A DNA stretch of 64,000 nucleotides from an uncultured Candidatus Saccharibacteria bacterium (lineage in GTDB: Bacteria; Patescibacteriota; Minisyncoccia; UBA6257; UBA9933), in the NCBI GenBank assembly GCA_964642155.1, contig CAZXNT010000001.1, positions 65,238 through 129,237 on the forward strand. Direction: 5' to 3'. Of this stretch, positions 1 through 64,000 are shown piece by piece; positions within the stretch are counted from its first letter, which is position 1; each line of letters starts with the position of its first letter. Made by a program: the position numbers and the translations under genes. The notes beneath the pieces were generated by a model, which was given only the letters and a program-made list of their open reading frames with translations, ran no database searches and was not told the DNA's origin.

Positions 1-882
1 CGTTTTATCCGTATCAGTCTGCGTTAAGTCTGTATTGGTCTGTGCTTCAACAAGTGGCGTAATAAGCCCGACATCGTAATGCACCACCCGTTCTTCCGAT
101 TCCTTTTCCAAACTTTCCGGCTCCTCTTTATCGCCGTACCCCACTTCCCCGATTACAGGCGCGGATTCTTTTCTCACAGCCGCTTCTTTGCCGTTCAAAA
201 ATCCAAACAATTCTCCAAGCGACTTCTTTTTCGTTTCTCCCAGTACTGTTTGCAATCCTTCTTCTTCGTGCAAAACAACCGGTTTATCCGCCATAGCTTC
301 AGCGACGGCGGACCCTTTTAAACTTTCAAACTCTGAAACTTTATCAATATCTTCAAAACCTTTTTCTTCCGCTTTCGGAACAATTAATTTTTCTTCTTCG
401 CCAACACCGACAATCCTCATTGGTTCCACTTCCGCCGGCTGAGCATATCTTACTTCTTTAGTGATTTTCACTCCGCCGGTTTCACGGCGAATATCTGTCA
501 CAACACTTTCTTCAATTTCCGGCGCCTGCGTTTCTTCTTCGGGTTTTTCAGATTCCAACGGCAACGCGTATGCCTTGTCAATTTCGCTTCTAATAGGCGC
601 GAAAATTTTCCGGTCAATTTCTTTGACAATCAAATCAATAATTTCAGAATGAATGCCCGTCGCTTCTTTAATTTCTTTCGCCAAATCTTCGGGATGAATA
701 AAGCCCATAGCCACAAAACCAGTTAATCCGGAAATTTTATCGCTTTTTTCGCCCATTACATGATTTTTCTTGCAAATTTCCAAAATCATCTTAGCTGTAT
801 CAAAAGAACATAAAATTTCCAATAAACGCATTGGTAAAACATTCCACCTATTTTCAATTTGTTGCTCAGTAATTTGAAACAT
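1..882 (-). CDS. hypothetical acidic protein, N-terminal part only (gene continues past window start)
   Basis: ATG at 880-882 (minus strand), 14 bp downstream of the stop of 897..3137. My manual translation stays open to position 1 (MFQITEQQIENRWNVLPMRLLEIL..., Glu/Lys rich, no TM). It is absent from the ORF track because no stop falls in the window. Confidence 0.4.
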   Translation of the reverse strand, partial: MFQITEQQIENRWNVLPMRLLEILCSFDTAKMILEICKKNHVMGEKSDKISGLTGFVAMGFIHPEDLAKEIKEATGIHSEIIDLIVKEIDRKIFAPIRSEIDKAYALPLESEKPEEETQAPEIEESVVTDIRRETGGVKITKEVRYAQPAEVEPMRIVGVGEEEKLIVPKAEEKGFEDIDKVSEFESLKGSAVAEAMADKPVVLHEEEGLQTVLGETKKKSLGELFGFLNGKEAAVRKESAPVIGEVGYGDKEEPESLEKESEERVVHYDVGLITPLVEAQTNTDLTQTDTDKT

Positions 883-896
883 AAATTTTATTATTT

Positions 897-3137
897 TTAT
901 GGAGTGGGTGCGGTAGCCGCGGTAGCCATGGTTGAAGGCGCTCCTCCTTCAAATATTCTGAAATTTTTAAAAATAGTTTGGATGTCTTTTTTGTCGAGAT
1001 TGGGATTTGCGTTTTCAAAATCGGCTTGAAAATTATTTACTACTTTATAACCTCCCATATTGGGCAACATTGAAGAAATAATAGCAAAATTATGGCCGAG
1101 AGCGATGGAAATTTGTTTAGCTAATGATTTTTCATCGCTGTCCCTAATTCCCAAATTGCCATAAATTCTTTTAAGAGCTTTACCGATATCAGCGGCATCG
1201 GATTTTTTAAGCCCTCCATAAAATTTCTTCGCTGCGACTGCAAATTCTTTGCTATCTGTGCCATGTTCCTTACGTGCATTAACCATTTCATTTGATTCTC
1301 CTATTTTTTTCTCAACAGCATTAAAATCCATTTTACTTCTTGCATAAAGATTCTTTATTGAATCAGGTATAAGATTATTTTTCAGCCAATTATGTTTTGC
1401 TAGGTCGTCGTCCCTTATATCTTCATATTTACCAGTTCCCCTTTCTCCTACTTTAGTTTGAATTTTCCTTCCTGTTGGAACTTTTATTTTATTTCCTTTA
1501 TCATCAGTCAAATTCGATTCTCGCATCTCATCAGTCTCTTCCATTATAGGCTCCATTATTTCTTCTCTTCTTATTCCTCCAGGAATATTTACTTTGGGAA
1601 GATTATTTAATATATGCTCGCTTAATGCCACCTTCCGCCCGCCAGGCATCAACATACTATCACTTGATAATTGAGCCATTGTTTGAGCCATTGTTAATTT
1701 TGACACTTCACTCTTATATCTTTCAGGTTCTCTTTCAGCAGGAGCGGATAAATTTGCCAGAGTACGAGCTTTAAGTCCATAATAATATCTTCCGAGCATG
1801 CTCCTGGATTTATCAGAGGCCTTTTCAGACGCTTCTATTGATTTATCTCCCCACTTCGCCGCGCCTGCTAATCGACTATATCCACCACGAAGACCACCCA
1901 ATGTTTTCCTCCCCGCCCACGCGCCGGCGCCTTTGCCGGCTTTTTGCGCCAGATTCATTGCTATATTCGCTCCGACAATACCCATTAAATTTGCCACATA
2001 AAGTCCGCCCAACATAAAACCAATTAAAATTAACATACTGCCAACATTTTCTAAAAATCCTTGCTGTCTAAATGTTCCACTCAAAACTTTTTGGACGTCC
2101 GCTTCTTTGAGTATTGGCATAAACTCAATTGATTTAATTGATAAATACATAAAAAAAGACATTACTGGCATAAAAAAAGTCCATCGCAAAAAATTATCCC
2201 ACCACTTCTTCCATAAATGTTGCGTTGACGGTAAAATCCAACACAACCAAGCTAAAGGCGACAAAACCAAAATAAATCCCAATGCCACATATCTTATTAA
2301 AAGCATTACAAAAGTTGCGAGTAAGGTAAGAACTCCTAAAAAGCTGAAAATTACGGAAAAAAATAGACTAGCAATCATAGTTAAAAATTCTGTGCTTAAG
2401 TTATCAAAACCCCCTTTTTCTTTTGCTGCTGTAAGTGCTGTATTCAAGTCACATTTACATGTAAATTCCGCTAAAATTCCAGCTCGCCAAGTACTAGCTC
2501 TTTTTGTTGTACCTTCTTCTGCTCTTAAACATGCCCCATTTGTCGAATCTACAAAATTCTCTTCTATCCAATTACAATTTTCATCGCCAACATTCATCAA
2601 CCGTTGATTATTAAAAACTGACCCTAAAGTATCGGCTGCTGTTCGTGGACCTAATTTACTCGCGTCTTGAAAATATTTTGCCGTGATATCAGACACACTA
2701 ATAAACGCACCGGCAATCACCAAGCTAAAATTCACTAAAAGCGCGGTGACAATCAATTTCCAAAGAGTTTGTTTTATGGCGTAATTTTCCAAGCGAAAAA
2801 TTGTGGCAAAAGCGATAATAATAATCGCCAAAACAAAACCGAGATTAGCAAAATTTAAAACTATATCCCAACCAACTCTAACTGCTTGGTTATTTAAAAT
2901 CCCTTCGTTAAAACCTATCGCCCATTGCACTAAATATGCGCTGAGGGCAAAAAATACTCCTCCAATAAAACCGATTATATAATTTAAAATATATGTCGTG
3001 AATCCGATTGCGCCGCTTAAAATATAATCCATACCATCTGCATGCGCTTCTTCCGGAACAAGCACAACAATAATCGCAACTATTGCAATTAACACCGTCA
3101 ACCCTATTTTTTTATTTTTTAAAAAATAAAAAGTCAT
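897..3137 (-). CDS. polytopic membrane protein with VirB6/TrbL-like topology and a ~330-aa hydrophilic C-terminal extension
   Basis: Signal peptide followed by at least six hydrophobic helices, a Cys-containing loop of about 130 aa, and a long charged tail. It overlaps the upstream gene by 4 bp, indicating an operon. The family assignment rests on topology only. Confidence 0.35.
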   Translation of the reverse strand: MTFYFLKNKKIGLTVLIAIVAIIVVLVPEEAHADGMDYILSGAIGFTTYILNYIIGFIGGVFFALSAYLVQWAIGFNEGILNNQAVRVGWDIVLNFANLGFVLAIIIIAFATIFRLENYAIKQTLWKLIVTALLVNFSLVIAGAFISVSDITAKYFQDASKLGPRTAADTLGSVFNNQRLMNVGDENCNWIEENFVDSTNGACLRAEEGTTKRASTWRAGILAEFTCKCDLNTALTAAKEKGGFDNLSTEFLTMIASLFFSVIFSFLGVLTLLATFVMLLIRYVALGFILVLSPLAWLCWILPSTQHLWKKWWDNFLRWTFFMPVMSFFMYLSIKSIEFMPILKEADVQKVLSGTFRQQGFLENVGSMLILIGFMLGGLYVANLMGIVGANIAMNLAQKAGKGAGAWAGRKTLGGLRGGYSRLAGAAKWGDKSIEASEKASDKSRSMLGRYYYGLKARTLANLSAPAEREPERYKSEVSKLTMAQTMAQLSSDSMLMPGGRKVALSEHILNNLPKVNIPGGIRREEIMEPIMEETDEMRESNLTDDKGNKIKVPTGRKIQTKVGERGTGKYEDIRDDDLAKHNWLKNNLIPDSIKNLYARSKMDFNAVEKKIGESNEMVNARKEHGTDSKEFAVAAKKFYGGLKKSDAADIGKALKRIYGNLGIRDSDEKSLAKQISIALGHNFAIISSMLPNMGGYKVVNNFQADFENANPNLDKKDIQTIFKNFRIFEGGAPSTMATAATAPTP

Positions 3138-5047
3138 TGCAATATTATGTTATCGCTGAATGTGTTTGAATAAGCGTTTGCCGCGTTGCGGAACCTCACA
3201 TAAACCGTTTTTAATCCGGCTCCGGCCGTTAAGGTCCAATTTCTCGTCGTTGAATAAGCTTCCCAAAAAGAGTTAAAGAAAACTATATCATTGGAAATCA
3301 TCATTTCCGTAACATTAACTATCCCGGAAGTGCTGGAAGCGGCGTTTAATCTTAATACTATATTGACATCCGTGGTTGTGTCCGCTCCGTCATTTATCGC
3401 AATCGGAGCGCTGCAAACCGCCAATCTTGCTGAAACAGCGCTGTTTTGAGCAATCGCGGCATCTAATCTGGCTTGCGCGTCTCTTATCGGGTCGTAAGTT
3501 GGATTAGTAATTTGTCTATTGGTCATATTCTGATTGCTTCTATTTATAAACTCGTTATAACGTTCTAAAATTACCGACCATGCCGCCGTGTCTGACGGGC
3601 TAGTCGCTCTAATGTCATTAATCAGCTGGTCGGCTTCCGATTGAGCGTCGCCTTGAGCCAAAAGATTGTCCACTTCGCTTTGAGCTGTTGCGATTTCATT
3701 CGCGCCGACTGAACATCCGCGAGATTGCATATCTTGAAACATCGCGAGTGTTGAACTTGCGTAAACTAATGTTTCTTGAGTTATGGATGACGTATCAACG
3801 CCTATGCCATTAGCCGCCGCCCTTCTAACTTCACCAATCATCATTTCTTTATCTTGCCCCTGCTCGCTCGCCCTCATATCGGCATATTCTTCGGGATAAT
3901 AATCCGGTTCCGCGTCCTTGTCCGATTCTTTCATTTCAGATAAACCTTTTTCCAATAACCGGTTAATCACTGCGTTAACCAAAGCCGAAACCCAAGAGCT
4001 GATATTGGCGGCCCATGCCGAATCGGTTGTAATGGCGCTGCCAACCGCGTCGCCAACAAGAGCGCCGGGCGTGGTTGTTTCCATATTCTTCGGGTCGCAA
4101 TACGCTCCGGTTGTGTCTTGTTTATAACCTTTATCACCCATCTCTTTATCAAATTGACCCCTTTTTTCTACACCCTTATCACTTTGCTCCCAATCTTTCA
4201 CGCATTTATTATAATCATCCTGCTTTTTTTTCACCGTTGCCTCATCATCAGTTCCCTTAAAAATTGGACTAGCGCACGCAGAATCAGAGTTTGCAGTAGC
4301 ATCCCAAGTAGTTCCCCCTCCTCCAGGTTGAACCTTGCCTTTATAATCCTTAGAAAATTCTGCCTCTTCTGCCGTCTTTTTACACCTTTCCACTCCTAAA
4401 AATCCTTTGCCTGACAACGCTTTTTGGCCGGCGACTTGAACTGCTTTGGCTTGTTTAAGCATTTTTTCGTCTTGTATCATCAGTGCCGCGCCGAAAAAAT
4501 TATTTTGCGGCTCCCAACTCGCCAAATATCCCTCCCAACCACCGACTGAAAAATCAACATAAAAATCCTTAATGTTTTTCACGGCTTTATCCAAGGTGCA
4601 AGAAACTCTCTGGCTGAATTTCGGCACCGGCAAAAACGCCAATTTCAATTGCAAACCGAACGGCGAACAAAGGTCCGCCAAAAGAAGGTCTCTTGATATG
4701 GATTCAAAAGCAATATCGCCGGCGTCTTTCAAAAATCCGTCCCAATCGGTTATAAATTTCGGGTCGCCGCCGCCCTGAACCCATTTGACGGTTTGGTCAA
4801 CGATATAATCTATAATGCGTTTAGCAACGATATCGCGCATCACTTCTTTCCAATTTGTTTTTATCCATTCAAATATACTTCTCCCTAACTTTCCAGCAAG
4901 TATTAGGAAATCAGTAACTATGTTTGAAAATGCCGCTTCCGCCTTATTAGGAGTCAATTTAAAAAATCCGGTTCTTAAAAATCCCGGGGAATTAAAAACC
5001 AGCAGAAAAATAATTAGAAAAATTATTGTTTTAGAAAAAAAGTTCAT
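3134..5047 (-). CDS. large secreted hypothetical protein (637 aa)
   Basis: N-terminal signal peptide MNFFSKTIIFLIIFLLVFNS. Cys-rich, Asp/Lys-rich middle region. Translationally coupled to its neighbours (ATGA overlaps at both ends). Confidence 0.5.
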   Translation of the reverse strand: MNFFSKTIIFLIIFLLVFNSPGFLRTGFFKLTPNKAEAAFSNIVTDFLILAGKLGRSIFEWIKTNWKEVMRDIVAKRIIDYIVDQTVKWVQGGGDPKFITDWDGFLKDAGDIAFESISRDLLLADLCSPFGLQLKLAFLPVPKFSQRVSCTLDKAVKNIKDFYVDFSVGGWEGYLASWEPQNNFFGAALMIQDEKMLKQAKAVQVAGQKALSGKGFLGVERCKKTAEEAEFSKDYKGKVQPGGGGTTWDATANSDSACASPIFKGTDDEATVKKKQDDYNKCVKDWEQSDKGVEKRGQFDKEMGDKGYKQDTTGAYCDPKNMETTTPGALVGDAVGSAITTDSAWAANISSWVSALVNAVINRLLEKGLSEMKESDKDAEPDYYPEEYADMRASEQGQDKEMMIGEVRRAAANGIGVDTSSITQETLVYASSTLAMFQDMQSRGCSVGANEIATAQSEVDNLLAQGDAQSEADQLINDIRATSPSDTAAWSVILERYNEFINRSNQNMTNRQITNPTYDPIRDAQARLDAAIAQNSAVSARLAVCSAPIAINDGADTTTDVNIVLRLNAASSTSGIVNVTEMMISNDIVFFNSFWEAYSTTRNWTLTAGAGLKTVYVRFRNAANAYSNTFSDNIILQ

Positions 5048-5883
5048 TTGATTTCCAACGCTTTTTCTTTATATTCTTGTTGAATTTTAAATTCCTCGTC
5101 AACCATATCAGGAATCATCTGCACTAATAAATCCGCTCTTATCGGGTCTTGCTTAAAAACCGTTATTCCCCGATATAAATTTTCAAATTTTTTAAACAGA
5201 ACCAAATATCTTTTATGAAGAGCAAGCCAATCAGAAGGAACCTCCGTATTTAAAAACCCGTTGAACATATTTTGATAAGTGTCGGCAAGATTATTGGCTT
5301 TGGAAATATCTCCGACAATCAAACTCTCTAAAACTTTAATCGGATTTTTATAAAGATTGTTTGAATTATTATAAATTATATTGATGGTCGCTTCAAGATA
5401 AATCATCTTCTTTTGGGAAGAATTATCGGAAGAAATTTTTAAATCTTTGTCGCTAATGGAATAATTTTCCAACAAAAGCGACGGGTCGCTGATTTTGGCG
5501 AGCGTTTGCTTAATCAACTCCTGTCCTTCCTGGCTTTGCGGGTCAAAACCGCTTGAAGGGTCAATACCCCTTTGGTCTAAATCTTTCATTTGCGTAAACA
5601 TTGATTGAGCGACAAATTCCGTTAAATTAATCTGATCGGCAACTTGGCTATTATTTAAATTTTCCGCCTGCCTGCTGGTAGGTATGGCCTTAATTTTTTG
5701 AAAATTATCTTTCACCCATTGAAGCGGATTCTTGCCGACCAAATCAACAAAATTTCCGGAAAAACCGTCCTTTGATTTCGCGCCGTCCGGTTTAATTCCG
5801 GCGCCGGATTTAACAATAAAATACGCTCCGACCAAACCGGCAATAATGATAAAAACCGCTTTTGCGGAAATAAATTTTTTCAT
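5044..5883 (-). CDS. membrane-anchored hypothetical protein, first gene of the operon
   Basis: Likely start is MKKFISAKAVFIIIAGLVGAYF (signal-anchor) at 5883. The ORF-track extension to 6189 has no start-like context and would overlap the plus-strand gene. Confidence 0.45.
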   Translation of the reverse strand: MKKFISAKAVFIIIAGLVGAYFIVKSGAGIKPDGAKSKDGFSGNFVDLVGKNPLQWVKDNFQKIKAIPTSRQAENLNNSQVADQINLTEFVAQSMFTQMKDLDQRGIDPSSGFDPQSQEGQELIKQTLAKISDPSLLLENYSISDKDLKISSDNSSQKKMIYLEATINIIYNNSNNLYKNPIKVLESLIVGDISKANNLADTYQNMFNGFLNTEVPSDWLALHKRYLVLFKKFENLYRGITVFKQDPIRADLLVQMIPDMVDEEFKIQQEYKEKALEIK

Positions 5884-5995
5884 TTTTATAACATAATAAT
5901 AATATAAAAAGCTATTTAAAGCAATGAAAAAAAGTGTTAAATATTGGATTGACATTGAATTGGACGCTGATATAATTTTATAAACATTCACAAAC

Positions 5996-7477
5996 ATGCC
6001 ATTAATAATAAAAATTTTAATCCCAGGTATAATTATAGCGGTGATAGCCGCCGGTGGCGTAATAGTTTGGAAAATGTCGTCGCAACCGACTCCGGATTTG
6101 ACGGCCGTGGCGGTTCTTAAAGCGAACGATATTGACAATTCAATCGCCGTCCCTTTTGCAACGCCCGTGGTTCTAAGTTGGGAATCCAAGAATGTCGGCG
6201 ACTGCCTTATTTCCGGCGATTGGTATAGTCCGGTTTCAAATTCCGGCTTTCAATCTGTCGGCGAAATTAAAAAATCAACAAATTATGTTTTGGTCTGCGT
6301 TGACAACGAAGGCAAGGATGTTTCCGATTCAATTGCCGTTAATATTGACGAGAAAACAATTCCTCAAAACGTTTTACTCACGGATTTGTTTAAAGATTTC
6401 CGATATCTCTGGAAAAAAGAACTTTGCTTGGGATTAACAAACGACCCCGATGTCGTGGCTTTGCAAACCGCCTTATTTTTTGAAGGCATACTTTCTCCTC
6501 AGGAAAAAATCACCGGAAATTACGATAACGACACCTTTTTGGCCGTTAAAAAATTCCAGGAAAATTACGGCATTGTTCCGCAAACCGGCTGTGTCGGTCC
6601 TCAAACAATAGCGAAATTGAACGCGCTTTTTTATTATTATAATTACAGCGACCAGTCCGCCTTCCAAGAATTGAGTCAAAAACAAATAACAACAACTCAA
6701 CAAAAAATATCTTTATATCAACAAACAAAAAGCGCGCCGGCAACGGTTCCCGCAACTCCCATTGTTCCCGCCCCCACTCTAACTCCCACCTCAACTCAAA
6801 TTCGTCCGCCGATAACCGCCCCGACGACTCCAACAATAACTACCCCCACTGCAAGACCTATTGTTGACCTGAAAGTTAATGGTTTAAGTCGCAGCACAAC
6901 CAGCGTCAAAAAAGGAGAAACTGTTACCCTTACTTGGACGTCAAAAAACGTGAAATCTTGCGTTGCTTCCGGAAGTTGGACGGGAACAAAACTGATTTCA
7001 AACACAACCGGAGAAAAAACAGAACCCATTAATAAATATTCCACTTTTAAATTAACTTGCGAAGGAGAAAATAACCAAAACGCCGCTGATTCGGTTTATG
7101 TGAGCATACCTTATGTTTATACCCCATCAACAACTGAAACTGAAAAAGCTCCTGTTATTGATAAAATAGAACCATATGCGGTTGTTCTTAATCCCGTTTC
7201 TCAATTATATGATGGAACAATAAAGATTATAGGGTCTGGATTTTCTCCTGGCTCAATAATTCATTTTGCAGGAAGAGATATAACTCCTGGCCAAGGTTCA
7301 ACAGAAAACACTTTAAAATTTAGCTTACCATTTTTTCTCCAACATGGGGAAATTGCCAACCCTAAATGTCCTTTAAATTATCAGTATCATGAAATAACAG
7401 TTGAAGAAGGTGGACTTATGGGTGAAGATGGACTCATTAGTAATAAAGAAACTTTTTGTATTTATTTTGGTAATTAA
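5996..7477 (+). CDS. cell-envelope protein: N-terminal TM, PG_binding_1-like peptidoglycan-binding domain, Pro/Thr linker, two Ig-like Cys-pair domains
   Basis: The motif LAVKKFQENYGIVPQTGCVGPQTIAKL matches the peptidoglycan-binding domain signature. PT-rich linker PATVPATPIVPAPTLTPTSTQIRPPITAPTTPTITTPT. Repeated modules of the form TWTSKNVKSC...TFKLTC. Confidence 0.6.
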   Translation: MPLIIKILIPGIIIAVIAAGGVIVWKMSSQPTPDLTAVAVLKANDIDNSIAVPFATPVVLSWESKNVGDCLISGDWYSPVSNSGFQSVGEIKKSTNYVLVCVDNEGKDVSDSIAVNIDEKTIPQNVLLTDLFKDFRYLWKKELCLGLTNDPDVVALQTALFFEGILSPQEKITGNYDNDTFLAVKKFQENYGIVPQTGCVGPQTIAKLNALFYYYNYSDQSAFQELSQKQITTTQQKISLYQQTKSAPATVPATPIVPAPTLTPTSTQIRPPITAPTTPTITTPTARPIVDLKVNGLSRSTTSVKKGETVTLTWTSKNVKSCVASGSWTGTKLISNTTGEKTEPINKYSTFKLTCEGENNQNAADSVYVSIPYVYTPSTTETEKAPVIDKIEPYAVVLNPVSQLYDGTIKIIGSGFSPGSIIHFAGRDITPGQGSTENTLKFSLPFFLQHGEIANPKCPLNYQYHEITVEEGGLMGEDGLISNKETFCIYFGN

Positions 7478-7478
7478 T

Positions 7479-8480
7479 TCAGCTATTAGATAAAGCGATG
7501 ATTCGCTCAACGCTCAAATTCTGCGGCCTCGCATTCGGCTCAACACCGATTAATTTTAATTTTTCAATAATTTCTTCTTTGATTTTTGTCTTATTTATAA
7601 TTTGTGGTTCATTTTTATTACATTGTGCCTGCGATAGCAGATCTAATGTAATATTATTTTTATTTACTTTATCTCCCGCTATCCTATCGGATAGCGTGCT
7701 ATCCGATAGGATAGCTGTATTTTTGCCCGCAATTTCTGACATTAAATTATTTACAATCGTCTTCCTCGGCTGTTTAAAAAGAATTTTGATAAATTTATAA
7801 TATTTCTCATTATTACATTTCAACCGCGATAGCAGTTGAAATGTAACCGGCGTTAATTTAATAATCGCGCTATCCACTTTCGGCGCCGGTTTAAAATCAT
7901 TACGCGACACATAACCGATAATTTTCGGCTCAGCCCAAATCTGAACGCTAGCTGCCAATAAATTAATTTGCGGCGACTTGGCGCAAACGCGCTCCGCCAC
8001 TTCTTTTTGAATTAATAAAACAATTAATTCCGGCTTGCCTGCCCCGCTGTGCCCCGTAGTGAGTTTTGCTCTACTACTGGTGTAAGAAGCTTGCTTTTCT
8101 TCAGAGTACTCCAACCCGCCCAAAATCCTGAATAAATAACCAGTTATGTAATAGGGGATATTACCAACGATTTTATAATTCTTAATTCTGAATTCTGAAT
8201 TCTGAATTAAACGCGGAAGCACTTTCAATGCGTCACCTTCAATAATTTCTATATTTTTATCTCCCTTAAATTTTTCTTTAAAATCTTCGGCTAATTTCTT
8301 ATCTTTCTCAATCGCAATAATTCTACATTCTGAATTCTGCATTCTTAATTCTTTAGTAAGTTCCCCATGCCCGGGCCCAATTTCAATCACAACATCGCCG
8401 TCTTTCAATTCCAACGCTTCAACAATTTTCCGCAATTTCTCCTTATTTTTCAAAAAATACTGTCCAAGATAATTTCCCAT
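7479..8480 (-). CDS. ksgA: 16S rRNA (adenine1518/1519-N6)-dimethyltransferase KsgA/RsmA, carrying several in-frame repeat insertions
   Basis: Conserved motifs GQYFL, VVIEIGPGHGELT and GNIPYYIT. At 333 aa it is longer than typical KsgA. The extra segments correspond exactly to DNA repeats (two 34-bp palindromes, two GAATTCT tracts, one ATCCTATCGGATAGC palindrome). Confidence 0.85.
   Translation of the reverse strand: MGNYLGQYFLKNKEKLRKIVEALELKDGDVVIEIGPGHGELTKELRMQNSECRIIAIEKDKKLAEDFKEKFKGDKNIEIIEGDALKVLPRLIQNSEFRIKNYKIVGNIPYYITGYLFRILGGLEYSEEKQASYTSSRAKLTTGHSGAGKPELIVLLIQKEVAERVCAKSPQINLLAASVQIWAEPKIIGYVSRNDFKPAPKVDSAIIKLTPVTFQLLSRLKCNNEKYYKFIKILFKQPRKTIVNNLMSEIAGKNTAILSDSTLSDRIAGDKVNKNNITLDLLSQAQCNKNEPQIINKTKIKEEIIEKLKLIGVEPNARPQNLSVERIIALSNS
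7813..7846. repeat. 34-bp palindromic repeat TTACATTTCAAC-CGCGATAGCAG-TTGAAATGTAA. Family copies also at 7618-7651, 8515-8548, 9206-9239, 16057-16090 and 44096-44129.
   Basis: Read directly. Conserved core CTGCGATAGCAG flanked by TTACATT/AATGTAA arms. Three copies lie in-frame inside ksgA and the Mur ligase gene, three are intergenic. Confidence 0.85.
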
Positions 8481-8581
8481 TAATATCTATCATATCTATA
8501 AATATTTCATCAAATTACATTTCAACCGCGATAGCAGTTGAAATGTAATTTAAATTTATAATTTATATTATATAATTTGAT

Positions 8582-9193
8582 TTAATTAAATTCAGAAAAA
8601 ATTTTTTCGTCATCTATTTCGCCAACAGTTATAATTCTAATATGATTTTTTAATTTTTTATTAATAATTTCTTTATATAATTCTTTTGATAACGGCCATT
8701 TGCCGATAAAAACGCTTTTTTGAAACGGCCGATATCCCAACCCAAATAATTTGAATCGCAACCATTCTCTTTCTTTTTTTATTTTTTCCGGAATATCAAA
8801 CATTACAATTCTCCATTTTCCATCCCATTCTTTTTTTTTATTATTTTGTTGAATTTTTTTAAAATATTTTAATCCCAATAAAGTCAATTTATATTGTTCA
8901 TCATTTTTTTCAATTAATCCTTTTTGTTGTAAACGATATAAAATAACTTTTGCGTTATTCTTTTTTAAATTTTTAAGAAATTCTTTAATCTCAATATAAT
9001 CGGAAATAAAATCTCTACTATTCCTCATCCCAAAATCAAAAGCTCCGCCCACTCCCATTCTATTACTCATTAATATTCCTTCTCCTGTTTTAATAATTCC
9101 TTGCCCAATTCCAAAAATAACTGCCAAACTTGCCGCTCCTAAACTATATGGTAAATCTTTAAATTGTTCTTTAATTCTTTTTCCTCCTTTCAT
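8582..9193 (-). CDS. PaaX-like winged-helix regulator (Cas2/VapD-fold C-terminal domain)
   Basis: C-terminal motif WDGKWRIVMFDIPEKIKKEREWLRFKLFGLGYRPFQKSVFIGKWP resembles the PaaX signature. N-terminal wHTH ILYRLQQKGLIEK. Bracketed on both sides by copies of the 34-bp palindrome. Confidence 0.4.
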   Translation of the reverse strand: MKGGKRIKEQFKDLPYSLGAASLAVIFGIGQGIIKTGEGILMSNRMGVGGAFDFGMRNSRDFISDYIEIKEFLKNLKKNNAKVILYRLQQKGLIEKNDEQYKLTLLGLKYFKKIQQNNKKKEWDGKWRIVMFDIPEKIKKEREWLRFKLFGLGYRPFQKSVFIGKWPLSKELYKEIINKKLKNHIRIITVGEIDDEKIFSEFN

Positions 9194-9248
9194 CTTTCTA
9201 TTTTATTACATTTCAACCGCGATAGCAATTGAAATGTAACCAAGTAAA

Positions 9249-11120
9249 TCAATACTCAATATAACGCTCTTCGTCGTCCAGAAAATCGCTTAATGTTTCA
9301 AATTTATCGCGATTATTACTTGTAAACTCCACTGTTTCCGGAGCGATTTCATAAAGAAAACGCGAGGGGAAATTATAGAAATTTAAAAATAATTCTTTTT
9401 TGGCGCGTGTCATCGCCACATACATCAAACGGCGCTCTTCTTCAATTTCTTCATCATTATGATATGACATTTGGTGCGGCAACAGTCCTTCATTACAACC
9501 AACGATAAAAACCGCGTCAAATTCAAGCCCTTTGGCCAAATGAATCGTCATTAAATTTATAATATTTTGAGATTTATCTACTAATAGGCGAGATTGAGAA
9601 TCTAAAATTTGAGATTTTTTTATGGCATCACTTGATTGAAAAAGCGAGATTTTTTCAAGAAAATCTTGCAAATTATTGAATTCCGAAGCATAATAAATAA
9701 GTTCATTAATGTTTTCCTCGCGTTCGCGAAAATTATCGTAATTCTTTTTTAATTGGTTTAAATATCCTGTGATTTCCAAAATAAAGCTAATTAACTCAAC
9801 TGGCGGAAGTTTTCCGGTCATTTTCGGAATTTTATCTTGAATTTCCAAAAATGGTTTTTTCAAAAAATTGGTTTTTATTCTCTCAAAACTGACCGTATCG
9901 TTCGGATTAAACGCCCAACGAAGAACCGCCACAATGTCTTTAATTTCTTTGCGTTCATAAAATTTCACGCCGCCGAAAATCTTATAAGCGATGTCGTTTT
10001 CAATAAACGCGCTTTCAATGGCGCGCGACTGCGCGTTAGTGCGATAAAGTATGGCGATAGATTTATTAGAAATTGCCTCCCTTCGGGAGGTCTCCCGCAG
10101 GGAGAGAAATTGGAAATTGGAAATTTTTTCCGCTATCCACTCCGCTTCCCCGTCTTCATCATAATGTTCAATCGCTTTTACCAAATTGCCATCGTCATTT
10201 TCCGTCCAAAGATTTTTATGCTTTTGAAATTTATTTTTGGCTATCAAAGAAGAGGCAGCCTTGATGATGTTGCCGGTTGAACGATAATTTTGTTCTAAAA
10301 AAACGGTTTTTGTTTTCGGCCAATCTTTTTCAAAATTCAAAAAAATTTTAAAATCCGACCCCCTAAATTTATAAATTGACTGTTGGTCGTCTCCGACAAC
10401 GCTTAAATTTTTATGTCCACTAGCCAATAATTTTACAAAAACATATTGCGCCGTATTTGTATCCTGAAATTCGTCAACAAGAATATAACGGAATTTTTTC
10501 TGATATTTTTCAAGAATATCCGGATGATTTTTAAAAATTTTTACCGGCTCCGTGATTAAATCGTCAAAATCAAAAGCATTATTTCTCCGCAGGGTCGTTT
10601 CATATTCCTTAAAAAGAAATTTGACAGTATCATCTTCACTCTCGGGATCGGATAATTCACTTTTAATCCGTGAAAATTCTTTTCGTAAAAATAACGGGTT
10701 AACCTCCTTCTTTTTTTCGTATTCCGAAAAATTAAGATTTTTAACAATTGTTTTTATGAGCCGGAGTGAGTCATCGCCGTCAAAAATGGAAAAATTCGGC
10801 GTTCGGCCGACAAATTTAACTTCGTTTTTTAAAATTCGCGCCCCGAGAGAATGGAAAGTGCCGATGAACGGCTGAACTTTATTTTTTATTCTTAATTCAT
10901 TATTCATTATTCTATTTTTCATTTCTTCCGCCGCCTTATTGGTAAAAGTGATGGCCACAACGCTCTCTGGATCAACTCCGGAAGCCAAAATAGCCGCCAA
11001 ACGGCTGGTTAAAGCCCTGGTTTTCCCGCTTCCGGCTCCGGCAACTATCAAAATCGTCCCCTCTAAGTTTTCCACAGCCTCCTGTTGCTTTTTGTTAAGG
11101 CTTTGATATAATGGGTTCAT
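9249..11120 (-). CDS. uvrD: ATP-dependent DNA helicase UvrD/PcrA family
   Basis: Q-motif and Walker A LNKKQQEAVENLEGTILIVAGAGSGKTRALT. UvrD blocks FTNKAAEEM and YRSTGNII. The likely start is MNPLYQSL at 11120 rather than the ORF-track 11225. Contains an in-frame hairpin element at about 10069-10127. Confidence 0.85.
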   Translation of the reverse strand: MNPLYQSLNKKQQEAVENLEGTILIVAGAGSGKTRALTSRLAAILASGVDPESVVAITFTNKAAEEMKNRIMNNELRIKNKVQPFIGTFHSLGARILKNEVKFVGRTPNFSIFDGDDSLRLIKTIVKNLNFSEYEKKKEVNPLFLRKEFSRIKSELSDPESEDDTVKFLFKEYETTLRRNNAFDFDDLITEPVKIFKNHPDILEKYQKKFRYILVDEFQDTNTAQYVFVKLLASGHKNLSVVGDDQQSIYKFRGSDFKIFLNFEKDWPKTKTVFLEQNYRSTGNIIKAASSLIAKNKFQKHKNLWTENDDGNLVKAIEHYDEDGEAEWIAEKISNFQFLSLRETSRREAISNKSIAILYRTNAQSRAIESAFIENDIAYKIFGGVKFYERKEIKDIVAVLRWAFNPNDTVSFERIKTNFLKKPFLEIQDKIPKMTGKLPPVELISFILEITGYLNQLKKNYDNFREREENINELIYYASEFNNLQDFLEKISLFQSSDAIKKSQILDSQSRLLVDKSQNIINLMTIHLAKGLEFDAVFIVGCNEGLLPHQMSYHNDEEIEEERRLMYVAMTRAKKELFLNFYNFPSRFLYEIAPETVEFTSNNRDKFETLSDFLDDEERYIEY

Positions 11121-11169
11121 TAGTACAATAGTAAGCAAAATTAAATATTTAGCAAATAAAGCGGAAAAA

Positions 11170-11808
11170 ATGAGATTTGACTGCCTCGCTATGCTCTGGT
11201 GGGGACTTTTAATTTTAGCGGTCATTACGGTAAATTTCGCTTCAAATAAGGCTAATTTGAACGTTTCTTTTGTTAAAAACAGTCTCGGTGGTCCGAGCGA
11301 AGAATATCAGCGCCAACATCAAGACGCTCTTTTGGCAGCCACGGCATTAGCGCAAGGAATTCCGGAAGAAACTTCCCAAAACACCTATTCCGACGCTCTT
11401 AATACCAAAAATTCTCCAATTAATCAAAAAATCAATAAAAAATCAAATAAATTACGGATTTCCCCTCCGACTATCGGCTGGAATTGGGGACAATTACACA
11501 CTTTTAACGCCGTTGACATTGCCAACCGTTGTGGCACGCCAATATACGCGGTAAAAGACGGAATTATCACTGAAATAAATGACGATAATAGTTGGAATAA
11601 CGGTTATGGAAATTCCATTACTATGGAGCATTCAAATAATATTGAAACGCTTTATGCGCACCTTGAAAAAGTTCAAACTCAAATCGGCCAATACGTAAAA
11701 GAGAAAGAGCTTATCGGTTATATGGGCAGTACCGGCAATACGGACGGCCCGACTGGCTGCCACCTCCATTTTGAAGTTCACGGCGCGGAAAACCCGTTGG
11801 CAAATTAA
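11170..11808 (+). CDS. M23 family metallopeptidase (lysostaphin-like), secreted
   Basis: N-terminal hydrophobic segment. Catalytic motif LYAHLEKV...GYMGSTGNTDGPTGCHLHFEVH (HxH). Confidence 0.8.
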   Translation: MRFDCLAMLWWGLLILAVITVNFASNKANLNVSFVKNSLGGPSEEYQRQHQDALLAATALAQGIPEETSQNTYSDALNTKNSPINQKINKKSNKLRISPPTIGWNWGQLHTFNAVDIANRCGTPIYAVKDGIITEINDDNSWNNGYGNSITMEHSNNIETLYAHLEKVQTQIGQYVKEKELIGYMGSTGNTDGPTGCHLHFEVHGAENPLAN

Positions 11809-13382
11809 CTCTTCTCTCTCACCCTATATTGAAATGCCTCCGCCAAGTGATTGCCTTTTATTTTTTCCGAATTTTCCAAATCGGCGATTGTTTGAGCGAT
11901 TTTTAAAACTCGGTAATATCCCCTGGCGGAAATAAAAGATTTTTCCATTATATTTTTTAATACTGATTCCGCGTCATCGGCCAACGCAACTATTTCATCA
12001 ACCATTTTTGAACTCATTTCGGAGTTTAAATAAATTTTCGGCCTAGTTTTCACAAAACGATTCTTCTGAATTTCACGCGCTTTTAAAACCGCCTCTTTTA
12101 TTTTTTTATTAATATTATTATCGCGGCTCGGCGCTTCTTTTCTTAATTCTTCTATTTTTATTCGTGGCACTTCAATTTGAATATCAATTCTATCCAGAAG
12201 CGGACCGGAAATTTTCTTTTGATAACGAAAAACTTCGTTCGCCGTGCATTGGCATTCTTTTTCCGGCGTTTCAACTCCGAAATAACCGCAAGGGCAAGGA
12301 TTCATCGCCGCCACCAAAGAAAATTTCGCCGGAAAATCAAGTGAGCCCTTGGCGCGAGAAATACAAACATTACCGCTTTCCAATGGCTGACGTAAAGATT
12401 CTAAAAGGTCGCGGCGAAATTCCGGAATTTCATCAAGAAACAAAACTCCCCGATGCGCCAAACTTATTTCTCCGGGCTTGGGATTCGCTCCGCCACCAAT
12501 AACCGAAACCATTGAAGCTGAATGGTGTGGCGCCCGAAACGGCCTAAAATTCACGAACGGATTATTGCCCAAAGCGCCAGCAGCGCTGTAAATCTGCGTT
12601 GTTTCAATGATTTCGTCTAGCGAAGGCAAAGGTAAAATCGAAACTAAGGCCTGAGCCAACATTGTTTTGCCGGCTCCCGGCGGTCCAAACATTAAGATAT
12701 TATGTCCGCCGGCAGCCGCTACCGTTAAAGCCCGCTTGGCGCTTTCCTGCCCCTTAATGTCCGAAATATTAACTAACGACTCTTCATTTGTTGAATCAAA
12801 TTCAATCTTGAACGGCTTTTGAAAAACCATTTCTTTTCTTTCTTCAAGAAAATCAATCAATTCAATTAAATTTGAAACTGGAACAATATTTATTCCTTTT
12901 ATAATCGCGGCTTCAGCCGCGTTTTCTTTCGGTAAAAATAAAAATTTAAATCCGAGTTTTTTTGCCAAACGGCTGATGCTTAAACTTCCGGAAATCTGCC
13001 TTAATCCCCCGTCTAAAGAAAGTTCGCCGATGAAAATTTTATCCTTAGTTTCAAAATTTTTAATTTGTTTAGTGGCCAGTAAATAGCCGGTGGCAATCGC
13101 CAAATCGTATTGCGAACCGGTTTTTTTAATGTCAGCCGGCGCGAGATTAACCGTAATTTTTCTGTTTTCTTTTGTCGGCGGCTTGATGCCGGAATTTTTT
13201 AAAGCCGAACTTACGCGCTCTTTCGCCTCTTTCAACGCCCTATCTGCCAAACCGACTATATTAAACGAATGAAGACCGACGTTAATGTCGGTCTCCACTT
13301 CAATAAGCCTGGCGTTAATTCCTTCAAGTTCAGCTGAATAAACTTTAGAGAAATTTTTCATAGTATTCGCGAATAATGCCAA
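11805..13382 (-). CDS. comM: YifB/ComM family Mg-chelatase-like AAA+ ATPase
   Basis: Walker A MFGPPGAGKTMLAQAL. Overall ComM-like layout. C4 cluster CPCGYFG...CQC. Confidence 0.85.
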   Translation of the reverse strand: MALFANTMKNFSKVYSAELEGINARLIEVETDINVGLHSFNIVGLADRALKEAKERVSSALKNSGIKPPTKENRKITVNLAPADIKKTGSQYDLAIATGYLLATKQIKNFETKDKIFIGELSLDGGLRQISGSLSISRLAKKLGFKFLFLPKENAAEAAIIKGINIVPVSNLIELIDFLEERKEMVFQKPFKIEFDSTNEESLVNISDIKGQESAKRALTVAAAGGHNILMFGPPGAGKTMLAQALVSILPLPSLDEIIETTQIYSAAGALGNNPFVNFRPFRAPHHSASMVSVIGGGANPKPGEISLAHRGVLFLDEIPEFRRDLLESLRQPLESGNVCISRAKGSLDFPAKFSLVAAMNPCPCGYFGVETPEKECQCTANEVFRYQKKISGPLLDRIDIQIEVPRIKIEELRKEAPSRDNNINKKIKEAVLKAREIQKNRFVKTRPKIYLNSEMSSKMVDEIVALADDAESVLKNIMEKSFISARGYYRVLKIAQTIADLENSEKIKGNHLAEAFQYRVREKS

Positions 13383-13438
13383 TTTTTTATCAATAATGCG
13401 AATAAATTATTAGCATTATTTGCGAGCAATTCGCATTA

Positions 13439-13759
13439 TTAGCGATTACTCTTGCATTCCCGGCACAATTTTGATTCCGGGCTTATTCCAAGAATTTCCG
13501 CGGAGATTTCTTTTTTACAATTTTCGCAAACTCCGTATTTGCCATTATTGATTTTTTCCAAAGCCGATTCAATATCAGATAAACGCTCTTTTAAAGTTTG
13601 GACAATGGACATCACGTTGCCGTATTCTTCGGATTCATCGGTTTCTTCATCCGGGTCCACATCGCTGCCGAAATCGGCAATCCCTTTGTGTTTTTTTAAT
13701 TCTTCCAAAACTTCCTGTTTTTCTTTTTCAAGTTTTTGTTTAAATTCAATGGTATTCAT
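13439..13759 (-). CDS. DksA/TraR family C4 zinc-finger protein
   Basis: C-terminal CENCKKEI...CRECK C4 motif preceded by an acidic coiled coil. Confidence 0.65.
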   Translation of the reverse strand: MNTIEFKQKLEKEKQEVLEELKKHKGIADFGSDVDPDEETDESEEYGNVMSIVQTLKERLSDIESALEKINNGKYGVCENCKKEISAEILGISPESKLCRECKSNR

Positions 13760-13769
13760 AAATTATAAA

Positions 13770-14114
13770 TTACAACAATTTCAATGCCAAATTATACGCT
13801 AAAAATCCCAATCCCGCAACCGCTATTATCATGATTACAACTATAATTATTATTTTTAACGAAGACTTGGCTTTGGTAACTTCGCCGGCTGTCGCCCTCA
13901 CTTCTCCCGTAGACGCGAAAATTCCTTGTTCCGAACCAACATATCCCGGCACGCCAATATTAATTTTCATTTCCTCAACAGCCGCCGGTTTTTTATCTTC
14001 GGCTAATTTTACAAACTGCATAGAAGTCGCGTCGCCGCCGCTGGCTTTAATCGCCGCAATGTCGGACTTCATTGTCCTGATTTCAATATCCTGATTTTGA
14101 GAATTATTTTCCAT
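13770..14114 (-). CDS. hypothetical tail-anchored membrane protein
   Basis: ORF with a C-terminal TM helix (IIIIVVIMIIAVAGLGFLAY). No recognisable family. Confidence 0.35.
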   Translation of the reverse strand: MENNSQNQDIEIRTMKSDIAAIKASGGDATSMQFVKLAEDKKPAAVEEMKINIGVPGYVGSEQGIFASTGEVRATAGEVTKAKSSLKIIIIVVIMIIAVAGLGFLAYNLALKLL

Positions 14115-14150
14115 TTTTGAATTATATTCAAATTTTTAAAATCACGCAAA

Positions 14151-15056
14151 TTATCTTCTTCTCCTGCCATGAAACGCTTTATGAACTTCGCGAAGTTCTT
14201 TATTGGTTAAGTGAGTATAAATTTGAGTTGTTGAAATATTGGAGTGGCCGAGCAATTCCTGCACCGAGCGCAAGTCCGCTCCGCCGATTAAAAGGTCAGT
14301 GGCAAATTGATGACGCAACTGATGAGGAGATATTCTTTCAAAAATTCCGGCTTTACGACTGTAAAAATCAACTAATCTTTGCGCCGTTCTCGGTAAAATT
14401 CTACCGATAATTTTAGAAGAATTTTTATTCAAACTGATAAATAACGCTTCTTCAATATCTCCACGCTTATCCAAATAATTTTTAAGCGCTTTTTTGGCGC
14501 GTTCGGAAAGAAAAACTACTCGTATTTTGCCGCCTTTGCCACGAACCGTGATTTCACCGCGGTCAATGTCTATGCGCCTATCCAGCGAACAAAGTTCGGA
14601 AATGCGCAAACCGGTTGAAAACAACATTTCCAAAATAGCCTTATCCCGCAAAGATTTTAAATCATCTCCCTGCGGCGCGTTAAGCAACCGTTCCATGTCT
14701 TTATACTCAACTATCTTAATCTGGCGTTCGGGAATTTTCGGCAATTCAATTTTATCCGGCGACAAAACATTATAATCATTTTTAATCAAATATTTTAAAA
14801 AATTCCTTAAAGCGATAATATAATAAGATTGCGTCGTTTTTTTAAGATATTCTCCCTTTTCATTCTTCATTCGTGCCAAATGCAACCGAAAATTTTTTAT
14901 CTTATCAACATCAATGTTTTTTTCGCTTTTAATTCCGCTAAATTTAAAAAAAACTTTAAGATAACGCTCGTAATTTTCCCGCGTTTTTAAAGAACGATTT
15001 TTTTCTATTTCAAGATAATCAAGATAATTTTGAAAAAGATTTTTAATGTCCGCCAT
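14151..15056 (-). CDS. xerD: tyrosine site-specific recombinase XerC/XerD
   Basis: Catalytic box ISPHQLRHQFATDLLIGGADLRSVQELLGHSNISTTQIYTHL with R..H..R..Y. Confidence 0.85.
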   Translation of the reverse strand: MADIKNLFQNYLDYLEIEKNRSLKTRENYERYLKVFFKFSGIKSEKNIDVDKIKNFRLHLARMKNEKGEYLKKTTQSYYIIALRNFLKYLIKNDYNVLSPDKIELPKIPERQIKIVEYKDMERLLNAPQGDDLKSLRDKAILEMLFSTGLRISELCSLDRRIDIDRGEITVRGKGGKIRVVFLSERAKKALKNYLDKRGDIEEALFISLNKNSSKIIGRILPRTAQRLVDFYSRKAGIFERISPHQLRHQFATDLLIGGADLRSVQELLGHSNISTTQIYTHLTNKELREVHKAFHGRRRR

Positions 15057-16046
15057 TTATTTTCTTTTTATGGCGCACTTCGCCGCTTTAATAATACTTT
15101 CCACACCCAAGCCATATTTTTCAATTAATTCTTCGGGCTTGCCGCTTTCGCCGAAACAATCCTGCATTCCGATAAATTCCATCGGCACCGGATAATTCTT
15201 TGCCAAAACTTCCGCCACCGCTCCGCCTAATCCTCCTAAAACATTATGTTCTTCCACGCTCACGACAGCCCCGCATTTTTTCGCAAGTTCAATGATTTTT
15301 TTATCGTCAATCGGCTTAATGGTATGATTATTTAAAACAATTGTTCCAATGTCTTCTTTTTCCAATTCTTTCGCCGCTTGCAAAGCATTATGCAAAACAG
15401 GGCCACAGCCGATTATAACGACTTGCGGTTTTTTAGATTGCCAAAAAATTTCCGCTTTTCCGGGAACAAACGGTGTTTCTTCGGTCGTAATAACCGTTGT
15501 TTTCTCGCGGGCAAAACGCAAATAAACCGGTCCCCAGATTTGCGCGACGGCGATTGTGGCTTTTTTCGCTTCAATCGCATCACAAGGAACAATCACTTTC
15601 ATATTCGGCATCGCCCGCATAGTGGTAATATCTTCAATCGCCTGATGAGTAGCGCCGTCCGGCCCCACGGAAACGCCGGCATGCGCACCGCCGATTTTCA
15701 CATTAGAATCGTTATAAGCGATTGTCGTTCTAATTTGCTCCCAATTTCTGCCCGGAGAAAAAACTGCGTAAGAAGAAATAAAAGGAATTTTTCCGGAAAC
15801 GCCCAAGCCGGCCGCTATTGCCGCCATATTCTGTTCAGCCACGCCCATTTCAAAAAATCTTTCCGGAAATTTTTTCGCAAACCAATGGCTCCGCGTCGAT
15901 TCTTTTAAATCCGCGCATAAGACAACAACATTTTTATTTTCCTCGCCGGCAATTAAAAGCCCTTCACCGTATCCGTCGCGCGTCGGTTTTTTTGCCGCAT
16001 CCTTTTCAAAAATTTTATTATTTAATTTTATTTCTTGATTAATCAT
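15057..16046 (-). CDS. tktB: transketolase, C-terminal (pyrimidine-binding) subunit
   Basis: Split transketolase. Pyr-binding and C-terminal domains. Sits immediately downstream of the N-terminal subunit gene. Confidence 0.85.
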   Translation of the reverse strand: MINQEIKLNNKIFEKDAAKKPTRDGYGEGLLIAGEENKNVVVLCADLKESTRSHWFAKKFPERFFEMGVAEQNMAAIAAGLGVSGKIPFISSYAVFSPGRNWEQIRTTIAYNDSNVKIGGAHAGVSVGPDGATHQAIEDITTMRAMPNMKVIVPCDAIEAKKATIAVAQIWGPVYLRFAREKTTVITTEETPFVPGKAEIFWQSKKPQVVIIGCGPVLHNALQAAKELEKEDIGTIVLNNHTIKPIDDKKIIELAKKCGAVVSVEEHNVLGGLGGAVAEVLAKNYPVPMEFIGMQDCFGESGKPEELIEKYGLGVESIIKAAKCAIKRK

Positions 16047-16109
16047 TAATTTAAAATTACATTACGACTGCTATCGCAGGTGTAATGTAATTATTAAAAT
16101 TTTTAATTA

Positions 16110-16970
16110 TTATTCATGTTCGGATTTAATCTGGCCTCCCAATGTCCGTAATTCATTTAATGCTTTTTTCGCCTGTTCTTTATCCGGAGGAATGCCGTGC
16201 CACAAATAATCCTGCTCCATAAAACTCACGCCCTTGCCGGGAATTGTATGTGCGATAATTACAGTCGGTTTTTCAAAAATCGCCTTAGCTTCATTACAAG
16301 CGTCAACAATCTGTTCAATATTATGACCGTCAATTTCCAAAACATGCCAGCGGAACGCTTCGTATTTTTCTTTCAAAGATTCCAATGGCATGACATCTTC
16401 GGTAAATCCGTCTATCTGGATATTATTTCTGTCAATAATCGCCGTAATATTACTTAATCTGTTTTTTCCGATAAACATCGCCGCTTCCCAAGTATTGCCA
16501 CAATTCTGCTCGCCATCGGACATTAAAGAATAAATCCGATGTTTTTTATTATCTAATTTAGCAGCCAAAGCAAAGCCTGCGGATTGCGACAATCCCGAGC
16601 CCAAAGGCCCGGAAGTTGTTTCAACTCCCGGCAAAGCGCCGCGGTGCGGATGCCCCTGCAAGCGCGAATTTAATTTTCGCAAAGTTTTCAATTCTTCTAT
16701 ATCAAAATATCCGACTCGCGCCAATGTCGCATATTGAACCGGACAAATATGTCCGTTTGATAAAATTAATCTATCCCTGTCCGGCCAAACCGGATTTTTT
16801 GGATCATGATTTAAAATATGAAAATATAAGGCTGTAAAAACATCGGCCATTCCCAAAGGCCCGGCTGAATGACCCGAACCGGCCTCAACGAGCATTTCAA
16901 TAATGTTCTGGCGAATTTGATTCGCTGTTTCTTCTAAAAATTTAAGTTTTCTTTCGTGTAATAATTCCAT
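16110..16970 (-). CDS. tktA: transketolase, N-terminal (TPP-binding) subunit
   Basis: GHSAGPLGMADVFTALYF and SNGH ThDP-binding motifs. Confidence 0.85.
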   Translation of the reverse strand: MELLHERKLKFLEETANQIRQNIIEMLVEAGSGHSAGPLGMADVFTALYFHILNHDPKNPVWPDRDRLILSNGHICPVQYATLARVGYFDIEELKTLRKLNSRLQGHPHRGALPGVETTSGPLGSGLSQSAGFALAAKLDNKKHRIYSLMSDGEQNCGNTWEAAMFIGKNRLSNITAIIDRNNIQIDGFTEDVMPLESLKEKYEAFRWHVLEIDGHNIEQIVDACNEAKAIFEKPTVIIAHTIPGKGVSFMEQDYLWHGIPPDKEQAKKALNELRTLGGQIKSEHE

Positions 16971-16972
16971 AT

Positions 16973-17629
16973 TTATATCGCCGCTAATTCTTTATAAACC
17001 TCTTGTGGATTGCCGCTTTCCCAAATATACGAACCGACCGCTAAAATATCAACTTCGGCTTCTTGGCATAATTTCGCGGTTTCCAAATTTATGCCGCCGT
17101 CAACTTCTATTATAACATCGGAAAATTTTTTCTTCAAAAATTTTATCTTATCCAAAACCTGCGGCTGAAATTTCTGACCGGACAATCCGGGATTAACAGC
17201 GAGTATTTGCACAAAATTCCTGCTTCTATTGATAGAAGCAGATAAAAAGGGAATTAAATTTTCAACCGATGTATCGGGATTTATCGCCAACCCGATTTCA
17301 ACGCCACTTAAAACTTTTAAACTTTGAAACTCTAAAACTTTAACTGCTTCCAAATGAACAATTATTCTTCTCGCCCCAGCCTTAATCCAATCGCCAATAA
17401 CCACTAATGGATTTTCAACCATTGAATGAACTTCGAGATTAATTTTCAATTTCCAATTTTCAATTTTCAATTTCTCTAAATCTTTTAGTTGATTCCAAGT
17501 TTTATGCGCAGTAAATTTGCCATCCGCGATATCAATCTGAACCCACTCCGCGCCAAATTCTACGGCTTTTTTTAATTTTTCCGCAACGCAGGCAAAATCG
17601 CCGCAATTTATCGTCGGAATAATTTTCAT
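16973..17629 (-). CDS. rpe: ribulose-phosphate 3-epimerase
   Basis: MKIIPTINCGDFA...VQIDIADGKF and the barrel motifs. Contains an in-frame (CAATTTT)n tract. Confidence 0.8.
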   Translation of the reverse strand: MKIIPTINCGDFACVAEKLKKAVEFGAEWVQIDIADGKFTAHKTWNQLKDLEKLKIENWKLKINLEVHSMVENPLVVIGDWIKAGARRIIVHLEAVKVLEFQSLKVLSGVEIGLAINPDTSVENLIPFLSASINRSRNFVQILAVNPGLSGQKFQPQVLDKIKFLKKKFSDVIIEVDGGINLETAKLCQEAEVDILAVGSYIWESGNPQEVYKELAAI

Positions 17630-17681
17630 TCCAATTAATGATACCGTAATTAAAACAAAACAAAAAGACCGATTACTCGGC

Positions 17682-18311
17682 CTAGTGGAAATTTCTAAAT
17701 TTATTTTTCATTATTATTTTGACATTTTTCATGTCAAAATAATCGGTTTCTTTAAAAAAATCATAATTCATAACGGAAAAAGGGGAGCCGTGATATCCGT
17801 CATAATCTATCGCTCCGAAAAGATGTCCGATTTCATGAGCTATAATCCGCTTTTCAAAAAAAGCGTCATCGCTTACTCCCACTAACGCATAATTTCCCAA
17901 ATATTCAGCCACACCCATCCACCAAAGATAATTTGTCTTTTGATCAGTAAAAGCCACAACAATGTCTATTTCTGGCATTATCTGGAATTTCCTTTTTACT
18001 TCATTAAGCATTGCCCTTTTATCATCACTATCCGACTCCGAACTCCATTCTTCAAAATCTTTCAAAATAAATTTAATTCTAAATTGATTTTCATAAATAA
18101 CCGAGACTTCATTAAATAAATCAACTATTCTTTCTTCCGAATTTTTATTTTTTTGCTTATATTTGTCATCAATAACAACTTTAACAATAATAATTCTAAT
18201 ATATTCATTGCCTATTCCCAAATCTTTGTAAGTAAAAATTTTTTCCGCGACGCAACCGAACATAAAAATAACAAGGGTTAAAATGACTCCCAGTCTTTTC
18301 AAAAATTTCAT
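17682..18311 (-). CDS. lipoprotein zinc metalloprotease (HEXXHXXGXXD, snapalysin-type motif)
   Basis: Lipobox FMFGC. Zinc-binding motif HEIGHLFGAID. Confidence 0.55.
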   Translation of the reverse strand: MKFLKRLGVILTLVIFMFGCVAEKIFTYKDLGIGNEYIRIIIVKVVIDDKYKQKNKNSEERIVDLFNEVSVIYENQFRIKFILKDFEEWSSESDSDDKRAMLNEVKRKFQIMPEIDIVVAFTDQKTNYLWWMGVAEYLGNYALVGVSDDAFFEKRIIAHEIGHLFGAIDYDGYHGSPFSVMNYDFFKETDYFDMKNVKIIMKNKFRNFH

Positions 18312-18353
18312 TTTCTGCCTCCTTATTTAAAAATTAAAGAACGTTTATTTTGT

Positions 18354-19561
18354 CTAAGATTTAACACAATAAACAGGATCGTCGCAATTCACTCTATAAA
18401 TAATTCCATCTTCATCATTTTCGAATAAGAGATTATTTTTATCTTCTAAAATAGCGCCTAAAATATAACTTTGACCGTCATCGCTGATACTATATGAATA
18501 AAATCGAATTGTTTTATCTTTATCTTTAATTAAAATGTCTTTTAAAAAATGCAATGAATTAGCTATGACGAGTGATTTCCCGTCAAATTTCAAATAGTCG
18601 CTTTTTGAAGCACTTGGATAATATTTTTTTGCAAGGTAATAATCGTTTAAATAAATCTGAATTTTGGAAAAATCAGACATCACCTGTTGTGCGGGATGCG
18701 CTTTTTGTTTAATTTTATTAAATCCAATACCAACTACTGACGCAAACAACACAAACAATATTATTAATAACGCTATAATCGCTCCAAATGTCGCGCAAAA
18801 AACAAAAAATCTCTTTTTAGTTTTAATCGGTTGATTAACTAACTCCGGCTTAAGCGAAATTAATGAGCGATATAAAATAAAGGAGTAAGCCACGGCAAAT
18901 GGCAATAATAAGAATGTGTATAAAATCTCATCTACTAATACTAATAAAGTATTATCTATAATATTTTTGTTAAAAATATCAAACGGGGAAATAATCACAA
19001 AACTAATACCAGTTATTATTAATGAACAAATTAATATTCTCCAAAAAATCTTCCACCAACAACCAGCCACATAATCTTTGCTTCTTAGAAGCGCTTGTAG
19101 ACCATATAAATTTTGGTCAATTAAAATATAGGCGGCAAAAATGAACCAGACGCCAAAAATGAAAATTGGAATAATCCCCATTACTAATCCGCCTAAACCA
19201 ATAAAAAAGCCAAGAACAACAAGCCATAAATAAGATTTGAATTTTGAAAGAGCTGATTTATAGGCGGCAATTACACCTAAGGATTCATCACAAAAAGCGC
19301 AAATTAAAGCCAACGGAGTAAATAAAAACAAAATAATAAACCAGCTAATCAGAATTATAAAACCTATTATTACTAAAAATATGTTGCTTTCAAAAACATA
19401 GGTGATTTGCAATAGTACCGAAAAAACAAATGGTAGTAAGCTAATAAAAATTAGTGTCTTAAAGCGATTCTTATATATTAACCAAGAAGACCCAAAAAGT
19501 TGACGGATAGAAATTAAAGATTTATTTGTGTTATTTAATTTTTGAGCTTTGAATTCGTCCA
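18354..19561 (-). CDS. polytopic membrane protein with C-terminal extracytoplasmic domain
   Basis: Multiple TM helices. The likely start is MDEFKAQKL at about 19561. The ORF-track extension to 19631 runs into the duplicated gap 3' fragment. Confidence 0.45.
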
Positions 19562-19583
19562 TTTTTAATTTAATTATATTGTT

Positions 19584-19667
19584 TCCGCCGCTTTCAAAAC
19601 GTGCTTTTTCAGCATTGCCACATATCCCCATTCGTTATCGTACCAGGAAAGAATTTTCACCAAATTC
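19584..19667. repeat. 84-bp direct repeat, identical to 20182-20265 (duplicated 3' end of gap)
   Basis: Identical strings tccgccgctttcaaaacgtgctttttcagcattgccacatatccccattcgttatcgtaccaggaaagaattttcaccaaatt at both positions. The DUF4258/DUF2283 pair lies between them. Confidence 0.9.
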
Positions 19668-19676
19668 TTTTAAAAA

Positions 19677-19922
19677 TTAATTAAATGTCATTACTCTCCT
19701 GTCTCCTGTAAAAACATTGTTAAAAGAAAAATTTTCAAATGTGGCGGTATTTAATTCTTTCCCAAATTTTTCTTTAGCCCCTATTATCTCAAGATAAAGC
19801 GGCTTTCCGCTTTTATCTAAATCCAAAAACATCTCCTTCGCGACTTCAAGAGTTCTAAAAACCTTGCCCTTTTTAAATGTGATATTTACGGCGTCAACTG
19901 CCGCATCATAGGTTATTTTCAT
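19677..19922 (-). CDS. DUF2283-family putative antitoxin
   Basis: MKITYDAAVDAVNITF...YLEIIGA matches the DUF2283 signature (M.I.YD.E.DALYI...GIEI). Overlaps the upstream gene by 4 bp. Confidence 0.6.
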   Translation of the reverse strand: MKITYDAAVDAVNITFKKGKVFRTLEVAKEMFLDLDKSGKPLYLEIIGAKEKFGKELNTATFENFSFNNVFTGDRRVMTFN

Positions 19923-20155
19923 ATTTTTTTATTGAATTTTTCATCCCAATATTGAGTTATTATGACAATTATATCGTTTTCTTTAATAAAAACAACTTTT
20001 AAATATAATTTCCCGAATTTTTTATAAGCTATTTTTCTGTTTGATAAACTTGGAGAAATTATATCAGGATTTTTAATGGTTTGAATAATTTTTTGTTTTA
20101 ATATGCTCCTTTGCTTTAATTTTAATAAAGAATGTGTGCTAAAAATAATTTTCAT
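19919..20155 (-). CDS. DUF4258-family putative toxin (BECR-fold RNase-like)
   Basis: Pattern H..L..R.I....I..T..NPD.I ... YLKVVF....IIVIITQYW typical of DUF4258. Paired with DUF2283. Confidence 0.55.
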   Translation of the reverse strand: MKIIFSTHSLLKLKQRSILKQKIIQTIKNPDIISPSLSNRKIAYKKFGKLYLKVVFIKENDIIVIITQYWDEKFNKKI

Positions 20156-20171
20156 ATTTTAAAATTTAACT

Positions 20172-21176
20172 TTACAAATTCTCCGCCGCTTTCAAAACGT
20201 GCTTTTTCAGCATTGCCACATATCCCCATTCGTTATCGTACCAGGAAAGAATTTTCACCAAATTGCCGTCGATTACTTTGGTAAATTTTAAATCAACGAT
20301 CGCTCCGTACGATTCAGAAATAATATCCGAAGAAACAATCTGGTCTTCAACGGTTTTTAAAATTCCCTGCCATTTTTGAGATCCTGTGGCTTTTTTCAAA
20401 ATATCATTAATTTCTTCAACCGAAGTTTTTCTTTTGGAAATAAAAGTGATGTCCGCGATGGAACCGGTAATCATAGGCACGCGCAAAGCAATGCCGTCAA
20501 ATTTTCCTTCCAAGTCTTTAATGATGCGATTGGTAGCAATGGCCGCGCCGGTAGTTGAAGGAATAATATTTTGCGAAGCGGCCCGGCCGCGCCGAAAATC
20601 GTTGCCCTTCACCGGACTGTCAACGGTTGTTTGAGTATTAGTCATTGCGTGAATAGTGTTTAAAACTGCTTTTTCAATTCCCGGATTTTCATTTAAAATC
20701 GCCATAACCGAAGCAATGCCGTTAGTGGTGCAGGAAGCGTTGGAAGAAATTTTAACGGATTTCAATTCATCGTCATTTATGCCGATTAAAATCGTCTTGC
20801 CCAAATCGCCGTCTGCGTCTTTTGCCGGCGCGGTCAAAACAACTCTTTTGGCTCCGGCGTCCAAATGCGCCTTGGCTTTTTCATAAGATTCAAAAACTCC
20901 CGTTGATTCAACGACAATATCCACGCCCAAATCTTTCCACGGTAATTTTGTCGGGTCTTTTTCCTGTAAAAATTTTATATTGTCAATCGGAGTTTCAAAA
21001 CGCCCGTAAACCGAATCGTACTTAAATAAATAACGCAGATTTTCAACGTCGCCCAAATCATTTATCGCGACAATTTCAATCCGCTGGCTAACGGATGGGT
21101 CGCTTAATATCTGCCTAAGGAATAATCGCCCAATCCTTCCAAAACCGTTTATCGCTATTTTAATTTTTTTATCCAT
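20172..21176 (-). CDS. gap: type I glyceraldehyde-3-phosphate dehydrogenase
   Basis: KIAINGFGRIGRLFLRQ and SNASCTTNGIASV active-site motifs. Confidence 0.9.
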   Translation of the reverse strand: MDKKIKIAINGFGRIGRLFLRQILSDPSVSQRIEIVAINDLGDVENLRYLFKYDSVYGRFETPIDNIKFLQEKDPTKLPWKDLGVDIVVESTGVFESYEKAKAHLDAGAKRVVLTAPAKDADGDLGKTILIGINDDELKSVKISSNASCTTNGIASVMAILNENPGIEKAVLNTIHAMTNTQTTVDSPVKGNDFRRGRAASQNIIPSTTGAAIATNRIIKDLEGKFDGIALRVPMITGSIADITFISKRKTSVEEINDILKKATGSQKWQGILKTVEDQIVSSDIISESYGAIVDLKFTKVIDGNLVKILSWYDNEWGYVAMLKKHVLKAAENL

Positions 21177-21257
21177 CTATTAATTTTAAACCTTTAAACT
21201 TTTAGATTTCACGCTTCTATTATAAATCCGTTTTTCTGAATAGCAATACTTTTATCA

Positions 21258-21725
21258 TCACTGATTTCCGTATTCAAGATTTCTTATTTTTTCAATCCGC
21301 CTTTTATATCTTTCTCCTCCGGAAAAAGGCGTGGACAGCCAGACACTAATGATTTTCTTGGCAATTTCTTCGCTTGTGAATTCCGCTGCCAAAGACAAAA
21401 CATTCGTATCATCATCCTTGCGGCTCAAATACGCCTGGTCCGGATTGGCGGCCAAAACCGAACGAATATCTTTAAACTTGTTTGCCGTAATATCAACGCC
21501 CGCGCCCGAACCGCAAATTAAAATTCCGCGTCGCGTAAACATATCCTGTGCCACTTGCCTCGCAACCAAAACCGCGAAATCCGGATAATCGTCGTTTTCA
21601 TCGTACTTGTCATTGCCGACATCAATTACTTCATAGCCCCGCTCTTTTAAAAATTTTTTTAAGGCGTCTTTTAATTGAAAACCTTGATGGTCTGCGCCGA
21701 TATAGATAAGCATAAATTTAGCCAC
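21258..21725 (-). CDS. rpiB: ribose-5-phosphate isomerase B
   Basis: IGADHQG and GILICGSGAGVDITANK motifs. Confidence 0.85.
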   Translation of the reverse strand: MAKFMLIYIGADHQGFQLKDALKKFLKERGYEVIDVGNDKYDENDDYPDFAVLVARQVAQDMFTRRGILICGSGAGVDITANKFKDIRSVLAANPDQAYLSRKDDDTNVLSLAAEFTSEEIAKKIISVWLSTPFSGGERYKRRIEKIRNLEYGNQ

Positions 21726-21766
21726 TAGGGTTTAACCAATAACCACTAGTGATTTTTTAATTATAA

Positions 21767-22240
21767 TCAAAAATTTACAAAATGAAATGCCACTATACCG
21801 AATGCCACGGCAACATTTAAAGATTCTTTCCTACCTTTCATCGGAATTTCCAGAATTTTATCGGCTTTTTTCAGGATTGACAACGGCAAGCCCTTAACTT
21901 CATTGCCCAACACCAAAGCAATCTTACGAGACTTAGTCTCATAAGATTTAATTTTATAATACGGAATTGATTTTTTACTTTGCTCAACAGCAAAAATTTT
22001 ATAACCGTCCTTTTTAAGTCGGTCAATTAAACGGGCTGTGGATTTAAAATGTTCCCACCCTACGTATTTCTCCGCGCCAAGTGAAACCTTTACCAATTGT
22101 TCGCGCGATCTGCCGAATTCATCAACCGGTTTCGGCGTAATGCCGCATAAATATATTTTTTTAATTCCAACGGCATCGGCGGTGCGAAATATGGAACCGA
22201 CGTTATAAAGAGAACGGATATTGTGGAGAATAAGAATCAT
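21767..22240 (-). CDS. SpoU/TrmH-family RNA 2'-O-methyltransferase
   Basis: SPOUT motifs NVGSIFRTADAVG, LVLGNEVKGL, IPMKG. Confidence 0.75.
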   Translation of the reverse strand: MILILHNIRSLYNVGSIFRTADAVGIKKIYLCGITPKPVDEFGRSREQLVKVSLGAEKYVGWEHFKSTARLIDRLKKDGYKIFAVEQSKKSIPYYKIKSYETKSRKIALVLGNEVKGLPLSILKKADKILEIPMKGRKESLNVAVAFGIVAFHFVNF

Positions 22241-25200
22241 CTTAATGATATTGGTGAAGTAATAATAAAATACAAATCTTTTTCGCCATTATAAGGAACA
22301 TAACTGTCACTATCCCAATAAACAAAATGGCCATTAATCCATGCGTCATTCTCGGAATACCCTAATTTCCAATTTTGTCCGGAACCTCTAAATACAAAAT
22401 TAAAATAATACCATTTCGAAGCGGCGAGAGTGATACGCGGAAAACTGAAAGTATTGATTCCGGTTGTTAAATCAGACGTTGTAAATGAATGATTTACCAA
22501 AGATGAACAATTAACATAATTAACGTCGCATTCATAAAAATAAAAATTGTGATTGTCCTGCTGGCCAATATCTTTCATATAAATACTTAAAGAATTAATT
22601 CCGCCGCTTAAATTATTCCCCAAAAATTGCCGATAATAAGAATACTGTGCTTGTGTCGTATTTATATAATCTATTTGTTGAGCGAATATAAATCTTTCAT
22701 TTAAAGAATACGGTATATTTATTTCTTTGCTAAAACTGGCAAGCGATTCATTTCCTGATTGGTCAATAGCCACAATAGAAAATTTATAATTGCGTCCAAC
22801 TTCATTAATTGCAATTGTTGTTGAGGTCGCGGAAGTGATTATTTCCGGTAAAACCAAAGTTGAGCTAGAAACCAAAGAACTGATATCAGTAATTCTATAA
22901 GTCGGGGCCGATGAAGAAGCGTTAAAATATCTCGGCTTATCCCAATTTAAAGAAAATGCTAATGTACTGGTTGAATAATTCGCTTCAAAATTTTGCGCCA
23001 CTGATTGAGAAATACTCGCAGGAAGTTCAATCGGCGATTGTGGCGAGCCGGTTTTTATTAAAAAATATAAATCTTTTATTCCCGCGTCAATGTACGCGCT
23101 ATTATTATCATATTTTGTCGCTTTCCCGTAGATATAAGAAGAGCTGTTGTTTGAGCCGTAAAAATAAGAATAATTTTGATAAATTTCAAATTTGAGTTTG
23201 TAGTATTTTGACGGGTCGAAAGTGAATGATTGCTGAATGGGAATCGTATAATCTTTATCAATATTAAATTCAAAATTTAAATTTGGACAATCGCTTCCGT
23301 AAATACTGCCATTGGCATAGGTGGCGCCGGGATTATCGCGAGTGCAGGTATTTGAAGAAATTTTTATAAGATTGCTATAATCTGATTCATTAGATTGCCA
23401 AAAAGTCGCGTTAATATAATAAGTTTCTATCCAATATCCGGAGGAAGGCAGTTTTGCATGAAAAGTTATGCTTTGGGGCGATCCCAATAAACCATTGCCA
23501 AGATCTTGATCAAAATGGCCGTTGCCATCGCCTTGATCAAAAACGAATTTATCAAGCTGTTGAGCAATAATTAAAGTTGAATTTGGAATTGAGATTTCTT
23601 TTTGACTTGATGTTGAATTAAAATTTTCTTTGTCAAAAGCTTGAATTGAAAATAAATAAGTTTTACCGAAATTATTTTCATTAAGTGAAATTATGGCCGC
23701 TGTTGAAGTCGTATTAATTTCCGCAAAAGTCGAACTACTATTACTAATATCGCTAATTTTGTAAATTATCGTTGAAGTGGCGCCGAAATAATCCTGCGAT
23801 ACATTCCAATTAAAATTTAATTCCATCGTGCTGGAACTGTATTGAATTGAAAAATTTTGCGGCGTTATCGGAGCGTTGCGCGGCTCAGGAAAATTTTGTG
23901 AATTTTGCGGCTCCGCTGAATTTCTTAAAATAAAATCATCCGCACTATCAGTATCATAACCATTACCGGAAAATCTATGCTCGCCGGAAACCATTAAATC
24001 AACAGTTGAGGTTGAAAACGCTTTTCGCTCCAATGATTGACCGTCTATAAAATTAACCGGATTATAATTTGCTTGGTCAATAATCGCATCATTCTCAAAC
24101 AATAAAATGCTTATGGTTTCACTGCCGCTGGTGGAAAGAGAATATGAACGATTTAATTTATCGGCGATCGCATATGTGCTACTGCCATAATTGCTTAAGC
24201 CAACCAGAAAAAAACTTTTTGCGGCAATTATCTGGCTAGATGAAAAACTGGAAAGTGAATTTGTGCTCGTGGCTGACCCTGTTTGTCTTTTTAAAGAATA
24301 ATTGCCGAGTTCAATTGAAGAATCTGTCGGATTATATAATTCCACAAAATCAAAATTATTTCCTGTTTTATCGGGATAAATTTCGCTGATAACAATATGA
24401 TTGACGCCTGCCGGTGCCAAAGAATTAATTAAAATAGTGGTTGAAGTGGCGGTTGACGAAGCGTTTTGATTGTCAAAAACAATTAAATCGACTTGGTAAT
24501 TGCCGGCTTGAGAATAAATGTGAGTAGTAGTAGCGGTTGTTGCCGAAGAAGTCGCATTATCGCCAAAATTCCATTGATAGGAAATAATTTGACCGTCAAT
24601 GTCAGTTGAAGAAGCGGCGTTAAATAAAATTAAATCGCCAACTTGAGGATTTAAAGAAGTATAAATAAAAGAGGCGACAGGACTTTGATTGTTTTGCAAA
24701 CAAGTTCTGAATTGTGTTTTCGGACTCGGACAAGTCTGAATTTCAAAATCTTGCGCATTATTATCTATATCAATAAAATCTCCACTTTGAAATTTTCTTT
24801 GAATACTTTGACCGTCCGCGGAATTTGTCGGAAAAACCGAGTTTTCAATAAAAATATTTTCCGCTTCGCCCCACGCAACGCTGTCAATAATCTGTCCCGT
24901 GTCATTCGCGCCGTAACGAATGGCAATGCCATTATTATTGCTAATTGTCTGCGTAGTGGTTGAATTCGAAACAACAGACATGTCACTACAATCGCTGTTT
25001 GCCCATAAATAATAACTATTGGCCGGAATAGAATCGCCACTCGTCCATGATTTAATTAAAGTGTCGCTTGCTCCAGTTTGAGTTCTTTTAACTAAACGGT
25101 AATTTTGAAGATTAATTACAGCGCTGTTTGGATTATAAATTTCTATAAAATCATCGTGCGTGCTTGACGCTGAAGCCAATTGAATTTCGGTAATTAAAAT

Positions 25201-26754
25201 TTTCAACGGCTCCGCACTTGTTTGCATATTATTCTGCGTATTACTGTTGCTTCCTCCACTGCTGCCACCGCTACTATTTACACTCGCGTTTCCGCTTCCG
25301 CTTCCGCCGGTATATCTAAAAACAATGGTGTTTGTTTGACCGCTTGTTTGATTACTTTGCTCATTGACGTTAATTACAATTTCTTCTTGTTGTTTCTCCT
25401 GATTTTTTATTTCTTCTTTTTTAATTCCTTCTTCATATAACAAATCACTGCCGATCGGCAGTAAACTGTTATAGTCTAAAATTTCATTTTTGATTTCTGT
25501 TGAATTATTGGTTTCTATTATTGAAGAAGTGGCTGTTTCATCAGAATTCGCATTATCAATAGCATTATCCAATAAAGAAATTTGTTGCGGCTGTTGCGAT
25601 TGATTAATCCCCAATAAATTGCCGATTGTTGATTTGACTTGGCTAAAAAGATTTTTTGCAGTTTCAATCGTTTTTGTTAAAAATGATTTATCTTCAATTT
25701 TTGTAAAATTCGGATCATTTTTCGCTTTTTCAACTTCTTGAAAGAAAAGATTAATAACTCCGGCGCCATATTGAACAGATTTAGTGGAAAGACGAGACCA
25801 GTAATCATTCACCACTCTATCTTCATCTTCTATTTTTAAAACAATATTAGATTTTGTTTCTGATATAAAACTATTGTGATAATTTTTATAAACAAATAAA
25901 TAATATAAATTATTATCTTCGTCGTATTTTGCCGCATAATAATAATCTCCATCTTTTTTCAACAATCCTTCTGTATTTGGCTGCGGCAACTCATATCCAC
26001 TCTGTATTCCAATCGTATCTTTGCTATAAAAATTATTATTTGAATATTTCGCCAACCCGTCAAAATAAGAATTTAAATCGGAAAAAATAAATGGGGGCTT
26101 ATTTGACAATCTTTTATTTAAATCAGCGTCGGGGTTAGAAAGAATAAATTTAGCGGTGTAATTTTCATAAGGACTATCTTCGGGATGTGGATCGTTCCTT
26201 GTGTGATCTGGAACAGATGCATCCTCAACTAAATGTAAAATGTGCCCCAAGATAAGCATTGCTTTTTCTTTCTCGCCTTGCGCATAAAATTTAACAGCTC
26301 TTTCCCAAATAAAATCAGTTTCCGTTGTTAAAGCGCTGATTTTTTTCTGCTGAATTGCCGTTAAAACTGAAGCAATTGTTGTTGGAACTTTATAAGTTAA
26401 GCTGTTTTGATTATAGCTATCTTGCGCCCAATCTTTAGATTTTTGCCAAGTGCCTAGATTAATCATGGGATCTATTGCCGGATCGTACGTTAATCCTCTA
26501 TTTTTTACTGGATCATAAAAATGATTCATCCAGCGCGGAATATCATCTTCTTGACGAACTCCATCTAAAAGATATGGAACTAATTCTTCATTGATTTTAT
26601 TATCTGAAAATTTTTGATTATAAAATTTAACAGCCTCATTGGTTAAATAAGCATGAGTTTCAATGCCATAAGCAAAAACATTATTAATACTAATAACAAA
26701 AAATCCTAATATAAAAATTGGGATTAAAAATTTTATATACTTTCTATTTTCCAT
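22237..26754 (-). CDS. giant secreted multidomain protein: Zn-dependent PLC/P1-nuclease-like N-domain, two lamin-tail domains, PKD domain, FN3-like repeats
   Basis: Signal peptide. HILHLVEDASVPDHTRND and YGIETHAYLTNEAV match PLC/S1-P1 zinc-site signatures. Lamin-tail-domain segments around FIEIYNPNS and FVELYNPTD. PKD signature WNFGDN...THIY. Confidence 0.6.
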   Translation of the reverse strand: MENRKYIKFLIPIFILGFFVISINNVFAYGIETHAYLTNEAVKFYNQKFSDNKINEELVPYLLDGVRQEDDIPRWMNHFYDPVKNRGLTYDPAIDPMINLGTWQKSKDWAQDSYNQNSLTYKVPTTIASVLTAIQQKKISALTTETDFIWERAVKFYAQGEKEKAMLILGHILHLVEDASVPDHTRNDPHPEDSPYENYTAKFILSNPDADLNKRLSNKPPFIFSDLNSYFDGLAKYSNNNFYSKDTIGIQSGYELPQPNTEGLLKKDGDYYYAAKYDEDNNLYYLFVYKNYHNSFISETKSNIVLKIEDEDRVVNDYWSRLSTKSVQYGAGVINLFFQEVEKAKNDPNFTKIEDKSFLTKTIETAKNLFSQVKSTIGNLLGINQSQQPQQISLLDNAIDNANSDETATSSIIETNNSTEIKNEILDYNSLLPIGSDLLYEEGIKKEEIKNQEKQQEEIVINVNEQSNQTSGQTNTIVFRYTGGSGSGNASVNSSGGSSGGSNSNTQNNMQTSAEPLKILITEIQLASASSTHDDFIEIYNPNSAVINLQNYRLVKRTQTGASDTLIKSWTSGDSIPANSYYLWANSDCSDMSVVSNSTTTQTISNNNGIAIRYGANDTGQIIDSVAWGEAENIFIENSVFPTNSADGQSIQRKFQSGDFIDIDNNAQDFEIQTCPSPKTQFRTCLQNNQSPVASFIYTSLNPQVGDLILFNAASSTDIDGQIISYQWNFGDNATSSATTATTTHIYSQAGNYQVDLIVFDNQNASSTATSTTILINSLAPAGVNHIVISEIYPDKTGNNFDFVELYNPTDSSIELGNYSLKRQTGSATSTNSLSSFSSSQIIAAKSFFLVGLSNYGSSTYAIADKLNRSYSLSTSGSETISILLFENDAIIDQANYNPVNFIDGQSLERKAFSTSTVDLMVSGEHRFSGNGYDTDSADDFILRNSAEPQNSQNFPEPRNAPITPQNFSIQYSSSTMELNFNWNVSQDYFGATSTIIYKISDISNSSSTFAEINTTSTAAIISLNENNFGKTYLFSIQAFDKENFNSTSSQKEISIPNSTLIIAQQLDKFVFDQGDGNGHFDQDLGNGLLGSPQSITFHAKLPSSGYWIETYYINATFWQSNESDYSNLIKISSNTCTRDNPGATYANGSIYGSDCPNLNFEFNIDKDYTIPIQQSFTFDPSKYYKLKFEIYQNYSYFYGSNNSSSYIYGKATKYDNNSAYIDAGIKDLYFLIKTGSPQSPIELPASISQSVAQNFEANYSTSTLAFSLNWDKPRYFNASSSAPTYRITDISSLVSSSTLVLPEIITSATSTTIAINEVGRNYKFSIVAIDQSGNESLASFSKEINIPYSLNERFIFAQQIDYINTTQAQYSYYRQFLGNNLSGGINSLSIYMKDIGQQDNHNFYFYECDVNYVNCSSLVNHSFTTSDLTTGINTFSFPRITLAASKWYYFNFVFRGSGQNWKLGYSENDAWINGHFVYWDSDSYVPYNGEKDLYFIITSPISLR

Positions 26755-27266
26755 ATTTTAGAATTTTTATTTAATTTTATTTCTATTAATAAATCAATTT
26801 CTCCATTTGAATTGTAAAGTTTAAATAAAGCCCCGTCATCATCTTTAAATGTTAATTTAATTAACGATAATTTAGATATCATCTCTTCTAATCTATTATT
26901 TGTTTTTAATTTCTCTAATCCTTCCTTCAATTTTGGGTCAACGCTCCCGTCGCTTCTTAACACAAAATATTTACTCGCCAACTCAATATCTTCTTTCTTT
27001 AACGCCTCAATAAACATTTGCAAAGTTTCTTCCGGAGTTTTACCGCCATAAATATCTTCTTCCATCGCTTTATTATAATTTTTTTCCCAAGTAAGATATT
27101 TTTCATAATTTTTCTGCGTTTCGCGTTGATATTTTGCCTGCGGACTTAAATATTTCCCCCATAACAAAAAACCTCCAATCGTAAAGATAATAATTCCTAA
27201 AAAACCTATTACAAATTTTCGGAAATTCAACTTATTTTTAAATTCATTATTAATTTGATTATTCAT
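26733..27266 (-). CDS. small membrane-anchored protein, paralog of 27833..28366
   Basis: N-terminal TM. Shared block YGGKTPEETLQMFIEAL...ELASKYF and C-terminal IWKIESI. Confidence 0.5.
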   Translation of the reverse strand: MNNQINNEFKNKLNFRKFVIGFLGIIIFTIGGFLLWGKYLSPQAKYQRETQKNYEKYLTWEKNYNKAMEEDIYGGKTPEETLQMFIEALKKEDIELASKYFVLRSDGSVDPKLKEGLEKLKTNNRLEEMISKLSLIKLTFKDDDGALFKLYNSNGEIDLLIEIKLNKNSKIWKIESI

Positions 27267-27280
27267 ATGATTTATTAAAT

Positions 27281-27817
27281 TTAATTATTTATTATATTAC
27301 TTTTATTAAAAGATGATTTTCTTTGTCTCATTCTTAATGTCGCAATAATAAAAACAAGAATTAGTTCAAAAAATGATGATGTTATTATATAAAAATTTAA
27401 AATGTTTTCTAAAATTTTAATTTCATAATCAGAATAAGAAAAAATTAAGATGTGAATAAATGGGAATATAAAAAGGGTTGCTATGATAATTAATATTGGT
27501 AAAACAAAAAAATTAAATTTATTAGATAAAATTTTTGACATCCATTTAATAATTAAAGCTGGCAATCCTATAAATAATATTAACATTATAATATATTGAG
27601 GGCTGAAATTTAAATTAAAAATATTTTTAAAGAAATTTTTGAGTATATTTAATCGTGTTTCATTTTCTAAATTTGGAAATATTATAATAAGTAATAAATT
27701 ATATAAAAATATAATAAATATAAAAAATAACAAATTAGTTAAAATAATTTTAAATTTCCAAAACTTGCTCTTCGGCTTATTATTCTTATTTAAAGAAATT
27801 AGTATTTTTTTGAACAT
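27281..27817 (-). CDS. polytopic membrane protein sharing an N-terminal motif with both flanking genes
   Basis: N-terminal KPKSKFWKFKIIL compares with KPKGKFWKFTLIF in the upstream paralog. Four or five TM helices. Confidence 0.45.
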   Translation of the reverse strand: MFKKILISLNKNNKPKSKFWKFKIILTNLLFFIFIIFLYNLLLIIIFPNLENETRLNILKNFFKNIFNLNFSPQYIIMLILFIGLPALIIKWMSKILSNKFNFFVLPILIIIATLFIFPFIHILIFSYSDYEIKILENILNFYIITSSFFELILVFIIATLRMRQRKSSFNKSNIINN

Positions 27818-27832
27818 AATTTTAATTACTAA

Positions 27833-28366
27833 TTATATTTCTATTATTTTCCAAATATTATTAGGATAAAGACCTATTCTAATATAAATTGGCTCGTCAA
27901 TAAAAAATTCTTTTCTACCAGGAATATCATCTGATGAAAAATATCCATTTGTAGATTTTTTAAGTAAACTAAGATATTTATCTATAAATTCTTTTGTCAC
28001 TTTATTTAATTTTTCCAATTCTTTTTCCTGATATTTCTCTATAAAATATTTACTCGCCAATTCGTAATTTCCTGTTTCAACGGCGCTTATGTACATTTGC
28101 AAAGTTTCCTGCGGAATTCTACCGCCATAAGTGTCCGCCATGGCTTTTTGATAATCTTCTTGTTTAATTCTTTCCAATCTTCCAGCTAATTCTTCAACCG
28201 CTTTTTCTCCCTGCCATTGCCTAAAAAAATACCAACACCAAGAACTGGCGATATACAAAACAAAAACACCGGCGATTATCGTGAAGAATATCAATGTGAA
28301 CTTCCAAAATTTGCCTTTCGGCTTATTAATTTCGTTTATTTGATTGTTTTGATTTTGATTTTCCAT
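27833..28366 (-). CDS. small membrane-anchored protein, paralog of 26733..27266
   Basis: Same architecture. Its start codon abuts the terminal inverted repeat of MITE copy 1. Confidence 0.5.
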   Translation of the reverse strand: MENQNQNNQINEINKPKGKFWKFTLIFFTIIAGVFVLYIASSWCWYFFRQWQGEKAVEELAGRLERIKQEDYQKAMADTYGGRIPQETLQMYISAVETGNYELASKYFIEKYQEKELEKLNKVTKEFIDKYLSLLKKSTNGYFSSDDIPGRKEFFIDEPIYIRIGLYPNNIWKIIEI

Positions 28367-28513
28367 CCCTCACCCTTCAAAGATTTTCCAGTACATAAAG
28401 CTTTTTATGTACTGGATTATATTGAAGTTTAATTTTATTTTATATCTCATTCATTTTACTTATCATTCCCCTTTACCACTTTCTTTATTTCTTATCTTTG
28501 AAGGGTGAGGGAT
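28365..28513. mobile_element. MITE-like element copy 1 (20-bp terminal inverted repeats ATCCCTCACCCTTCAAAGAT / ATCTTTGAAGGGTGAGGGAT)
   Basis: Termini are identical to the copies at about 50081-50223 and 55438-55584. The interior is AT-rich with a hairpin. Confidence 0.6.
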
Positions 28514-28649
28514 TTTCAAAATAAAAAGGACGTATTCCAAAAAACACGCCCCCTCACTCAGGCATAATTAAATTATAAATCGCCACATTTTTCCGTCAAC
28601 CACTCTCTCTGTGGATAACTTATTTATCTAATACATTAAACTCTAAATA

Positions 28650-29522
28650 CTACTTACAAAGACAGAGAAATGGATGAGCGCAGTCATATACATAAGTTGT
28701 ACCACATCCAACATTTAATACAGCATTACTCTCGCCAAAATATAATGTAGCTTCGCATGTTTTTCCAATTTGAGAACATTTAGTGGCGCAACTTACATCG
28801 CGACAAGTCCATTCTGAAAAAAGAGCTCCTCCGCCTGCTGTGGTTTGTGTCGTGTTATCTGGAAATTTGAAACCGCCAGCGGTACTGTGAATTGTGCCGG
28901 CAACTTCTAATTTGCTATTTGGTATAGTCGTACCGATGCCGACGTTGCCGTTTTCTAAAATTGTTAGGGTTTTAGTAGTCACAACACTGCTTACATATCT
29001 AGTAATATCAAAATCTCCAGAAGTGCCGCTTGATCCCATCTTCCAGCCGTGGATACCTCCAGCGCCGTTATTTTGCGCAAGAAAAATCTGATTCTTAGTG
29101 CCAAGAGAAGATTCTACAATTTCTAACTTATATGCAGGCGCCGTCGTCCCAATACCGACGTTGCCATTTTTTATGGTCAAAACATCTGAGTTATTATTAT
29201 TGATGATTAAGGCGGAATCGGTGCCGAGTTTGAATAAAGTGGAAGTGGCTGATTGTCTGGATAATTTAAGCACAGAATCGGAAGAAGTGGAGTAGATTTC
29301 CATTTTAGCGCCGGGATATAAGGTACCGATACCGATATTATTGCTGGAATCGGAATATAAGGTCTGGCCAGCTGGATTGGGAGGAATAGTAGTAGGGGCA
29401 TTCCAACTAAAAACTAATTTAATAATAATTGTGATTAAGAAAAGAGCGGCGAAAAATAAAGATGAATAAAAGAAGGGTTTTTGGTGATTTTTTTTGAAAA
29501 ATAAAATAACAGCCCGCGCCAA
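28650..29522 (-). CDS. secreted repeat protein with tail-fibre-like GNVGIGTT.P..KLEV repeats and a Cys-rich C-terminus
   Basis: Hydrophobic N-terminus. Three repeats NVGIGTTAPAYKLEI / NVGIGTTIPNSKLEV. The start is read as TTG directly after the (CT)n tract. Confidence 0.5.
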   Translation of the reverse strand: MARAVILFFKKNHQKPFFYSSLFFAALFLITIIIKLVFSWNAPTTIPPNPAGQTLYSDSSNNIGIGTLYPGAKMEIYSTSSDSVLKLSRQSATSTLFKLGTDSALIINNNNSDVLTIKNGNVGIGTTAPAYKLEIVESSLGTKNQIFLAQNNGAGGIHGWKMGSSGTSGDFDITRYVSSVVTTKTLTILENGNVGIGTTIPNSKLEVAGTIHSTAGGFKFPDNTTQTTAGGGALFSEWTCRDVSCATKCSQIGKTCEATLYFGESNAVLNVGCGTTYVYDCAHPFLCLCK

Positions 29523-29526
29523 TTTA

Positions 29527-29551
29527 CTCTCTCTCTCTCTCTCTCTCTCTC
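29527..29551. repeat. (CT)12 dinucleotide microsatellite immediately 5' of the start of 28650..29522
   Basis: Read directly from the sequence (ctctct...c, 25 nt). Confidence 0.9.
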
Positions 29552-29660
29552 GGATTGTGATTATTGATGAATTTCATAATATTATAGTCACTAGCATTAT
29601 AAATTATTATTATACTCTAAATTATTTTATTTAGTAAATCTCTGTATTTTAATTTTTTTA

Positions 29661-31175
29661 TTATTTCATTCCGAAACTCACCATAAATTCAACTCCTTTG
29701 TCGGTTCGGTTAATTTTAGTAATCGGAAGATCCACATTATTAAAACCCTCGGCAATCAATTTGTTTTTAAAATCAATCGCCGCGTCTTCGCTCGGCCCTA
29801 AAGCGTTAAAAAGCAAGGGCATATCAATTGACTGGACATAAATTCTTCTGATGGAAATACTATCGCCGGCCGCCAAATTGCCGATTTTTTCAAAAAACTC
29901 CGACCACGCGGAACGCTCGGCGCTCACCTTAACGGCAAAATCTATTTTTTGGTTAAAACTTTCTATATCTTTTTTAATTTTTTCAAATTCTCCCCTTTCC
30001 GATTGCTTATATTGTCCCAAACCGGAAATTTGATTATTCAACGAAACAATGGTTTTATCTAAAAACAAATTATTAATACCGATAAAAACGATTAAAACAA
30101 CCGCCAATGTGATTAAAACGACATTGCGCCAAATTTTAATAAAATCTAAAATTCTGTGTTGGAAAAATTTTTCCTCCGTTCCTATTTTCGCAAGACTTAT
30201 CATATTGTCTTTTGAGCGCGGAGTTATTCCCCTAATGGCTGAACCTAAAACTGAAAACCAGGCTGGCTGGATATTTTCCGGCGCGACATCGCCGATTTTT
30301 TTAAGACTAAGCGGTTCAACTTTGCTGAAAGAAAAATTCTCGGACACTATTTTAACAATAGCGTCGTTTAAGCCGTAGGTTACTAAAATCATCTCGTCAA
30401 TTTGCTCTTTCCAGCGGGTATTATAAAAACTTAAAACTTTTTTAACGTCGTCAATAATTAATTTTTTGAAAAGATCCATGGGAATTTCTTTTATTTCCGA
30501 ATGGACCATTTGCCAAGGAACAAAATGGTTAAAATACAAATTGCCGTTTCTCACAAGATTAAAACTTAAACCGTTGACGCCAATATAAAATAAAATAAAC
30601 GGTTTGTTTTTACTCACATTTGCCCCAAAATCAACCGCCAATCTTGCGAGAGCCAAACCGCTGAATTCAAAAGCCACCGGCATAAAATTGGCTTCTTTTA
30701 AAGATTTATCAAATTCGTCAATCATTTGCGATTCGCTAAAAGCCCCAAGAATTTCCAATTGGTCGCGGCCATCAATCACTTCTTCGCCAATTGCCTGCCA
30801 ATCAGAATAAACCTTGCTAAAATCAGTCGGGGAAATCATTTTTAAATTCAAATCAACAGCTTCTTCAAGATTACCTTCCAACATCGGCAAATTAAATACC
30901 TGAAAATAAACGTTATTATCGGGGAAGTTAATAATAACGTTAAGCTTTTCTTTCGCTTTCGCGGTTATTTGGGAATGTATAACTGACAATGCCGATACAA
31001 ATCTTTTGTAATCGCTTATTTTACCGTCCTCAACCACTCCAGCCGCCAATTTCGCGGAATAAGAAATAAATTTATCATCTTTAATAAGACTAAATTTCAA
31101 ATCAACGTCGCTTATTTCTAAAGCGCCGATTTTCGGCTGGGGATTTAAAATTTTAAAAATTTTTTTGTAATTCAT
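29661..31175 (-). CDS. pilM: type IV pilus assembly protein, PilM-PilN(-PilO) fusion
   Basis: N-terminal actin-like PilM region (LEISDVDLKFSLIK, LGSAIRGI). Single TM helix (VVLITLAVVLIVFIGI). Coiled-coil PilN/PilO-like C-terminal part. Likely start MNYKKIF at about 31175. Confidence 0.6.
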   Translation of the reverse strand: MNYKKIFKILNPQPKIGALEISDVDLKFSLIKDDKFISYSAKLAAGVVEDGKISDYKRFVSALSVIHSQITAKAKEKLNVIINFPDNNVYFQVFNLPMLEGNLEEAVDLNLKMISPTDFSKVYSDWQAIGEEVIDGRDQLEILGAFSESQMIDEFDKSLKEANFMPVAFEFSGLALARLAVDFGANVSKNKPFILFYIGVNGLSFNLVRNGNLYFNHFVPWQMVHSEIKEIPMDLFKKLIIDDVKKVLSFYNTRWKEQIDEMILVTYGLNDAIVKIVSENFSFSKVEPLSLKKIGDVAPENIQPAWFSVLGSAIRGITPRSKDNMISLAKIGTEEKFFQHRILDFIKIWRNVVLITLAVVLIVFIGINNLFLDKTIVSLNNQISGLGQYKQSERGEFEKIKKDIESFNQKIDFAVKVSAERSAWSEFFEKIGNLAAGDSISIRRIYVQSIDMPLLFNALGPSEDAAIDFKNKLIAEGFNNVDLPITKINRTDKGVEFMVSFGMK

Positions 31176-31185
31176 ATAAAAAAGT

Positions 31186-33036
31186 TTAAAAACCAACTTC
31201 GCCGTTTTTTGAATCAAAACCGACATCACTTAATCCCTGAGTGGACACGCTCTTGGCGGAACCGGTTAACTGCAAATTAACAAATTCGTCAACGGCGCTT
31301 ATTAAAGAATCTCCGATTAATATCGGATACTTCCCGATTTGATTGGCATTTGGCAATAATTCTATTTGGAAAACAGCTTCAACCGGCTTATTAATAATGC
31401 CCTTGGTTGCCGCGATTCTATCAATAAGCCAACTCACTTCTTGCGTTCTTTCATTATAAACCGGGATAGTATTTATATTGCTTTTTGCTTCACCAATAAG
31501 CCTGACACCCGGACCAAGATACGCCCCAACACTCGCATTTTTAATATCAGTGGAATAATTCCTGACAATCCAATGAACAATAAAATTTATCGGATTATTA
31601 GCTTTCGGCGGAAGCGAACCTTTATTTAAAATTCCGGAAGCTAAAATTGAAAAATCGCGGAAATAAATTTTTGAATCAAGGGCAACGGCGCCGGCAACTT
31701 TTATTTCCCAATTTGCAAAACTAGTTGTTTTATCGGTCGCCACATAATACGGAACGGTCGGCGAAGAAATATCAGCCGCGACTTTCAAAATAAAATTTTT
31801 ATCGGACAATCTTTTAATAGGATAACTCGGCTTCACACTTATTTCAAATTCAACCGCGCCGCTTCCGCCGGGTTCAATTAAATGCAATTCTGCATTGCTT
31901 GCCGCATTCCACGTTAAAGTGTTATCGCGGGAATCAAAAGAGGCATTGGTTCTTAATTGGGAAAAATCAAACATTTCTCCGCTTAATTTCGTCTTAACCA
32001 CAACGTCTCCAAGTCCAACGTCGCTATTATTTGAATAAACAACTCTGAATTTTAAATTGCCACCCGGCAAAACATATTCCGAAGAAACGTCAAATTCAAT
32101 TTTTAAAAAAAGCGGCGACGGCGCGATATTCACCTTCGCGGATTTCTCGCTGATTTTAAAAACTTGATTTTCACCTGCCTGACCGGCGGGCAAGTAAGAA
32201 GCTTCAATGTTTGAATTGATTTCAAAAAACGTTTGATTAATGCCGGAAATTTTTCCAACAACGGCGATTTCGCCTTTCTGATTTTTATTTAAATTGCCAA
32301 TATCTAAAACATTGTCGCTAACCGCGGGGTTGGAACTTTTAACGATAAAATCTTTGGGAAAATTAAAATTCAGTTTAACGCTGGAAAAATCAAATTCGGA
32401 AATATTTGAATATTTGATTACCACTTCAAACTCTTCATTGTTTAAAACTTTTTCCGGAGCGACAAGGTCAAACTTGATGGCCGGTTCGCGGACGGAAACT
32501 TCCACGGTTTGTTTTTTTTCAAAAGTAGTTCCCAGAGCCGAGGTATAACTTACTGAAACATTGAATTTTTTAACTGACTCGCCGTCGCTAAAAATTAAAA
32601 TTTTTATTTTCTCGCTGAAACCGCTTTCTGGATTGATATCTCCGATTTCTTTTTCAAAATTTCTTTTTTCTTTGCTAATATTCAACGCCGCCACTCCTTC
32701 TGGCAATAAAACAGAAAGCCTAACGTTTTCCAAAACTTTTTTTGAACCATTGTTAAAATCCACCGCCAAATCAAACGGAACACCCATTAGAACATTGTCT
32801 TTGGCAGATGCGATAAGCGATATTTCGCGGCTGGCTGAGAAATAATTATAAAAATAAAAACTTGACACTGCCACTCCTATCGTCGCCAAAGCAACCAACA
32901 CCCAAAATATCCGATGGCTTATGAGGCTAATTTTTACGACGGGCGCGCCGGCTTTTTTGCCAAAATTTTGCGCTAAATCAAACTTTTGTTCCTTATTCCA
33001 ACTTGAACCGTAATTTTTATTATCTTCTTGGGCCAT
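31186..33036 (-). CDS. membrane-anchored protein with multiple beta-sandwich (CARDB/DUF11-like) domains, pilus-associated by position
   Basis: N-terminal TM (IFWVLVALATIGVAVSSF). Repeated V.V.Y.N beta-rich modules. Likely start MAQEDNK at about 33036. Confidence 0.45.
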   Translation of the reverse strand: MAQEDNKNYGSSWNKEQKFDLAQNFGKKAGAPVVKISLISHRIFWVLVALATIGVAVSSFYFYNYFSASREISLIASAKDNVLMGVPFDLAVDFNNGSKKVLENVRLSVLLPEGVAALNISKEKRNFEKEIGDINPESGFSEKIKILIFSDGESVKKFNVSVSYTSALGTTFEKKQTVEVSVREPAIKFDLVAPEKVLNNEEFEVVIKYSNISEFDFSSVKLNFNFPKDFIVKSSNPAVSDNVLDIGNLNKNQKGEIAVVGKISGINQTFFEINSNIEASYLPAGQAGENQVFKISEKSAKVNIAPSPLFLKIEFDVSSEYVLPGGNLKFRVVYSNNSDVGLGDVVVKTKLSGEMFDFSQLRTNASFDSRDNTLTWNAASNAELHLIEPGGSGAVEFEISVKPSYPIKRLSDKNFILKVAADISSPTVPYYVATDKTTSFANWEIKVAGAVALDSKIYFRDFSILASGILNKGSLPPKANNPINFIVHWIVRNYSTDIKNASVGAYLGPGVRLIGEAKSNINTIPVYNERTQEVSWLIDRIAATKGIINKPVEAVFQIELLPNANQIGKYPILIGDSLISAVDEFVNLQLTGSAKSVSTQGLSDVGFDSKNGEVGF

Positions 33037-33041
33037 TTTAT

Positions 33042-33614
33042 TTATATTAATAATAATTGATTTTGAGCAATTTTTCCAGCGCATTTGACGCATAAAAAAA
33101 TATGCTCGGGTTTTAAAAAATAATCGGCTCGCGGATTATCGCAAACAACGCAAGAAGCGTGTTCCGGGTCAAATCCCAAAATTTTCAACAAGCCGCGATA
33201 AATTACCCTATCTTCAAGGCCGGCCAAATCGGCGCTGAAAATTTTTTTAATCGCCTGCCAAAGACGCAAATCCTGATGAAGCTCAAAAGTCATTTCATTG
33301 ATAAATTGCGCGATATTCAAAAATTTCGCGAGATTTTCCGGATTTTTTTCCAATTGAGAACCGTCTTCAATAGTCAACGCATCAACCACCTGAAATCCCT
33401 GCCTGCCGGCAGATAAGGCATTCTTCTCAATCAACCGACAATTGACAAAATTAAGCGGCTGAAGATGGCTGTTGAGTTTGGAAGTTATTTTTCTCGCGCT
33501 TTTCGCCATGGCAATCACTTTACCGAAATCGCGGGTATATAAAGTAATAATGGCATCCAATTCTTTGCTTATTTTATTGTCGAAAACAAACGCCTCAGTA
33601 TAATGTTCAAGCAT
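33042..33614 (-). CDS. recO: DNA repair protein RecO
   Basis: OB-fold N-terminus and C-terminal zinc finger CVVC...CVKC. Confidence 0.6.
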   Translation of the reverse strand: MLEHYTEAFVFDNKISKELDAIITLYTRDFGKVIAMAKSARKITSKLNSHLQPLNFVNCRLIEKNALSAGRQGFQVVDALTIEDGSQLEKNPENLAKFLNIAQFINEMTFELHQDLRLWQAIKKIFSADLAGLEDRVIYRGLLKILGFDPEHASCVVCDNPRADYFLKPEHIFLCVKCAGKIAQNQLLLI

Positions 33615-33631
33615 ATGTTATAATTATATAT

Positions 33632-33713
33632 GCTCCCGTGGCGGAACTGGAATACGCGCGGCGTTTAGAACGCCGTCCCGCAAGGGTTAGAGGTTCAAAT
33701 CCTCTCGGGAGCA
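33632..33713 (+). tRNA. tRNA-Leu (anticodon TAG), long variable arm
   Basis: Acceptor stem GCTCCCG/CGGGAGC. Anticodon stem CGGCG/CGCCG with loop TTTAGAA. T-loop GGTTCAAATCC. Confidence 0.75.
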
Positions 33714-33715
33714 CA

Positions 33716-34051
33716 TTATTTCCCCCTGTCGCCGTATTTTTCAAAAATCGTCCAAAAACTGAAAATTTTTTCTCCTTCGTTATAAACTTTATGAAAATCG
33801 CCGGCGGGTATAAGAACAACATCCTCTGCTTTAACGGAAATTTTTTGTTCCGCCACTTCTATTAATCCTTCTCCATCAATAAAAATATGAACCTCATCAG
33901 CATCGCTATGAGAATGACCGGTTGTGGCTTTCCCCGGATAAAGTTCTGTTAAGGAAAGAGTTAAATGATTTAAACTGGACAAGTCATAAACCTTATAAAT
34001 TTCATTGTCTCGTATGAGTTTGGCTGATTGTTTATATTCTTTGATATTCAT
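33716..34051 (-). CDS. cupin-domain protein
   Basis: Cupin motifs GHSHSDADEVHIFIDGEG and VVLIPAGDFHKVYN. Confidence 0.65.
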   Translation of the reverse strand: MNIKEYKQSAKLIRDNEIYKVYDLSSLNHLTLSLTELYPGKATTGHSHSDADEVHIFIDGEGLIEVAEQKISVKAEDVVLIPAGDFHKVYNEGEKIFSFWTIFEKYGDRGK

Positions 34052-34060
34052 ATTATTATT

Positions 34061-34132
34061 TGCCCTCGCGAGGAATCGAACCTCAATTTTAGGTTTAGGA
34101 AACCCATGTCCTATCCGTTGAACGACGAGGGC
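34061..34132 (-). tRNA. tRNA-Arg (anticodon CCT)
   Basis: Reverse complement folds with acceptor stem GCCCTCG/CGAGGGC, anticodon loop TTCCTAA and T-loop TTCGATT. Confidence 0.7.
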
Positions 34133-34229
34133 TTATTGTCAAATTATGATTGCTTGAATATAATAATTAAAACACAAATAATAATAATTTCAAAGGTCGT
34201 TTTAATTTTTTAATTTATAATTTAAAACA

Positions 34230-34535
34230 ATGATGCAAGGATTTTTTGGAAGCGGGAGTTTTGGAGCCGGCTTCAACAATATGATGAATAACTGGGGAAA
34301 TTGGGGAATGCCTTTCAGTGCCGGCGTGTTTTTTGGATTCGGCAGCCTGATTATGCTCGCTCTTATAGTTTGGGTTCTTTATTGGAAAGGAATCGCATTG
34401 TGGAAAGCCGCGCGCGCCGGAGAAAAATATTGGTTTATTGCCATACTTATAATCAATACGCTTGGTATTTTGGAAATACTTTATATTTACGTATTCAGCA
34501 AAAAACAAATTAAGGAAGAAAAACAAACGGCATAA
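34230..34535 (+). CDS. small Gly-rich two-TM membrane protein
   Basis: Gly/Asn-rich N-terminus and two hydrophobic helices. Preferred over the antisense ORF 34215..34619, which overlaps a tRNA. Confidence 0.4.
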   Translation: MMQGFFGSGSFGAGFNNMMNNWGNWGMPFSAGVFFGFGSLIMLALIVWVLYWKGIALWKAARAGEKYWFIAILIINTLGILEILYIYVFSKKQIKEEKQTA

Positions 34536-34547
34536 AATGCCGTTTAT

Positions 34548-34618
34548 GGGCCTATGGTATAGTGGTAACACGACTCCATGGCATGGAGTAGTCGGCGGTC
34601 CGATTCCGCCTAGGTCCA
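34548..34618 (+). tRNA. tRNA-Ala (anticodon GGC)
   Basis: G3:U70 identity pair in the acceptor stem GGGCCTA/TAGGTCC. Anticodon loop ATGGCAT. The T-loop reads TCCGATT (C at position 55 by my parse), which is unusual. Confidence 0.55.
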
Positions 34619-34663
34619 AAATTTTAATTTAATAAAGGTCGGCTAAATAAAAATTATATTTTT

Positions 34664-34909
34664 ATGTCAAAAAATGTAGGCGCGATAGATAGAGTTATTA
34701 GGATTATTGTCGGATTGGTTTTGTTGTATGGCGGATATTATTTCGGTATCTCAACTATTGTCGGAATTATTTTGATTGTATTAGGCGCGATTTCCATTAT
34801 TGACGCTATTACAGGATTTTGTTTGATTTATAAAATTTTGGGGATCAGCACCGCTAAATCAAAAAATCAAGAACAGACAACCCCGCCAATTCCACCCCAA
34901 GGACAATAA
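34664..34909 (+). CDS. DUF2892 (YgaP-like) small membrane protein
   Basis: GAIDRVIRIIVGLVLLYGG ... TGFCLIYKILGIST matches the DUF2892 pattern. Confidence 0.6.
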   Translation: MSKNVGAIDRVIRIIVGLVLLYGGYYFGISTIVGIILIVLGAISIIDAITGFCLIYKILGISTAKSKNQEQTTPPIPPQGQ

Positions 34910-35062
34910 TAATTTTGTGGGTAAGGGGAATCGGCTACAAGTAAATTTCCTAACGGAAATTTCTCGCAGCCCGCTCCTCGCGGCGCTCGCCTTTCGCCTT
35001 CGGCGAAAACTCGCGCATCGCTGCGGTCTTCGATTCCCCTTAAATAAACTTCAAGTTGAAAT

Positions 35063-35092
35063 AAAAACTTCCCGATTGGGAAGTTTTTATTT
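35063..35092. terminator. rho-independent terminator hairpin (aaaacttccc gatt gggaagtttt)
   Basis: Perfect 10-bp stem with T/A runs on both sides. Confidence 0.6.
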
Positions 35093-35098
35093 CAATTG

Positions 35099-35169
35099 AG
35101 CGGGTAAGGGGAATCGAACCCCTGTCATCAGCTTGGAAAGCTGAGGTAATACCATTATACGATACCCGC
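35099..35169 (-). tRNA. tRNA-Gly (anticodon TCC)
   Basis: Reverse complement has acceptor stem GCGGGTA/TACCCGC, anticodon loop TTTCCAA and T-loop TTCGATT. Confidence 0.75.
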
Positions 35170-35227
35170 GATTTTTAAATTATATCCGTTTTGTTGCTTT
35201 TTTCAAGAATTCACGCAATAATTTAAC

Positions 35228-35854
35228 ATGCTCAGAAATACAACTTTGATTAAAAATCTGTATTTAAAAATTCCCCGCCGAATGCGAATTTTAATTATTT
35301 TTCTGCTGATTGTCGCGGCGGTTTGGTTAATCGTCAAGATATTGACTCCCGACGCAAAAAATACGCCAAAAGAATTTTTGGAAACCCGCCAGGAAGCTTC
35401 TCTTATTGCCAAAGACATTATTAATATTTCCGGCCGCACCGCTGAAAATATAAAAAAAATATCCGACCTTGATAAAAATAAAGAATATACCGAAGCGCTT
35501 AACTTGATTTCGGAGGAATTAAACAATAACCGCAAAGCGAGAGAGAGTGCCATAAAATTGTCTTCCCAATTGGAAATAATGGCAAAAAACGTTTCGCAAA
35601 TATCGCCGGCAGCCGCCGGACAAATCGCCATTCAAGCAATCAGTTCGGAAACCGCTCTAATCAGCCGGCTTATTACTTATAACGACTACCTAATAAAGCT
35701 TCTGGAAATTTTGCAGGCTAAATTTTTGGAAAAAGAAAAAAATGCCAACGATAAAATAGCGGACTTAATTGAAAAAATTAACGATGAAGCGCGGGCAATC
35801 AACGACCTGAATAATAATTTTAACAGCTTAATGACAGAATTTGATAAAATATGA
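35228..35854 (+). CDS. membrane-anchored coiled-coil protein
   Basis: N-terminal TM (ILIIFLLIVAAVWLIV) and a long coiled coil. Sits upstream of two receiver-domain genes and the pilin gene. Confidence 0.4.
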   Translation: MLRNTTLIKNLYLKIPRRMRILIIFLLIVAAVWLIVKILTPDAKNTPKEFLETRQEASLIAKDIINISGRTAENIKKISDLDKNKEYTEALNLISEELNNNRKARESAIKLSSQLEIMAKNVSQISPAAAGQIAIQAISSETALISRLITYNDYLIKLLEILQAKFLEKEKNANDKIADLIEKINDEARAINDLNNNFNSLMTEFDKI

Positions 35855-35879
35855 TACAATAAGCGCAATATAAAAAATA

Positions 35880-36254
35880 ATGACCGAAATACAAAACAAA
35901 AAAATTCTGGTTGTTGAAGATGAAAAACCTCTTTGTGATGCGATTAAATTTAGATTGGAACGCTATGGAATAACGACTTTTATCTCCAATTCAGCAGAAG
36001 AAGCGATGGAAATTCTAAAAAAGGAAAATGTTGATTTGATATGGCTTGATATAAAATTGCCGAGAGTAAACGGCATTGATTTTTTAAAAATAATTAGAAA
36101 TAATCCTGATTGGAAAGATAAAAAAGTGATAGTTGTTTCCGCTTCCGGAAGCGATGAAATGAAAAATACAATGAGAGAAATGGGAATTTTAGATTATATA
36201 GTGAAAAACGAGATGAAATTAGATGACATAGTCGCGCGCGCCGCGAACGCTTAA
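35880..36254 (+). CDS. stand-alone response-regulator receiver (CheY-like) protein
   Basis: ILVVEDE...DLIWLDIKLP...VVSASG pattern with conserved phospho-acceptor Asp. Confidence 0.8.
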   Translation: MTEIQNKKILVVEDEKPLCDAIKFRLERYGITTFISNSAEEAMEILKKENVDLIWLDIKLPRVNGIDFLKIIRNNPDWKDKKVIVVSASGSDEMKNTMREMGILDYIVKNEMKLDDIVARAANA

Positions 36255-36269
36255 AATTTAAAACATATT

Positions 36270-36644
36270 ATGGATGATAAAAAAACAATTTTAGTGGTTG
36301 AGGACGATTTCTTTGTTTCCAGAGCTTATGCCATTAAGCTTGAAAAAGAAAATTTGAATGTCCAATCCGTCACTGACGGCGAAGCGGCTATTGATTATCT
36401 GAAAAAAAACGAAGTGCCAAATTTGGTGCTTCTTGATTTAATGATTCCGAAAAAAAGCGGTTTTGAAGTTTTGAAAGAAATTAAGGAGAATGAAAAATGG
36501 AAAAATATTCCTGTAATTATTCTTTCCAATCTCGGCCAAGAAAGCGATATTAAAAAAGGTAAAGAAATGGGCGCCGCGGAATATATAATCAAGGCGGATG
36601 TTGATATTGAAGAAATTATTGAAAAAGCGAAAAAATATCTGTAA
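36270..36644 (+). CDS. stand-alone response-regulator receiver (CheY-like) protein, tandem paralog
   Basis: ILVVEDD...LVLLDLMIPKKSG...IILSNLG receiver motifs. Confidence 0.8.
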   Translation: MDDKKTILVVEDDFFVSRAYAIKLEKENLNVQSVTDGEAAIDYLKKNEVPNLVLLDLMIPKKSGFEVLKEIKENEKWKNIPVIILSNLGQESDIKKGKEMGAAEYIIKADVDIEEIIEKAKKYL

Positions 36645-36670
36645 AATAATCATGAACTGAAAAGGTCGAG

Positions 36671-37321
36671 TTGATTTTAAATAAAATTATGAATTCAAAA
36701 AATATTAAAAAAGGTTTTACATTACTTGAACTTTTAATCGTTATCTCCATTTTGGCGGTTTTGGGCGCGATTGTTATTTTCCTGCTAAATCCGGCGGAAA
36801 CATTGAAAAAAGCGAGGGACTCGCAAAGAATCAGCGATTTATCAACGATTAAAACAGCGATTGGTATTTATATGACCAGCGTATCGTCTCCGCAGTTTGA
36901 CGGCATAAGCGGAACGAAAAATGATAAATGTTTAGGTGGTGCTGGAATAATAACGGCATATACAAGTTTTGTTGGGACAGCTACTACTACTCCAACTAGC
37001 GATTATAGCCCCACTTTTACAGTGGTGACTAATTCCACTACAGCTTCTTCATCTCTTGTTGATGGCACTGGCTGGATTCCTGTTAATTTAACTTCCCTTA
37101 CAGGCGGTTCGCCGATTTCTAATATGCCAGTTGATCCCATTAACGATAATACGGATTTAATATATCGTTATGCTTGCAGAAAATCTCCATTAGGGTTTGA
37201 AGTTGACTCGACTTTGGAAAGCACCGCGTTTACGGTTGATGACGATAAAGGGGCAAAAGACGGAGGCAATAATAGCGCTCGTTTTGAAGCAGGAACCGAT
37301 TTAAAAATTTTGAAGATTTAA
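36671..37321 (+). CDS. pilA: type IV pilin (prepilin with N-terminal methylation motif)
   Basis: KKGFTLLELLIVISILAVLGAIV gives the class III signal G|FTLLE. Variable beta-rich C-terminus. Confidence 0.8.
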   Translation: MILNKIMNSKNIKKGFTLLELLIVISILAVLGAIVIFLLNPAETLKKARDSQRISDLSTIKTAIGIYMTSVSSPQFDGISGTKNDKCLGGAGIITAYTSFVGTATTTPTSDYSPTFTVVTNSTTASSSLVDGTGWIPVNLTSLTGGSPISNMPVDPINDNTDLIYRYACRKSPLGFEVDSTLESTAFTVDDDKGAKDGGNNSARFEAGTDLKILKI

Positions 37322-37357
37322 CTATTTTGCCGTAATTAATATTCAAAAGTATTTTTT

Positions 37358-37392
37358 AAAAACAGCCCATTGATTTTCGGGCTGTTTTTGTT
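37358..37392. terminator. rho-independent terminator after the pilin gene (aaaaacagccc...gggctgttttt)
   Basis: GC stem followed by a T run. Confidence 0.6.
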
Positions 37393-37408
37393 TAATATAA
37401 ATTTATAA

Positions 37409-38650
37409 ATGAAACGTCCGATATTTTTATTCTTTATAATTATTCTTTTGGCCATTATAGCGGTTTTTTTTGTCTATCCAAAATTTCCCCAACCCTTTAA
37501 CTGGTTGGAAAAAAAATTACCCTGGAAATTAGGTCTTGATTTAGTCGGCGGCACACACCTTATTTATGAAATTAACATGAGTCAAGTGGCCGGCGTTGAC
37601 CGCGATTCGGTTATTTCCGGTCTTCGCGATGTGATAGAAAAAAGAGTGAATCTTTTCGGCATTGCCGAACCCTCAATCGTTACCGCCAAAGAAGGTGATA
37701 ACTATCGTTTAATAGTTGAACTCGCCGGAATAAAAGACGTTAAAGAAGCCGTAAACCAAATTGGCTCAACTCCGCTTTTGGAATTTTACGAAACTTCAGC
37801 GGTCGGGACATCAACGCAATTTATTCCAACTAATTTAACCGGCCGCTATTTAAAAGGCAGCCAGATTGATTTTGACCAGACCACCGGCGCTCCGCAAATA
37901 GCTTTACAATTCAATGACGAAGGCGCAAAAATCTTTGAAGAAATAACCGGCCACAATGTCGGCAAATTGGTTTGTGTTTCCATTGACCGCCAAATTAACG
38001 ACAATGACTGCGCCACTGTTCAGGAAAAAATTTCCGGCGGACGAGCGCAAATCACCGGTCGTTTCACTCCCGAAGAAGCCAAAAGAATCGTTTCCCGATT
38101 TAACGCTGGCGCCCTGCCAGCGCCCATAAATTTAATCAGCCAGCAATTAGTCGGCGCGAGCTTGGGACAAGAATCGCTTAAAAAAGCCATTTACGGCGGT
38201 CTTATCGGCACATTAGCGGTTATGGTTTTTATGCTCATTTATTACCGAACGCGCGGTATTTTCGCTTCCTTGGCGCTTTTAATTTACACCGCCCTGACAC
38301 TGGCTATTTTAAAATTATTTTCCGCCACAATGACTTTATCGGGCATTGCCGGTTTTATCCTTTCAATCGGAATGGCGGTTGATGCCAATATTCTTATTTT
38401 TGAAAGAACGAAGGAGGAAATTAAAAAGGGCTTAACGAAAATATCGGCGATTGAAGAAGGATTTAAGCGCGCTTGGCCGTCAATCCGCGACTCAAATGTG
38501 AGCACGATTATTACTTCACTTATTCTTTATTTTTTCACCACCAGTTTTGTCAAAGGATTCGCCTTAACGCTTTTAATCGGCGTTCTGGTTTCCATGTTTT
38601 CGGCAATAACCATTACAAGAACAATGATGAGAATATTTATTAAAAAATAA
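37409..38650 (+). CDS. secD: protein translocase subunit SecD
   Basis: LGLDLVGGTHLIYE motif with the expected TM topology. Confidence 0.85.
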   Translation: MKRPIFLFFIIILLAIIAVFFVYPKFPQPFNWLEKKLPWKLGLDLVGGTHLIYEINMSQVAGVDRDSVISGLRDVIEKRVNLFGIAEPSIVTAKEGDNYRLIVELAGIKDVKEAVNQIGSTPLLEFYETSAVGTSTQFIPTNLTGRYLKGSQIDFDQTTGAPQIALQFNDEGAKIFEEITGHNVGKLVCVSIDRQINDNDCATVQEKISGGRAQITGRFTPEEAKRIVSRFNAGALPAPINLISQQLVGASLGQESLKKAIYGGLIGTLAVMVFMLIYYRTRGIFASLALLIYTALTLAILKLFSATMTLSGIAGFILSIGMAVDANILIFERTKEEIKKGLTKISAIEEGFKRAWPSIRDSNVSTIITSLILYFFTTSFVKGFALTLLIGVLVSMFSAITITRTMMRIFIKK

Positions 38651-38654
38651 AATT

Positions 38655-39563
38655 ATGAATATAATAAAATTTCGCTACATATTTTTCTTCATTTCCACTG
38701 TTTTAACAATCGCAAGTGTTGCAGCGATTTTTATTTATGGCTTAAAACCCGGAATTGATTTTACCGGCGGCACTTTGTGGCAACTTCGCCTAACACAGAC
38801 CAATACAGACTCAACACGGACTTATACGGAAGAATTGAGAAATTTTTTTGAAAACGAATTAAATATAAAAAACACGACTATTTATCCGGAAGCTGAAAGC
38901 CAAAGTTATTTAATCAAACTTGGCCACATTTCTGAAGAAGAGCATCAAAATTATCTGACGGCGCTTAATTATAAATTCGGCCAAATTGAAGAAATGCGCT
39001 ACGAAGCCATCGGACCGGCAATCGGCAAAGAATTAAAAGGAAAGGCGGTTTGGGCGATTATTCTTGTGATTTTGGGCATTTCCCTATATGTTGCTTACGC
39101 TTTCCGCAAAGTTTCTTATCCTGTTAAATCATGGAAATACGGAATAATTACCCTAATTACTCTTTTTCATGATGTTATTGTTTCAGTCGGCGCGCTCACA
39201 CTTTTGAGATGGAAATTCGGCGTTGAACTGGACACAAAATTTATCGTCGCCTTATTGGTTATAATCGGCTTTTCAGTCCACGACACGATAGTTGTTTTTG
39301 ACAGAATCAGAGAAAATCTTTTACTTGATAGAGGCCGAAAAGATTTAAAAGAAATTATCAACGACAGCGTTCGTCAAACTTTCGCGCGCTCCGTCAACAC
39401 TTCTCTTACCTTAGTTTTAACGCTTTTAGCTCTTTTCTTTTATGGCCCGCTCACCTTAAAATATTTTGTCTTATTAATTATGACCGGCACAATTATCGGC
39501 ACTTATTCATCAATTTTTATCGCCTCTCCAATGTTGTTGTTTTTTAAGAATAAACCCCGTTAG
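38655..39563 (+). CDS. secF: protein translocase subunit SecF
   Basis: GIDFTGGT motif and six TM helices, directly downstream of secD. Confidence 0.85.
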   Translation: MNIIKFRYIFFFISTVLTIASVAAIFIYGLKPGIDFTGGTLWQLRLTQTNTDSTRTYTEELRNFFENELNIKNTTIYPEAESQSYLIKLGHISEEEHQNYLTALNYKFGQIEEMRYEAIGPAIGKELKGKAVWAIILVILGISLYVAYAFRKVSYPVKSWKYGIITLITLFHDVIVSVGALTLLRWKFGVELDTKFIVALLVIIGFSVHDTIVVFDRIRENLLLDRGRKDLKEIINDSVRQTFARSVNTSLTLVLTLLALFFYGPLTLKYFVLLIMTGTIIGTYSSIFIASPMLLFFKNKPR

Positions 39564-39590
39564 AAGTAAAACTTCTAACGGGGTAAATAA
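39561..39590. terminator. terminator hairpin built from the CCCGTTAGAAG motif (ccccgttagaag taaaa cttctaacgggg)
   Basis: Perfect 12-bp stem at the secF stop. The same motif recurs at 60700-60860. Confidence 0.6.
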
Positions 39591-39636
39591 AAAATCCTCG
39601 CCAATGTTCTGGCGAGGATAGACAGTTCACAAAAAA

Positions 39637-40401
39637 TTATCCTGTTATGATAAACGCAGCGTTGCGATATTTAATGCCGTTTTTATCATCGCGAGAATAA
39701 CACCAGTATTTCCCGCTACAACAGACACATTCGCCCGTATCATTAATTTTTTTATAGCCTTTTTCCGTAAATAATTCTCGGATAAGGCCGACTAAATTGA
39801 AATTAATGGAACGGTTTTCTATATGAATAAATTGATCGTTATCATTCGGCCTCATGACTTTGATAATAGGATAAACGGTCTTTAAAAAATAATTATAACC
39901 GTCTTTCTCATATTTGAGACAATCGCCGCACATTGAAGGAAGAAAAACTATCTGCGTAGTTTCTTTTCTCCCGCTGACATTTTCCCATAACGTTAAAAAT
40001 CTATCAACGATATTTTGCGTTATTGATTTCCAACCTCCGTGAAGAAGGCCTGAGATATTTGCCTTTTCATCACAAAGAATAATCGTCGGACACCCGCCGG
40101 GAAAGAATATGGCCGATCCTGGTCCATAGTAAATAACACCATCGCAAAATACCTGAGTAGATTTATTTTTTTTCAACTTTTCAAAAAACCAAACATCATC
40201 GCCGTGATTTTCCGCCCGCATAACAACATATCCAACCTGATTAAAGCCGGATATTGTTAAAGCCATATCAGCCATTTTAAACGCCTCAGCAAACGAACTA
40301 TTGGGGGAAAAATTACCCGCACCTTTAAGCGTCATACCTGCCAGTACTTTATTACTAACGTCAAATTGGCTGAATAAAAAATGAGTTTCTTTCTTCATCA
40401 C
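39637..40401 (-). CDS. pgeF: peptidoglycan editing factor PgeF / YfiH (DUF152) family
   Basis: IILCDEKANISGLLHGGWKSI and the C-terminal Cys cluster are characteristic of DUF152. Confidence 0.55.
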   Translation of the reverse strand: MMKKETHFLFSQFDVSNKVLAGMTLKGAGNFSPNSSFAEAFKMADMALTISGFNQVGYVVMRAENHGDDVWFFEKLKKNKSTQVFCDGVIYYGPGSAIFFPGGCPTIILCDEKANISGLLHGGWKSITQNIVDRFLTLWENVSGRKETTQIVFLPSMCGDCLKYEKDGYNYFLKTVYPIIKVMRPNDNDQFIHIENRSINFNLVGLIRELFTEKGYKKINDTGECVCCSGKYWCYSRDDKNGIKYRNAAFIITG

Positions 40402-40510
40402 AACCTCCTATATTTAATTTTTTATTTTTTACTAATAATAGAATAAAACACGTTTTATAAAATGTCAACTTTTCTTTTTATTTTTAAACCAATATAATAA
40501 TAATGCGATT

Positions 40511-41080
40511 ATGGAAACATTGCTGTTCCAATACCTGCTTTTATGGAAGCCCTTGGGCTATTTTTTAATCTTTCTCGGTCTCGCGCTTGAAGGCGATACC
40601 GCGCTGTTCATAACTTCGTTTTTAACCTACCATGGATTTTTTGATATCTGGAAATTTCTTTTAGCCGCTTTCAGCGGAGCTATAATTGGAGATATCTTCT
40701 GGTATTGGCTTGGCCAGCGTATCAACAATTCCTCGTCTTTTATTAATAAAATAACTAATCGCATAAAATTCGCCGATAACCACCTTATTAACAGATTGCC
40801 GCATACAATTTTTGTTTCAAAATTCATTTACGGCACTCATCATCTCATCATGCTCCGCGCCGGCGCCTTAAACATTGATTTAAAAAAAATAATAAAATAT
40901 AATTTTTTGCCGACTCTTCTTTGGATTTTATTAATCGGCGGATTGGGATATTTGTCCGGCGCGTCTTTTATTATTATAAAAAAATACGTGCGATTTATTG
41001 AAATAGGCCTGCTTATCGCTTTGATAATTTTCTTTATTGTGGAACGCTTTATTAAAAAACGCTCCGAGAAAAAATTGTGA
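40511..41080 (+). CDS. DedA/VTT-domain membrane protein
   Basis: LGLALEGDTALFITSFL ... GDIFWYWLG motif. Confidence 0.7.
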   Translation: METLLFQYLLLWKPLGYFLIFLGLALEGDTALFITSFLTYHGFFDIWKFLLAAFSGAIIGDIFWYWLGQRINNSSSFINKITNRIKFADNHLINRLPHTIFVSKFIYGTHHLIMLRAGALNIDLKKIIKYNFLPTLLWILLIGGLGYLSGASFIIIKKYVRFIEIGLLIALIIFFIVERFIKKRSEKKL

Positions 41081-41128
41081 TATAATTTTTATCATTGACG
41101 AAAACAATTAAATAAAGATAATTAAATT

Positions 41129-41884
41129 ATGGAAAATACACCAAAGGAAAATAAAGATTATTTTTTGCCGGCAAGCATCGTTATCGCCGCCCTGCTTATC
41201 GCCGGCGCGTGGATTTATACTGCCGGATTAAAAAATATTGAATTGAAAAAATCCGACCAAGCGCCGCAAGCTGAAAAAACCGTTCCAAGCATAGAAAACG
41301 TAATTCCAATAAGCGATAGAGACCACCTCCGGGGAGACAAAAACGTTCCCGTTCAAATTATTGAATTCTCCGACATGGAATGCCCATATTGTAAAAATTT
41401 CCATCAAACAATGTTGAAAATAATGGAAGAATACGGCAAAAACGGCCAAGTGGCTTGGATTTACCGACATTTTCCGCTTGAGCAACTTCATCCCTTAGCG
41501 CAAAAAGCAGCTGAAGCATCGGAATGCGCGACAAAAATTGGCGGTAACGATATTTTTTGGAAATATCTTGACCAATATATGACGTTATCGTCTTCTGAAG
41601 AAAATTTAATATCAAATAAATTTACCGAAATAGCCGAAAATATCGGATTAAATAAAACACAATTTGAAAATTGTTTGAACAGCGGAGAATTCAAAGAGAA
41701 AATAGACGGCCATGCTCAAGATGCCATGAATTCTGGCGCCATGGGCACTCCTTATAGTATTATTATTGGAAAAAACAACAAAAAATACGAAATCAACGGC
41801 GCCTTGCCAATTGACGATTTTAAAGATCAATACGGCATAATGCAAAAAGGCATAAAAACACTTATTGAAGAAGCGCTAAAATGA
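41129..41884 (+). CDS. DsbA-like thiol:disulfide oxidoreductase, membrane-anchored
   Basis: N-terminal TM. Thioredoxin CxxC motif ECPYCKNF. Confidence 0.75.
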   Translation: MENTPKENKDYFLPASIVIAALLIAGAWIYTAGLKNIELKKSDQAPQAEKTVPSIENVIPISDRDHLRGDKNVPVQIIEFSDMECPYCKNFHQTMLKIMEEYGKNGQVAWIYRHFPLEQLHPLAQKAAEASECATKIGGNDIFWKYLDQYMTLSSSEENLISNKFTEIAENIGLNKTQFENCLNSGEFKEKIDGHAQDAMNSGAMGTPYSIIIGKNNKKYEINGALPIDDFKDQYGIMQKGIKTLIEEALK

Positions 41885-43146
41885 TTTTTAAAAATCTTCA
41901 AAAAACCGACTCTGAAATTTACAAACTTATCGTTGCTGAAGATAAACGGCAGAAAGAAACAATAAACCTGATTGCTTCGGAAAATTTTGTTTCCGAAAGT
42001 GTTCTTGAAGCGTTGGGTTCGGTTTTCACTAATAAATACAGCGAAGGATATCCTCATGCCAGATATTACGGAGGCAATGAATTTTGCGACAAATTGGAAG
42101 AATTATGCCAAAAAAGAGCACTTAAACTTTTTAAACTTTCGGCGCGCGAATGGAGCGTTAATGTTCAACCGTATTCCGGTTCTCCGGCAAATCTAGCCGT
42201 CTATTTGGCGCTTGTGCCAATTGACGAATCCGCCTTCGCGCAAGGCTACGGCGGACGAGGAAAAATAATGGGAATGCAACTTGATATGGGCGGGCATCTG
42301 ACGCACGGACACAAAGCGAGCGCCACGGGGAAATTATGGCAACAAATTCCTTACGGCGTTGATGAAAAAACCGAGCAATTAAATTATGATGAAATTTTAC
42401 AAATTGCCAAAAAAGAAAAACCGAAATTGATTGTTTGCGGCTATACCGCTTATTCGCGAATTATTGATTTTAAAAAATTCCGAAAAATCGCCGATGCTGT
42501 TAATGCTATTTTAATGATTGATATGTCTCATTTTGCCGGATTGGTTGCCGGAGGCGTTTATCCTTCTCCTTTTAAATACGCTGACGTTATCACGACAACA
42601 ACGCACAAAACTTTGCGAGGACCCCGCGCCGCGCTCATATTTACGAATAAAAATAAAAAATTACATTACACCAGCGATAGCATGTCTAATGTAATAAATA
42701 AAGCTGTTTTCCCGGGATTGCAAGGCGGGCCACATATGAACGCCGTTGCCGCCGTTGCCGTAGCCTTACAAGAAGCCGCCAAACCGGCTTTTAAAAAATA
42801 TAGCCAACAAATAATAAAAAACGCTAAAACTTTTGCTTTGGAACTGCAAAAACTCGGCTGGCGAATTATTGCTAACGGCACGGATACGCATTTATTTTTA
42901 GTTGATACATGGTCGCGCGGAATTAGTGGAAAAACCGCCGAAACCGCGCTTGAAAAAGCCGGTATAATTGTTAATAAAAATACGATTCCGTTTGACAAAC
43001 GAAGCCCAATTGACCCATCCGGAATAAGAATCGGAACAGCGGCAATCACCAGTCAGGGACTAAAAGAAAAAGATATGAAAAAAATCGCGAAAAAAATAGA
43101 TAAAATTCTAACGGGGTTGACAAAAAAATATAGTAAGTTAAAATAA
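41881..43146 (+). CDS. glyA: serine hydroxymethyltransferase
   Basis: LIASENFVSESVLEALGS and TTTTHKTLRGPR (PLP-binding Lys). Confidence 0.9.
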   Translation: MIFKNLQKTDSEIYKLIVAEDKRQKETINLIASENFVSESVLEALGSVFTNKYSEGYPHARYYGGNEFCDKLEELCQKRALKLFKLSAREWSVNVQPYSGSPANLAVYLALVPIDESAFAQGYGGRGKIMGMQLDMGGHLTHGHKASATGKLWQQIPYGVDEKTEQLNYDEILQIAKKEKPKLIVCGYTAYSRIIDFKKFRKIADAVNAILMIDMSHFAGLVAGGVYPSPFKYADVITTTTHKTLRGPRAALIFTNKNKKLHYTSDSMSNVINKAVFPGLQGGPHMNAVAAVAVALQEAAKPAFKKYSQQIIKNAKTFALELQKLGWRIIANGTDTHLFLVDTWSRGISGKTAETALEKAGIIVNKNTIPFDKRSPIDPSGIRIGTAAITSQGLKEKDMKKIAKKIDKILTGLTKKYSKLK

Positions 43147-43212
43147 AATTGTAGTACTTACAAAATTTTATAAAAAGGAGAGGGGTGGTTATGAAAAATA
43201 AGGAGGGGGTCA

Positions 43213-43395
43213 ATGAAAAGATGGATGCCTAGTGGACCTGTATGTCCACACTGTAAAGCGCCAAATGCCGACAATCATGACAAATGTGGCAGTTGCGACC
43301 AAAATACACAAACATCATCACCCTTATTACCACCAGACGCTCGACTTACGGCCGAAGAATTACTGTGGCATTCCGTAACCTTATTAAGCTCATAA
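43213..43395 (+). CDS. small zinc-ribbon protein (CPHC...CGSC)
   Basis: 60-aa ORF with two CxxC pairs, preceded by strong SD-like tracts aaggagagggg and aaggaggggg. Local GC is raised. Confidence 0.3.
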   Translation: MKRWMPSGPVCPHCKAPNADNHDKCGSCDQNTQTSSPLLPPDARLTAEELLWHSVTLLSS

Positions 43396-43404
43396 TGTAT
43401 AATT

Positions 43405-44826
43405 TTATATTATTACATTGTGGGCTTTTTTATTTTCCAAAATTTCCTCCACGATTTTTTTTTCGTCCCACGGAATTTTTTTATTGCCCGCAACGCACAT
43501 TGACGACTCCCCTCCCTTCCCCGTTAAAATAACAACATCTCCTTTTTGCGCCAAAAACAGCGCCTTTTTAATCGCTTCTCTCCTATCTATAATTTCATAA
43601 ATTTTGGAAATTGGAAATTGTCTGGCTTCGCCAGATCTCGCGAAGCGAGAGAAATTGGAAATTCCAGATTTTATTTCCGATAAAATCTGGCTGGGTTTTT
43701 CGTCATATGGGTCTTCATTCGTCAAAATAACTTCATCGCAATATCGCGTTGCTATTTCGCCCATTTTCGGCCTTTTCCATTTATCCCGTCCTCCGCCCTG
43801 CGCCCCCAATAAACATATCAACTTTGAATTCTGAATTCTGAATTCTGAATTCTGAATTGTTTGATATACTGCTTCCAAACTCACCGGTTCATGGGCGTAA
43901 TCAACAATCACGGTAAAATCACTTACCTTGATAATCTCCATTCTGCCTGCCGGCGATTTTGCCTGCGCCAACGCTTCTTTTATTTTTTCAATCGGGATAT
44001 TTAGCGACAAAGTAACCGCAATCGCCGCCACGGCATTATAAACATTAAATTCCCCAACTAATAGTATTCCAATAATTAATGGTATTTCAATTTTATTACA
44101 TTGCATCTGCGATAGCAGATGTAATGTAACTTCGAATTTTGTTTTATCTGAATATAATTTAATATTTTCTACTTCTAAAATTTTATTTACTTTTGACTTT
44201 TGATTTGAACTTTTGACTTTTATTCCGTATCCGTATTTATTTTTAATTTCCGGTTTTAAAAAATATTCAACGTTTTCATCGTCTAAGTTATAAATCCCAA
44301 CACCATTTTTCTTTCGTGCCACTCTTTCAAATAATTTTATTTTTGCGTTCCGATAATTTTCAAAACCGCCGTGCCGTTCAATATGTTCAGGCGATAAATT
44401 TGTAAAAACCGCGATATCATAATCAATAAAACGATGTCTGTATTGCAAAATCCCCTCTGAAGAAGTTTCTACCACCGCGTATTCGCATTTTTCCGCAACC
44501 ATTTGCCTCAGCAATTTTTGCAGCTGAAACCTGCCGAGCATTGTCTGCTTTGATTCGTTTTTCCATTCCCGCTCGCCTATCCGAAAATCCACCGTGGTTG
44601 CCATTCCGACTTTATGGCCGCTGAAATTCAAAATTTGAGCGATTAAATTGCAAGTGGTGGTTTTTCCTTTGGTTCCGGTAACACCGATGACTTTCATTTT
44701 GTGAGACGGAAAACCATAAATCAAGGCTGAAAAAAATGCCAGAGAAAAATGATAAATCGGCTGGCCGAGCCGATATAAAAATTTCGGAATAATATGTTTT
44801 TCAAAAAATCTTAAAATTTTCTCCAT
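43405..44826 (-). CDS. murE: Mur ligase family protein (MurE-like), with in-frame repeat insertions
   Basis: VIGVTGTKGKTTT P-loop, NLSPEHIERHGGFENYRNAK and a C-terminal GGGRDKWKRP Mur-ligase motif. Contains a 34-bp palindrome, a (GAATTCT)4 tract and a double-hairpin element. Confidence 0.7.
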   Translation of the reverse strand: MEKILRFFEKHIIPKFLYRLGQPIYHFSLAFFSALIYGFPSHKMKVIGVTGTKGKTTTCNLIAQILNFSGHKVGMATTVDFRIGEREWKNESKQTMLGRFQLQKLLRQMVAEKCEYAVVETSSEGILQYRHRFIDYDIAVFTNLSPEHIERHGGFENYRNAKIKLFERVARKKNGVGIYNLDDENVEYFLKPEIKNKYGYGIKVKSSNQKSKVNKILEVENIKLYSDKTKFEVTLHLLSQMQCNKIEIPLIIGILLVGEFNVYNAVAAIAVTLSLNIPIEKIKEALAQAKSPAGRMEIIKVSDFTVIVDYAHEPVSLEAVYQTIQNSEFRIQNSKLICLLGAQGGGRDKWKRPKMGEIATRYCDEVILTNEDPYDEKPSQILSEIKSGISNFSRFARSGEARQFPISKIYEIIDRREAIKKALFLAQKGDVVILTGKGGESSMCVAGNKKIPWDEKKIVEEILENKKAHNVII

Positions 44827-44827
44827 T

Positions 44828-46075
<1,248 letters not shown>

Positions 46076-46077
46076 TA

Positions 46078-46653
46078 TTATTTTGATAAAAATTTCAAAG
46101 CCACCCTTATTCTTTCTTCAATCTTTTTAATTTTCGGAGGCACTTTTTTTATAGCTTCTTTAATTTCGTTTTGTCTATAGCCCAAATTTTCCAAAGCCTT
46201 TTCAATATCAACGTCTATTTCCATTAATGCGATTTCTTCTTCGCTTTTATAATGCTTAATTTTATCTCTTAATTCCAAAATAAGGCGCTGGGCTTTTTTA
46301 TCGCCGATACCCGCAACCTTGGTAAGCAAATCGCTTCTGCCCTGCTTTATGGCGGCCAATAAATTATCAATTTTTATCGCTTCAAAAATTTTCAAACCGG
46401 CTTTCGGGCCAATGCCGTTGGCGGAAATTAAAAGCTCAAAAATTTCCAACTCTCTTTCGCTTGCAAATCCATAGAGCTGAGCGCCGTCTTGCTTAATATT
46501 CGTATAGCAAAATAACGCTGAGTGCGAACCGATTTTCGGCAATTGACGCGCTGTTTTTGATGAAACAAAAAGCTTAAAACCAATGCCGTTAGCTTCAATA
46601 ACAACAAAGCTCTGTTTTTTAACAATTAATTTCCCGGAGATGGAATAAAACAT
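46078..46653 (-). CDS. ruvA: Holliday junction DNA helicase subunit RuvA
   Basis: OB-fold N-terminus and GIGPKAGLKIFEA helix-hairpin-helix motif. Confidence 0.85.
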   Translation of the reverse strand: MFYSISGKLIVKKQSFVVIEANGIGFKLFVSSKTARQLPKIGSHSALFCYTNIKQDGAQLYGFASERELEIFELLISANGIGPKAGLKIFEAIKIDNLLAAIKQGRSDLLTKVAGIGDKKAQRLILELRDKIKHYKSEEEIALMEIDVDIEKALENLGYRQNEIKEAIKKVPPKIKKIEERIRVALKFLSK

Positions 46654-46813
46654 AGAATAACTGCATTATATCTTAAAAAGCGTTGACTTTCAAATTTTTA
46701 TCTGCTATATTCTAAATACTATAAATATAAATCATCCGCGCCTTTGGCGGGATGCTCGATTCTGTAGATAAATTTTCATCGTCTACAGACTTGAAAATTT
46801 ATACATAATCGGC

Positions 46814-47071
46814 ATGCCAATAATCAAATCCGCAAAAAAAGCTCTTCGACAAAATATCCGCCGGAGAAAAACAAACGTAAAAAGAAAAACTGAACTGAAA
46901 TCGGTTATTAAACAGTTTAAAAAATTGGTTGTTGAAGGAAAAAAGGAAGAAGCGCAAAAATACCTTTCCCAAGTTTATAAAAAACTTGATAAATCCGCGA
47001 AGGTTAATCTCATAAAAAAGAATAAAGCTTCAAGATTAAAGTCCCGATTAAGTAAAAAATTGGCAAAATAA
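46814..47071 (+). CDS. rpsT: 30S ribosomal protein S20
   Basis: MPIIKSAKKALRQNIRRR... is a typical bS20 sequence. Confidence 0.85.
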   Translation: MPIIKSAKKALRQNIRRRKTNVKRKTELKSVIKQFKKLVVEGKKEEAQKYLSQVYKKLDKSAKVNLIKKNKASRLKSRLSKKLAK

Positions 47072-47103
47072 AAAATCCCCACAACGCGGGGGATTTTTTA
47101 TTA
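47072..47103. terminator. rho-independent terminator after rpsT (tccccacaacgcggggga followed by a T run)
   Basis: Hairpin plus TTTTTTATT. Confidence 0.65.
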
Positions 47104-47119
47104 CTTATCAGCTTTTAAG

Positions 47120-49204
47120 CTAAGCGGCTACTTGTTTTAATGACAATCCTATTCTTCCGTCTTCAACACGAATCACTTTTACGCGCACCTTATCGCCCAT
47201 TTTAACCACATCTTCAACTTTTTTCACAAAGCCGTCTCTGAGCTCAGAAACATGAGCCATGCCGTCCTTGCCGCCGCCCAAATCAATAATCGCGCCGAAA
47301 TCTAAAATTTTAATGACTTCTCCTTCAACAATTTCGCCGACTTCAAATTCTCGGGTTAAATCTTCTATCATTTTCTTGGCGGCATCCGTGTCTTTGTGAT
47401 TTTTACCGGTGATGAGCACCGTGCCGTCCTGTTCAATGTCAATTTCCGCGCCAGTTTTTTCCGTAATGCCCTTAATAACTTTTCCAGCCGGACCGATAAC
47501 CGCCCCGATTTTCTCCGGGTCAATCATTATTTTAATTATTCTCGGCGCGTAAGAGGAAAGCTCCTTTCTTGATTCGGGGATTTCTTTAAGCATCGTTTCC
47601 ATTATTTCTTCCCTTGCCTTCTTCGCTTGCTTTAAAGTTTTTTCCAAAATTTCCACAGTCACGCCGTCAACCTTAACATCCATCTGAATAGCCGTAACGC
47701 CGTCCTTCGTTCCCGCCACTTTAAAATCCATATCACCGTGATGGTCTTCCGGACCTTGAATGTCGGTCAAAACCTTATAATTCTTTTCGTTTTTCATCAT
47801 CAAGCCCATGGCAATGCCCGCCACCGGCGCCTTAATCGGCACACCAGCGTCCATCAACGCCAAAACAGAGGCGCAAATTGAACCCTGCGAAGTGGAACCG
47901 TTTGACGCCATTGATTCGGAAACAATTCTTATGGTGTAAGGAAATTCTTCGCGAGAAGGAATAACCGCTGATAACGCCCGTTCCGCCAGCGCGCCATGTC
48001 CGATTTCACGCCTGCCCGGATTACCCATCCTGCCTGTTTCGCCGGTGGAAAACGGCGGAAAATTATAATGATGCATAAAATGTTTTTTCATCTGCACTTC
48101 CATTCCTTCAATTAATTGGACATCCTTCGGTCCGCCAAGAGTAACCACTGAAAGCACATGCGTTCCGCCCCTAAAGAAAACACCGGAGCCGTGAAGAGTC
48201 GGCAAGAATCCCGTCTTGGCGAAAATATTCCTTAACTCGTCCATTTTTCTTCCGTCCGGCCTTTTGTCATTTTCCAAAATTTCTTTATGAATAATATTAT
48301 TCACTTCTTCCTCATAAAGGTCGTCGGCCTGATTTTTCTTTTCCGGCCCGAATTTTTCCGCGGCGACTTTCATCCATTGATATTTAAAGTCGCCGATGTC
48401 TCCTTTTACGCCACCGTAAATAACCTTATCTAAGTTTTGGGAAATTTCTTTTTTGAAAAATTCACGCATATCGGCCGGTATTTCGTCCAGTTCAACTTTT
48501 GCCTTTTCTTTCCCGATTTCCAAAATTATTTTTTCCTGAAATTTTTGAACAGTAGCGATTTCTTCAAGCGCCTTTTCCATTCCCTTAATGGCGATGTCTT
48601 CCGGAATTTCTTTCGCGCCAGCCTCTATCATATTTATTTTTCCTTTTGTTCCGCAGATGACGGCATCAAGAGTGGAGTTGCCGCGTTCTTCATAGGTGGG
48701 GTTGACGAGAAGATTTTGTCCGTCATAGCCGATACGGACGGCACCGACTGGCCCGCCCCAAGGGATATCCGATACGCCAAGCGCCAACGAAGCAGCAATA
48801 ATAGCCGGAATATCAGAATCATTTTTAGTATCAATAGAAAGAATGAGTATGGTCACCTGCACTTCGTTTCTTATTTTTTGGTCAAAAAGTGGCCTAATGG
48901 TGCGGTCAATAACGCGCCCCGAAAGTATCGCCTCTTCCGACGGTCTGCCCTCGCGTCTCATAAATCTGCTTCCCAAAATTTGGCCTGCAGCGTAAAATCT
49001 TTCTTCGTAATCAACGGAAAGCGGAAAATAATCAAGGCCTTCGCGCTTGTTCTTTCCCATCACCGCCGTGGCGAAAACCGCCGTATCTTCATAACGGACG
49101 AGAACGGAGCCATTGGCCTGGTCGGCCAAATCGGATATTTCAACAGACAATTTCTTGCCGCCGAAATTAGTTTCGTATTTTTTTATCTGCATAGTTTTTA
49201 CCAT
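47120..49204 (-). CDS. pnp: polyribonucleotide nucleotidyltransferase (PNPase)
   Basis: Two RNase PH-like domains, KH and S1 domains. N-terminus MQIKKYETNFGGKKLSVE. Confidence 0.9.
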   Translation of the reverse strand: MVKTMQIKKYETNFGGKKLSVEISDLADQANGSVLVRYEDTAVFATAVMGKNKREGLDYFPLSVDYEERFYAAGQILGSRFMRREGRPSEEAILSGRVIDRTIRPLFDQKIRNEVQVTILILSIDTKNDSDIPAIIAASLALGVSDIPWGGPVGAVRIGYDGQNLLVNPTYEERGNSTLDAVICGTKGKINMIEAGAKEIPEDIAIKGMEKALEEIATVQKFQEKIILEIGKEKAKVELDEIPADMREFFKKEISQNLDKVIYGGVKGDIGDFKYQWMKVAAEKFGPEKKNQADDLYEEEVNNIIHKEILENDKRPDGRKMDELRNIFAKTGFLPTLHGSGVFFRGGTHVLSVVTLGGPKDVQLIEGMEVQMKKHFMHHYNFPPFSTGETGRMGNPGRREIGHGALAERALSAVIPSREEFPYTIRIVSESMASNGSTSQGSICASVLALMDAGVPIKAPVAGIAMGLMMKNEKNYKVLTDIQGPEDHHGDMDFKVAGTKDGVTAIQMDVKVDGVTVEILEKTLKQAKKAREEIMETMLKEIPESRKELSSYAPRIIKIMIDPEKIGAVIGPAGKVIKGITEKTGAEIDIEQDGTVLITGKNHKDTDAAKKMIEDLTREFEVGEIVEGEVIKILDFGAIIDLGGGKDGMAHVSELRDGFVKKVEDVVKMGDKVRVKVIRVEDGRIGLSLKQVAA

Positions 49205-49299
49205 GCCGAGAAGCCCGAACTTTCAGATTTTAGAACACAAAAATGATTTTTCTGTTCTACTTATCCGCAAACCCGGAACCCTTACGACATAGAATTAAA

Positions 49300-49812
49300 T
49301 TATTTTTTTAATATTACTCTTGGCATTCGATCTAAGTCAATAAAATAATCGGCTACTTCTTTAAGTTTAGCGGACGCGCTTCTGCCGAACGCCGCCACCT
49401 CCACTTCTCTGCCCAATCCCCATTTTAGATATTCAACTAAAGGAATAAAATCTCCATCGCCGGTCACTAAAATAATAGCGTCCAAAGAATTTGCCATCCT
49501 GATGGCGTCAACCGCCATCCCCACGTCCCAGTCAGCTTTTTTCATTCCGCCCGCGAAAATCTGAAGGTCTTTCATTCTTAATTCAATACCGGATTTTTCC
49601 AAGGCTTCAAAAAAAGACGCTTCGCCGGAAATAGCCGATTGCTCGCTCTTTACCACATAGCCGATCGCCCTTATTAATTGGCGATTGCCAATAAGCGTTT
49701 TTATCAATTCTTTATAATTGACTCTGGCGTGATGGATATTCTTCGCCGAATGGTAAAGATTTTGAATATCAATAAAAATTCCGACTCGCTGATCTTTGTG
49801 TTTAACTAACAT
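49300..49812 (-). CDS. NYN/LabA-like PIN-fold domain protein
   Basis: VGIFIDIQNLYHS ... AIILVTGDGDFIPLVEYLK motif. Inserted between rpsO and pnp. Confidence 0.65.
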   Translation of the reverse strand: MLVKHKDQRVGIFIDIQNLYHSAKNIHHARVNYKELIKTLIGNRQLIRAIGYVVKSEQSAISGEASFFEALEKSGIELRMKDLQIFAGGMKKADWDVGMAVDAIRMANSLDAIILVTGDGDFIPLVEYLKWGLGREVEVAAFGRSASAKLKEVADYFIDLDRMPRVILKK

Positions 49813-50082
49813 TTATTTTTTCAAGCCGAGTTTTCGCACTAAGCTTGTATAACTTTTATTATCACTGCTTTCCAAATAAGAAAGGAATTTCTTTCTTTTG
49901 CCAACCATTTTTAAGAGCCCGCGGCGGGAATGATTGTCTTTAGCATTCTTCTTAAGATGGTCAGCTAATTCATTAATCTGCTTGGTTAAAAGCGCGATTT
50001 GAATTTCAACCGACCCGGTGTCGGTTTCATGAAGCCCGTACTCTTTCGCGATATTTTGTTTTTGCCTGACGGTTAAAGCCAT
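49813..50082 (-). CDS. rpsO: 30S ribosomal protein S15
   Basis: [16 protein letters not shown]...[20 protein letters not shown]. Confidence 0.9.
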
Positions 50083-50223
50083 CCCTCACCCTTCAAAGAT
50101 TTTTTATGAATTTTATTTATTAAAATTCATAAAATTATGATAATTGAAGATTAATTTTAATTTATTTATTATTTATTCCCTGCGCCATAAAATGATATTT
50201 ATTATCTTTAAAGGGTGAGGGAT
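50081..50223. mobile_element. MITE-like element copy 2, abutting the rpsO start codon
   Basis: Left terminus ATCCCTCACCCTTCAAAGAT at 50081-50100, right terminus ATCTTTAAAGGGTGAGGGAT at 50204-50223. Internal palindrome. Confidence 0.6.
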
Positions 50224-50314
50224 AATTTATAAAATTTAACACAGGTTAAAATAAAAAACAAGGGCAGTAAAAAAGTTTTGTTTGCAAAGAAGAAGAGGGC
50301 GCGAAAGGGACTCC

Positions 50315-50710
50315 CTATAAGATTTTTGAATACTCTTGATAATTTTTTCTTACCACCGCTTTCCAACTTGCGGTTTCGTTTTCACCCCCTAAATCATTTT
50401 TACTATATACCAATAAAACACGGACGGTTGAAGTGTGTTTATGAACAGCGATAATGCACCTATTGCCGGAAGCGTGTCTAGACTCTTGAGTTCCATGCAC
50501 ACGGAACTCTGTTTTGCAAACCCTTACATCCCCAGCTTCAGTAATGGTTTCTGCTATGTTTGTTTGCCCGATCAATGTATCAATGCGCTTAAACTCCTCG
50601 TGCATAGCAGTCCAAGTTACATCCCATGCCCCTTTATGCTTCTTTTTAAATTTAGAGATAAAGTGTCGTTCCGCGTATCGTTCTATAATAACCGTATAAT
50701 TAGTAAACAT
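50315..50710 (-). CDS. putative toxin partner of the HTH-Panacea antitoxin (family not recognised)
   Basis: 131-aa ORF overlapping the upstream antitoxin-like gene by 11 bp. GC-rich relative to its surroundings. Confidence 0.4.
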   Translation of the reverse strand: MFTNYTVIIERYAERHFISKFKKKHKGAWDVTWTAMHEEFKRIDTLIGQTNIAETITEAGDVRVCKTEFRVHGTQESRHASGNRCIIAVHKHTSTVRVLLVYSKNDLGGENETASWKAVVRKNYQEYSKIL

Positions 50711-51377
50711 AATCGGGGTCCTGTTGAGTTATCAATTCATACGGAATCATTTCATCTGGAGCGCAGAGTTTGTAGGGTAACTGTTCGTGAGTAAAATCAA
50801 TAATTTCTTGAGTTCTTTTATTTTTCCACTTTGTGGATATTTTTTTCATTAAATTAACTTCTTCGGTTTTAAGAAAATCAAGTTTTTGGTGTTGCGCGCC
50901 CGCGCCAATAAGAATGGCGCCACCCTTATAATCAACAGTTATTTTCCCTTCCTCCTCAAGCTCTGCAAGCGCTCTGAAATACGAATCGGGCACAGGACCA
51001 TACGTTCGGCGCAAATATTGCATCCCGCTCATACTCTCAAGATTCGTGTAATACCACGCGAAATCAGCCAAATAGAGAAGCTTGGCTAATTTAGTTTTTG
51101 GAACTTTTCCGTCAGTAGAAATTGAAGATTTAAGAAAAGCAATAATCATTTGCTTATATTTTTCATACTTTGGCAAAGTGGCTTTTGCAAATTCTTCGAT
51201 AGAAATGCCGAACAGATTTTTTAACTTCTGCGCTTCATCTAGGGTGAGACCCCTGTTCCCGCGCTCAATGGCTACATATGAAGGACGGGAAAGCCCCAAT
51301 TTATCCGCGACAAAAGACTGCGAAAAATCCCGCTCTGTTCGAAGAGCTTTTATAAATTGCGCATATTTATTAATCAT
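50700..51377 (-). CDS. HTH (XRE-family) plus Panacea/DUF4065-domain protein, putative antitoxin
   Basis: N-terminal Cro/C1-type HTH (FVADKLGLSRPSYVAIERG). C-terminal KLAKLLYLADFAWYY resembles the DUF4065 signature. Confidence 0.55.
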   Translation of the reverse strand: MINKYAQFIKALRTERDFSQSFVADKLGLSRPSYVAIERGNRGLTLDEAQKLKNLFGISIEEFAKATLPKYEKYKQMIIAFLKSSISTDGKVPKTKLAKLLYLADFAWYYTNLESMSGMQYLRRTYGPVPDSYFRALAELEEEGKITVDYKGGAILIGAGAQHQKLDFLKTEEVNLMKKISTKWKNKRTQEIIDFTHEQLPYKLCAPDEMIPYELITQQDPDYVY

Positions 51378-51481
51378 ACTAGAAGTATATTTATGTATGT
51401 AAAAAAGTCAAGCATTAAGTGTTGATAAATTTTACATTTAAAAATTAAGGTTGTAAGATAACGGCGACGATCATCCTTTGG

Positions 51482-52294
51482 TCATGGACGCCCTAGTGGA
51501 AATGCCCGAGGCGCAAATGCCCTTATGTTTGCCCCTCCTACCCCTTTTGCGCGCACAGAGAAACGCTCCCGTCCTTTCAAACTATACTTAAAAACATCGT
51601 TCACTTCTCGAATATTTTTATTTGCTTCTTTTACATATATAGGTTGAACTTCTGTTCCTAAATAATTTCTTCTATGTAATAAAGCAGCTACGGCAGTGGA
51701 ACCCGAACCCATAAATGGGTCCAAAATAGTATCTCCTTCTTTGCTGAAAAGTCGCATGAACCACGAAGGTAATTCAATTGGAAAAACAGCGCTATGATTT
51801 TTTCTCGAAGAGGATTCGACAGCTGATTCAAATATATTACTCAAATACAATCTATGTTCTTCTTCAAAAACTATTACATTATGCGGGAAAACCTTTTTCT
51901 TATTAAGCCAATTTGAAACATTGCGACCTAAATGAGAATTGTTTTTAGAAATGTGTCTGACAAAATCATTTTCGCTCATTGATTTAAAACGCTTCTCTGC
52001 CCAGCTCCCAATTGGAACCTTAACCGCATCTTGATACATTTTGAAATCTTTTTGCTTTGTGAATTGTAAACAACATTCCCATGAATCACGAAACCGATTG
52101 GGCCATTTTCCAGGGAATGAATTTTTCTTATACCAACAATACTCTTCGATCCAAAACCATCCTTGCTTTTTCAATTCCAAAATTAACTCCAGAACATAAG
52201 TTTCTCGCTCACCATTTTTGGGATGTTCTTTTATATTGAGAATAAATAAACCATCGTCTTTTAGTACTCTGTAAAGTTCTTTTGTGATCGGCAA
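51482..52294 (-). pseudogene. N-4/N-6 DNA methyltransferase (PF01555-like), N-terminally truncated and lacking the DPPY motif
   Basis: C-terminal SAM motif DPFMGSGSTAVAA and RVLKDDG block are present. The frame is closed by an upstream stop about 30 codons before TTG, with no DPPY/NPPY. The sortase gene's 3' end occupies the expected N-terminal coding region. Confidence 0.5.
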
Positions 52295-52371
52295 AAACCA
52301 CTGAACATATTTATCTGGATGAGTACCACCATACGATTTTTTTCTTTTTTCCCGACGGGGTTTGTATTTTG

Positions 52372-53007
52372 TTATTCTTTATCAGTAAAAACTATGAGTC
52401 GATCAGAACGAGTTTTCTCGGCCTTATTCCAAACTCCCGCGCAAGTAATAAGGTTAAGGTGCGCTTTTCCGTCACTTGAACCAAATACATCCGAGGCATC
52501 CGCGTTCTTGTCATATCTCCGAATTTCGCGCACAACAAAAGTAACAATCGCCCCTTTTTCATTTTCAATATACATTTTATCACCTTTGCGTATTTTATGT
52601 AAATTATCAAATACTGCCGGTATATCATTTTTCCAGCCATAGTGCCCGGCAATAACAGAACTTCCGTTTTCTCCGGGGCGCGGGCCGAGATTAAACCACG
52701 CTACCCCAATAGGACCTTTAGGCACGTCCATTGCTCCGTCGGATGTAAGACCTACATACTCGACGGAGGCATCAACCTTTATACTTGGAATTTTGAGATG
52801 CACCGGAAGTCCCATACCCCCTTGTTGCTGGGTCAGTATTTGGGATAATTGCTGCTGAAGCTGGACTATCTGTTGTTGAATCTGGGTAATTAATGTTTGA
52901 AGTTGGCTGTCAGTCATTCGCTGAGCCTTTACGACAAGGTTCGGCGATAATAAAAAAAACACTACTATAAATAATAAGATTGATAAACTCTTTCGGAAAA
53001 ATTTCAT
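52372..53007 (-). CDS. sortase (TLITC active site) with N-terminal TM and Gln-rich coiled coil
   Basis: Catalytic His (VIAGHYGW), Cys (LNLITCAG) and Arg (TRSDRLIVF). Signal-anchor MKFFRKSLSILLFIVVFFLL. Confidence 0.75.
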   Translation of the reverse strand: MKFFRKSLSILLFIVVFFLLSPNLVVKAQRMTDSQLQTLITQIQQQIVQLQQQLSQILTQQQGGMGLPVHLKIPSIKVDASVEYVGLTSDGAMDVPKGPIGVAWFNLGPRPGENGSSVIAGHYGWKNDIPAVFDNLHKIRKGDKMYIENEKGAIVTFVVREIRRYDKNADASDVFGSSDGKAHLNLITCAGVWNKAEKTRSDRLIVFTDKE

Positions 53008-53113
53008 ATTTTTATAGTTTAATTACTTTATTTATTATACTACAACCAAAAACTACTCATAAAAGGTGGCTATAGAAAATACGCAGGCAAAAGAAGAAAA
53101 AGATAACTAATAC

Positions 53114-54355
53114 CTACTTAACACTAGGAGGAAAACCTGTATTTGGCAGTTTTATCATTGCTGAGAGTTGAGCTTGAAGTAATTGTACTAATTGCTGCAT
53201 CAGAGGAATGAGCTGTTGTTTAATCTGGTTAATCTGGGCTAAAATCTGCTGGTTTGATACAGGTGTCGGTGTCGGTGTCGGAGCTACTGTTAGTACAACC
53301 ACAGGAGTTGAGGTTGGTGTTGGTGTTGGGGTAGGGGTAGGGGTAGGTGTTGGTGTTGGTTGGGTAACATTAACCACCACACTGTTCGACGCACCAGCAC
53401 AATTTATTGAATACGTTGTATTTGATGTCGGTGAAACGCTAACACTTCCTGAAATAGCATTTCCTGTTGAGAAGTTGGTACCAGAACAACTTGCCGCATT
53501 TGAGCTTGACCACGATAGGGTTGACGAATTACCACTTATGATTGAGGTTGGATTTGCTGAAATTGTTGCTGTTGGGGTTGGTGGTGGAGTAACGGCAACA
53601 ATTGGCTTGGTAACAGTGTTTGCATCTAACGTAGCTGCGGTCTGTGCGAGTGCCCTGCCGTTTAGCGTTGCACCGGTGTTCAGCACAATTGCTGTTTGAT
53701 CCAATATATTTCCATTAAAGACAGCTGTCGTTCCAAGTGTCGTTTGGCCAGCAACCTGCCAGAAGATGTTAGCGGCCTGCGCACCGCCACTCAGGACAAC
53801 CTGCACAGCGGAACTCACAGTGAGATTTTGCGCTATCTGAAATATCCAAACATCATTGGCACCGCCCGAGAGAGTGACATTCGTTGGTATTGTCACGCCG
53901 GTACTCCATTTATAAAGTCCCGGAGCTAATGTCATTCCGCCAATATTTCCCGCACCCAATTCAGTCGCAGTCGGATTTGTTCTCCCCGCGGCATCAGTGT
54001 ACGCGGTTTCCATGTCACTTACCGCTGTAGTCATTGTAGCTGGAGTAGGAGCCGTATAGTCGGCTGCATATACTTTTCCGGTTACTATGGCTGATGTCGA
54101 AAATGTATTCGAAGCGTCCAGTATTAATCCGAATCCAGTTATGGCAGTCGCGGCGATTGGGCTCACTCCAATATCTCCAGTAATTGAGGTATTTCCGGTG
54201 GTTGAGATCCCCGACTTCGTTAGAATCACGAAATTGCCTGCTGATCCGAGATTTACTGTCGCTGGACCTGCAGCAAGCACAGCCATTGGCCCGGTGAGAC
54301 CAAACATAAATGCAAGACCTAATACAACCACTAAACCCTTGTTAAATTTTTTCAT
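53114..54355 (-). CDS. surface protein with DUF3494 (ice-binding-like) domain, Ig-like domain, PT linker, Gln-rich coiled coil and C-terminal LPNTG
   Basis: LGSAGNFVILTKSGISTTGNTSITGDIGVSP matches the DUF3494 signature. (PT)n linker. The ORF ends KLPNTGFPPSVK. Confidence 0.7.
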   Translation of the reverse strand: MKKFNKGLVVVLGLAFMFGLTGPMAVLAAGPATVNLGSAGNFVILTKSGISTTGNTSITGDIGVSPIAATAITGFGLILDASNTFSTSAIVTGKVYAADYTAPTPATMTTAVSDMETAYTDAAGRTNPTATELGAGNIGGMTLAPGLYKWSTGVTIPTNVTLSGGANDVWIFQIAQNLTVSSAVQVVLSGGAQAANIFWQVAGQTTLGTTAVFNGNILDQTAIVLNTGATLNGRALAQTAATLDANTVTKPIVAVTPPPTPTATISANPTSIISGNSSTLSWSSSNAASCSGTNFSTGNAISGSVSVSPTSNTTYSINCAGASNSVVVNVTQPTPTPTPTPTPTPTPTSTPVVVLTVAPTPTPTPVSNQQILAQINQIKQQLIPLMQQLVQLLQAQLSAMIKLPNTGFPPSVK

Positions 54356-54454
54356 ATATTTTATTTATTTATTATTTTGTTAATGACTTTTATTGGTGGC
54401 AAGTATGGTCGACTACATACATGTTCCAATAATCGATTATTTTTTACGACCTTT

Positions 54455-54500
54455 ATTATAGTTTACCCCCCCCCCCGATAATTTTGCAATGTGTATTAAG
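54455..54500 (-). promoter_or_regulatory. candidate promoter with a G12 homopolymer (C12 on the plus strand, 54466-54477) between a TTGCAA -35-like hexamer and a perfect TATAAT
   Basis: Minus-strand read: TTGCAA aattatc G12 taaac TATAAT, about 95 nt upstream of the start of 53114..54355. Confidence 0.45.
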
Positions 54501-54815
54501 TCCACCCCTTTCATATCTCAGTGTTAGCCGCCGAAAATCCAAAAACAAAATCAGTCTCGGTTTTGCCAAATCCCTTCTCCCAGAAAATAGTTTTGGCAAA
54601 ACCGAGTCCGCATTAGTTCCGCCACACTGCCCAAATACTTGGAGAGCAGAACCTCGAAAAAAAATGTCTTTTCTTTTTTAAAAGAAATTGGTCGCGCGCA
54701 AATCCGAAAATGCGAACAAAACTTTTCTGTGGTGTGGCGAGCGTTAGCGAGCGGCGGCGGGGCGGGTCAGTTGTTCCGCTCAAAATGGGTTCGTGCATTT
54801 TCAAACAAAGGGCAG

Positions 54816-54890
54816 TGTCCTCGACAGGAATCGAACCTGTACCGCCTCCTTCGGAGGGAGGCATTGTATCCATTCAACTACGAGGACTTA
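54816..54890 (-). tRNA. tRNA-Arg (anticodon CCG)
   Basis: Reverse complement has acceptor stem GTCCTCG/CGAGGAC, anticodon stem CCTCC/GGAGG with loop CTCCGAA, and T-loop TTCGATT. Confidence 0.75.
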
Positions 54891-54923
54891 GCAATCTAAT
54901 TCTGAATTTATAATTCTAAATTA

Positions 54924-55439
54924 TTAATTAAAGCGAAGCTTTATATACGCCACGTCGCTGGGCTGAGGAGAATAAGAAATTTTCATATCAATCCGCCATT
55001 TGACAGATTTAAAAGTGTCTTTGATTTTTTTGGCAATTTTTACGGCAAGTTGGTTTTCGGTAACGGTTATCGTCATTTCGCTTTTATTTTTTTTAACGGC
55101 AATCAGCCTGTCCATCGGGTCGCGTTCATAAGCCCGCCGGCCGAATGTCATTATTAAATGTTCAATTTCGCTGAAAATTTCAGAAGGAATGTTTTTAATA
55201 ATAATCTCTCCCTCAAACTGTCTGTTTTTAATCATCTTGCAAGCCGGACATAAAGAAAATTTAATGGGCAAATTTTCGCGGAGATTTTTATAATTTCGCA
55301 AATTGTGATGCCAAGATTTTTTATAATAAACCGCGTTGCAATCTTTGCAAAAAACCAAACCCAGTTTCCCTTTTGGTAATTCACGCTCTTCTGTTCGCGG
55401 CAAAATTATTTTATTGTCATATTGTTTGCGCCTTTCCAT
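54924..55439 (-). CDS. hypothetical zinc-ribbon protein (CKDC...CPAC)
   Basis: Two CxxC pairs. The start codon abuts MITE copy 3. Confidence 0.4.
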   Translation of the reverse strand: MERRKQYDNKIILPRTEERELPKGKLGLVFCKDCNAVYYKKSWHHNLRNYKNLRENLPIKFSLCPACKMIKNRQFEGEIIIKNIPSEIFSEIEHLIMTFGRRAYERDPMDRLIAVKKNKSEMTITVTENQLAVKIAKKIKDTFKSVKWRIDMKISYSPQPSDVAYIKLRFN

Positions 55440-55584
55440 CCCTCACCCTTCAAAGATCTATTTTTAATTTTAATATAATTAAAATTAAAAATAAAATTCT
55501 TTAAATTATTATTTTATTAAAATTTTATTTTTTACTCTTTAATCCTTTATCCTTCAATTTTCCAATCTCTGAAGGGTGAGGGAT
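55438..55584. mobile_element. MITE-like element copy 3
   Basis: Termini ATCCCTCACCCTTCAAAGAT ... ATCTCTGAAGGGTGAGGGAT. AT-rich palindromic interior. Confidence 0.6.
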
Positions 55585-56768
55585 TAATAAATTAATTTAT
55601 ATCCTATTCCGGCCGCGAAAACAAGCAGAAGAAAAGCGATAATTATCGGATGGATTTTGTTAATAATTTTTTCCTGCCCGAGCAAGTCCGCGCCCCGAGA
55701 CGCCTTAAGCCACATTAAGATTATAAAAATTCCTTCCAGCCCGATAATAATCGCGCCAACGAATTCCACTAGCTGTAAAAAATTCTGGGAACCGACAATA
55801 TAAAACAAAATCGGGATTGCGACAACAATCAAACCCGAGAAAACCAAGGGCATATTAAAATCGTGTTCCAGACTTTTTTTAATGTCGCGGCCGATGATAA
55901 TATACGTGCTCCAAAGAGAGATTATGCCCAAGGCTCCTAAAATCCAAAGAATTATTGATGGCAGATTTTTAACCAATCCGGAAACCGCGTCCTGCGAAAC
56001 GCCGTTTGAAAGACCTAAAATCCCGAAAATAAAAACCGCGTAAATAAAAACCGGCGCGATACTGCCGATAATAATAGGCCACTTGCTCTTTATCGGCGAC
56101 TGACCGTTATTGCGAAAATAGCCAAGTAAGGTCGGTATCGCCGACCGACCGTACATTGAAAATAAAACCGCGCCAAACGGCAAAAAAATATTGCCGAAAT
56201 TAAACAAGGAAACAGTTTTTATTTTTTCCAATCCGCCGGAAAATCCGAATCCGAATATTATAAAAATCATCGCGGCTATCGCCAGAAAAATAAAAAAATC
56301 GGAAACCGCCAATTCATTGATTTTTAAAAAAATTGCCAATGAGCCAAAAAGCCAAAAAATAAAAATAACATAGATATCCGGAGCGGCCGGCAAAATCAAT
56401 TTTATAAAACTTACCGACAAAACAAGATAAATCGTCAAAACCAAAAGCGCGCCGAAAATTGTCATAAAAATACTTGACCAATGTCCGAGCCGTCCCAAAT
56501 AAATTTTGGCGTAACCGGAAAAACGCCTATTTTCCGAAGTACGAACGATAATATCGGCGTACATTAAATGAATCAAAGCGAATACGGCGCCAAAAATAAA
56601 TAAATAAAATAAGCTTATGGCAACGCCGGCTTTATTAAATAAATAGGGTAGAGCGAACATTCCGGCGCCGATAATAGTGGTCGCCAAAAGCGAAGCTGGA
56701 AAAACCAACTGGCTAAATATTCTCCTCATTTTGTTTACCGATAATCTTGTCCAAAACTTTTTTTTCAA
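55584..56768 (-). CDS. amino acid permease (aromatic/tyrosine transporter-like)
   Basis: IIGAGMFALPYLF motif and 10-11 TM helices. The true start is probably downstream of 56768 (MRRIFSQ). Confidence 0.6.
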   Translation of the reverse strand: MKKKFWTRLSVNKMRRIFSQLVFPASLLATTIIGAGMFALPYLFNKAGVAISLFYLFIFGAVFALIHLMYADIIVRTSENRRFSGYAKIYLGRLGHWSSIFMTIFGALLVLTIYLVLSVSFIKLILPAAPDIYVIFIFWLFGSLAIFLKINELAVSDFFIFLAIAAMIFIIFGFGFSGGLEKIKTVSLFNFGNIFLPFGAVLFSMYGRSAIPTLLGYFRNNGQSPIKSKWPIIIGSIAPVFIYAVFIFGILGLSNGVSQDAVSGLVKNLPSIILWILGALGIISLWSTYIIIGRDIKKSLEHDFNMPLVFSGLIVVAIPILFYIVGSQNFLQLVEFVGAIIIGLEGIFIILMWLKASRGADLLGQEKIINKIHPIIIAFLLLVFAAGIGYKLIY

Positions 56769-57177
56769 AAATCCAGAAAATTGTAAAAATCATAAGCGTT
56801 ATAATTACGGTAAAAACGGCTATCGCATAAAATCCAAAACCCGTTGCCATTCCAACCGCCGCGGCAACCAATAAACCGGCGGCTGTTGTAACTCCGCTGG
56901 GATGAGAGCCGTGAAAAATAATAAGTCCCGCGCCGATAAAACCGATTCCGCCGATAATGCTGGGAGGTATTACAGCAACGTTAAAATTGGGGAAAATTTT
57001 ATCAAGAGAAATTGAAATAACCACCAGAAGACACGAGCTTAAGCTGATTAAAGAAAAAGTTCTCAATCCGGCTGTTTTATGCGCTATTTGCCTTTCAATG
57101 CCGATTAAACCGCCGAAAATAACCGCTAAAACAAGCCGCATAAAAATTTCCCAATTTTGAAAAAATAAAATTTCCAT
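56713..57177 (-). CDS. mgtC: MgtC/SapB family membrane protein
   Basis: VIFGGLIGIERQIAHKTAGLRT motif. Confidence 0.75.
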   Translation of the reverse strand: MEILFFQNWEIFMRLVLAVIFGGLIGIERQIAHKTAGLRTFSLISLSSCLLVVISISLDKIFPNFNVAVIPPSIIGGIGFIGAGLIIFHGSHPSGVTTAAGLLVAAAVGMATGFGFYAIAVFTVIITLMIFTIFWIFEKKVLDKIIGKQNEENI

Positions 57178-57178
57178 C

Positions 57179-57790
57179 CTATAAAACTTTGTGGTTATTG
57201 TTTTTTTCTTTCTTGATTATCTCAATCAGTTTGTCCAAAAGCCGCTTCGGGTCGCTGTCAAAAACTATTTTCCCTTTCATTTCTTCGGCGCGATGAGATT
57301 TTTCAATCAATTCCTTAAAAAGTTCGTCAGTTTCCCACTCACCCTGCAAAATTCCTATCGGCTTTTTATCTTCAAAGGTGATTGTGAATTCATTTAATGT
57401 ACCCATTCTGCCACATCCGAAAATCACAGCATCGGAAGACCTCACCAAAAGCAAGTTTCTGCCGGAATAATTAAAACCCGTGTAAATTATCATATCGTGA
57501 TATTCTGTCGGCAATTGATAAACTTGAATATGCTCTTTCTCGGTGGCAGCCGGCGAAAGACCGATAACAATACCTCCTTCTTGCTTCGCGCCCTTAGCAG
57601 CCCAAAAAGGAAAACCTGTAGTGGCGCCGTCAATTAAAACCGCGTCGTGCCGGACAATTTCCCTCCCTAATTCTTCGGCCAAATTAAAAGCATCCACTCC
57701 GCAATGGTTTGTTTCCGCGGCTCCGGAAACGCAAATTTTATATTTATGGTCAGTATGACAGATATTTTTATTCATTAATTTATTATAACT
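57179..57790 (-). CDS. SLOG/LOG-like Rossmann protein (TIGR00725-like)
   Basis: ICVSGAAE ... VLIDGATTG ... GGIVIGLSP ... AVIFGCGRMGTLNE pattern. Likely start MNKNICH at about 57790. Confidence 0.5.
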   Translation of the reverse strand, partial: SYNKLMNKNICHTDHKYKICVSGAAETNHCGVDAFNLAEELGREIVRHDAVLIDGATTGFPFWAAKGAKQEGGIVIGLSPAATEKEHIQVYQLPTEYHDMIIYTGFNYSGRNLLLVRSSDAVIFGCGRMGTLNEFTITFEDKKPIGILQGEWETDELFKELIEKSHRAEEMKGKIVFDSDPKRLLDKLIEIIKKEKNNNHKVL

Positions 57791-59159
57791 CAATACTTTC
57801 TCCTTGTGAAGGAATAACTGCGTCAATCGCCATTTCATCCCTGATTTTATCCAATAGAGGTTTTGACTGGTCTTCGTCGCCTTGCACCACAAAAACTTTT
57901 TTTAATGTCTTGCTTCGAGGCCTCAACCATTCCATTAATTTTTTCTGGTCCGCGTGCGCCGAATATCCGCTGATTGTTTTTATTCTGCAATTAACTGCTA
58001 TGTCTTCTCCGAAAATTCTCACGTTCTTTTCTCCTTCTAGAATCTGCCTGCCCAAAGAATCTTTCGCCTGATAACCGATAAATAAAATCGCGCTTTTCGG
58101 ATCGGATAAATAACGCATTTCATGATGTAAAATCCTTCCTCCCTGCGACATTCCGCTTCCGGCAATAATTACCTTGGGACCCTTCACATCATTGATTTCT
58201 TTTGATTGCTGAGTGGTTAAGGTAAATTTTAATCCCGGAAAATCAAAGATAGCATCGCCCTTTCTTATTAAGGCCAGCGATTCGGCATCAAAATAATCGG
58301 GGTTTTGGGAATATTTTTTGTAAACCTCGGTAAGTTTTATCGCCAGCGGACTGTCAATAAAAACCGGCAAACGGGGAATCCGCCCGTTTTCAACAAGTTC
58401 GTTCATTTCATACAAAAGGTCCTGCGTGCGTTCCATGGCAAAAGCCGGAATTATAAGCGTTCCGCCAACTTTCACGGTTTCTTCAATCGCATCCTCTAAA
58501 ATATCTTTTCTAATAGCCAAGTCTTCGTGTAAACGATTGCCGTAAGTTGATTCAATTAAAACATAATCAGTGTCAGCCAGTGGTTCCGTATCTTTTACCA
58601 ATGGCGTGGCGACATTGCCCAAATCTCCGGAAAAAACAACTTTTTTGCCTTTTTTGTCTTTTACTAAAATAGACGCCGAACCGAGAATATGACCGGCATC
58701 AAAAAATTCAATCTCAAACCCGTTATCCGGCGAACCAATCTGAATTTTCTGATGATATTTAACTCCCTCCCACAATTTCATCATTTCATTAACATCTTCA
58801 ATCGCATAAATCGGAGCGCGATTTCTTTTTTCTGCTTCTTTATATAAAATATTTTCCGAATCAATTAATGAATATTCGCTAAAATCTTTCGTCGGCGCGG
58901 TGGAAAAAATTTTCCCGCGGAAGCCATGTTTATAAAGTTTCGGCAAACGGCCGATATGGTCAATGTGAGCATGAGTGATAAAAACCGCGTCAATTTCTTT
59001 GGGGTCATAAGGGAACTTCTCAAAATTGAGATTTTCGCAAAAAGACGAGCCCTGAAAAAGCCCGCAGTCAATTAAAATTTTTACGCCATCTGTTTCCAAT
59101 AAATAATTGGAGCCAGTTACCACCCCCGCCCCGCCGTGAAAAGTAAGTTTCATGCTCAT
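57783..59159 (-). CDS. MBL-fold beta-CASP family RNA-metabolising hydrolase
   Basis: Metallo-beta-lactamase motif HAHIDHIG within LTFHGGAGVVTGSNYLLETDGVKILIDCGLFQG, plus a beta-CASP-like C-terminal region. Confidence 0.7.
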   Translation of the reverse strand: MSMKLTFHGGAGVVTGSNYLLETDGVKILIDCGLFQGSSFCENLNFEKFPYDPKEIDAVFITHAHIDHIGRLPKLYKHGFRGKIFSTAPTKDFSEYSLIDSENILYKEAEKRNRAPIYAIEDVNEMMKLWEGVKYHQKIQIGSPDNGFEIEFFDAGHILGSASILVKDKKGKKVVFSGDLGNVATPLVKDTEPLADTDYVLIESTYGNRLHEDLAIRKDILEDAIEETVKVGGTLIIPAFAMERTQDLLYEMNELVENGRIPRLPVFIDSPLAIKLTEVYKKYSQNPDYFDAESLALIRKGDAIFDFPGLKFTLTTQQSKEINDVKGPKVIIAGSGMSQGGRILHHEMRYLSDPKSAILFIGYQAKDSLGRQILEGEKNVRIFGEDIAVNCRIKTISGYSAHADQKKLMEWLRPRSKTLKKVFVVQGDEDQSKPLLDKIRDEMAIDAVIPSQGESIEL

Positions 59160-59248
59160 AATATTTTAAATTATAACTCAAAATCTATTTTCAGCAAAGA
59201 GCTGTGATATAATATCAATATATGTTTCTACCGATTCTTTAATCTTTT

Positions 59249-60628
59249 TTGGGGATTTTGGCATTTTTGCCTTTTGATTATTTCTGGCCATTTGGTTTTT
59301 TTTATCTTGTTCCGCTTTTTATTTTTTTAATTAAAGAAAAAAGTTTATGGAAATTATTGGCCGGCGGTCTTGTTTTTCGAGTAATTTTTAGTCTCGGAAC
59401 GGTTTATTTTACCTTAGAACCAATTCTCTGGCTACTTTCAATCCCGCTTTTTTTAGGCCTTCCAATTTCTGTTTTTTTTCTTAAAAAATTCTTAAACCGT
59501 TTTAATAATTCCTTAATTCTTAATTCTTACTTCTTAATTCTATCTTTGCCGTTCCTCTGGGCTTTTTTTGACCATTTTCAAGCCCGTTTTTCGCTCTTCC
59601 CGACTTATATAATGACTGCCGGCAATTCATTGGGCTCATCGCCATTTCTCGGACTGGCTTCAATTAGCGGATTAATTTCACTTACTTTTTTTGCGGCTTT
59701 AATAAATACTTTAATCGCTATTTTGATTTTAAAAATAAAATCACAAAATACCAAAATCATAATTCTTAATTCATTATTAGTAATTTTTATAATAATAAGC
59801 GCTTGGCAAATTTCCCAACTTCAACTTCAAAAAAATTCTGAAACCTATGAAAATCTTGAAAATTCTTTTAAAATCGCCGCTGTTTCCGTTAATGAAAATT
59901 TCAACTATTCCGATTTAGAAAAAATCAAAAATAAAATAATAAACAACGAAATTGATTTCTTAATCCTGCCTGAAGATATTTTTAATAACTCGCCCCAAGA
60001 ATTAGATCTAAAATTTTGGCGCGACTTTGCTCAAAAAATAAACGCTGGTCTTTTAGCAACCGGCGACCGACAAGAAAACAACAAACGCTATGATTCAAGC
60101 ATTTTAATGGATAAAAACGGTAAAATTGCCGATATTTACGACAAAAACCGCCTGACTTTTATAGGCGAATACTGGCCTTTCGGCAAATGGATTCCCTTCT
60201 ATCTTAACTGGTTAAAAAAAACTCAGCCGGAAATCAAAAATTACGCGGTTTTTAATTTTAAAAATGCTTATTCTTCCGGCAATCAAAAACTGCTAACCGT
60301 AAAATCAAAAAATGGAGATCTTAAATTTGCTTCTCTGATTTGTTTAGAAATTCATTATCTCCGCGATTTGAAAAATTATAAAAAAATGGGAATACAACTC
60401 TTTATTAATCCCACCAGCAACCGTTGGCTGGATTTAGGTTTGTACCATTTTTTATATCTGACTAATAATTTAAGAAAGATTGAATCTGTTTGGCTAAAAG
60501 CGCCGATTGTTTCAAGCGGAGTTAAAGATTATGCTGGAATTATTGAGCCGACAGGCATTAGCCGCTTGATTAATTTTGAAAATCAAAATAAAAATTACGG
60601 ATTATTTCTGGGAGAAGTTAGGTATTAA
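59249..60628 (+). CDS. lnt: apolipoprotein N-acyltransferase-like protein (multi-TM N-terminus plus CN-hydrolase domain)
   Basis: Six or seven N-terminal TM helices. Nitrilase-fold E/K/C triad candidates (LPEDIF, DKNRLTFIGEYWP, ASLICLEI). Confidence 0.5.
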   Translation: MGILAFLPFDYFWPFGFFYLVPLFIFLIKEKSLWKLLAGGLVFRVIFSLGTVYFTLEPILWLLSIPLFLGLPISVFFLKKFLNRFNNSLILNSYFLILSLPFLWAFFDHFQARFSLFPTYIMTAGNSLGSSPFLGLASISGLISLTFFAALINTLIAILILKIKSQNTKIIILNSLLVIFIIISAWQISQLQLQKNSETYENLENSFKIAAVSVNENFNYSDLEKIKNKIINNEIDFLILPEDIFNNSPQELDLKFWRDFAQKINAGLLATGDRQENNKRYDSSILMDKNGKIADIYDKNRLTFIGEYWPFGKWIPFYLNWLKKTQPEIKNYAVFNFKNAYSSGNQKLLTVKSKNGDLKFASLICLEIHYLRDLKNYKKMGIQLFINPTSNRWLDLGLYHFLYLTNNLRKIESVWLKAPIVSSGVKDYAGIIEPTGISRLINFENQNKNYGLFLGEVRY

Positions 60629-60699
60629 AATATTATTTCGTAAGAAATAGCGGTGGCGGCGCTCAGGAAAACCGAAAGGTTAATAAAAAACATTGATAA

Positions 60700-60860
60700 A
60701 TTTTATCCCGTTAGAAGCAGAATATCCTGCGGCTTTGCCGCGGGGATGAATCCCGTTAGAAGCCACAATCGCGGATCGCGATCTGCTTCTAACGGGATGG
60801 ATGCCATCATTTTAACAGCTAGCGCGGAGTTTAATACCCCGTATAAGCTTCTAACGGGAT
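60700..60860. repeat. cluster of four copies of a 15-bp motif ATCCCGTTAGAAGC(A/C), two forward and two inverted (REP/BIME-like)
   Basis: Forward copies at about 60703 and 60754, inverted copies at about 60783 and 60846. Lies in the convergent intergenic region. Confidence 0.6.
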
Positions 60861-61169
60861 TTATTGAAGCTGTTGAGGAAATTGTATCTGCTGAATGTTC
60901 AATTTCGGAACCAATAATCCTTGCGCGGCCATCCAGTCAAGCAACCAAGGGCCGACTACAAAATAACTGAGCAAAGCCCAGGCAATGGCAAAAACGATAA
61001 TAATTATACCCTCTCTTCTGTGATTTTTTTCTAAAAGCAAAACGATGCCGTATATCAATCCGGCAAGGGCGTGAATAAAAGCGATAATAATTCCAATCCA
61101 AAACCATTTCTTGCCCAGTTTAAATTTATCAACAGAAATCATCTCCACTTGATTGTCGGTTATGTTCAT
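60861..61169 (-). CDS. small two-TM membrane protein
   Basis: Hydrophobic helices WFWIGIIIAFIHALAGLIYGIVLLL and IIIIVFAIAWALLSYFVVGPWLL. Confidence 0.4.
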   Translation of the reverse strand: MNITDNQVEMISVDKFKLGKKWFWIGIIIAFIHALAGLIYGIVLLLEKNHRREGIIIIVFAIAWALLSYFVVGPWLLDWMAAQGLLVPKLNIQQIQFPQQLQ

Positions 61170-61204
61170 ATTTTTATTTTATTTATAATTTCTATCGACC
61201 TTAA

Positions 61205-61627
61205 TTAATAACTCGGTATCACTTCATATACTCTGGGTTTGAAACCTATATTAACGGAAGTTTGATAAGAACTTGTTCCGTCAACAGTGCTACAAGTAAG
61301 GGTATAAGTGGTTGCTTGGGAAGGCCTTACGCTCTTAGAGCCCAGAATAGAGTTTACACTGCCTATGCCTTGGTTAATTGAGCAAGAGTCAGAACCTTCG
61401 TTCGGTCCGCCTCCGACATAACGGCAATCCCAGGAAAGAGTGGAAGTAGCGGGAAGAACTTCAATAGTGGAAGGATCGGCGGAAAAAGTGCAGTTGGGAT
61501 ATTTAAACACGGTTACTTGAACGCTGTCGGAAAGAGTTTTGTTTTTTTGAGGGAATTCGCAACTCATGGAATAATTGTATTGTTTGCCCTTACCGGGATT
61601 AGATATTCCCCTGGCTATTCTGCCCAA
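61205..61627 (-). CDS. Ig-like Cys-pair domain protein, possibly the C-terminal part of a frameshifted gene
   Basis: LSWDCRYVGG ... TTYTLTC module as in 5996..7477. TTG start. The open frame continues upstream to 61697. Confidence 0.35.
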   Translation of the reverse strand: MGRIARGISNPGKGKQYNYSMSCEFPQKNKTLSDSVQVTVFKYPNCTFSADPSTIEVLPATSTLSWDCRYVGGGPNEGSDSCSINQGIGSVNSILGSKSVRPSQATTYTLTCSTVDGTSSYQTSVNIGFKPRVYEVIPSY

Positions 61628-61721
61628 ATCTTGAGAAGCCGAAGCTGGGCCTTTGTTGTCGCTCCAATCTCCGGAAGCGGTGCAGGAAGCGGCAACTATC
61701 GTATCCCATCTAAGGCTTACA

Positions 61722-62486
61722 TTATCTCTGGCAACGAAAACATTGAGGGGGCCCGTCTGAATTATTGGCTTTGAGGTCTAGTTTGATGCAATCGGTATAT
61801 GCATACATTTCCGGATATCTGTATTGTTGACCGTTTTTGTTGGTTAATACTACGTCGTATTTATAAGTGATGTTTAGAGCTAAATTGCTGTCTGTGTATG
61901 AGAAGCTGGTGTTGTATGGGGAGGGTTGAACAATGGTGTTTAATGTCCCTTGGTTTATTAAAGCGCCGTCTCTGTATATTCCATATTGGTAAGCGTCTGT
62001 GACGCTATATAATAAAGTAAATCCGGTTACGCAATTTCCATCTGAGCTTACAGTCGGAGTCGCTGTTTGACTTTGTAATGTGGGAGAACCAGGAGAGCCG
62101 GCGACGCCTTGCCGTGGAGAAGCGCCTCCACCACTGCTGTTGCCATCGCCTCCGCCGCCGCCTCCGCCGCATTCATTATTTTTTACAAGACTAGTAGCAA
62201 CACCGGCGCCACTTTGTCCTCCCCCTCCTTGAAAAGCAAGCATACCAGCGGCTGTTTTATTACATGGAAAAACTTTTGCCCCTATTACTCCCCAGAAAAT
62301 TGATGTTTGAGTAAATGACGCACCGAAGATGGCAAGAACAGTTGTTGCTGGCTTTGGTATAACTCTAATAACCTCTTGAACAGCCCGAACAGCGCCTCTT
62401 GCCTCGGCAGTTTTAATTGGAAAACCGTAAAACAATACCGTTAAAATCAAAAAAGAAATAAAGAACTTATTTGAAAAGACTTTCAT
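61722..62486 (-). CDS. secreted Gly-rich hypothetical protein
   Basis: Signal peptide MKVFSNKFFISFLILTVLFYG. Poly-Gly region ECGGGGGGGDGNSSGGG. Confidence 0.45.
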   Translation of the reverse strand: MKVFSNKFFISFLILTVLFYGFPIKTAEARGAVRAVQEVIRVIPKPATTVLAIFGASFTQTSIFWGVIGAKVFPCNKTAAGMLAFQGGGGQSGAGVATSLVKNNECGGGGGGGDGNSSGGGASPRQGVAGSPGSPTLQSQTATPTVSSDGNCVTGFTLLYSVTDAYQYGIYRDGALINQGTLNTIVQPSPYNTSFSYTDSNLALNITYKYDVVLTNKNGQQYRYPEMYAYTDCIKLDLKANNSDGPPQCFRCQR

Positions 62487-62585
62487 TAACTTAATTTTAA
62501 CAAATCAAAAAATAAGCGCAAGAGTTGGACTGTGGATAACTAAAAATGGGAAGGACGCTGTGCCCTCCCCATAAAATCAATAAAT

Positions 62586-63113
62586 TTAAATCTCCCGCTC
62601 CTCTATCAGCTCGTACTGATAAGAAATGGTATTAGATTTCCTTCCGGTGCTGTCTTTCAAAAAGATGAGATACGTTATAGTATCTCCTGATTTTAATTCT
62701 ATAATATCCTTGGCTTCAAGCAAGGGAACAATGATCTGAAATTTTCCCGCCTCAAAAGCATCCATTTTAAATTCAGACGCCTTTCCCAAATCCGGAGCAA
62801 ACCTCAAATTGGTTATAACATTTGATTCCATAACCAATCCACTTCTCTCAATAATATAACCGATGGTGAACTTTGCCTCTGCGAGTCCACCATTAATATT
62901 ATCAAAAGAAAAACTGAGGCTTAAATCTTCCCCGTTTTTCACAATCTCAAAATCTTTTATCGCCGGCATGCCGTTATAATCCTCGGCCATCAATTCGGCG
63001 CCAAGGGCAAAAATAAAAAGAACAACCAAAAACCATACTAAAGATTTCAAATTTTCTTTCATTTTATTATACCTCCATAATCTTTTGAGCGGTTGAAAAC
63101 CGCTGTTTATCAA
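62586..63113 (-). CDS. secreted hypothetical protein
   Basis: Probable start MKENLKSLVWFLVVLFIFALG (signal peptide) at about 63062. Confidence 0.4.
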   Translation of the reverse strand: MINSGFQPLKRLWRYNKMKENLKSLVWFLVVLFIFALGAELMAEDYNGMPAIKDFEIVKNGEDLSLSFSFDNINGGLAEAKFTIGYIIERSGLVMESNVITNLRFAPDLGKASEFKMDAFEAGKFQIIVPLLEAKDIIELKSGDTITYLIFLKDSTGRKSNTISYQYELIEEREI

Positions 63114-63160
63114 GTTGCGCTTAAATTATACTTAAATTTAAATAAAAAGTCAACCCCAAA

Positions 63161-64000
63161 TCACGCGCCGCCGACCATTACGGTCTGGCTATTTATCAAG
63201 CGTTGGTAAGTTTTGCAGGTTTTTAACAATTCATTATGCTTGCCTTCGCCGACTATTTTCCCCTTTTCCATCACAATTATTTTATCGGCGTCTTTTATGG
63301 TTGATAAGCGATGGGCAATAATAATGGTTGTTCTGCCTTTTGACGCCCTTTCAATGGACGCGCGGATAAGCGTTTCATTTTCCGTGTCCAAGCTTGATGT
63401 CGCTTCGTCAAAGATTAAAATTGACGGATTTTTAATAAGCGCGCGGGCGATGCCGACTCTTTGACGTTCGCCACCGGAAAGTTTTATGCCCCGCTCGCCG
63501 ATAATCGTGTCAAAACCGTTCTCTAATTTAGAAATAAATTTGTCAATGCAAGCCATTTTCGCTACTTGTTGTAATTGCTCTTCGGATACGGCCCGCTGAT
63601 TAAGAATGCCGAAAATAATATTGTATCGCAAAGTGTTGTCAAAAAGAGAAATGTCTTGCGACGCTACTCCGATATGCGAACGAAAATTTTTTAAATCAAG
63701 ATTTTTTAAATCAACGCCGTCAATTAAAATTTGACCTTTTTCGGGGTCATAAGCGCGAATAAGTAAATGCGCCAAACTTGTTTTGCCAACGCCAGAAGGG
63801 CCGACAATCGCGACTTTTTGCCCGGGCTCAATTAAAAGATTGATATTTTTTAAAACATATTCCTTGCCGGTTCTTTTATTACTTTCAATAATTTTGACGG
63901 TTTTCTTGTTTTCATTTTCATTAATATATTCCCGTTTCGGATATTTGAAATAAATATCTTTAAATTCAATTTTACCGGATAATTTTTCAAATTTAACGGG
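63161..64000 (-). CDS. ABC transporter ATP-binding domain (exporter type), gene continues past window end
   Basis: ABC signature LSGGERQRVGIARAL and Walker B ILIFDEATSSLD. Walker A GPSGVGKTSLAHLL is encoded upstream of the ORF-track M, so the gene extends beyond 64000. Confidence 0.8.
   Translation of the reverse strand, partial: PVKFEKLSGKIEFKDIYFKYPKREYINENENKKTVKIIESNKRTGKEYVLKNINLLIEPGQKVAIVGPSGVGKTSLAHLLIRAYDPEKGQILIDGVDLKNLDLKNFRSHIGVASQDISLFDNTLRYNIIFGILNQRAVSEEQLQQVAKMACIDKFISKLENGFDTIIGERGIKLSGGERQRVGIARALIKNPSILIFDEATSSLDTENETLIRASIERASKGRTTIIIAHRLSTIKDADKIIVMEKGKIVGEGKHNELLKTCKTYQRLINSQTVMVGGA

Follow-up and report, generated by a model that had tools for sequence, protein, structure and literature searches.

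Most discussions of contingency loci concern host-adapted pathogens. In Helicobacter pylori the adhesin genes oipA/hopH, hopZ, sabA, sabB and babB carry CT repeats in the 5' region encoding the signal peptide, and the members of the opa family of Neisseria contain CTCTT pentamer repeats in the region encoding the leader peptide. In CPR bacteria, diversity-generating retroelements are known to diversify surface proteins.

The locus described here is located in a 64-kb stretch of DNA (64,000 nucleotides, referred to as the window) of an environmental member of the Patescibacteria (CPR) from groundwater. Based on the comparison of related loci we consider it quite likely that a (GA)n tract near the 5' end of the coding sequence of a surface-fibre gene serves as a slipped-strand ON/OFF switch. 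The locus resembles the adhesin genes of H. pylori in its repeat unit (CT/AG), which falls into the N-terminal leader, for export or anchoring, of a putative surface adhesin, and in the presumed control of the translational frame by slipped-strand mispairing, with ON and OFF alleles among strains that are here read from sequence. It differs from them in its phylum and environmental habitat, in the encoded protein, which is a membrane-anchored homologue of trimeric fibres rather than a β-barrel outer membrane protein, and in the product of the repeat, which presumably forms a cytoplasmic (RE)n tail instead of a part of a cleaved signal peptide.

Similar to the opa genes, the fibre genes form a multi-locus family in which each copy possesses a separate coding repeat within its leader and in which the 5' part is conserved while the putatively exposed parts vary, with signs of recombination between copies; this comparison refers to loci pooled from several genomes, with one copy of the cassette in the 64-kb window. 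Unlike in opa, the repeat unit is a dimer and the variable part is an entire exchangeable C-terminal tip domain. The hypervariation of putative surface or attachment proteins is also shared with the diversity-generating retroelements of CPR bacteria. However, these rely on a reverse transcriptase rewriting codons of a ligand-binding domain, whereas the microsatellite would toggle a whole protein, and no reverse-transcriptase gene was found near the fibre locus.

The encoded protein is furthermore related to the mosaic adhesive trimeric (MAT) fibres of Bdellovibrio bacteriovorus (Bd2133, Bd3182, Bd1334 and Bd2439; entries 8OND, 8OJN, 8OML and 8OL4; PMC10769870), with which it shares a homologous β-helix shaft and stalk motif. 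MAT fibres combine conserved N-terminal parts with swapped tips of S74-chaperone and non-S74 types (PMC10769870), as do the fibres described here, and in both cases the bacterium lives on other bacteria. Unlike the MAT fibres of about 1000 amino acids, the window protein comprises about 309 residues and carries an N-terminal transmembrane anchor. The paper makes no mention of repeat-mediated phase variation; among the matches listed, the word “phase” refers to the attack phase, to phase contrast and to crystallographic phasing (PMC10769870).

The dinucleotide tract and its reading frames

The tract (CTCTCTCTCTCTCTCTCTCTCTCTC; Table 1) reads (CT)12C on the plus strand and G(AG)12 on the coding strand and thus represents a perfect repeat in the 5' part of the ORF with a unit length that is not divisible by three. 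Neither TRF nor a regex search detected a second dinucleotide repeat in the window, and even (CT)6 is expected only 0.02 times per window according to dinucleotide-preserving shuffles.

On the minus strand, an ATG (29577..29575) opens a frame encoding MKFINNHNP(RE)4, which is closed by a TAA (29526..29524) directly past the tract, and translation of the window allele in this frame ends after 17 codons. The ATG lies 55 nt from the TTG that opens the 290-aa ORF, and the leader is therefore 1 nt out of frame with this ORF, the frame of which is shut upstream by a TGA (29576..29574). The position of the tract just 5' of the TTG, the offset of 1 nt and the in-frame stop were all part of the original prediction and are borne out by the sequence. 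The prediction had also proposed that one additional CT unit would fuse the leader to the ORF through an (RE)n stretch. Recounting the frame in simulated alleles confirmed this for n = 13, and also for n = 10, whereas n = 11 is out of frame: alleles with n = 10, 13 or 16 encode fusion proteins of 307, 309 or 311 residues (MKFINNHNP(RE)kSKLARAVILFF...), those with n = 9, 12 or 15 end at the TAA, and those with n = 8, 11 or 14 reach a stop after 44-48 codons, about 20-30 codons past the tract.

The independent Logan assembly of the window strain (SRR13723396, L043) contains 12 units, as does the NCBI assembly, and the tract is therefore no assembly artefact. Proteins identical to those of the window are encoded in SRR13723393, SRR13723396 and SRR13723397. 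The Logan contigs that approach from the downstream side break within the GNVGIGTT repeat of the gene, and it is the upstream contig that spans to the tract with n = 12.

Table 1. Features of the fibre locus, with positions in the 64-kb window.
Feature	Position	Strand	Basis
Perfect dinucleotide repeat, frame-setting	29527..29551	.	pattern, TRF, translation, shuffles
Leader reading frame ATG-MKFINNHNP-(RE)4-TAA	29524..29577	-	translation; N-termini of homologues
TTG, annotated start of P0001; probably the Leu codon of ...SKLAR...	29520..29522	-	codon not conserved
Fibre gene body, 290 open codons, in frame with the leader if n = 1 mod 3	28650..29522	-	ORF list
N-terminal transmembrane anchor FFYSSLFFAALFLITIIIKLVF, with KKNHQK ahead of it	29409..29474	-	sequence; AlphaFold2 helix
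β-helix shaft, GNVGIGTT.P..KLEV repeats and stalk motif AGTIHSTAGGFKFPDNTTQTTA	28794..29180	-	phmmer, profile search, Foldseek
Cys-rich C-terminal tip domain (…CRDVSCATKCSQ…CLCK)	28653..28811	-	tip comparison across the family
Predicted promoter-like site (TTTACT, 18-nt spacer, TATAAT) that precedes the ATG by about 30 nt	29609..29638	-	consensus scan
Predicted terminator-like hairpin with a T-run behind it, 3' of the fibre gene	28524..28555	-	consensus scan

Variation of the tract among related loci

A scan with a DNA pattern, which did not rely on gene calling, yielded 17 non-redundant loci with perfect tracts of 8 to 17 units. Eight of them are in the ON frame and nine are OFF, the latter spanning both wrong frames (six with n = 0 mod 3 and three with n = 2 mod 3). 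Overall, ten different lengths (7, 8, 9, 10, 11, 12, 13, 15, 16 and 17 units) were detected in related loci, so that the unit count across strains varies and covers ON and OFF frames as predicted. All three frames occur in the group with the MKLT leader, where some of the length differences separate paralogous loci rather than alleles. The pattern also matched by chance in unrelated, mostly GC-rich genomes (genome contigs L003-L006, L008-L013 and L015; metagenomes L019, L023 and L028), and these matches were rejected.

The number of repeat units varies far more than the flanking DNA. The loci L014 and L030 share an identity of 99.42% over 2937 nt, and their sole indel is the tract with 16 and 10 units, respectively. 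Furthermore, tracts of 9, 13 or 17 units are found between flanks that share 99-100% identity over 300 nt. L014 belongs to Patescibacteria group bacterium H52-bin056, in which the neighbouring proteins are 87-88% identical to those of the window. The repeat is uninterrupted in every related tract despite a DNA divergence of about 13% between the lineages, and the leader tracts are the sole dinucleotide repeats of at least six units within related DNA totalling 164 kb. At consensus level no length heterogeneity was detected in L001 and L031 (n = 9 each) or in the window strain (n = 12).

Start codon and expression signals

Homologues from other groundwater metagenomes begin with MK[FL][IT]NNHNP(RE)nSK..., which indicates that the ATG leader and the GA tract form the real N-terminus. 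In the in-frame homologues this reads MKL[IT]NNHNP(RE)3-5SK..., P0003 starts with MIQKHFSNHNPRERESKLARHVV, and the (RE)n peptide for which a proteomic search had been proposed is thus, by sequence comparison, their true N-terminus. A leader of the window type heads the full-length homologues P0005, P0006, P0007, P0009, P0010, P0012, P0014 and P0015, and its codons are kept, with synonymous changes, across lineages with diverged 5' UTRs. The annotated TTG start of the 290-aa product P0001 (N-terminus MARAV) is probably an artefact of the OFF frame. Any out-of-frame tract will lead automated annotation to mis-start such genes at the TTG or to truncate them.

Alternatively, the annotated gene model could be correct. 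The leader would then represent an upstream ORF, MKFINNHNP(RE)n followed by a stop, and the fibre would be translated from the TTG by termination-reinitiation, its expression being constitutive or only modulated and changes of the tract by three units being neutral. In agreement with this model, the TTG was chosen by both the NCBI and the ENA gene callers (P0001, P0004), and all MKF-leader alleles, which comprise the two independent ones of the window (n = 12) and of L001/L031 (n = 9), share one OFF frame, the TAA of which is separated from the TTG by a single nucleotide (TAA-A-TTG), while the ORF is under selection in spite of both being OFF (dN/dS of 0.124 at dS of 0.73 between the window and L001). 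However, a common frame of two alleles has a one-in-three chance, and the MKLT group contains all three frames. In L039 (...SKLARHVV...), the nearest relative in the region past the tract, seven units fuse the leader in frame and the codon at the TTG position is TTA; other lineages have CTC (MKLT group) or TCA (L002, L014) at this position and no alternative start ahead of the anchor. Taking furthermore into account that TTG starts and Shine-Dalgarno sites are rare in this genome, it seems unlikely that translation of the fibre begins at the TTG irrespective of the tract.

The GAGAG run of the tract had originally been described as SD-like. A role as the Shine-Dalgarno site of the TTG start was rejected because SD-like motifs are found at 4 of the 52 genes in the window and because the TTG is not conserved.

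The sequence ATTTACTAAATAAAATAATTTAGAGTATAAT at the promoter-like site (Table 1) is invariant in five syntenic loci (window, L001, L002, L014 and L030), in which the adjoining intergenic DNA differs. A TATAAT that lies 3 nt ahead of the ATG might also give rise to a leaderless mRNA.

Integrity of the ORFs

Early termination of the window allele may also indicate a frameshifted pseudogene, in which case the loss of the fibre would be irreversible and the variation of the tract a by-product of relaxed selection. Shortened remnants of the cassette of 49-53 aa do exist in L029 and L034. In the window, however, the reading frame past the tract stays open for 290 codons, and the low dN/dS between the two OFF alleles excludes long-term pseudogene decay. 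When the tract was set in silico to n = 1 mod 3, six OFF loci (window, L001, L016, L021, L024 and L027) gave complete ORFs of 266-317 aa without any other change. Moreover, about half of the loci are in frame, compared to one third expected under free drift, and the repeat is perfect in every locus. Irreversible decay therefore appears very improbable.

Even less credit is given to a correction of the OFF frame during expression, either through slippage of the RNA polymerase along the GA repeats or through frameshifting of the ribosome, which would render the length of the DNA tract indecisive. Slippage during transcription is known to occur on long homopolymers. However, slippage on dinucleotide tracts is no established recoding mechanism, neither a conserved stimulatory structure nor a slippery heptamer is found past the tract, a stop codon follows the tract directly in the n = 0 mod 3 frame, and no point in the present data speaks in favour of such a correction.

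A sequencing or assembly error as the origin of the tract, or of its length, can practically be dismissed: although dinucleotide repeats are prone to PCR stutter and the contigs L026 and L032 end in or near the tract, leader and tract recur in over 20 contigs, which stem from independent projects and assemblers, the tracts of at most 34 nt are well inside the read length, and two assemblies of the window strain agree.

The fibre protein and its mosaic family

The search with the fibre protein revealed 1091 homologues at E ≤ 1e-3. The AlphaFold2 model of the monomer (pLDDT 70.5) contains a helix at residues 16-38, and the N-terminal anchor suggests that the protein is located at the cell surface. 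Since KKNHQK precedes the anchor, the (RE)n leader is presumed to lie on the cytoplasmic side of the membrane according to the positive-inside rule.

The shaft matches Bd2133 (8OND) at residues 115-243 in a phmmer search (E 7.3e-18) and is also matched to it in a profile search (E 1.2e-31), and the MAT fibres 8OJN, 8OL4 and 8OML are matched as well. All seven Foldseek matches with E ≤ 0.001 are Bdellovibrio MAT fibres; their TM-scores are low because a monomer model was set against chains of trimers. The gene had been described as encoding a tail-fibre-like surface protein, a description that agrees with the membrane anchor and with the homology to MAT fibres. No family was assigned to the window protein, its tip domain included, in Pfam or NCBIfam.

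A conserved cassette consisting of the leader, the tract, the anchor and approximately the first 150 residues was found at several genomic loci, and the identical 5' cassette precedes at least seven different C-terminal tips, among them the Cys-rich one of the window. The tip of L024 matches Peptidase_S74 (Pfam, E 3.4e-19). L002 and L014 are 98.1% identical up to position +739 and continue with different tips. Related fibres encoded at the locus after scpB start with an ATG nine codons before the anchor and have neither leader nor repeat, so that the switch appears to be an add-on module. A protein search with the N-terminal 144 residues gave four matches only. No match to the cassette was detected in a viral contig collection, and thus there is no sign of a phage-borne cassette; the window itself is chromosomal (RecO, GAPDH, RpiB, SecDF, PNPase, tRNAs).

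The same window contains a G11 tract (54466-54476) in the promoter-like region upstream of a gene for a putative sortase-anchored (LPNTG) surface protein.

Proposed mechanism of switching

The GA tract separates the nine-codon leader MKFINNHNP from the membrane anchor, and slipped-strand mispairing at replication would lead to the gain or loss of GA units. With n = 1 mod 3 (7, 10, 13, 16) the ATG leader would be joined via (RE)k-SK to anchor, shaft and tip, and the fibre would be ON. With n = 0 mod 3, as in the window, translation would end at the TAA just past the tract, and with n = 2 mod 3 it would end about 20-30 codons further on, the fibre being OFF in both cases. The repeat may be tolerated because its product would be a short, charge-neutral and presumably cytoplasmic tail before the anchor.

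Switching within a clone is presumed to be reversible and of high frequency, the OFF state would imply the loss of the fibre protein, and the fibre itself may function in adhesion or host recognition. Since the TAA-A-TTG arrangement could permit termination-reinitiation at the TTG, OFF may mean lowered rather than absent expression. The likely role of the tract would be the stochastic on/off control of individual recognition or adhesion fibres on the cell surface. The original reading of the tract as a contingency switch is supported by the length polymorphism, the presence of ON and OFF alleles and the intact, constrained ORFs, all of them features of the sequence.

Possible implications for host recognition in Patescibacteria

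The proposed mechanism itself is classical, whereas the lineage and the protein family are new for slipped-strand switching. A full-text literature search revealed no report joining simple-sequence-repeat phase variation to genes of Patescibacteria, CPR, Parcubacteria or Saccharibacteria.

More tentatively, CPR episymbionts might possess a “phasome” of MAT-like fibres with a shared cassette and different tips, which would switch independently and exchange their tips by recombination at the cassette; we regard this as possible rather than probable. If it held true, the result would be a combinatorial bet-hedging over the host surfaces open to attachment, and the locus of the G11 tract would be a second member.

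Host recognition and attachment are largely obscure in the CPR/Patescibacteria, most of which resist cultivation. The locus provides a concrete candidate, namely a membrane-anchored homologue of the Bdellovibrio prey-recognition fibres with exchangeable tips and a putative built-in stochastic switch. The state of this switch would be readable directly from metagenomic reads, which would allow ON/OFF ratios to be compared between samples, size fractions or host blooms without cultivation.

Tract and reading frames

The only period-2 array detected by Tandem Repeats Finder within the 64-kb window is the CT tract, which reads CTCTCTCTCTCTCTCTCTCTCTCTC on the plus strand, as originally observed. 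In dinucleotide-preserving shuffles a (CT)6 run is expected 0.02 times per window. On the minus strand TATAATATT is followed by ATG AAA TTC ATC AAT AAT CAC AAT CCG (AG)12 TAA A TTG GCG CGG, so that the nine-codon leader runs into the tract and terminates directly behind it.

Features of the fibre locus, of related loci and of further repeats
Feature	Position	Strand	Remarks
CT tract	29527-29551	+	(CT)12C; (AG)n on the coding strand
Leader ATG	29577..29575	-	opens MKFINNHNPRERERERE; ends at TAA 29526..29524
TGA	29576..29574	-	upstream closure of the 290-aa ORF frame
290-aa ORF	29522..28650	-	starts with TTG, 55 nt downstream of ATG 29577
522-aa gene	29661-31229	-	TIGR01175 E 6e-7, below curated cutoff; PDB 3JC8 PilM E 3e-7
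635-aa gene	31186-33093	-	weak DUF11 match
Spacer past fibre gene	28366-28650	-	284 nt; next ORF beyond
Promoter-like site	28599..28572	-	TTGACG-16-TATAAT, strong
Terminator-like hairpin	28555..28524	-	14 bp, directly after the promoter-like site
G11 run	54466-54476	-	C11 on plus strand; only long homopolymer in window
413-aa ORF	54355..53114	-	LPNTG motif
7-nt tandem repeats	8177-8208, 8319-8352, 43825-43858, 59506-59541, 17441-17473, 10877-10923		4-5 copies
Truncated cassette, L029	4342-4490		leader, tract, anchor start, end ...KPFFYAKWQS*
Truncated cassette, L034	271-430		same elements and end
(GA)5 tract, L007	513-531		Candidatus Colwellbacteria, DAIDBC010000055.1

Recounting the frames confirmed that the ATG lies one nucleotide out of frame with the TTG and that an upstream stop closes the frame of the 290-aa ORF. 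The claim that one added CT unit would fuse leader and ORF through an (RE)n stretch also held in silico: 13 units give a fusion of 309 aa (10 and 16 units, 307 and 311 aa), 9, 12 or 15 units lead to the TAA, and 8, 11 or 14 units to a dead-end product of 44-48 aa. The original observation is thus accurate in all its factual statements. An independent Logan assembly of the window strain (SRR13723396) likewise contains 12 units, which rules out an assembly artefact; at the consensus level no tract-length heterogeneity was seen in this strain.

Start codon of the fibre gene

A public annotation (P0001) starts the 290-aa product at the TTG, and the homologue P0004, derived from an allele with nine units, was called likewise. 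In the closest full-length homologues from other metagenomes the leader forms the N-terminus, which reads MKLINNHNPRERERERERESKS in P0005, MKLINNHNPRERERESKS in P0006, MKLTNNHNPRERERERESKL in P0007, P0009, P0010, P0012 and P0014, MKLTNNHNPRERERESKL in P0015 and MIQKHFSNHNPRERESKLARHVV in P0003. Its 27 nt are kept as codons, with synonymous AAT/AAC changes and leucine encoded by CTC, CTA or TTA, in lineages with 5' untranslated regions that can no longer be aligned. The TTG is not conserved: L039, in that segment the closest relative, has TTA in its place, CTC or TCA stand there elsewhere, and no other canonical start was found before the membrane anchor in these relatives.

Shine-Dalgarno-like motifs were detected in only 4 of 52 window genes, an ATG behind A/T-rich sequence being the usual start, and the lack of such a motif before the leader ATG is therefore normal for this genome. 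For the same reason the GAGAG run, originally proposed to serve the TTG, seems unlikely to act as a Shine-Dalgarno sequence. These comparisons lead us to take the ATG at 29577 as the genuine start and the TTG model as the outcome of gene calling on an out-of-frame tract.

Tract length in related loci

Species-representative genomes and metagenomes were scanned, independently of gene calling, for the pattern AAY CAY AAY CCN (AG)≥5 (in the genome scan without the leading AAY). After removal of chance matches, two contigs cut inside the tract and duplicates (L025 = L002; L031 = L001, 100% identical over 4193 nt), 17 loci were kept. Eight are ON, with the leader in frame with the fibre ORF (n = 1 mod 3): L002 and L014 with 16 units, L017, L018, L022 and L033 with 13, and L030 and L035 with 10. 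Six are OFF with n = 0 mod 3 (window and L020, 12; L001 and L021, 9; L016 and L034, 15) and three with n = 2 mod 3 (L024, 17; L027, 11; L029, 8). Together with L039, which was retrieved by protein search and is ON with seven units, ten distinct lengths occur, in agreement with the predicted variation across strains.

The tract is a perfect repeat in every related locus, and no other dinucleotide repeat reaches six units in 164 kb of related sequence. Resetting n to 1 mod 3 yields complete ORFs of 309 aa in the window, 317 in L001, 305 in L016, 310 in L021, 269 in L024 and 266 in L027; in L020 the frame stays open as far as the contig end. L014 and L030, from neighbouring wells of one aquifer, are 99.42% identical across 2937 nt; apart from five mismatches they differ by one gap only, the tract (16 versus 10 units). 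Furthermore, 9, 13 or 17 units occur in loci with 99-100% identity in their 300 nt of flanks. Between the window and L001, both OFF, the first 125 codons past the tract show a dN of 0.09 and a dS of 0.73 (dN/dS 0.12). Purifying selection thus acted on the ORF throughout this divergence, so that the OFF states can only be recent or transient. Between a conserved start and a conserved ORF under selection, it is the tract that sets the frame; it varies in length far more than the surrounding sequence does, and all three frames occur among natural alleles.

Probable phase variation and alternative explanations

We consider phase variation a probable explanation of the tract and the fibre gene. As expected from the behaviour of long perfect dinucleotide repeats, the tract would change reversibly by slipped-strand mispairing. 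Alleles with n = 0 mod 3 would end translation at the TAA directly past the tract and those with n = 2 mod 3 20-30 codons later, and neither would produce an anchored fibre. According to the positive-inside rule the (RE)n segment would be cytoplasmic, which would explain why in-frame length variation from (RE)2 to (RE)5 is tolerated. The originally proposed switch is supported overall, with the exception of its Shine-Dalgarno element.

The main rival, which applies to the sub-lineage of the window with its MKF leader, is termination at the TAA and reinitiation at the TTG, the leader acting as an upstream ORF and the 290-aa protein being the product. All alleles of this sub-lineage (12 and 9 units) do end at the TAA, with one nucleotide between it and the TTG. 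However, TTG starts are rare, this TTG is not conserved, and the closest relative, L039, carries an in-frame allele, which makes reinitiation rather improbable. Pseudogene decay fits the data poorly and is very doubtful, recoding during expression is a still poorer candidate, and an artefactual tract can be dismissed for practical purposes.

Fibre protein and genomic neighbourhood

Past the leader and (RE)n the protein comprises KKNHQK as a basic patch, a hydrophobic helix of 22 residues, the motif SWN(A/P)PT..PPNPAGQTLYSD, GNVGIGTT.P..KLEV-type repeats and a Cys-rich C-terminal domain. No Pfam or NCBIfam family matched the window protein. A search of PDB sequences identified Bd2133 of Bdellovibrio bacteriovorus (8OND; E 7.3e-18, residues 115-243); the matched part contains a nearly identical stalk motif, AGTIHSTSGGIKFPDGSVQTTA. 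With a profile built from 48 homologues the E value was 1.2e-31, and 8OJN, 8OL4 and 8OML were matched as well. All seven Foldseek matches of the AlphaFold2 monomer model (pLDDT 70.5) at E ≤ 0.001 were mosaic adhesive trimeric (MAT) fibres. PMC10769870 describes these as chimeric fibres for prey recognition and handling with S74 and non-S74 tips. The homology justifies the earlier description as a tail-fibre-like surface protein, or more exactly as a short MAT-like fibre that carries a membrane anchor and belongs to a cellular organism. It also suggests that the fibre takes part in cell-cell recognition or in attachment. RecO, GAPDH, RpiB, SpoU methylase, SecDF, PNPase and five tRNAs mark the window as chromosomal, and the cassette was absent from the viral contig collection.

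The Logan contig L043 of the window strain ends at 7961, within the first GNVGIGTTAPA repeat, and L041 (SRR13723397) and L042 (SRR13723393) begin with the last 104 codons of the gene. Breaks at these points suggest an internal repeat, or else mosaicism within the population where shaft and tip join.

The genes for the 635-aa protein and the distantly PilM-like 522-aa protein lie upstream in the window, L001/L031, L002/L025 and L014 (L030 is too short upstream to show them), and RecO is also present on the longer contigs L025 and L031. Both genes keep their synteny with the fibre gene, and together with the PilM similarity this hints that the fibre is linked to type IV pilus-like machinery. A 177-aa downstream gene occurs in the window, L001, L002/L025, L014 and L030, not in L031. 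Proteins flanking the syntenic locus L014 (Patescibacteria group bacterium H52-bin056) share 87-88% identity with those of the window, whose organism is accordingly a member of the Patescibacteria (CPR). The spacer past the fibre gene, which holds the promoter-like site and the hairpin, matched no Rfam family.

The arrangement differs in the group with an MKLT leader. Its contigs share a cassette, about -100/-200 to about +450, at 90-99% identity; this cassette stands in at least four upstream contexts and is followed by at least seven different C-terminal tips. These include two Cys-rich kinds and a third in P0012, tips ending in ...LVCQKD and ...RIQWTPLGI, an S74 chaperone (Pfam E 3.4e-19) and a 358-aa form ending in ...MRAKR. 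L002 and L014 are 98.1% identical without gaps over 3311 nt to gene position +739, beyond which the tips are unrelated. L029 and the full-length locus L022, 98.7% identical across 4.4 kb of upstream sequence, part immediately behind the tract. The truncated cassettes of L029 and L034, followed by 1.8 kb of common unrelated sequence, seem to be remnants of recombination at the conserved 5' cassette. Fibres of the family encoded at another locus, behind scpB (P0008/L037), lack both leader and repeat, their ATG lying nine codons ahead of the anchor; the leader-plus-repeat module is thus a specific addition in some family members.

Further repeats and candidate switches

The G11 run is flanked by hexamers resembling -35 (TTGCAA / TTATCG) and -10 (TATAAT) elements. 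About 100 nt downstream of it begins an ORF for a 413-aa protein, apparently secreted, which has a TP-rich linker and ends in a C-terminal LPNTG motif; a sortase gene comes next (PF04203, matched on the identical Logan contig). This protein is a candidate for promoter-spacer phase variation; a Logan contig of probably the same strain (SRR13723396) also carries G11. The 7-nt repeats, mostly AATTCTG or close variants, lie inside ORFs of apparent housekeeping genes, among which sequence motifs suggest a KsgA-like methyltransferase, a Mur-ligase-like protein and a UvrD-like helicase. All three frames of the unit are used, giving peptides such as IQNSEFRIQNS, and a one-unit change would shift the frame.

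In L007 a short (GA)5 tract follows ATGATGGCGGCACAACCC, and deletion of one unit would reach the frame of an ORF further on that encodes a membrane anchor and the motif ...AWTNPSLSPP.... This single case with its short tract may be a distant analogue in another Parcubacteria lineage.

Relation to known contingency loci

Outer-membrane adhesin genes of Helicobacter pylori carry CT repeats in the signal-peptide coding region, and the Neisseria opa family combines a leader-peptide repeat with multi-copy mosaic genes; these two are the closest known parallels to the window locus. The coding repeat is perfect with a unit not divisible by three, the tract is more polymorphic than its flanks, and the ORF is intact in alleles of both states, ON and OFF. 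With these features the locus has the appearance of a textbook contingency locus in mechanism. Full-text searches retrieved no paper on repeat-mediated phase variation in genes of Patescibacteria, CPR, Parcubacteria or Saccharibacteria, and PMC10769870 does not report it for the Bdellovibrio MAT fibres; the locus would thus extend a known mechanism to a lineage and a protein family that are both new to it. For phase-variation specialists this is an ordinary case; for CPR biology it provides a concrete, directly testable lead on how the attachment apparatus varies.

Follow-up and report, generated by a model that had tools for sequence, protein, structure and literature searches.

A small mosaic of accessory DNA separating tRNA-Arg(CCG) from the rpsO promoter in a Patescibacteria genome

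The 64,000-nucleotide stretch of DNA analysed here (the window) carries an insert of 4,552 bp that separates the 3' end of tRNA-Arg(CCG) from the promoter block of rpsO. This insert is a mosaic of three modules and not one element: a toxin-antitoxin (TA) cassette beside rpsO, a methyltransferase remnant, and a sortase/DUF3494 module beside the tRNA. We consider it probable that this interval is an insertion/deletion hotspot in a Patescibacteria (Paceibacterota-like) lineage, and that its content in the window, 4.55 kb of foreign accessory DNA, was gained by stepwise accretion. So read, the insert belongs with ordinary decayed islands, a type of feature already known, and is not a "GC-rich" mobile element. 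Its features and immediate flanks are as follows.

50083-50221, no strand assigned: MITE-like element, copy 2, bounded by terminal inverted repeats (TIRs); abuts the rpsO ATG, outside the insert
50222-50262, minus strand: conserved upstream (promoter-like) block of rpsO, near-identical in L124 and kept in L001 and L083; flank, outside the insert
50256-50268, no strand assigned: left junction direct repeat copy, AAACAAGGGCAGT, a 12/13 match with one indel to 54803-54816
50263-54814, no strand assigned: the whole accessory insert, recognised by L124 homology breaks, delta* and tetranucleotide profile
50307-51445, minus strand: self-contained TA cassette (promoter/operator, antitoxin gene, toxin gene), recurring with the same ends in metagenome contigs
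50315-50710, minus strand: toxin, 131 aa, predicted RelE/HigB2/YoeB-like fold (AF2 model and Foldseek)
50700-51377, minus strand: antitoxin, 225 aa, HTH_3 followed by SocA_Panacea, PanA-type (Pfam)
51384-51411, minus strand: TA promoter, TTGACT-16-TATACT, 10/12 consensus match, with a conserved operator-like palindrome upstream
51482-52369, minus strand: 5'-truncated remnant of a beta-class N6/N4 DNA methyltransferase gene; ORF 51482-52294 from a TTG at 52294, with the frame open back to 52369
52372-53007, minus strand: sortase, 211 aa, with signal anchor, Q-rich helix and catalytic domain (Pfam Sortase)
53114-54355, minus strand: secreted DUF3494/ice-binding-like protein, 413 aa, with Thr/Pro linker, Q-rich helix and tail-less LPNTG (Pfam Ice_binding, 1.4e-80)
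54356-54814, minus strand: non-coding leader and spacer, 459 bp, described from sequence and fold, with a C11/G11 run at 54466-54476 and a terminator-like hairpin at 54548-54613
54803-54816, no strand assigned: right junction direct repeat copy, AAACAAAGGGCAGT, covering the last 2 nt of the tRNA
54815-54887, minus strand: tRNA-Arg(CCG) (ARAGORN; Rfam 66.3 bits), whose 3' end is the right boundary of the insert

By blastn and alignment, homology to the relative L124 stops at ~50262 and again at the tRNA 3' end, 54815, and the insert is therefore 50263-54814, with limits good to ±3 bp. The first-pass annotation had drawn the segment at 50230-54815, which is nearly exact, and its placement beside tRNA-Arg(CCG) agrees with an insert that starts at the base adjoining the tRNA 3' end. 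Synteny with L124 spans 37-61 kb of the window at 76-84% nucleotide identity; at the equivalent site L124 has the order NMD3-like gene, tRNA-Arg(CCG), a 55-bp spacer, rpsO promoter, rpsO, and none of the five insert genes. L124 is the sole empty-site genome found and is 21-24% diverged from the window in nucleotide sequence, so a deletion in L124 could also have produced the empty site. Three further relatives, L083, L001 and L084, form a sister clade; they share 96.5-98.4% identity over their overlaps and 92-93% with L124, and they too have a TA cassette, joined to the rpsO promoter at the identical point. In L083, which like L124 has tRNA-Arg(CCG) at the equivalent position, the tRNA is separated from the cassette by ~2.7 kb of unrelated DNA with a DUF5667 fragment. 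The comparison of the tRNA-Arg locus among relatives that had been suggested for this site thus yields an empty site in one relative and other cargo in another. The earlier description of the segment as accessory DNA, acquired or variable, is borne out by the empty site, by signatures that are atypical for dinucleotides, tetranucleotides and codons, and by cargo of a mobile type.

The G+C elevation claimed for the segment is weak, at 40.8% against 37.4% for the window (97.6th percentile among windows of the same size), and comes from one gene. Without the DUF3494 gene, which has 47% G+C and an Ala/Thr/Pro/Gly-rich product, the segment (50230-53100) falls to 38.1%. GC3 is normal in all five genes (0.30-0.37, window mean 0.36), which traces the G+C excess to the amino acids encoded by that single gene. 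The flanks described as AT-rich do not fit either: the left flank, 47000-50229 (pnp to rpsO), has 42.1% G+C, and the neighbouring pnp gene is higher in G+C than the insert. The contrast in composition is nevertheless real when oligonucleotides and codons are considered. The GC-normalised tetranucleotide profile, which had been proposed as a check together with G+C, gives r=0.71 against 0.946±0.043, in the lowest 0.5% of windows. The dinucleotide delta* of 155, against 44.9±16.3 for the rest of the window, is equalled by 0 null windows and stays within the top 0.9% when the DUF3494 gene is left out; single modules other than that gene are not significantly atypical (p=0.09-0.37). Synonymous codon usage deviates in all five genes (z=-1.7 to -3.0; Mann-Whitney p=1.9e-4). 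In these oligonucleotide and codon measures the insert is the most atypical part of the 64-kb window; they are its distinguishing signal, G+C and GC3 being uninformative.

The cargo comprises the five genes that the first-pass annotation had listed, all on the minus strand, although its non-coding stretch measures 459 bp and not 340 bp. A TA unit of ~1.13 kb whose ends are constant recurs in 34 metagenome contigs, with 62-80% nucleotide identity and, in 33 of the 34, unrelated flanks, and the promoter block is kept upstream of the cassette in ~25 loci. Antitoxin and toxin genes stay adjacent and in the same order in each of the 31 fetched loci that extend far enough, three contigs that end at the toxin gene standing outside this count. 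In ~5-6 of ~20 distinct contexts the cassette has a tRNA gene no more than ~300 bp away, and cassette G+C (34-44%) does not track that of the host (38-52%). The window's copy is 92% identical in nucleotide sequence to one in a non-syntenic defence-island context (L081 and L082; GCA_030693235.1), and only 77% identical to that of the syntenic relative L083. The TA cassette is thus dispersed across unrelated contexts.

The antitoxin matches both HTH_3 (4.4e-12, 46.3 bits) and SocA_Panacea (PF13274; 3.7e-11, 44.4 bits against a cut-off of 25.7 bits), and its gene overlaps the toxin gene by 11 nt. For the toxin, searches of Pfam, NCBIfam and PDB sequence profiles gave no match; its 433 homologues are mostly of 131 aa and come from Patescibacteria. 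An AF2 model of moderate confidence (pLDDT 76, pTM 0.73) has the topology E-H-H-(H)-E-E-E-E-H, and its top Foldseek matches in the PDB are nearly all RelE-superfamily toxins (best 1wmi_A, E=5.6e-4), with probabilities of 0.97-1.00 for RelE, HigB2 and YoeB and a TM score, normalised to the target, of up to 0.73. The predicted structure is thus that of the RelE/ParE superfamily, a beta-alpha-alpha-beta4 fold, and the toxin would probably act as a ribosome-dependent mRNA endonuclease. The HTH-Panacea antitoxin would in turn probably repress the TTGACT/TATACT promoter and neutralise the toxin by binding it. An N-terminal HTH joined to a Panacea domain, in a bicistronic unit with overlapping genes, resembles the type II PanA/PanT systems (Panacea/DUF4065 antitoxins), a family reported to include 343 PanA sequences with HTH domains and numerous unrelated toxin partners (Kurata et al. 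2022, PMC8832971). The cassette differs from these in that its toxin lies outside Pfam and NCBIfam families, the RelE/HigB2/YoeB assignment coming only from predicted structure.

The middle module is a remnant, the 3' three-quarters, of a methyltransferase gene from a type II restriction-modification system. Its Pfam N6_N4_Mtase match covers profile positions 35-221 only, and the alignment of the encoded protein with a plasmid methyltransferase of 304 aa starts only at residue 34 of the latter, with 52% amino acid identity over residues 34-268. In the three frames upstream, catalytic motif IV, (D/S/N)PP(Y/F) or xPPY, is absent and in-frame stops occur, such that the gene is cut off precisely at motif IV, at its end towards the sortase gene. 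Judged by this loss of N-terminus and catalytic motif IV, the methyltransferase gene appears to be dead. A DNA-level search of two collections, plasmids and phages, returned as its only matches type II restriction-modification methyltransferase genes on gammaproteobacterial plasmids, at 71-72% nucleotide identity. Against the PmeII family (for example on the Acinetobacter schindleri plasmid NZ_CP030758.1), the remnant shares 52% amino acid and ~71% nucleotide identity and retains the FxGxG AdoMet-binding region. It differs in having lost ~33 residues at its start, the catalytic xPPY among them, in carrying a 15-aa insertion, and in having no restriction endonuclease gene nearby.

The tRNA-proximal module pairs a sortase gene (PF04203, 4.4e-22, 78.6 bits; best NCBIfam match class F sortase, 124 bits, under the 166-bit cut-off) with that of a secreted protein ending in LPNTG, an adjacency also seen in known sortase/LPXTG systems. 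The DUF3494 protein terminates in KLPNTGFPPSVK, with LPNTGFPPSVK* as its last residues. Close DUF3494 homologues bear the full signal of LPNTG, hydrophobic segment and RRKQ tail, whereas here LPNTG is followed by only 6 residues and neither a hydrophobic nor a charged tail, leaving the tripartite sorting signal (LPXTG, hydrophobic stretch, positive tail) incomplete. No hidden sorting tail was found in frame past the stop codon, and the same tail-less architecture occurs in 6 of 28 LPXTG-bearing homologues. A further departure from these systems is the Q-rich helix that precedes LPNTG, with a similar Q-rich helix following the membrane anchor of the sortase. The membrane-anchored sortase would cleave the LPNTG of the secreted DUF3494 beta-solenoid protein and so fix the protein to the cell envelope, making the pair a putative two-gene surface-display unit with its own 459-bp leader containing the G11 tract. 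That leader gave no match to Rfam families, and its C11 run at 54466-54476 is the homopolymer reported in the first-pass annotation. The closest homologues of the DUF3494 protein are 76-88% identical, several with Patescibacteria as source name, and horizontal transfer of DUF3494 genes is known (PMC6892780, PMC7783341). Among the fetched loci, 1.8 Mb in all, only L122, which is identical to the window, has a sortase or DUF3494 homologue.

We propose that the modules entered by recombination one after another. The TA cassette would be the oldest resident because the sister clade has TA in the same position. A restriction-modification unit may have arrived second, and the sortase/DUF3494 unit may have come last, on the tRNA side, removing the 5' end of the methyltransferase gene. 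The relatives that span the slot have at most 82% nucleotide identity (L123 stops within the NYN gene), and the order of arrival is therefore read from geometry and one truncation. Against stepwise acquisition, the 77% identity of the TA copies in the window and L083 equals that of their flanks (75-80%), and vertical descent of the TA module fits equally well. Extended to the whole region, this becomes ancestral, vertical inheritance with differential loss, including a deletion in L124 and no recent horizontal transfer into the window genome; the identical position of the cassette in the window and in L083, L001 and L084 is consistent with it, and parsimony favours it, with one loss against two gains on the tree ((L083,L124),window). 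Such a history is nevertheless unlikely given that the insert has the most atypical signatures in the window, that L083 and the window share nothing between the tRNA and the TA cassette, that the cassette is scattered in unrelated contexts with its 92% identical copy in a non-syntenic genome, and that the methyltransferase gene resembles at the DNA level plasmid genes of another phylum.

The first-pass annotation had instead favoured a single integrative island that entered once, site-specifically, at the tRNA-Arg flank, with the integrase lost later or mobilisation in trans. Atypical codon usage common to all five genes, tRNA adjacency and the existing empty site would all suit this, as would a direct repeat of 12/13 nt, ACTGCCCTT(T)GTTT, lying exactly at both junctions with one copy over the last 2 tRNA nucleotides. 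The repeat is weak, its alignment score of 11 being equalled by 2.2% of random segment pairs (p≈0.02). The copy of the tRNA 3' end that had been expected near 50230 is found nowhere in 49000-54790 (no shared k-mer of ≥10 nt; best 25-mer with 10 mismatches). As had been noted before, no recombinase domain is present in the five ORFs by Pfam or NCBIfam, and the nearest recombinase gene, a XerC/D-type gene at 14151-15056, lies ~35 kb from the segment, close to the ~36 kb given earlier. The insert, without an integrase or tRNA-derived att repeats, is not self-mobile at present. We hold the single-island reading, with one entry, to be improbable in view of the TA cassette shared in the slot with a 77%-identical clade whose tRNA-proximal part is unlike, of the internal truncation of the methyltransferase gene on its sortase side, and of the absence from the window of the 55-bp empty-site spacer. 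Far less credible still is an assembly or binning chimera, with a foreign contig joined to the tRNA flank via a 59-nt piece shared with a co-occurring organism. A GC-rich piece of the leader, 54707-54765, is indeed 90% identical to L081 8022-8080, and a second, independent assembly contig, L122, stops inside it at 54759, leaving the final 56 bp that join the insert to the tRNA beyond its end and that junction supported only by synteny. Yet over 43829-54759 of the window L122 is 100% identical, which joins the insert to rpsO, pnp and ruvA in one contiguous sequence, and tRNA-Arg and the NMD3-like gene neighbour rpsO in L124 or TA-rpsO in L083, a synteny that chance would have to rebuild.

Stepwise accretion at a hotspot, the history we prefer, has its closest parallel in tRNA-associated islands or islets and in tandem accretion at tRNA hotspots. 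Like these, the insert abuts a tRNA 3' end, is sporadic among relatives with one empty site and other cargo in the same slot elsewhere, and combines an atypical oligonucleotide and codon signature with a cargo of TA genes, a restriction-modification remnant and a surface protein. It differs in lacking an integrase and a direct repeat from the tRNA 3' end, in breaking directly after the tRNA and not inside it, and in being very small and decayed in a reduced-genome Patescibacteria host.

The MITE-like element, which had been taken as the other boundary of the island, does not co-vary with it, being present in the empty-site L124 and absent from the TA-bearing L001 and L083, and the rpsO promoter block separates it from the insert. 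Nor is the element mechanistically tied to the insert. Its TIR, CCCTCACCCTTYAAAGA, has 6 occurrences where 0 are expected, the hairpin fold of the element has z=-6.5, and further copies lie at 28367-28511 and 55440-55582.

The window (G+C 37.4%) belongs to a Patescibacteria (Paceibacterota-like) genome; in public collections, groundwater MAGs match it most closely. The DNA inserted between its tRNA-Arg(CCG) gene and the promoter block of rpsO is mosaic, foreign, variable and not self-mobile. All genes in 50230-54815 lie on the minus strand, and the biology of the insert is conventional, with a toxin-antitoxin (TA) system and a surface protein beside a dead methyltransferase gene.

Features of the insert, its borders and the repeat families of the window
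50307-51445: TA cassette, promoter/operator block and both genes
50315-50710, minus: toxin ORF, 131 aa
50700-51377, minus: HTH_3 and SocA_Panacea protein
51482-52294, minus: N6_N4 methyltransferase ORF
52372-53007, minus: sortase
53114-54355, minus: DUF3494/Ice_binding protein, 413 aa, C-terminus KLPNTGFPPSVK
non-coding DNA, 459 bp, including a C11 run at 54466-54476
54815-54887, minus: tRNA-Arg(CCG)
28367-28511, 50083-50221, 55440-55582: three MITE-like elements of ~140 bp bounded by CCCTCACCCTTYAAAGA
7617-7651, 7812-7846, 8515-8549, 9205-9239, 16056-16090, 42660-42695, 44095-44129: palindromic repeats of ~35 nt

The limits of the insert follow from comparison with L124, a 35-kb groundwater contig that is syntenic with 37-61 kb of the window at 76-84% nucleotide identity and that possesses an empty site: an NMD3-like gene, tRNA-Arg(CCG), a 55-bp spacer, the rpsO promoter block, a MITE and rpsO follow one another in that order, and none of the five insert genes is present. 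The two sequences are homologous up to 50262 from the rpsO side and up to the final tRNA base from the other, which places the insert at 50263-54814, about 35 bp or less from the coordinates of the first-pass annotation (50230-54815); both the segment and the gene content described there proved real. The L124 spacer has no homologue in the insert or in L083, a member of the sister clade, as the best local alignments score 14-15 with many gaps. A separate assembly, L122, matches window positions 43829-54759 at 100% identity, indicating that insert and rpsO are genuinely joined; L122 ends 56 bp before the tRNA gene, and the final join to the tRNA rests on shared synteny.

The sister clade (L083, L001 and L084), whose members are 96.5-98.4% identical to one another over their overlaps and 92-93% identical to L124, carries the TA pair at the same rpsO-promoter junction as the window, and in L083 ~2.7 kb of unrelated DNA with a DUF5667 fragment separates this pair from the tRNA gene. 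Given that the sister clade holds the TA pair together with other DNA while L124 is empty, the slot varies from one relative to the next, and what it holds has differing histories. An empty site, differing contents in the sister clade, and a TA cassette that recurs in dozens of unrelated settings make the locus a clean example of an insertion hotspot. Patescibacteria have tiny genomes and few recognizable mobile elements, and documented insertion hotspots therefore reveal continuing exchange of accessory genes.

Elevated G+C, one of the signs cited in the first-pass annotation, is a weak and misattributed signal. The segment has a G+C content of 40.8%, the 97.6th percentile among windows of the same size, but the adjoining pnp-rpsO flank reaches 42.1%, and the segment without the DUF3494 gene falls to 38.1%. 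Because GC3 is normal in all five insert genes (0.30-0.37 vs a window mean of 0.36), the excess reflects the Ala/Thr/Gly/Pro-rich sequence of a single gene of 47% G+C. With GC3 normal, and with pnp exceeding the G+C of its surroundings in all lineages examined, we therefore discarded G+C as evidence that the DNA is foreign.

Even so, by measures independent of G+C, no other part of the 64 kb is as atypical as this segment. Its GC-normalized tetranucleotide profile correlates with that of the window at r=0.71, against 0.946±0.043, and the lowest-ranking tetranucleotide windows all begin at 49.7-50.8 kb. The Karlin dinucleotide delta* is 155 vs 44.9±16.3, with no null window as high, and remains in the top 0.9% when the DUF3494 gene is left out (115 vs 57±21). 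CpG is over-represented in the host (1.52) but not in the insert (1.06), and amino-acid-normalized synonymous codon usage deviates in five of five genes (z=-1.7 to -3.0; Mann-Whitney p=1.9e-4). A practical lesson is that, at this locus, foreign DNA was marked poorly by its G+C and well by its oligonucleotide and codon signatures.

The module nearest rpsO is the TA cassette, with a TTGACT-16-TATACT promoter. This unit of promoter/operator block and two genes recurs in 34 metagenome contigs (62-80% nucleotide identity), its ends unchanged, surrounded by unrelated flanks in 33 of them. In GCA_030693235.1, a non-syntenic genome (locus L081) that otherwise shares with the window only one 59-nt piece, AbiEii, GmrSD and Mrr genes surround a copy that is 92% identical. 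Roughly 5-6 of ~20 distinct contexts have a tRNA gene within about 300 bp of the cassette; distances of 48-304 bp, to tRNA-Ala(GGC), tRNA-Phe, tRNA-His and tRNA-Ser genes, are seen at loci L085, L087, L089, L090, L096, L100, L103, L109 and L110. Sequence searches with the toxin (Pfam, NCBIfam, PADLOC, PDB profile) returned no usable match and no family. Its AlphaFold model (32 homologues; pLDDT 76) has a RelE topology that Foldseek groups with RelE, HigB2 and YoeB, and the toxin is thus placed as RelE/HigB2/YoeB-like by predicted fold alone. Pairing of HTH-Panacea antitoxins with diverse toxins has been described (PMC8832971).

The methyltransferase ORF is a remnant, its alignment beginning at residue 34 of a 304-aa methyltransferase from a PmeII-family restriction-modification system on an Acinetobacter plasmid (52% amino acid and ~71% nucleotide identity). 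The xPPY catalytic motif is lost, in-frame stops lie upstream, and the truncated end points toward the sortase gene. The DUF3494 protein has its closest homologues at 76-88% identity, and several of those with a named source bear a Patescibacteria name; horizontal transfer of DUF3494 genes is known (PMC6892780, PMC7783341). Apart from the identical L122, no sortase or DUF3494 homologue occurs elsewhere in 1.8 Mb of fetched loci.

At the C-terminus of the DUF3494 protein (53114-53260), only six residues follow LPNTG, without a hydrophobic or charged tail, and a Q-rich helix precedes the motif; a similar Q-rich helix follows the membrane anchor at the sortase N-terminus (~52820-52910). Among 28 LPXTG-bearing homologues, six combine the Q-rich helix with a tail-less LPNTG and 22 have canonical tails. 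In the literature collection searched, no paper mentions DUF3494 together with sortase. The 459-bp leader contains a candidate slipped-strand switch ~110 bp ahead of the start of the DUF3494 gene: the C11 run, which reads as G11 on the coding strand and shows no length variation in L122. On the minus strand, a ~15-bp stem with a U-rich tract after it (54548-54613) resembles a terminator placed between the tRNA and the DUF3494 operon. The 59-nt piece shared with L081 is GC-rich, occurs once in the window (54707-54765) and is 90% identical to L081 8022-8080, where it is inverted relative to the cassette; the L122 contig end falls within it.

Two ideas that are not mutually exclusive, and that we consider unlikely, are that ~1.1-kb TA cassettes travel among Patescibacteria without a linked recombinase, favoring tRNA flanks, and that the sortase and DUF3494 protein form a variant sorting pathway. 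The former would imply an unrecognized, site-biased insertion route, possibly host-encoded or transformation-driven, operating in organisms where classical mobile elements are very scarce; the latter would imply a substrate that lacks a membrane-retention tail and is recruited to its sortase by matching Q-rich helices.

Profile searches identified no recombinase among the insert genes, and Rfam searches of 49-57 kb (E<=1) returned only the tRNA. The repeat of the tRNA 3' end that the first-pass annotation proposed to look for is absent from 49000-54790; a 10/17 likeness between the tRNA end and sequence past the toxin stop is not significant and corresponds to the conserved cassette end. A 12/13-nt direct repeat, ACTGCCCTT(T)GTTT, lies exactly at both junctions, but as 2.2% of random segment pairs score equally, it is only suggestive. 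Phage or plasmid origin was rejected, since the segment has no phage match, IMG/VR yielded no toxin relative, and plasmid matches are confined to the methyltransferase gene.

The best reading of these data is stepwise accretion at a tRNA-flank hotspot, in which the TA module, farthest from the tRNA, would be the oldest, and the sortase and DUF3494 module, adjoining the tRNA, would be the newest and would have clipped the methyltransferase gene. The two main rivals are less likely: a single island that has since decayed fits poorly with modules that differ in their phyletic patterns, and an ancestral region lost by L124 conflicts with the compositional signatures. Of the island originally proposed, foreign and variable DNA adjoining a tRNA gene stands, whereas the G+C signal, a single element and the MITE limit are not supported.

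The MITE itself is a real repeat, as its terminal sequence CCCTCACCCTTYAAAGA occurs six times vs zero expected, but it does not bound the insert: copy 2 is present in the empty-site L124, absent from the TA-bearing L001 and L083, and kept apart from the insert by the conserved promoter block of rpsO (50222-50262). L124 lacks copy 3. The elements have 17-19-nt terminal inverted repeats, and all three stop precisely where the ATG of a minus-strand gene begins (GGGTGAGGG followed directly by ATGG). The transcript would form a long hairpin sequestering the start region (z=-6.5).

In L124, a window-type tRNA-Arg(CCG) (8725-8906) is interrupted in its T-loop by a 135-nt insert made up of another tRNA-Arg(CCG), complete and of the L083 type, with 13-15-nt inverted repeats on either side (CCCCCACACTTAT / ATAAGTGTGGGGG). 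One tRNA gene is thus nested within another; of the two types, the window carries just the outer and L083 just the inner.

The PNPase encoded by pnp (47120-49204) is 84-90% identical to those of L118-L121, which lack synteny with the window, and in L118, L120 and L121 identity to the window is as low as 51-59% for the rpsO and NYN proteins. Compared with the window, the syntenic L001 and L124 have 96-97% identity in rpsO, 84-85% in NYN and only 71% in PNPase, which suggests xenologous pnp replacement in one lineage. The G+C excess of pnp, found in all lineages, is uninformative. PNPase identity proved a misleading guide to relatives here, and the useful ones were those with a ~71% identical PNPase (L001, L083 and L124).

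The XerC/D-like recombinase of the window (14151-15056) has orthologues in other Patescibacteria lineages at 54-57% identity, which in L118 (7849-8733), L121 (2919-3881) and L125 (4651-5517) lie immediately upstream of rpsO in divergent orientation. At least seven copies of a ~35-nt palindromic repeat (ATTACATT...GCGATAGC...AATGTAAT) occur in the window. Three tandem ORFs of ~177 aa (26733-28366) are very low in G+C (16-30%), the middle one (27281-27817) at 16.2%; ORFs 1 and 3 share 93 nt at 74% identity and so may be paralogues, and the one tested contains no Pfam domain. A perfect 83-bp direct repeat (19584-19666 and 20182-20264, 598 bp apart) covers the starts or ends of two adjacent ORFs.

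Follow-up and report, generated by a model that had tools for sequence, protein, structure and literature searches.

What does the 131-codon open reading frame at the 3′ end of a Panacea antitoxin gene encode, and do the two genes together form a toxin–antitoxin system of a new kind? The question is raised by a locus on the reverse strand of a 64,000-nucleotide stretch of DNA from an uncultured Candidatus Saccharibacteria bacterium, hereafter the window. The upstream gene, panA (50700..51377), encodes a protein of 225 amino acids, and the downstream gene, panT (50315..50710), one of 131; both begin with ATG, and they overlap by 11 bp (50700–50710). The initial annotation read the first as an HTH-Panacea antitoxin and suggested that the second, in which it recognised no toxin family, could be a novel PanT toxin. 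The open reading frames, the overlap and the sequence strings that it quoted are all present as it gave them. A chance origin of either reading frame was considered and ruled out by the 433 homologs of the 131-aa protein, the 2352 homologs of the 225-aa protein and the conserved synteny of the two in 79 of 79 evaluable loci.

Domains and homologs of PanA

PanA matches two Pfam families, each above its gathering score. An XRE-type helix-turn-helix (HTH) occupies residues 9–63 (51189..51353, reverse strand; HTH_3, PF01381, E = 4.4e-12), and a Panacea/DUF4065 domain occupies residues 97–202 (50772..51089, reverse strand; SocA_Panacea, PF13274, E = 3.7e-11; phrog_1281, E = 2.7e-12). The Panacea match covers profile positions 1–112 of 113 and scores 44.4 bits, the gathering score being 25.7; the motif KLAKLLYLADFAWYY singled out by the initial annotation spans residues 96–110, where this match begins. 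The earlier reading had been staked in advance on a DUF4065 profile match in the antitoxin and on a conserved adjacency between the 131-aa reading frame and Panacea genes, and both are found; panA is an HTH-Panacea (PanA-type) antitoxin gene.

Beyond the Pfam match, PanA ends in a conserved C-terminal tail, KLCAPDEMIPYELITQQDPDYVY (residues 203–225; 50703..50771, reverse strand), in which K203, C205, E209, I211, P212, Y213, L215, I216 and Q218 are invariant or nearly so (alignment A4). Conservation in the tail is 0.68 across the 78 PanAs derived from the loci described below, and conservation as such runs along the whole length of the protein, the tail included. We regard this tail, on its sequence, as a candidate toxin-binding segment. 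The structure model of PanA is poor (pLDDT 54), with the HTH alone confident and the tail modelled as a low-pLDDT coil, so that any neutralising interface read from it would be a guess. When the PanA profile was compared with the PDB, HTH proteins alone were matched, among them PbsX-family and controller (C) proteins. PADLOC returned a weak match of PanA to the candidate system PDC-M19A (E = 0.002).

It was in SocA that Panacea was originally described, and NCBI names some of the 2352 PanA homologs (E ≤ 1e-5) as SocA-domain or DUF4065 antitoxins, with ‘SocA domain-containing’ among the labels. PanA might by this token be the antitoxin of a SocAB-like type VI system, delivering PanT to a protease as a proteolytic adaptor without inhibiting it by binding. 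We hold this to be highly improbable: the NCBIfam model SocA_antitoxin (NF047745) gives PanA 11.6 bits against a cut-off of 190, PanT is RelE-like and not SocB, as described in the next section, and all tested PanAT pairs formed stable complexes, as is typical of type II systems (PMC8832971).

Fold and predicted active site of PanT

By sequence, PanT stands outside every curated family, as the initial annotation had noticed. It has no match at E ≤ 1 in Pfam or NCBIfam, its matches in PADLOC and PHROGs are weak or non-significant, and it reaches none of the curated RelE/ParE models (PF05016, PF06296, PF15738, PF05015 and the NCBIfam RelE/ParE models). When 98 diverse members of the family were scanned against Pfam, no consistent family emerged, and the one match to PF06296 was weak (E = 0.014).

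The fold, in contrast to the sequence, is a known one. An AlphaFold2 model based on a 38-sequence alignment is confident (mean pLDDT 88.4, pTM 0.84) and runs from β1 through three helices and four antiparallel strands to a C-terminal helix, which is the RelE/ParE arrangement of N-terminal helices on a 4–5-stranded antiparallel sheet. In a Foldseek search of the PDB the top match is the archaeal RelE 1wmi_A (E = 2.9e-4, probability 1.0, target-normalised TM 0.78), followed by HigB2, Thermus thermophilus RelE, HP0892, YoeB, YafQ and Cami1; the fold of PanT is therefore not new. A search of the viral models in BFVD gave weak matches, none of them at E ≤ 1e-3.

A sequence-level link to one member of this superfamily emerged when the family was represented broadly. 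The close-family profile A1 returned nothing from the PDB sequences except noise (E > 0.6). Profile A2, built from the 98 diverse members (mean column identity 33%), had Vibrio cholerae HigB-2 as its sole match in the whole PDB (E = 0.015). Aligned directly with hhalign, A2 matches HigB-2 (a sequence identical to PDB 5JA9) with E = 1.6e-5 and a probability of 79%, and a 30-sequence HigB-2 family profile with E = 5e-6 and a probability of 86%; the link is weak and spans only about 60 columns. Within the RelE/ParE superfamily, PanT is divergent and lies nearest to HigB-2/RelE.

The alignment also places a catalytic set. The predicted active site of PanT (50399..50503, reverse strand) comprises R70 (50503..50501), R84 (50461..50459), Y102 (50407..50405) and K104 (50401..50399), which align with Arg51, Arg64, Tyr82 and Lys84 of VcHigB2, residues whose replacement by alanine lowers the activity of that toxin 170- to 3000-fold (PMC5416850). 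Across the 98 diverse members, R84 is found in 97, Y102 in 96, K104 in 97 and K66 in 97, E112 is invariant, and position 79 is K, H or R in all. R70 never varies in the close family; of the 98, 52 have K or R at this position. Residues 77–84, which include R84, form a conserved loop, S-x-[KHR]-x-S-G-N-R.

The RelE fold is also home to the ParE toxins, which are not RNases, and this counts against reading PanT as an mRNase. PanT could on this ground be a ParE-type toxin that shares the fold, poisons DNA gyrase and cleaves no mRNA. We consider this quite improbable, because no ParE ranks as high as RelE, YoeB, HigB or YafQ in either of two fold searches, that of the PDB being one, because HigB-2 is the only sequence-level match of PanT, and because the R/R/Y/K set of the RNases is aligned and near-invariant. 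The residue pattern fits that of a RelE/HigB-2-type mRNA endonuclease and would be a misfit for a ParE-type gyrase poison.

Eight predicted PanTs were non-toxic in Escherichia coli (Kurata 2022, PMC8832971), which counts against a toxin reading as such, and a family that is 60–95% identical across many lineages is unusually well conserved for the toxin of a toxin–antitoxin (TA) system. Both points would suit a non-toxic protein that uses the RelE fold in another role, for example as a co-regulator with PanA. That the RNase catalytic residues are retained under strong constraint, together with the classic anatomy of the TA operon and the mobility of the cassette, makes that role improbable, and we continue to read PanT as a predicted toxin of the HigB-2/RelE type.

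Boundaries, expression signals and spread of the cassette

A blastn comparison of the window with five other loci shows 71–92% identity over a stretch that begins at 51436–51445 and ends at 50311–50322, where the panT stop codon lies. One of these loci (L013) carries a cassette that is 92% identical to that of the window, yet its flanks are unrelated and its neighbouring genes are different. Since similarity is confined to the cassette, the mobile unit is the promoter, panA and panT together, approximately 1.13 kb in length (50315..51440, reverse strand).

PanT relatives are present in 142 species-representative genomes (one genome per GTDB species), almost all of them Patescibacteria, and we retained the best 80 of the 142 loci, found with alignment A1, for an analysis of synteny. 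A PanA homolog lies directly upstream of panT on the same strand in all 79 evaluable loci; in the remaining one, the only locus without PanA, the end of the contig cuts off the upstream side. The stop codon of panA precedes that of panT by 379–394 nt in 78 of the 79 (mode 385, equivalent to the 11-nt overlap), which corresponds to overlaps of about 8–17 nt with a mode of 11, and independent look-ups found the same pair with the same overlap in unrelated contexts. The surroundings are not conserved: 135 flanking open reading frames fall into 122 Pfam families, the commonest of which occurs in only 4, no third conserved gene accompanies the pair, and the neighbourhood gives no sign of a longer conserved operon.

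What the loci do share, in addition to the two genes, is a non-coding block of approximately 60–70 nt 5′ of panA, which is conserved between loci with otherwise unrelated flanks (seven-locus alignment) and was found by an nhmmer model directly before panA in 47 of the 80 loci. In the window the block contains a sigma-70-like promoter (51384..51411, reverse strand) with a −35 hexamer TTGACT (51411..51406), a 16-nt spacer and a −10 hexamer TATACT (51389..51384). No promoter match in the region is better than this one, with 10 of 12 positions, and both hexamers are conserved across loci. Next to the −35 hexamer is an operator-like imperfect palindrome, TGTAAAATTTATCAACA (51420..51436, reverse strand), whose family consensus is TGTCAA-N5-TTGACA and which is perfect in some loci, for example L016 and L065. 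Its symmetry and position make it a predicted binding site for a dimer of the PanA HTH.

The −10 hexamer ends 6 nt before the panA start codon (ATG at 51377), a distance that is 5–10 nt in other loci (47 loci), and no Shine–Dalgarno sequence precedes panA. With a spacing of 6 nt, the panA mRNA is probably leaderless or near-leaderless, and leaderless translation of panA is probably the rule across the family. A Shine–Dalgarno-like AGGA (50719..50722, reverse strand), read within the coding end of panA, stands 8 nt before the ATG of panT; this motif and the 11-bp overlap together indicate translational coupling of panT to panA.

We think it likely that the locus is a type II PanAT cassette, with PanT as a HigB-2/RelE-like, ribosome-dependent mRNase and PanA as an antitoxin that binds and so neutralises it and, via its HTH, represses the operon. 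A near-leaderless mRNA from the promoter would be translated first into PanA and then, by coupling through the overlap, into PanT. Once free of PanA, PanT would enter the ribosomal A site and cleave the mRNA under translation by means of a basic active site composed of K66, R70, [K/H/R]79, R84, Y102 and K104, and growth arrest would follow. PanA would prevent this by direct binding, through the Panacea domain, the conserved C-terminal tail or both. The XRE HTH at the N-terminus of PanA would bind the palindrome beside the −35 hexamer, probably in dimeric form, and so autoregulate the operon. In other systems, Panacea has been described as neutralising the toxin directly or as merely accompanying another neutralising domain (NetFlax, PMC10440598). 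HTH-Panacea alone was insufficient to neutralise in one MqsR system of the same study, and the PanA-associated MqsR of Herbaspirillum was not rescued by its PanA (Kurata 2022, PMC8832971).

The PanT family is of moderate size, amounting to 205 clusters at 50% identity in an exhaustive profile search of 1.84 billion cluster representatives. Of its 433 homologs at E ≤ 1e-3, nearly all are exactly 131 residues in length and derive from metagenome-assembled genomes of Patescibacteria; every one is annotated ‘hypothetical protein’ and lacks a Pfam domain. The titles of the records mostly name Paceibacteria, Nomura-, Yanofsky-, Uhr-, Komeili-, Magasanik- and Saccharibacteria-labelled bins. A few name Nanoarchaeota, Pacearchaeota, Gammaproteobacteria, Bacteroidia or Verrucomicrobiota and may be mis-assigned. 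Candidatus Saccharimonas aalborgensis is absent from the best 80 of the 142 loci in the A1 scan, and searches of IMG/VR viral contigs, GenBank phages and PLSDB plasmids gave no homologs and thus no vector for the movement of the cassette. Coriobacteriales is one named taxon among ten distant cluster representatives of the family.

Individual members of the family show two further peculiarities. Two proteins, P0253 (130 aa) and P0264 (131 aa), match the family over their first 42–64 residues or so and continue in unrelated sequence; they are probably decaying copies, the products of toxin genes that have been frameshifted or disrupted. In seven distant members (L094, P0178, P0179, P0181, P0222, P0227 and P0248), tryptophan replaces conserved glycines, as in SWNR for SGNR. 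The gene of the first of these (L094:1501-1905, on a 1.28-Mb contig of GCA_034675525.1) has three in-frame TGA codons at conserved glycine positions, which indicates that the genome reads UGA as glycine (code 25, the Gracilibacteria/Absconditabacteria type) and that its database translation, with tryptophan, was made with an incorrect code. This genome, too, retains the HTH-Panacea partner and the 11-nt overlap.

In the window, rpsO/NYN/pnp lie on one side of the cassette and, on the other, a gene for an N6/N4 DNA methylase that is truncated at its N-terminus. The methylase reading frame (51482..52294, reverse strand), directly upstream of the cassette, starts with TTG, matches PF01555 over profile positions 35–221 only and is separated from the next gene by about 77 nt. 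Its N-terminal part, in which we assume the catalytic DPPY-type motif would lie, is missing, so that it is probably a truncated remnant, and it hints that the spot is a variable or decaying island. A gene for an NYN-domain protein, a predicted RNase, lies beyond rpsO (49300..49812, reverse strand) and another directly upstream of the L013 cassette (L013:770-1333); NYN genes flank the cassette in 4 of 135 cases, and their proximity may be a coincidence. Further upstream in the window, a sortase gene (52372..53007, reverse strand) adjoins one for a 413-aa ice-binding-like protein (PF11999; 53114..54355, reverse strand) whose N-terminus resembles a signal peptide, whose linkers are rich in Pro/Thr and whose C-terminus bears an LPNTG motif, and the two are likely to be a sortase and its substrate in a Patescibacterium. 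In one other locus, L008, a large serine recombinase is encoded approximately 2 kb downstream of the cassette.

Elsewhere, many copies sit among housekeeping genes (BipA, MetK, GatB, PrfA) and some beside restriction or defence genes (Type ISP, GmrSD, DpnI, MmeI, RhuM). One copy, on a 92-kb contig (L011:1-3232, JGI 3300033074), directly adjoins a HEPN_AbiU2-like gene on the downstream side of the latter and has a Shedu SduA_C gene close by, a defence-island-like setting. These settings bear on whether the cassette is chiefly an abortive-infection module, directed against phage, with Panacea as its sensor, a reading that would refine the type II mechanism and is compatible with it. The authors of NetFlax favour a sensor role for Panacea (PMC10440598), and the copies with defence neighbours, the truncated methylase beside the window copy and the weak PDC-M19A match of PanA point the same way. 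The many copies among housekeeping genes, the lack of a strong PADLOC match and the absence of homologs from the phage and viral collections searched (GenBank phages, IMG/VR) speak against it, and we judge a chiefly anti-phage function possible though unlikely. A broader departure from an ordinary addiction TA system seems to us rather unlikely: either a lineage-specific abortive-infection or stress switch in which Panacea senses a cue derived from phage or host, or a RelE-fold toxin retuned to the atypical ribosomes that these ultrasmall episymbionts have or to a non-ribosomal RNA target. The features of PanT that might reflect such retuning are its rigid SGNR loop and its extra helix. The type II cassette with an mRNase toxin remains our preferred reading.

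Comparison with known systems

PanAT systems were defined by Kurata et al. 2022 (PNAS, PMC8832971), who described 2,281 Panacea proteins, 343 of them PanAs with an N-terminal HTH domain, and whose putative toxins, of many folds, fall into 88 clusters. Dataset S1 of that study already contains PanT clusters with HHpred matches to HigB-2, RelE, YoeB and ParE (T14, T28 and others), all of them untested there, with ‘notest’ entered for the HigB-2-like ones, and RelE/ParE is among the commonest folds of the NetFlax TA network (PMC10440598). The cluster most like the family described here is T14, with HigB-2 as its best HHpred match at 99.73%, as it is the best match of our family profile, and with Ca. 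Saccharimonas aalborgensis (WP_015641600.1) and an oral TM7 genome among its members (WP_129619247.1 is a further T14 accession). The Saccharimonas and TM7 rows have an HTH-PanA, the antitoxin gene first and an intergenic distance of −11, as does the window pair, and the T14 toxins are ‘hypothetical protein’ entries with no CDD match, an annotation that the homologs of the window PanT also carry. T14 differs in that it also has Methanobacteria and Pedobacter members, spacings of −17, −8, +2, +6 and +12, and sometimes no HTH. By layout, taxon, spacing and HigB-2 match, as Dataset S1 describes them, rather than by sequence, the PanT family of the window is very probably cluster T14.

The pair is thus not new in kind, since a HigB-2-like PanT with an HTH-PanA had been catalogued by prediction in the founding Panacea paper, one such cluster being in Saccharibacteria with the same layout. 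The suggestion of the initial annotation that the 131-aa protein is a novel kind of PanT toxin gives way to this, as it does to the predicted RelE/ParE fold and to a profile that reaches HigB-2 with the catalytic residues aligned. New here are the definition of the PanT family, its confident fold and active-site assignment, the boundaries of the cassette, its putative operator and the extent of its spread in Patescibacteria. A protein annotated ‘hypothetical’ in hundreds of Patescibacteria genomes acquires a fold and a probable catalytic mechanism, and it is found to travel as a minimal PanAT cassette of approximately 1.1 kb with its own putative operator. General knowledge of TA systems is unchanged by it. 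As a compact model, the cassette could be used to learn how an HTH-Panacea antitoxin neutralises a RelE-type toxin. The genetics now emerging for Saccharibacteria and other CPR bacteria could also draw on it as a counter-selectable or stabilising module.

With SocAB, the type VI TA system of Caulobacter, the pair shares the Panacea domain of the antitoxin. SocA lacks an HTH and is a ClpXP adaptor, whereas PanA has an HTH; SocB is an inhibitor of DnaN unrelated to RelE, and PanA–PanT comprises neither a SocA equivalog nor a SocB partner. The sequence identity of PanT to E. coli RelE, to the aRelE of Pyrococcus horikoshii and to YoeB is only 10–21%, and the antitoxins of these toxins are unrelated to PanA, RelB being a ribbon-helix-helix protein, YefM Phd-like and PanA of the HTH-Panacea type.

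HigB-2 of V. cholerae (PF06296 ‘RelE’; PDB 5JA8, 5MJE and 8A0X), the one sequence-level match, is 110 aa long as opposed to the 131 aa of PanT, which has a third N-terminal helix. The β2–β3 loop, disordered and Gly/Lys-rich in HigB-2, is in PanT the rigidly conserved S-x-[K/H/R]-x-S-G-N-R segment. The operons are also arranged in opposite order, toxin first in HigBA-2 and antitoxin first in the window, which sets the pair apart from the HigBA-2 module, as does its lack of a HigA-2 antitoxin. In HigA-2 a disordered N-terminal segment neutralises the toxin, the HTH is C-terminal and Panacea is absent, whereas PanA carries its HTH at the N-terminus and devotes its C-terminal half to Panacea.

Follow-up and report, generated by a model that had tools for sequence, protein, structure and literature searches.

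Does a sortase substrate that ends shortly after its LPNTG motif carry a broken sorting signal, or does it belong to a system that works without a membrane tail? This question is raised by a locus in a 64-kb stretch of DNA (the whole stretch analysed, henceforth the window) from an uncultured bacterium of the Patescibacteria (CPR). A sortase gene (52372-53007, minus strand) is located there downstream of a DUF3494/ice-binding-like gene (53114-54355, minus strand). Sortase biology assumes a tripartite signal of motif, membrane segment and charged tail, and the usual view is that a membrane-bound sortase depends on the membrane segment to meet its substrate. Schneewind and colleagues, in work from 1992-93, reportedly found that proteins lacking the hydrophobic stretch or the charged tail were secreted and not anchored. 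According to a review, canonical sorting signals require both elements, the hydrophobic stretch and the positively charged tail (PMC8225981). The locus looks like an undescribed protein-sorting variant rather than a broken gene.

The substrate protein

An initial annotation had described both genes. Its coordinates are borne out: the two open reading frames lie on the minus strand and match PF04203 and PF11999 in Pfam. The upstream gene encodes a 413 aa protein composed of a signal peptide (residues 1-28), a DUF3494 beta-helix (44-249), an Ig-like beta domain (about 264-331), a Pro/Thr linker (332-365), a Gln-rich helix, LPNTG, a 6-residue tail and TAG. The passenger is a confident member of the DUF3494/ice-binding-like proteins (PF11999 Ice_binding/DUF3494; 270.3 bits against a gathering cutoff of 28.7, E 1.4e-80). 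It scores below the NCBIfam cutoff for the true ice-binding equivalog IBP_CFB (NF045625; 254.4 versus 400 bits). In the AlphaFold2 model (mean pLDDT 73), the beta-helix reaches 85-95 and a long flanking alpha-helix is predicted at 105-125. Residues 264-331 form strands, and the linker is disordered. The term adhesin, used in the initial annotation, is an assumption for a DUF3494 protein of groundwater/soil CPR bacteria.

The C-terminal Gln/Leu/Ile-rich amphipathic helix comprises residues 368-400 (53156-53254, minus strand) and is supported by AlphaFold2, heptad register and conservation. It is modelled as a single helix of 33 residues with a pLDDT of about 89-92 and stops two residues ahead of LPNTG. 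Its consensus NQQLIAQIKQQLIPLIxQLIQxLQAQLSAM is kept in 16 aligned modules. The LPNTG motif (residues 403-407; 53135-53149, minus strand) is found in nine of the aligned modules, in which P, N, T and G are invariant while the tail residues vary freely. In a six-frame translation of the window, the substrate is the only LPXTG-ended ORF. Its C-terminus reads ...KLPNTGFPPSVK (also given as ...SAMIKLPNTGFPPSVK). The canonical hydrophobic stretch is absent: only FPPSVK follows the motif before the stop (53114-53134, minus strand). The canonical Arg/Lys cluster is absent, too. One terminal Lys is present in the window protein, and other members end in GQ, SQ, SY or PN. LPXTG-anchor models of NCBIfam did not match the substrate at E <= 1. 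The strict conservation of P-N-T-G together with the dedicated adjoining sortase argues that the motif is probably still in use.

The sortase

The downstream gene encodes 211 aa with a catalytic domain at about 67-211 (PF04203 at residues 71-209; 78.6 bits against a gathering cutoff of 26.6, E 4.4e-22). The catalytic triad of sortases is His-Cys-Arg (PMC8225981). In an alignment of 11 related sortases, His122, Cys189 and Arg203 are invariant. The initial annotation was right about His and Arg and misread the Cys motif, which is HLNLITC and not TLITC. Among the NCBIfam classes, class F (NF033748) is the best by far, with 124.3 bits and E 3.3e-36 compared to E 1.1e-11 for class C. Since this score is below the class F cutoff of 166, the enzyme is termed class-F-like. 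NCBI gives its close homologues the name class F sortase. The protein ends (…RLIVFTDKE) directly after the catalytic domain.

Comparison with relatives points to a signal-peptide-like N-terminus (MKFFRKSLSILLFIVVFFLLSPNLVVKA, followed by Q; 52924-53007, minus strand). It consists of a 15-residue apolar run, a Pro and a V-x-A/Q site (the slash marks the putative cleavage point), unlike the long membrane anchor of relatives. An apolar run of 14-16 residues and a VxA/Q-type site are conserved in 9/9 sortases with a Gln-rich helix (Gln-type sortases). Membrane-anchored relatives have a median apolar run of 19 residues (n = 104) and a similar site in 1 of 109 cases. The sortase may be cleaved at this site. 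The Gln-rich amphipathic helix of the enzyme, predicted by AlphaFold2 and heptad register, spans residues 33-60 (52828-52911, minus strand). It reaches a pLDDT of 71-79 in a model otherwise of low confidence, which was built on an alignment of 11 sequences and has a mean pLDDT of 60.9. The helix comprises 28-30 residues and ends about 6 residues ahead of the catalytic domain. Of the 120 sortases closest to the enzyme, 11 have such a helix.

The stop codon is genuine

The initial annotation placed the end of the substrate at the TAG in 53114-53116, which was confirmed. It also quoted an in-frame continuation beyond this codon. This continuation is present as VLVIFFFFCLRIFYSHLL up to a TGA, except that its RISY reads RIFY. 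Alignment with orthologues assigns it to a T-rich, non-coding spacer of 106 nt between the two genes (53008-53113, minus strand). One reading of the continuation is that LPNTG is parted from its hydrophobic tail, VLVIFFFFCLR, at the TAG, be it through a recent nonsense mutation, through programmed readthrough or through an error in sequencing. The post-stop peptide is indeed unusually hydrophobic. Its 10-mer has a Kyte-Doolittle mean of 3.42, which 0.3% of random 20-codon windows reach, and of 58 post-stop stretches compared, a single one scores higher; an Arg is present as well. Moreover, genuine stranded tails are known: L073 has a canonical membrane segment in the +2 frame past a frameshift. 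However, the hydrophobic run comprises 10 residues, whereas canonical relatives (L012, for example) have about 20, and it is kept in no orthologue.

The TAG and the DNA beyond it are identical in two other independent assemblies (L004, L005), and a sequencing error was therefore rejected. The stop codons of the window (39 TAA, 12 TGA and 8 TAG) correspond to the standard code. No suppressor tRNA was detected in the window, in which five tRNAs were found, all of them ordinary. With each of the three stop codons in use and nothing but ordinary tRNAs, code reassignment or suppression was rejected, too. Nine distinct loci (the window, L001, L006, L008, L092, L094, L095, L096 and L100) have the same ending: the helix, [L/M/T]PNTG, 2-8 residues and the end of the protein. 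In orthologues with a DNA identity of 67-85%, the reading frame closes at the corresponding codon, just past LPNTG and without a hydrophobic tail.

The spacer itself points in the same direction. In eight loci, no membrane segment can be encoded in it in any frame. Compared to the closest orthologue, L006, there is a 1-nt indel right after the stop. This means the spacer evolves as non-coding DNA, and in L006 the counterpart of the 'tail' is shifted to another frame. L008 and L096 contain large insertions, and further stops (an Asp codon and a stop, or two stops in a row) follow immediately in L006, L094, L096 and L100. Orthologue spacers carry a hairpin with a T-run and a -10-like element, TGGTATAAT. 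The window has degenerate forms of the two (AGTAG in place of GGTGG; TAGTATAAT in place of TGGTATAAT), and here a consensus scan of the spacer revealed neither a terminator nor a minus-strand promoter. By this comparison of orthologous sequences, the proposal of a stranded tail is refuted, and we assign it next to no probability.

Two helices with a common heptad pattern

The initial annotation had pointed to similar Gln/Leu-rich segments in both proteins. They are present as quoted, at residues 35-62 of the sortase and 367-395 of the substrate, and a six-frame translation of the window yields these two as the only Gln-rich helices of this type. Each segment has one continuous heptad register with DLIIILLIQ (sortase) and NIIILLLLQA (substrate) at the a/d positions. 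These positions are about 80% apolar, and the hydrophobic moment exceeds that of shuffled sequences (z 2.2-2.7). A continuous helix combined with heptad a/d periodicity, as expected for a coiled coil, is predicted for both segments (AlphaFold2 single-chain models and register).

Sortase and substrate helices align above composition-matched shuffles in 8/8 enzyme-substrate pairs tested (z 2.7-5.8). A substrate-helix HMM run against the sortase helices gave scores within the shuffle range under HMMER composition correction, and homology of the helices is therefore not claimed. Their similarity is one of common composition and heptad pattern, with homology not demonstrated. Both helices are nearly uncharged and offer no obvious basis for pairing specificity.

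Co-occurrence of the two modules

In 9/9 loci with a Gln-type sortase, the next gene upstream has the same orientation and encodes a substrate with helix and short tail. Among 80 loci with non-Gln sortases from GTDB species representatives, such a substrate was found in none and a canonical LPXTG motif with membrane tail in 59. The co-occurrence is significant (Fisher exact p = 1.6e-12), with the loci not being phylogenetically independent. Only one of the two modules was present in 0/89 loci. As the GTDB scan yielded no Gln-type sortase among its 80 loci, this type is rare or absent among species representatives. A metagenome scan with the N-terminal module of the sortase detected at least three loci. 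For the C-terminal module, profile searches gave 7 matches in a library of 1.8 billion representatives, with a short, low-complexity profile that is suppressed by the HMMER bias correction. A word-indexed search with the same short low-complexity profile gave 4.

Two loci are apparent exceptions. L098 encodes an 87-aa protein (signal peptide, helix, FPDTGFAPK) beside a sortase whose N-terminus is cut by the contig end and whose 22 visible pre-catalytic residues are not Gln-rich. L063 has a tail-less LPNTGFPPEINQK protein without Gln helix; the N-terminus of the sortase near it resembles a signal peptide, and this sortase lacks a helix. L097 combines a canonical-tail substrate with a membrane-anchored sortase. 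In addition, both modules are found in other contexts. C-terminal helices without LPNTG are present in P0059, P0245, P0247 and P0248, and the N-terminal module, signal peptide plus Gln helix, is also found on a PG_binding_1 protein (L093). Because the latter occurs beyond sortases, the helices may serve association in general and not be a dock dedicated to enzyme and substrate.

A mosaic cassette at the gene junction

The two modules lie within one segment of 467 bp (52807-53273, minus strand), which was delimited by blastn and confirmed at the protein level. It covers substrate residues from about 362 to 413 (helix, LPNTG, tail and stop), the spacer and the first 67 residues of the sortase, with its signal-peptide-like segment and helix. 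The canonical locus L012 matches the window at 54511-53274 (84.5%) and 52806-52368 (85.9%), with no match between. Its proteins are 89% (substrate, 1-337) and 81% (sortase, 60-211) identical to those of the window, and the facing ends are replaced. Conversely, L006 matches the window at 53274-52373 (85.4%) and has cassette and sortase in common with it. The L006 passenger is unmatched in blastn, differs from that of the window and is about 36% identical overall. Both breakpoints, that of L012 and that of L006, fall at window position 53274.

As the unmatched 467 bp are contiguous across the substrate 3' end, the spacer and the sortase 5' end, both modules were exchanged as one cassette. The Gln-type sortases are not grouped by their catalytic domains, and the domain of the window enzyme is closest to those of the membrane-anchored P0128, P0129 and P0135. 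Therefore, the cassette has come to stand in more than one background, and each time its two halves were transferred together. Since it straddles the gene junction, one exchange would switch both partners.

The modules are less than 0.5 kb apart. At this distance, physical linkage alone could hold them together in recombination, and the nine loci do not represent independent events.

A possible docking mechanism and its alternatives

Canonical signals require the hydrophobic stretch and the charged tail, and their deletion reportedly leads to secretion. A conserved tail-less LPNTG with a dedicated sortase means that enzyme and substrate need another way to meet. The following mechanism is proposed. 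The substrate would be exported by Sec with a cleavable signal peptide. The sortase would have lost the long membrane anchor and linker of its relatives and carry the short signal-peptide-like segment and the helix of 28-30 residues instead. After Sec export, both helices might pair as a parallel coiled coil, either in a heterodimer or as part of a larger bundle. As their C-terminal ends lead within 2-6 residues into LPNTG and the catalytic domain, respectively, docking would bring the scissile Thr-Gly bond to the active site and take over the role that membrane co-retention plays in canonical systems. Cleavage by the sortase behind Thr406 would follow, and the protein would be passed on to an amine of the envelope, presumably one on peptidoglycan. 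The modules lie back to back over the gene junction and are inherited and exchanged as one 0.47-kb cassette. The initial annotation had suggested that the helices mediate enzyme-substrate pairing. Co-occurrence and the joint exchange of 467 bp support this by comparison, and we infer physical docking.

That the locus is an intact two-gene surface-display operon, in which helix docking replaces membrane co-retention as a variant of the usual sortase system, has in our opinion an even chance of being correct. A more far-reaching interpretation is put forward tentatively, and we consider it possible rather than probable. According to it, the locus represents an undescribed mode of sortase targeting: matching Gln-rich coiled-coil helices replace the hydrophobic segment, the charged tail and the sortase anchor and dock outside the membrane. 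The enzyme may be secreted and wall-resident, and a single 0.47-kb cassette at the gene junction would convert the canonical mode into the helix-docked one and vice versa.

Alternatively, the helices could be independent modules for envelope association or oligomerisation that reside on the membrane surface or in a common coiled-coil scaffold, e.g. with peptidoglycan-binding proteins, and keep sortase and substrate in one layer. The co-occurrence would then result from scaffold and linkage. The fusion of the N-terminal module to a PG_binding_1 domain, the four C-terminal helices without LPNTG and the two tail-less substrates without an evident Gln-helix sortase (L098, L063) are in line with this. 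The same applies to the wide apolar face formed by a, d and flanking positions, which is typical of higher-order bundles or interfacial helices. By itself, however, such a scaffold does not explain why the helices end 2 residues from LPNTG and about 6 from the catalytic domain, or why none of the 89 loci has a single module. Furthermore, membrane-binding helices are usually flanked by Lys/Arg, whereas these are almost uncharged. We regard this alternative as rather unlikely, though it deserves serious consideration. Less credit is due to the idea that LPNTG is vestigial or serves only release, with the DUF3494 protein either secreted or retained through non-covalent contacts of its helix, while the sortase serves canonical substrates elsewhere in the genome. 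Classical theory predicts secretion in the absence of a membrane tail (PMC8225981), helix-only variants exist, and 64 kb of the genome are visible, which leaves room for other substrates outside. Yet the invariance of P-N-T-G amid freely varying tail residues, the order and adjacency of substrate and sortase kept in 9/9 loci and the lack of another LPXTG-ended ORF in the window speak against it. An anchor-less sortase would also be poorly placed for membrane-tailed substrates. We consider it improbable.

A pilus-like polymerisation, in which the sortase links Thr406 to an amine of the following subunit, be it in the helix or in the body, and yields covalent fibres in place of wall-anchored monomers, appears very improbable. 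It could draw on the Lys within the otherwise uncharged helix (QIKQQL), conserved in most modules, on the signal peptides of class C sortases, which are pilus polymerases, and on the top PDB sequence match, a class C sortase with a weak E of 3.5e-7. Against these points, the helix Lys is replaced by Thr in L100 and by Arg in P0243, there is no pilin motif, second pilin gene or C-terminal membrane anchor of the sortase, and class F scores far above class C in NCBIfam. The conserved Lys as transpeptidation acceptor was downgraded in view of the Thr in L100.

Implications

If helix docking is correct, a conserved tail-less signal combined with an anchor-less sortase would show that the requirement for a membrane segment can be met in another way. 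It would also describe surface-protein display in Patescibacteria. To our knowledge, the envelopes and host-attachment mechanisms of this group are almost unstudied. Literature searches on this architecture (sortases of Patescibacteria/CPR; DUF3494 or ice-binding proteins with LPXTG or sortase), which covered few subscription journals, found nothing. Annotation pipelines that demand a hydrophobic tail will overlook such sortase substrates. The cassette is an example of how a pair of putatively interacting modules, one in each of two adjacent genes, may be swapped in a single recombination event. Weak substrate binding is the main limitation of sortase-mediated ligation, and a self-docking helix pair of sortase and substrate would serve as an affinity handle for 'sortagging'.

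Comparison with known systems

The canonical paradigm, a LPXTG signal and a housekeeping sortase as in S. aureus SrtA (Schneewind, 1992, as summarized in PMC8225981), has several features in common with the window locus: a substrate signal peptide, a C-terminal LPXTG motif, a hydrophobic residue after Gly and an adjacent His-Cys-Arg sortase. The closest relatives, e.g. L012 with 84-86% DNA identity, are fully canonical. In contrast to the paradigm, the window substrate has neither hydrophobic segment nor charged tail and carries a 33-residue Gln-rich helix ahead of the motif. Where the canonical enzyme has an anchor of about 20 residues and a linker of 20-50 residues, the window sortase appears to begin with a short signal-peptide-like segment, followed by a matching helix. 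With class F sortases (NF033748), as far as Cutibacterium acnes SrtF is described in a review (Di Girolamo, 2019, via PMC8225981), the enzyme shares LPXTG-type specificity, and this is its best-scoring class. It differs from them by its sub-cutoff score, its N-terminal architecture and its organism, a CPR bacterium and not an actinobacterium.

Class C sortase 8t28 is the best PDB sequence match of the window sortase, a weak one at E 3.5e-7. Class C (pilus) sortases have a cleavable N-terminal signal peptide in place of an N-terminal anchor. At the C-terminus they carry a membrane anchor, they possess a lid, and their substrates are pilins with membrane tails. The window sortase, by contrast, ends after the catalytic domain, and no pilin genes are located nearby. 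By analogy only, the locus can be compared to cohesin-dockerin pairs and to leader-peptide recognition in RiPPs, where a portable recognition module lies beside the processed site and unites enzyme and substrate. There is no relationship in sequence or fold to either of them: the modules proposed here are simple Gln-rich coiled-coil helices whose pairing is putative.

The substrate and sortase genes

The substrate gene (53114-54355, minus strand) encodes a 413 aa DUF3494/ice-binding-like protein (PF11999, E 1.4e-80). Downstream on the same strand lies the sortase gene (52372-53007, 211 aa; PF04203, E 4.4e-22). The top NCBIfam class of the sortase is class F with 124.3 bits, under the 166-bit cutoff, and the enzyme is class-F-like. 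The C-terminal residues of the substrate are ...SAMIKLPNTGFPPSVK, and its stop codon is TAG (53114-53116). The 18 in-frame codons past this stop read VLVIFFFFCLRIFYSHLL and are terminated by TGA. The initial annotation had read these sequences accurately except for RISY instead of RIFY and TLITC instead of NLITC. Stop codons in the window comprise 39 TAA, 12 TGA and 8 TAG, and its five tRNAs are all ordinary. Homologues originate from Patescibacteria/CPR metagenome bins, with Candidatus Staskawiczbacteria as nearest named relative.

A shared stop codon and a non-coding spacer

The main proposal of the initial annotation, a hydrophobic sorting-signal tail stranded behind the TAG, is wrong: The stop is shared by assemblies, and the orthologues are tail-less, too. 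TAG and downstream DNA are exactly alike in two independent assemblies (SRR13723397, SRR13723393), which speaks against an error or a recent mutation. In eight further distinct loci with a related sortase, the gene upstream of it has the same type of ending: LPNTGFSPSGK (L006), LPNTGLHSSVK (L008), LPNTGISPN (L092), LPNTGLSPIIK (L094), LPNTGVGQ (L095), TPNTGFSPN (L096), LPNTGFSQ (L001) and LPNTGFPSGVNK (L100), each directly before the stop. The same holds for database proteins P0048, P0049, P0051 and P0099. In none of eight spacers examined does any frame encode a membrane segment. Substrate stops are in register across the spacer alignment, and several loci have further stops directly behind them. 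Compared to the closest orthologue, L006, the window has a 1-nt indel directly after the TAG. Therefore, the DNA read as VLVIFFFFCLRIFYSHLL in the window lies in a different frame in L006. A nonsense mutation or readthrough could be invoked because the hydrophobicity of the post-stop peptide is statistically unusual, being reached by just 0.3% of random windows. Against the same stop in other assemblies and short tails common to all nine loci, this explanation is extremely improbable. The hydrophobic read-out is a by-product of the T-rich non-coding spacer.

In L006, L008, L092 and L096, the spacer contains a conserved hairpin, CCACC-TTTTATG-GGTGG, followed by TTTTT and TGGTATAAT (aligned with window 53030-53075). 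From its sequence, this arrangement resembles a weak terminator with an extended -10 promoter of the sortase behind it. In the window, the stem is degenerate (AGTAG), and a simple consensus scan of 53030-53075 found no terminator. A genuine stranded sorting-signal tail is present in locus L073 (184-1227), where the ORF ends in FPNTGLPPRGSSTP and a 25-residue hydrophobic membrane segment plus Arg follow in the +2 frame. Here, a frameshift or assembly error is the cause.

The C-terminal module of the substrate

The substrate endings constitute a well-conserved module behind a Pro/Thr linker. Its consensus is NQQLIAQIKQQLIPLIxQLIQxLQAQLSAMxA-LPNTG, after which come 2-8 variable residues. In contrast to the freely varying tail residues, P-N-T-G is invariant, which argues for selection on the motif; that the motif is vestigial or the substrate simply released is unlikely. 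An AlphaFold2 model (46-sequence alignment, mean pLDDT 73) comprises the DUF3494 beta-helix, an Ig-like domain (264-331), a disordered linker, a single long helix (368-400, pLDDT ~90) and an unstructured LPNTG tail. The helix has one heptad register with N-I-I-I-L-L-L-L-Q-A at the a/d positions.

P0242 (L098, 586-849), encoded just downstream of a sortase gene, is a minimal 'substrate' without passenger domain: Its 87 aa comprise solely a signal peptide, the helix module and FPDTGFAPK. A different C-terminus without LPXTG, QQLGPITISKPLNQMTRDELxNTLLRLxLTLIMQGKLTHL, is conserved in about 10 of the 120 listed homologues, all of them DUF3494 proteins of Patescibacteria (P0072, P0074, P0087-P0089, P0092, P0094, P0095, P0098, P0103). 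It may be another, uncharacterised anchoring module.

The N-terminal module of the sortase

Of the 120 closest sortases, 109 have a long hydrophobic anchor at the N-terminus and behind it a 20-50-residue non-repetitive linker, e.g. MQSKILSKRTLLLVVILSGLTLFITLLLYFIPKSS... The remaining 11, including that of the window, have MKFFRKSLSxLLFxxVFFLLSPNxVVRA joined to QQMTDSQRQTLITQIQQQIVQLQQQLSQILxQQQ, which leads straight into the catalytic domain. Their hydrophobic run comprises 14-16 residues (anchored type: median 19). A Pro and a conserved V-x-A|Q site come next in 9/9 Gln-type versus 1/109 anchored enzymes. This N-terminus looks like a cleavable signal peptide. AlphaFold2 predicts one helix at residues 33-60 (pLDDT 71-79) in an otherwise poor model (mean pLDDT 60.9); its heptad a/d positions are D-L-I-I-I-L-L-I-Q.

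Residues 11-62 (~52822-52977), spanning hydrophobic segment and Gln helix, weakly match two NCBIfam entries, the HpsJ family (28.9 bits) and an HpsJ-like cyanoexosortase A-associated protein (17.2 bits), each under its cutoff. The matches involve another sorting-enzyme-associated family and are probably compositional. In L093 (Ga0187854_10085832, ~1007-1497), a sortase-like signal-peptide-like segment and Gln-rich helix, MKFFRKNLITLLFIMVFCFGVTGLIVKAQQMTDAQRQALIAQIQQQIIQLQQQL..., precede a PG_binding_1 domain (Pfam E 1.1e-6). Therefore, the N-terminal module is portable. The Gln-type sortase P0123 (L100, 1071-1790), whose gene may be frameshifted or decayed, carries a 36-residue charged extension, TKRQLTEEEEKIVKQLRKDLDDAEKFVRKEIEDIEKEVK, after the conserved EKTR, where the window's enzyme has RSDRLIVFTDKE.

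Co-occurrence and mosaic structure

At all nine distinct Gln-type sortase loci, a helix/short-tail substrate is encoded immediately upstream on the same strand. The best 80 loci from GTDB species representatives have exclusively non-Gln sortases; none encodes such a substrate, and 59 encode a canonical one with LPXTG and membrane tail. L097 is another canonical pair. Fisher's exact test yields p = 1.6e-12, which overstates independence because the loci are related.

The strongest evidence is the mosaic structure of the locus. The canonical locus L012 (Patescibacteria bin H52-bin120_1) encodes a substrate 89% identical to that of the window over residues 1-337, ending in ...PKLPNTGIGPDEKSIPWNIVIPAGIFAVSIFFYLARRKQTI, and a sortase with 81% identity over residues 60-211 that starts with a long anchor. 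Its DNA matches 54511-53274 (84.5%) and 52806-52368 (85.9%) with no match between. The unmatched DNA is one contiguous stretch of 467 bp (52807-53273), which contains in this order substrate helix, LPNTG, tail and stop, the spacer, and signal-peptide-like segment and helix of the sortase. By comparison, Gln-type locus L006 matches 53274-52373 at 85.4% and 54498-54269, which holds signal peptide and promoter, at 82.6%, with the passenger unmatched. Both comparisons break at 53274 in the Pro/Thr linker. The L006 passenger has a different DUF3494 subtype and a SpaA_2 domain (~36% identical overall; window 53275-54268 versus L006 1753-2743), while 22 of 28 signal peptide residues and ~80% of the C-terminal module are identical. 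The passenger appears to have been swapped as a cassette. That of L008 is 84% identical to the window's and lacks the Ig-like domain 256-340. When distances between catalytic domains were compared, the window enzyme was closest to the anchored sortases P0128, P0129 and P0135, not to other Gln-type enzymes. Therefore, the junction cassette has been joined to different passengers and catalytic backgrounds with both halves always present.

How sortase and substrate might meet

Protein A without hydrophobic segment and charged tail was reportedly secreted instead of anchored in the deletion experiments of Schneewind. Here, a conserved LPNTG lacks segment and tail, and the dedicated sortase lacks a long anchor. 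Therefore, another way to meet is needed. The simplest explanation would be that the two helices form a parallel coiled coil, to which we assign about an even chance. In both proteins, the C-terminal helix end lies within 2-6 residues of the reacting part, so that docking would place Thr406-Gly407 at Cys189. Helix-helix similarity exceeds that of shuffles in ungapped scoring (z 2.7-5.8).

A less probable, still plausible reading is that the Gln-helices are general envelope association modules that hold sortase and substrate on a shared scaffold without one-to-one pairing. With composition correction, helix similarity is not significant, and both helices are nearly uncharged. Since the modules are physically adjacent, linkage alone helps hold them together. 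In addition, the N-terminal module occurs on the PG_binding_1 protein, P0059, P0245, P0247 and P0248 have the C-terminal helix but no LPNTG, and L098 and L063 are possible exceptions to the pairing. Pilus-like polymerisation is much more doubtful than either the coiled coil or the scaffold.

In L063, a DUF3494+DUF7507 protein (91-1950) ends in SLPNTGFPPEINQK without Gln helix and without membrane segment in any frame. The sortase nearby (2467-3000) has a short signal-peptide-like N-terminus, MKKIISIVAAVSFSIFFVFFPVYHTSA, followed by ASEPG and directly by the catalytic domain. More generally, substrates without tail may go along with sortases without anchor.

Neighbouring features

Some 110 nt before the start codon of the substrate gene, 54466-54476 is C11 on the plus strand and G11 on the gene strand, flanked by TTGCAA and TAAACTATAAT. 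It is the only G/C homopolymer of at least 8 bases in the 64-kb window (37% G+C). At the same position, L008 has G11 and L011 G13; the tract is interrupted in L012 (GAGGAGGGG) and L006 (GGGGTGGAG). It is a candidate for a slipped-strand, phase-variable promoter of the surface-protein operon. A protein with HTH_3 and SocA_Panacea antitoxin domain (50700-51377, minus strand) and an overlapping 131-aa protein without Pfam match (50315-50710, minus strand) are probably a toxin-antitoxin pair, which an N6/N4 DNA methyltransferase gene (51482-52294) adjoins. A 171-aa protein (54924-55439, minus strand) matches the NMD3 family (PF04981, E 2.7e-7, above gathering score). NMD3 is mainly eukaryotic and archaeal, so this match would be unusual in a bacterium.

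Comparison with known systems

No description of this architecture (helix, tail-less LPNTG and Gln-helix sortase) turned up in the searchable literature or in NCBIfam. While the main proposal of the initial annotation fell, its secondary observation of the helices leads to a coherent, testable variant of sortase targeting, with the modules of both partners on one two-gene junction cassette. The enzyme resembles class F sortases, its own anchor is atypical, and the passenger of the substrate is a DUF3494 domain. A canonical sorting signal requires a hydrophobic segment and a charged tail (PMC8225981); the window's substrate lacks two of the three defining features and shares the motif itself, which is of the LPXTG type.
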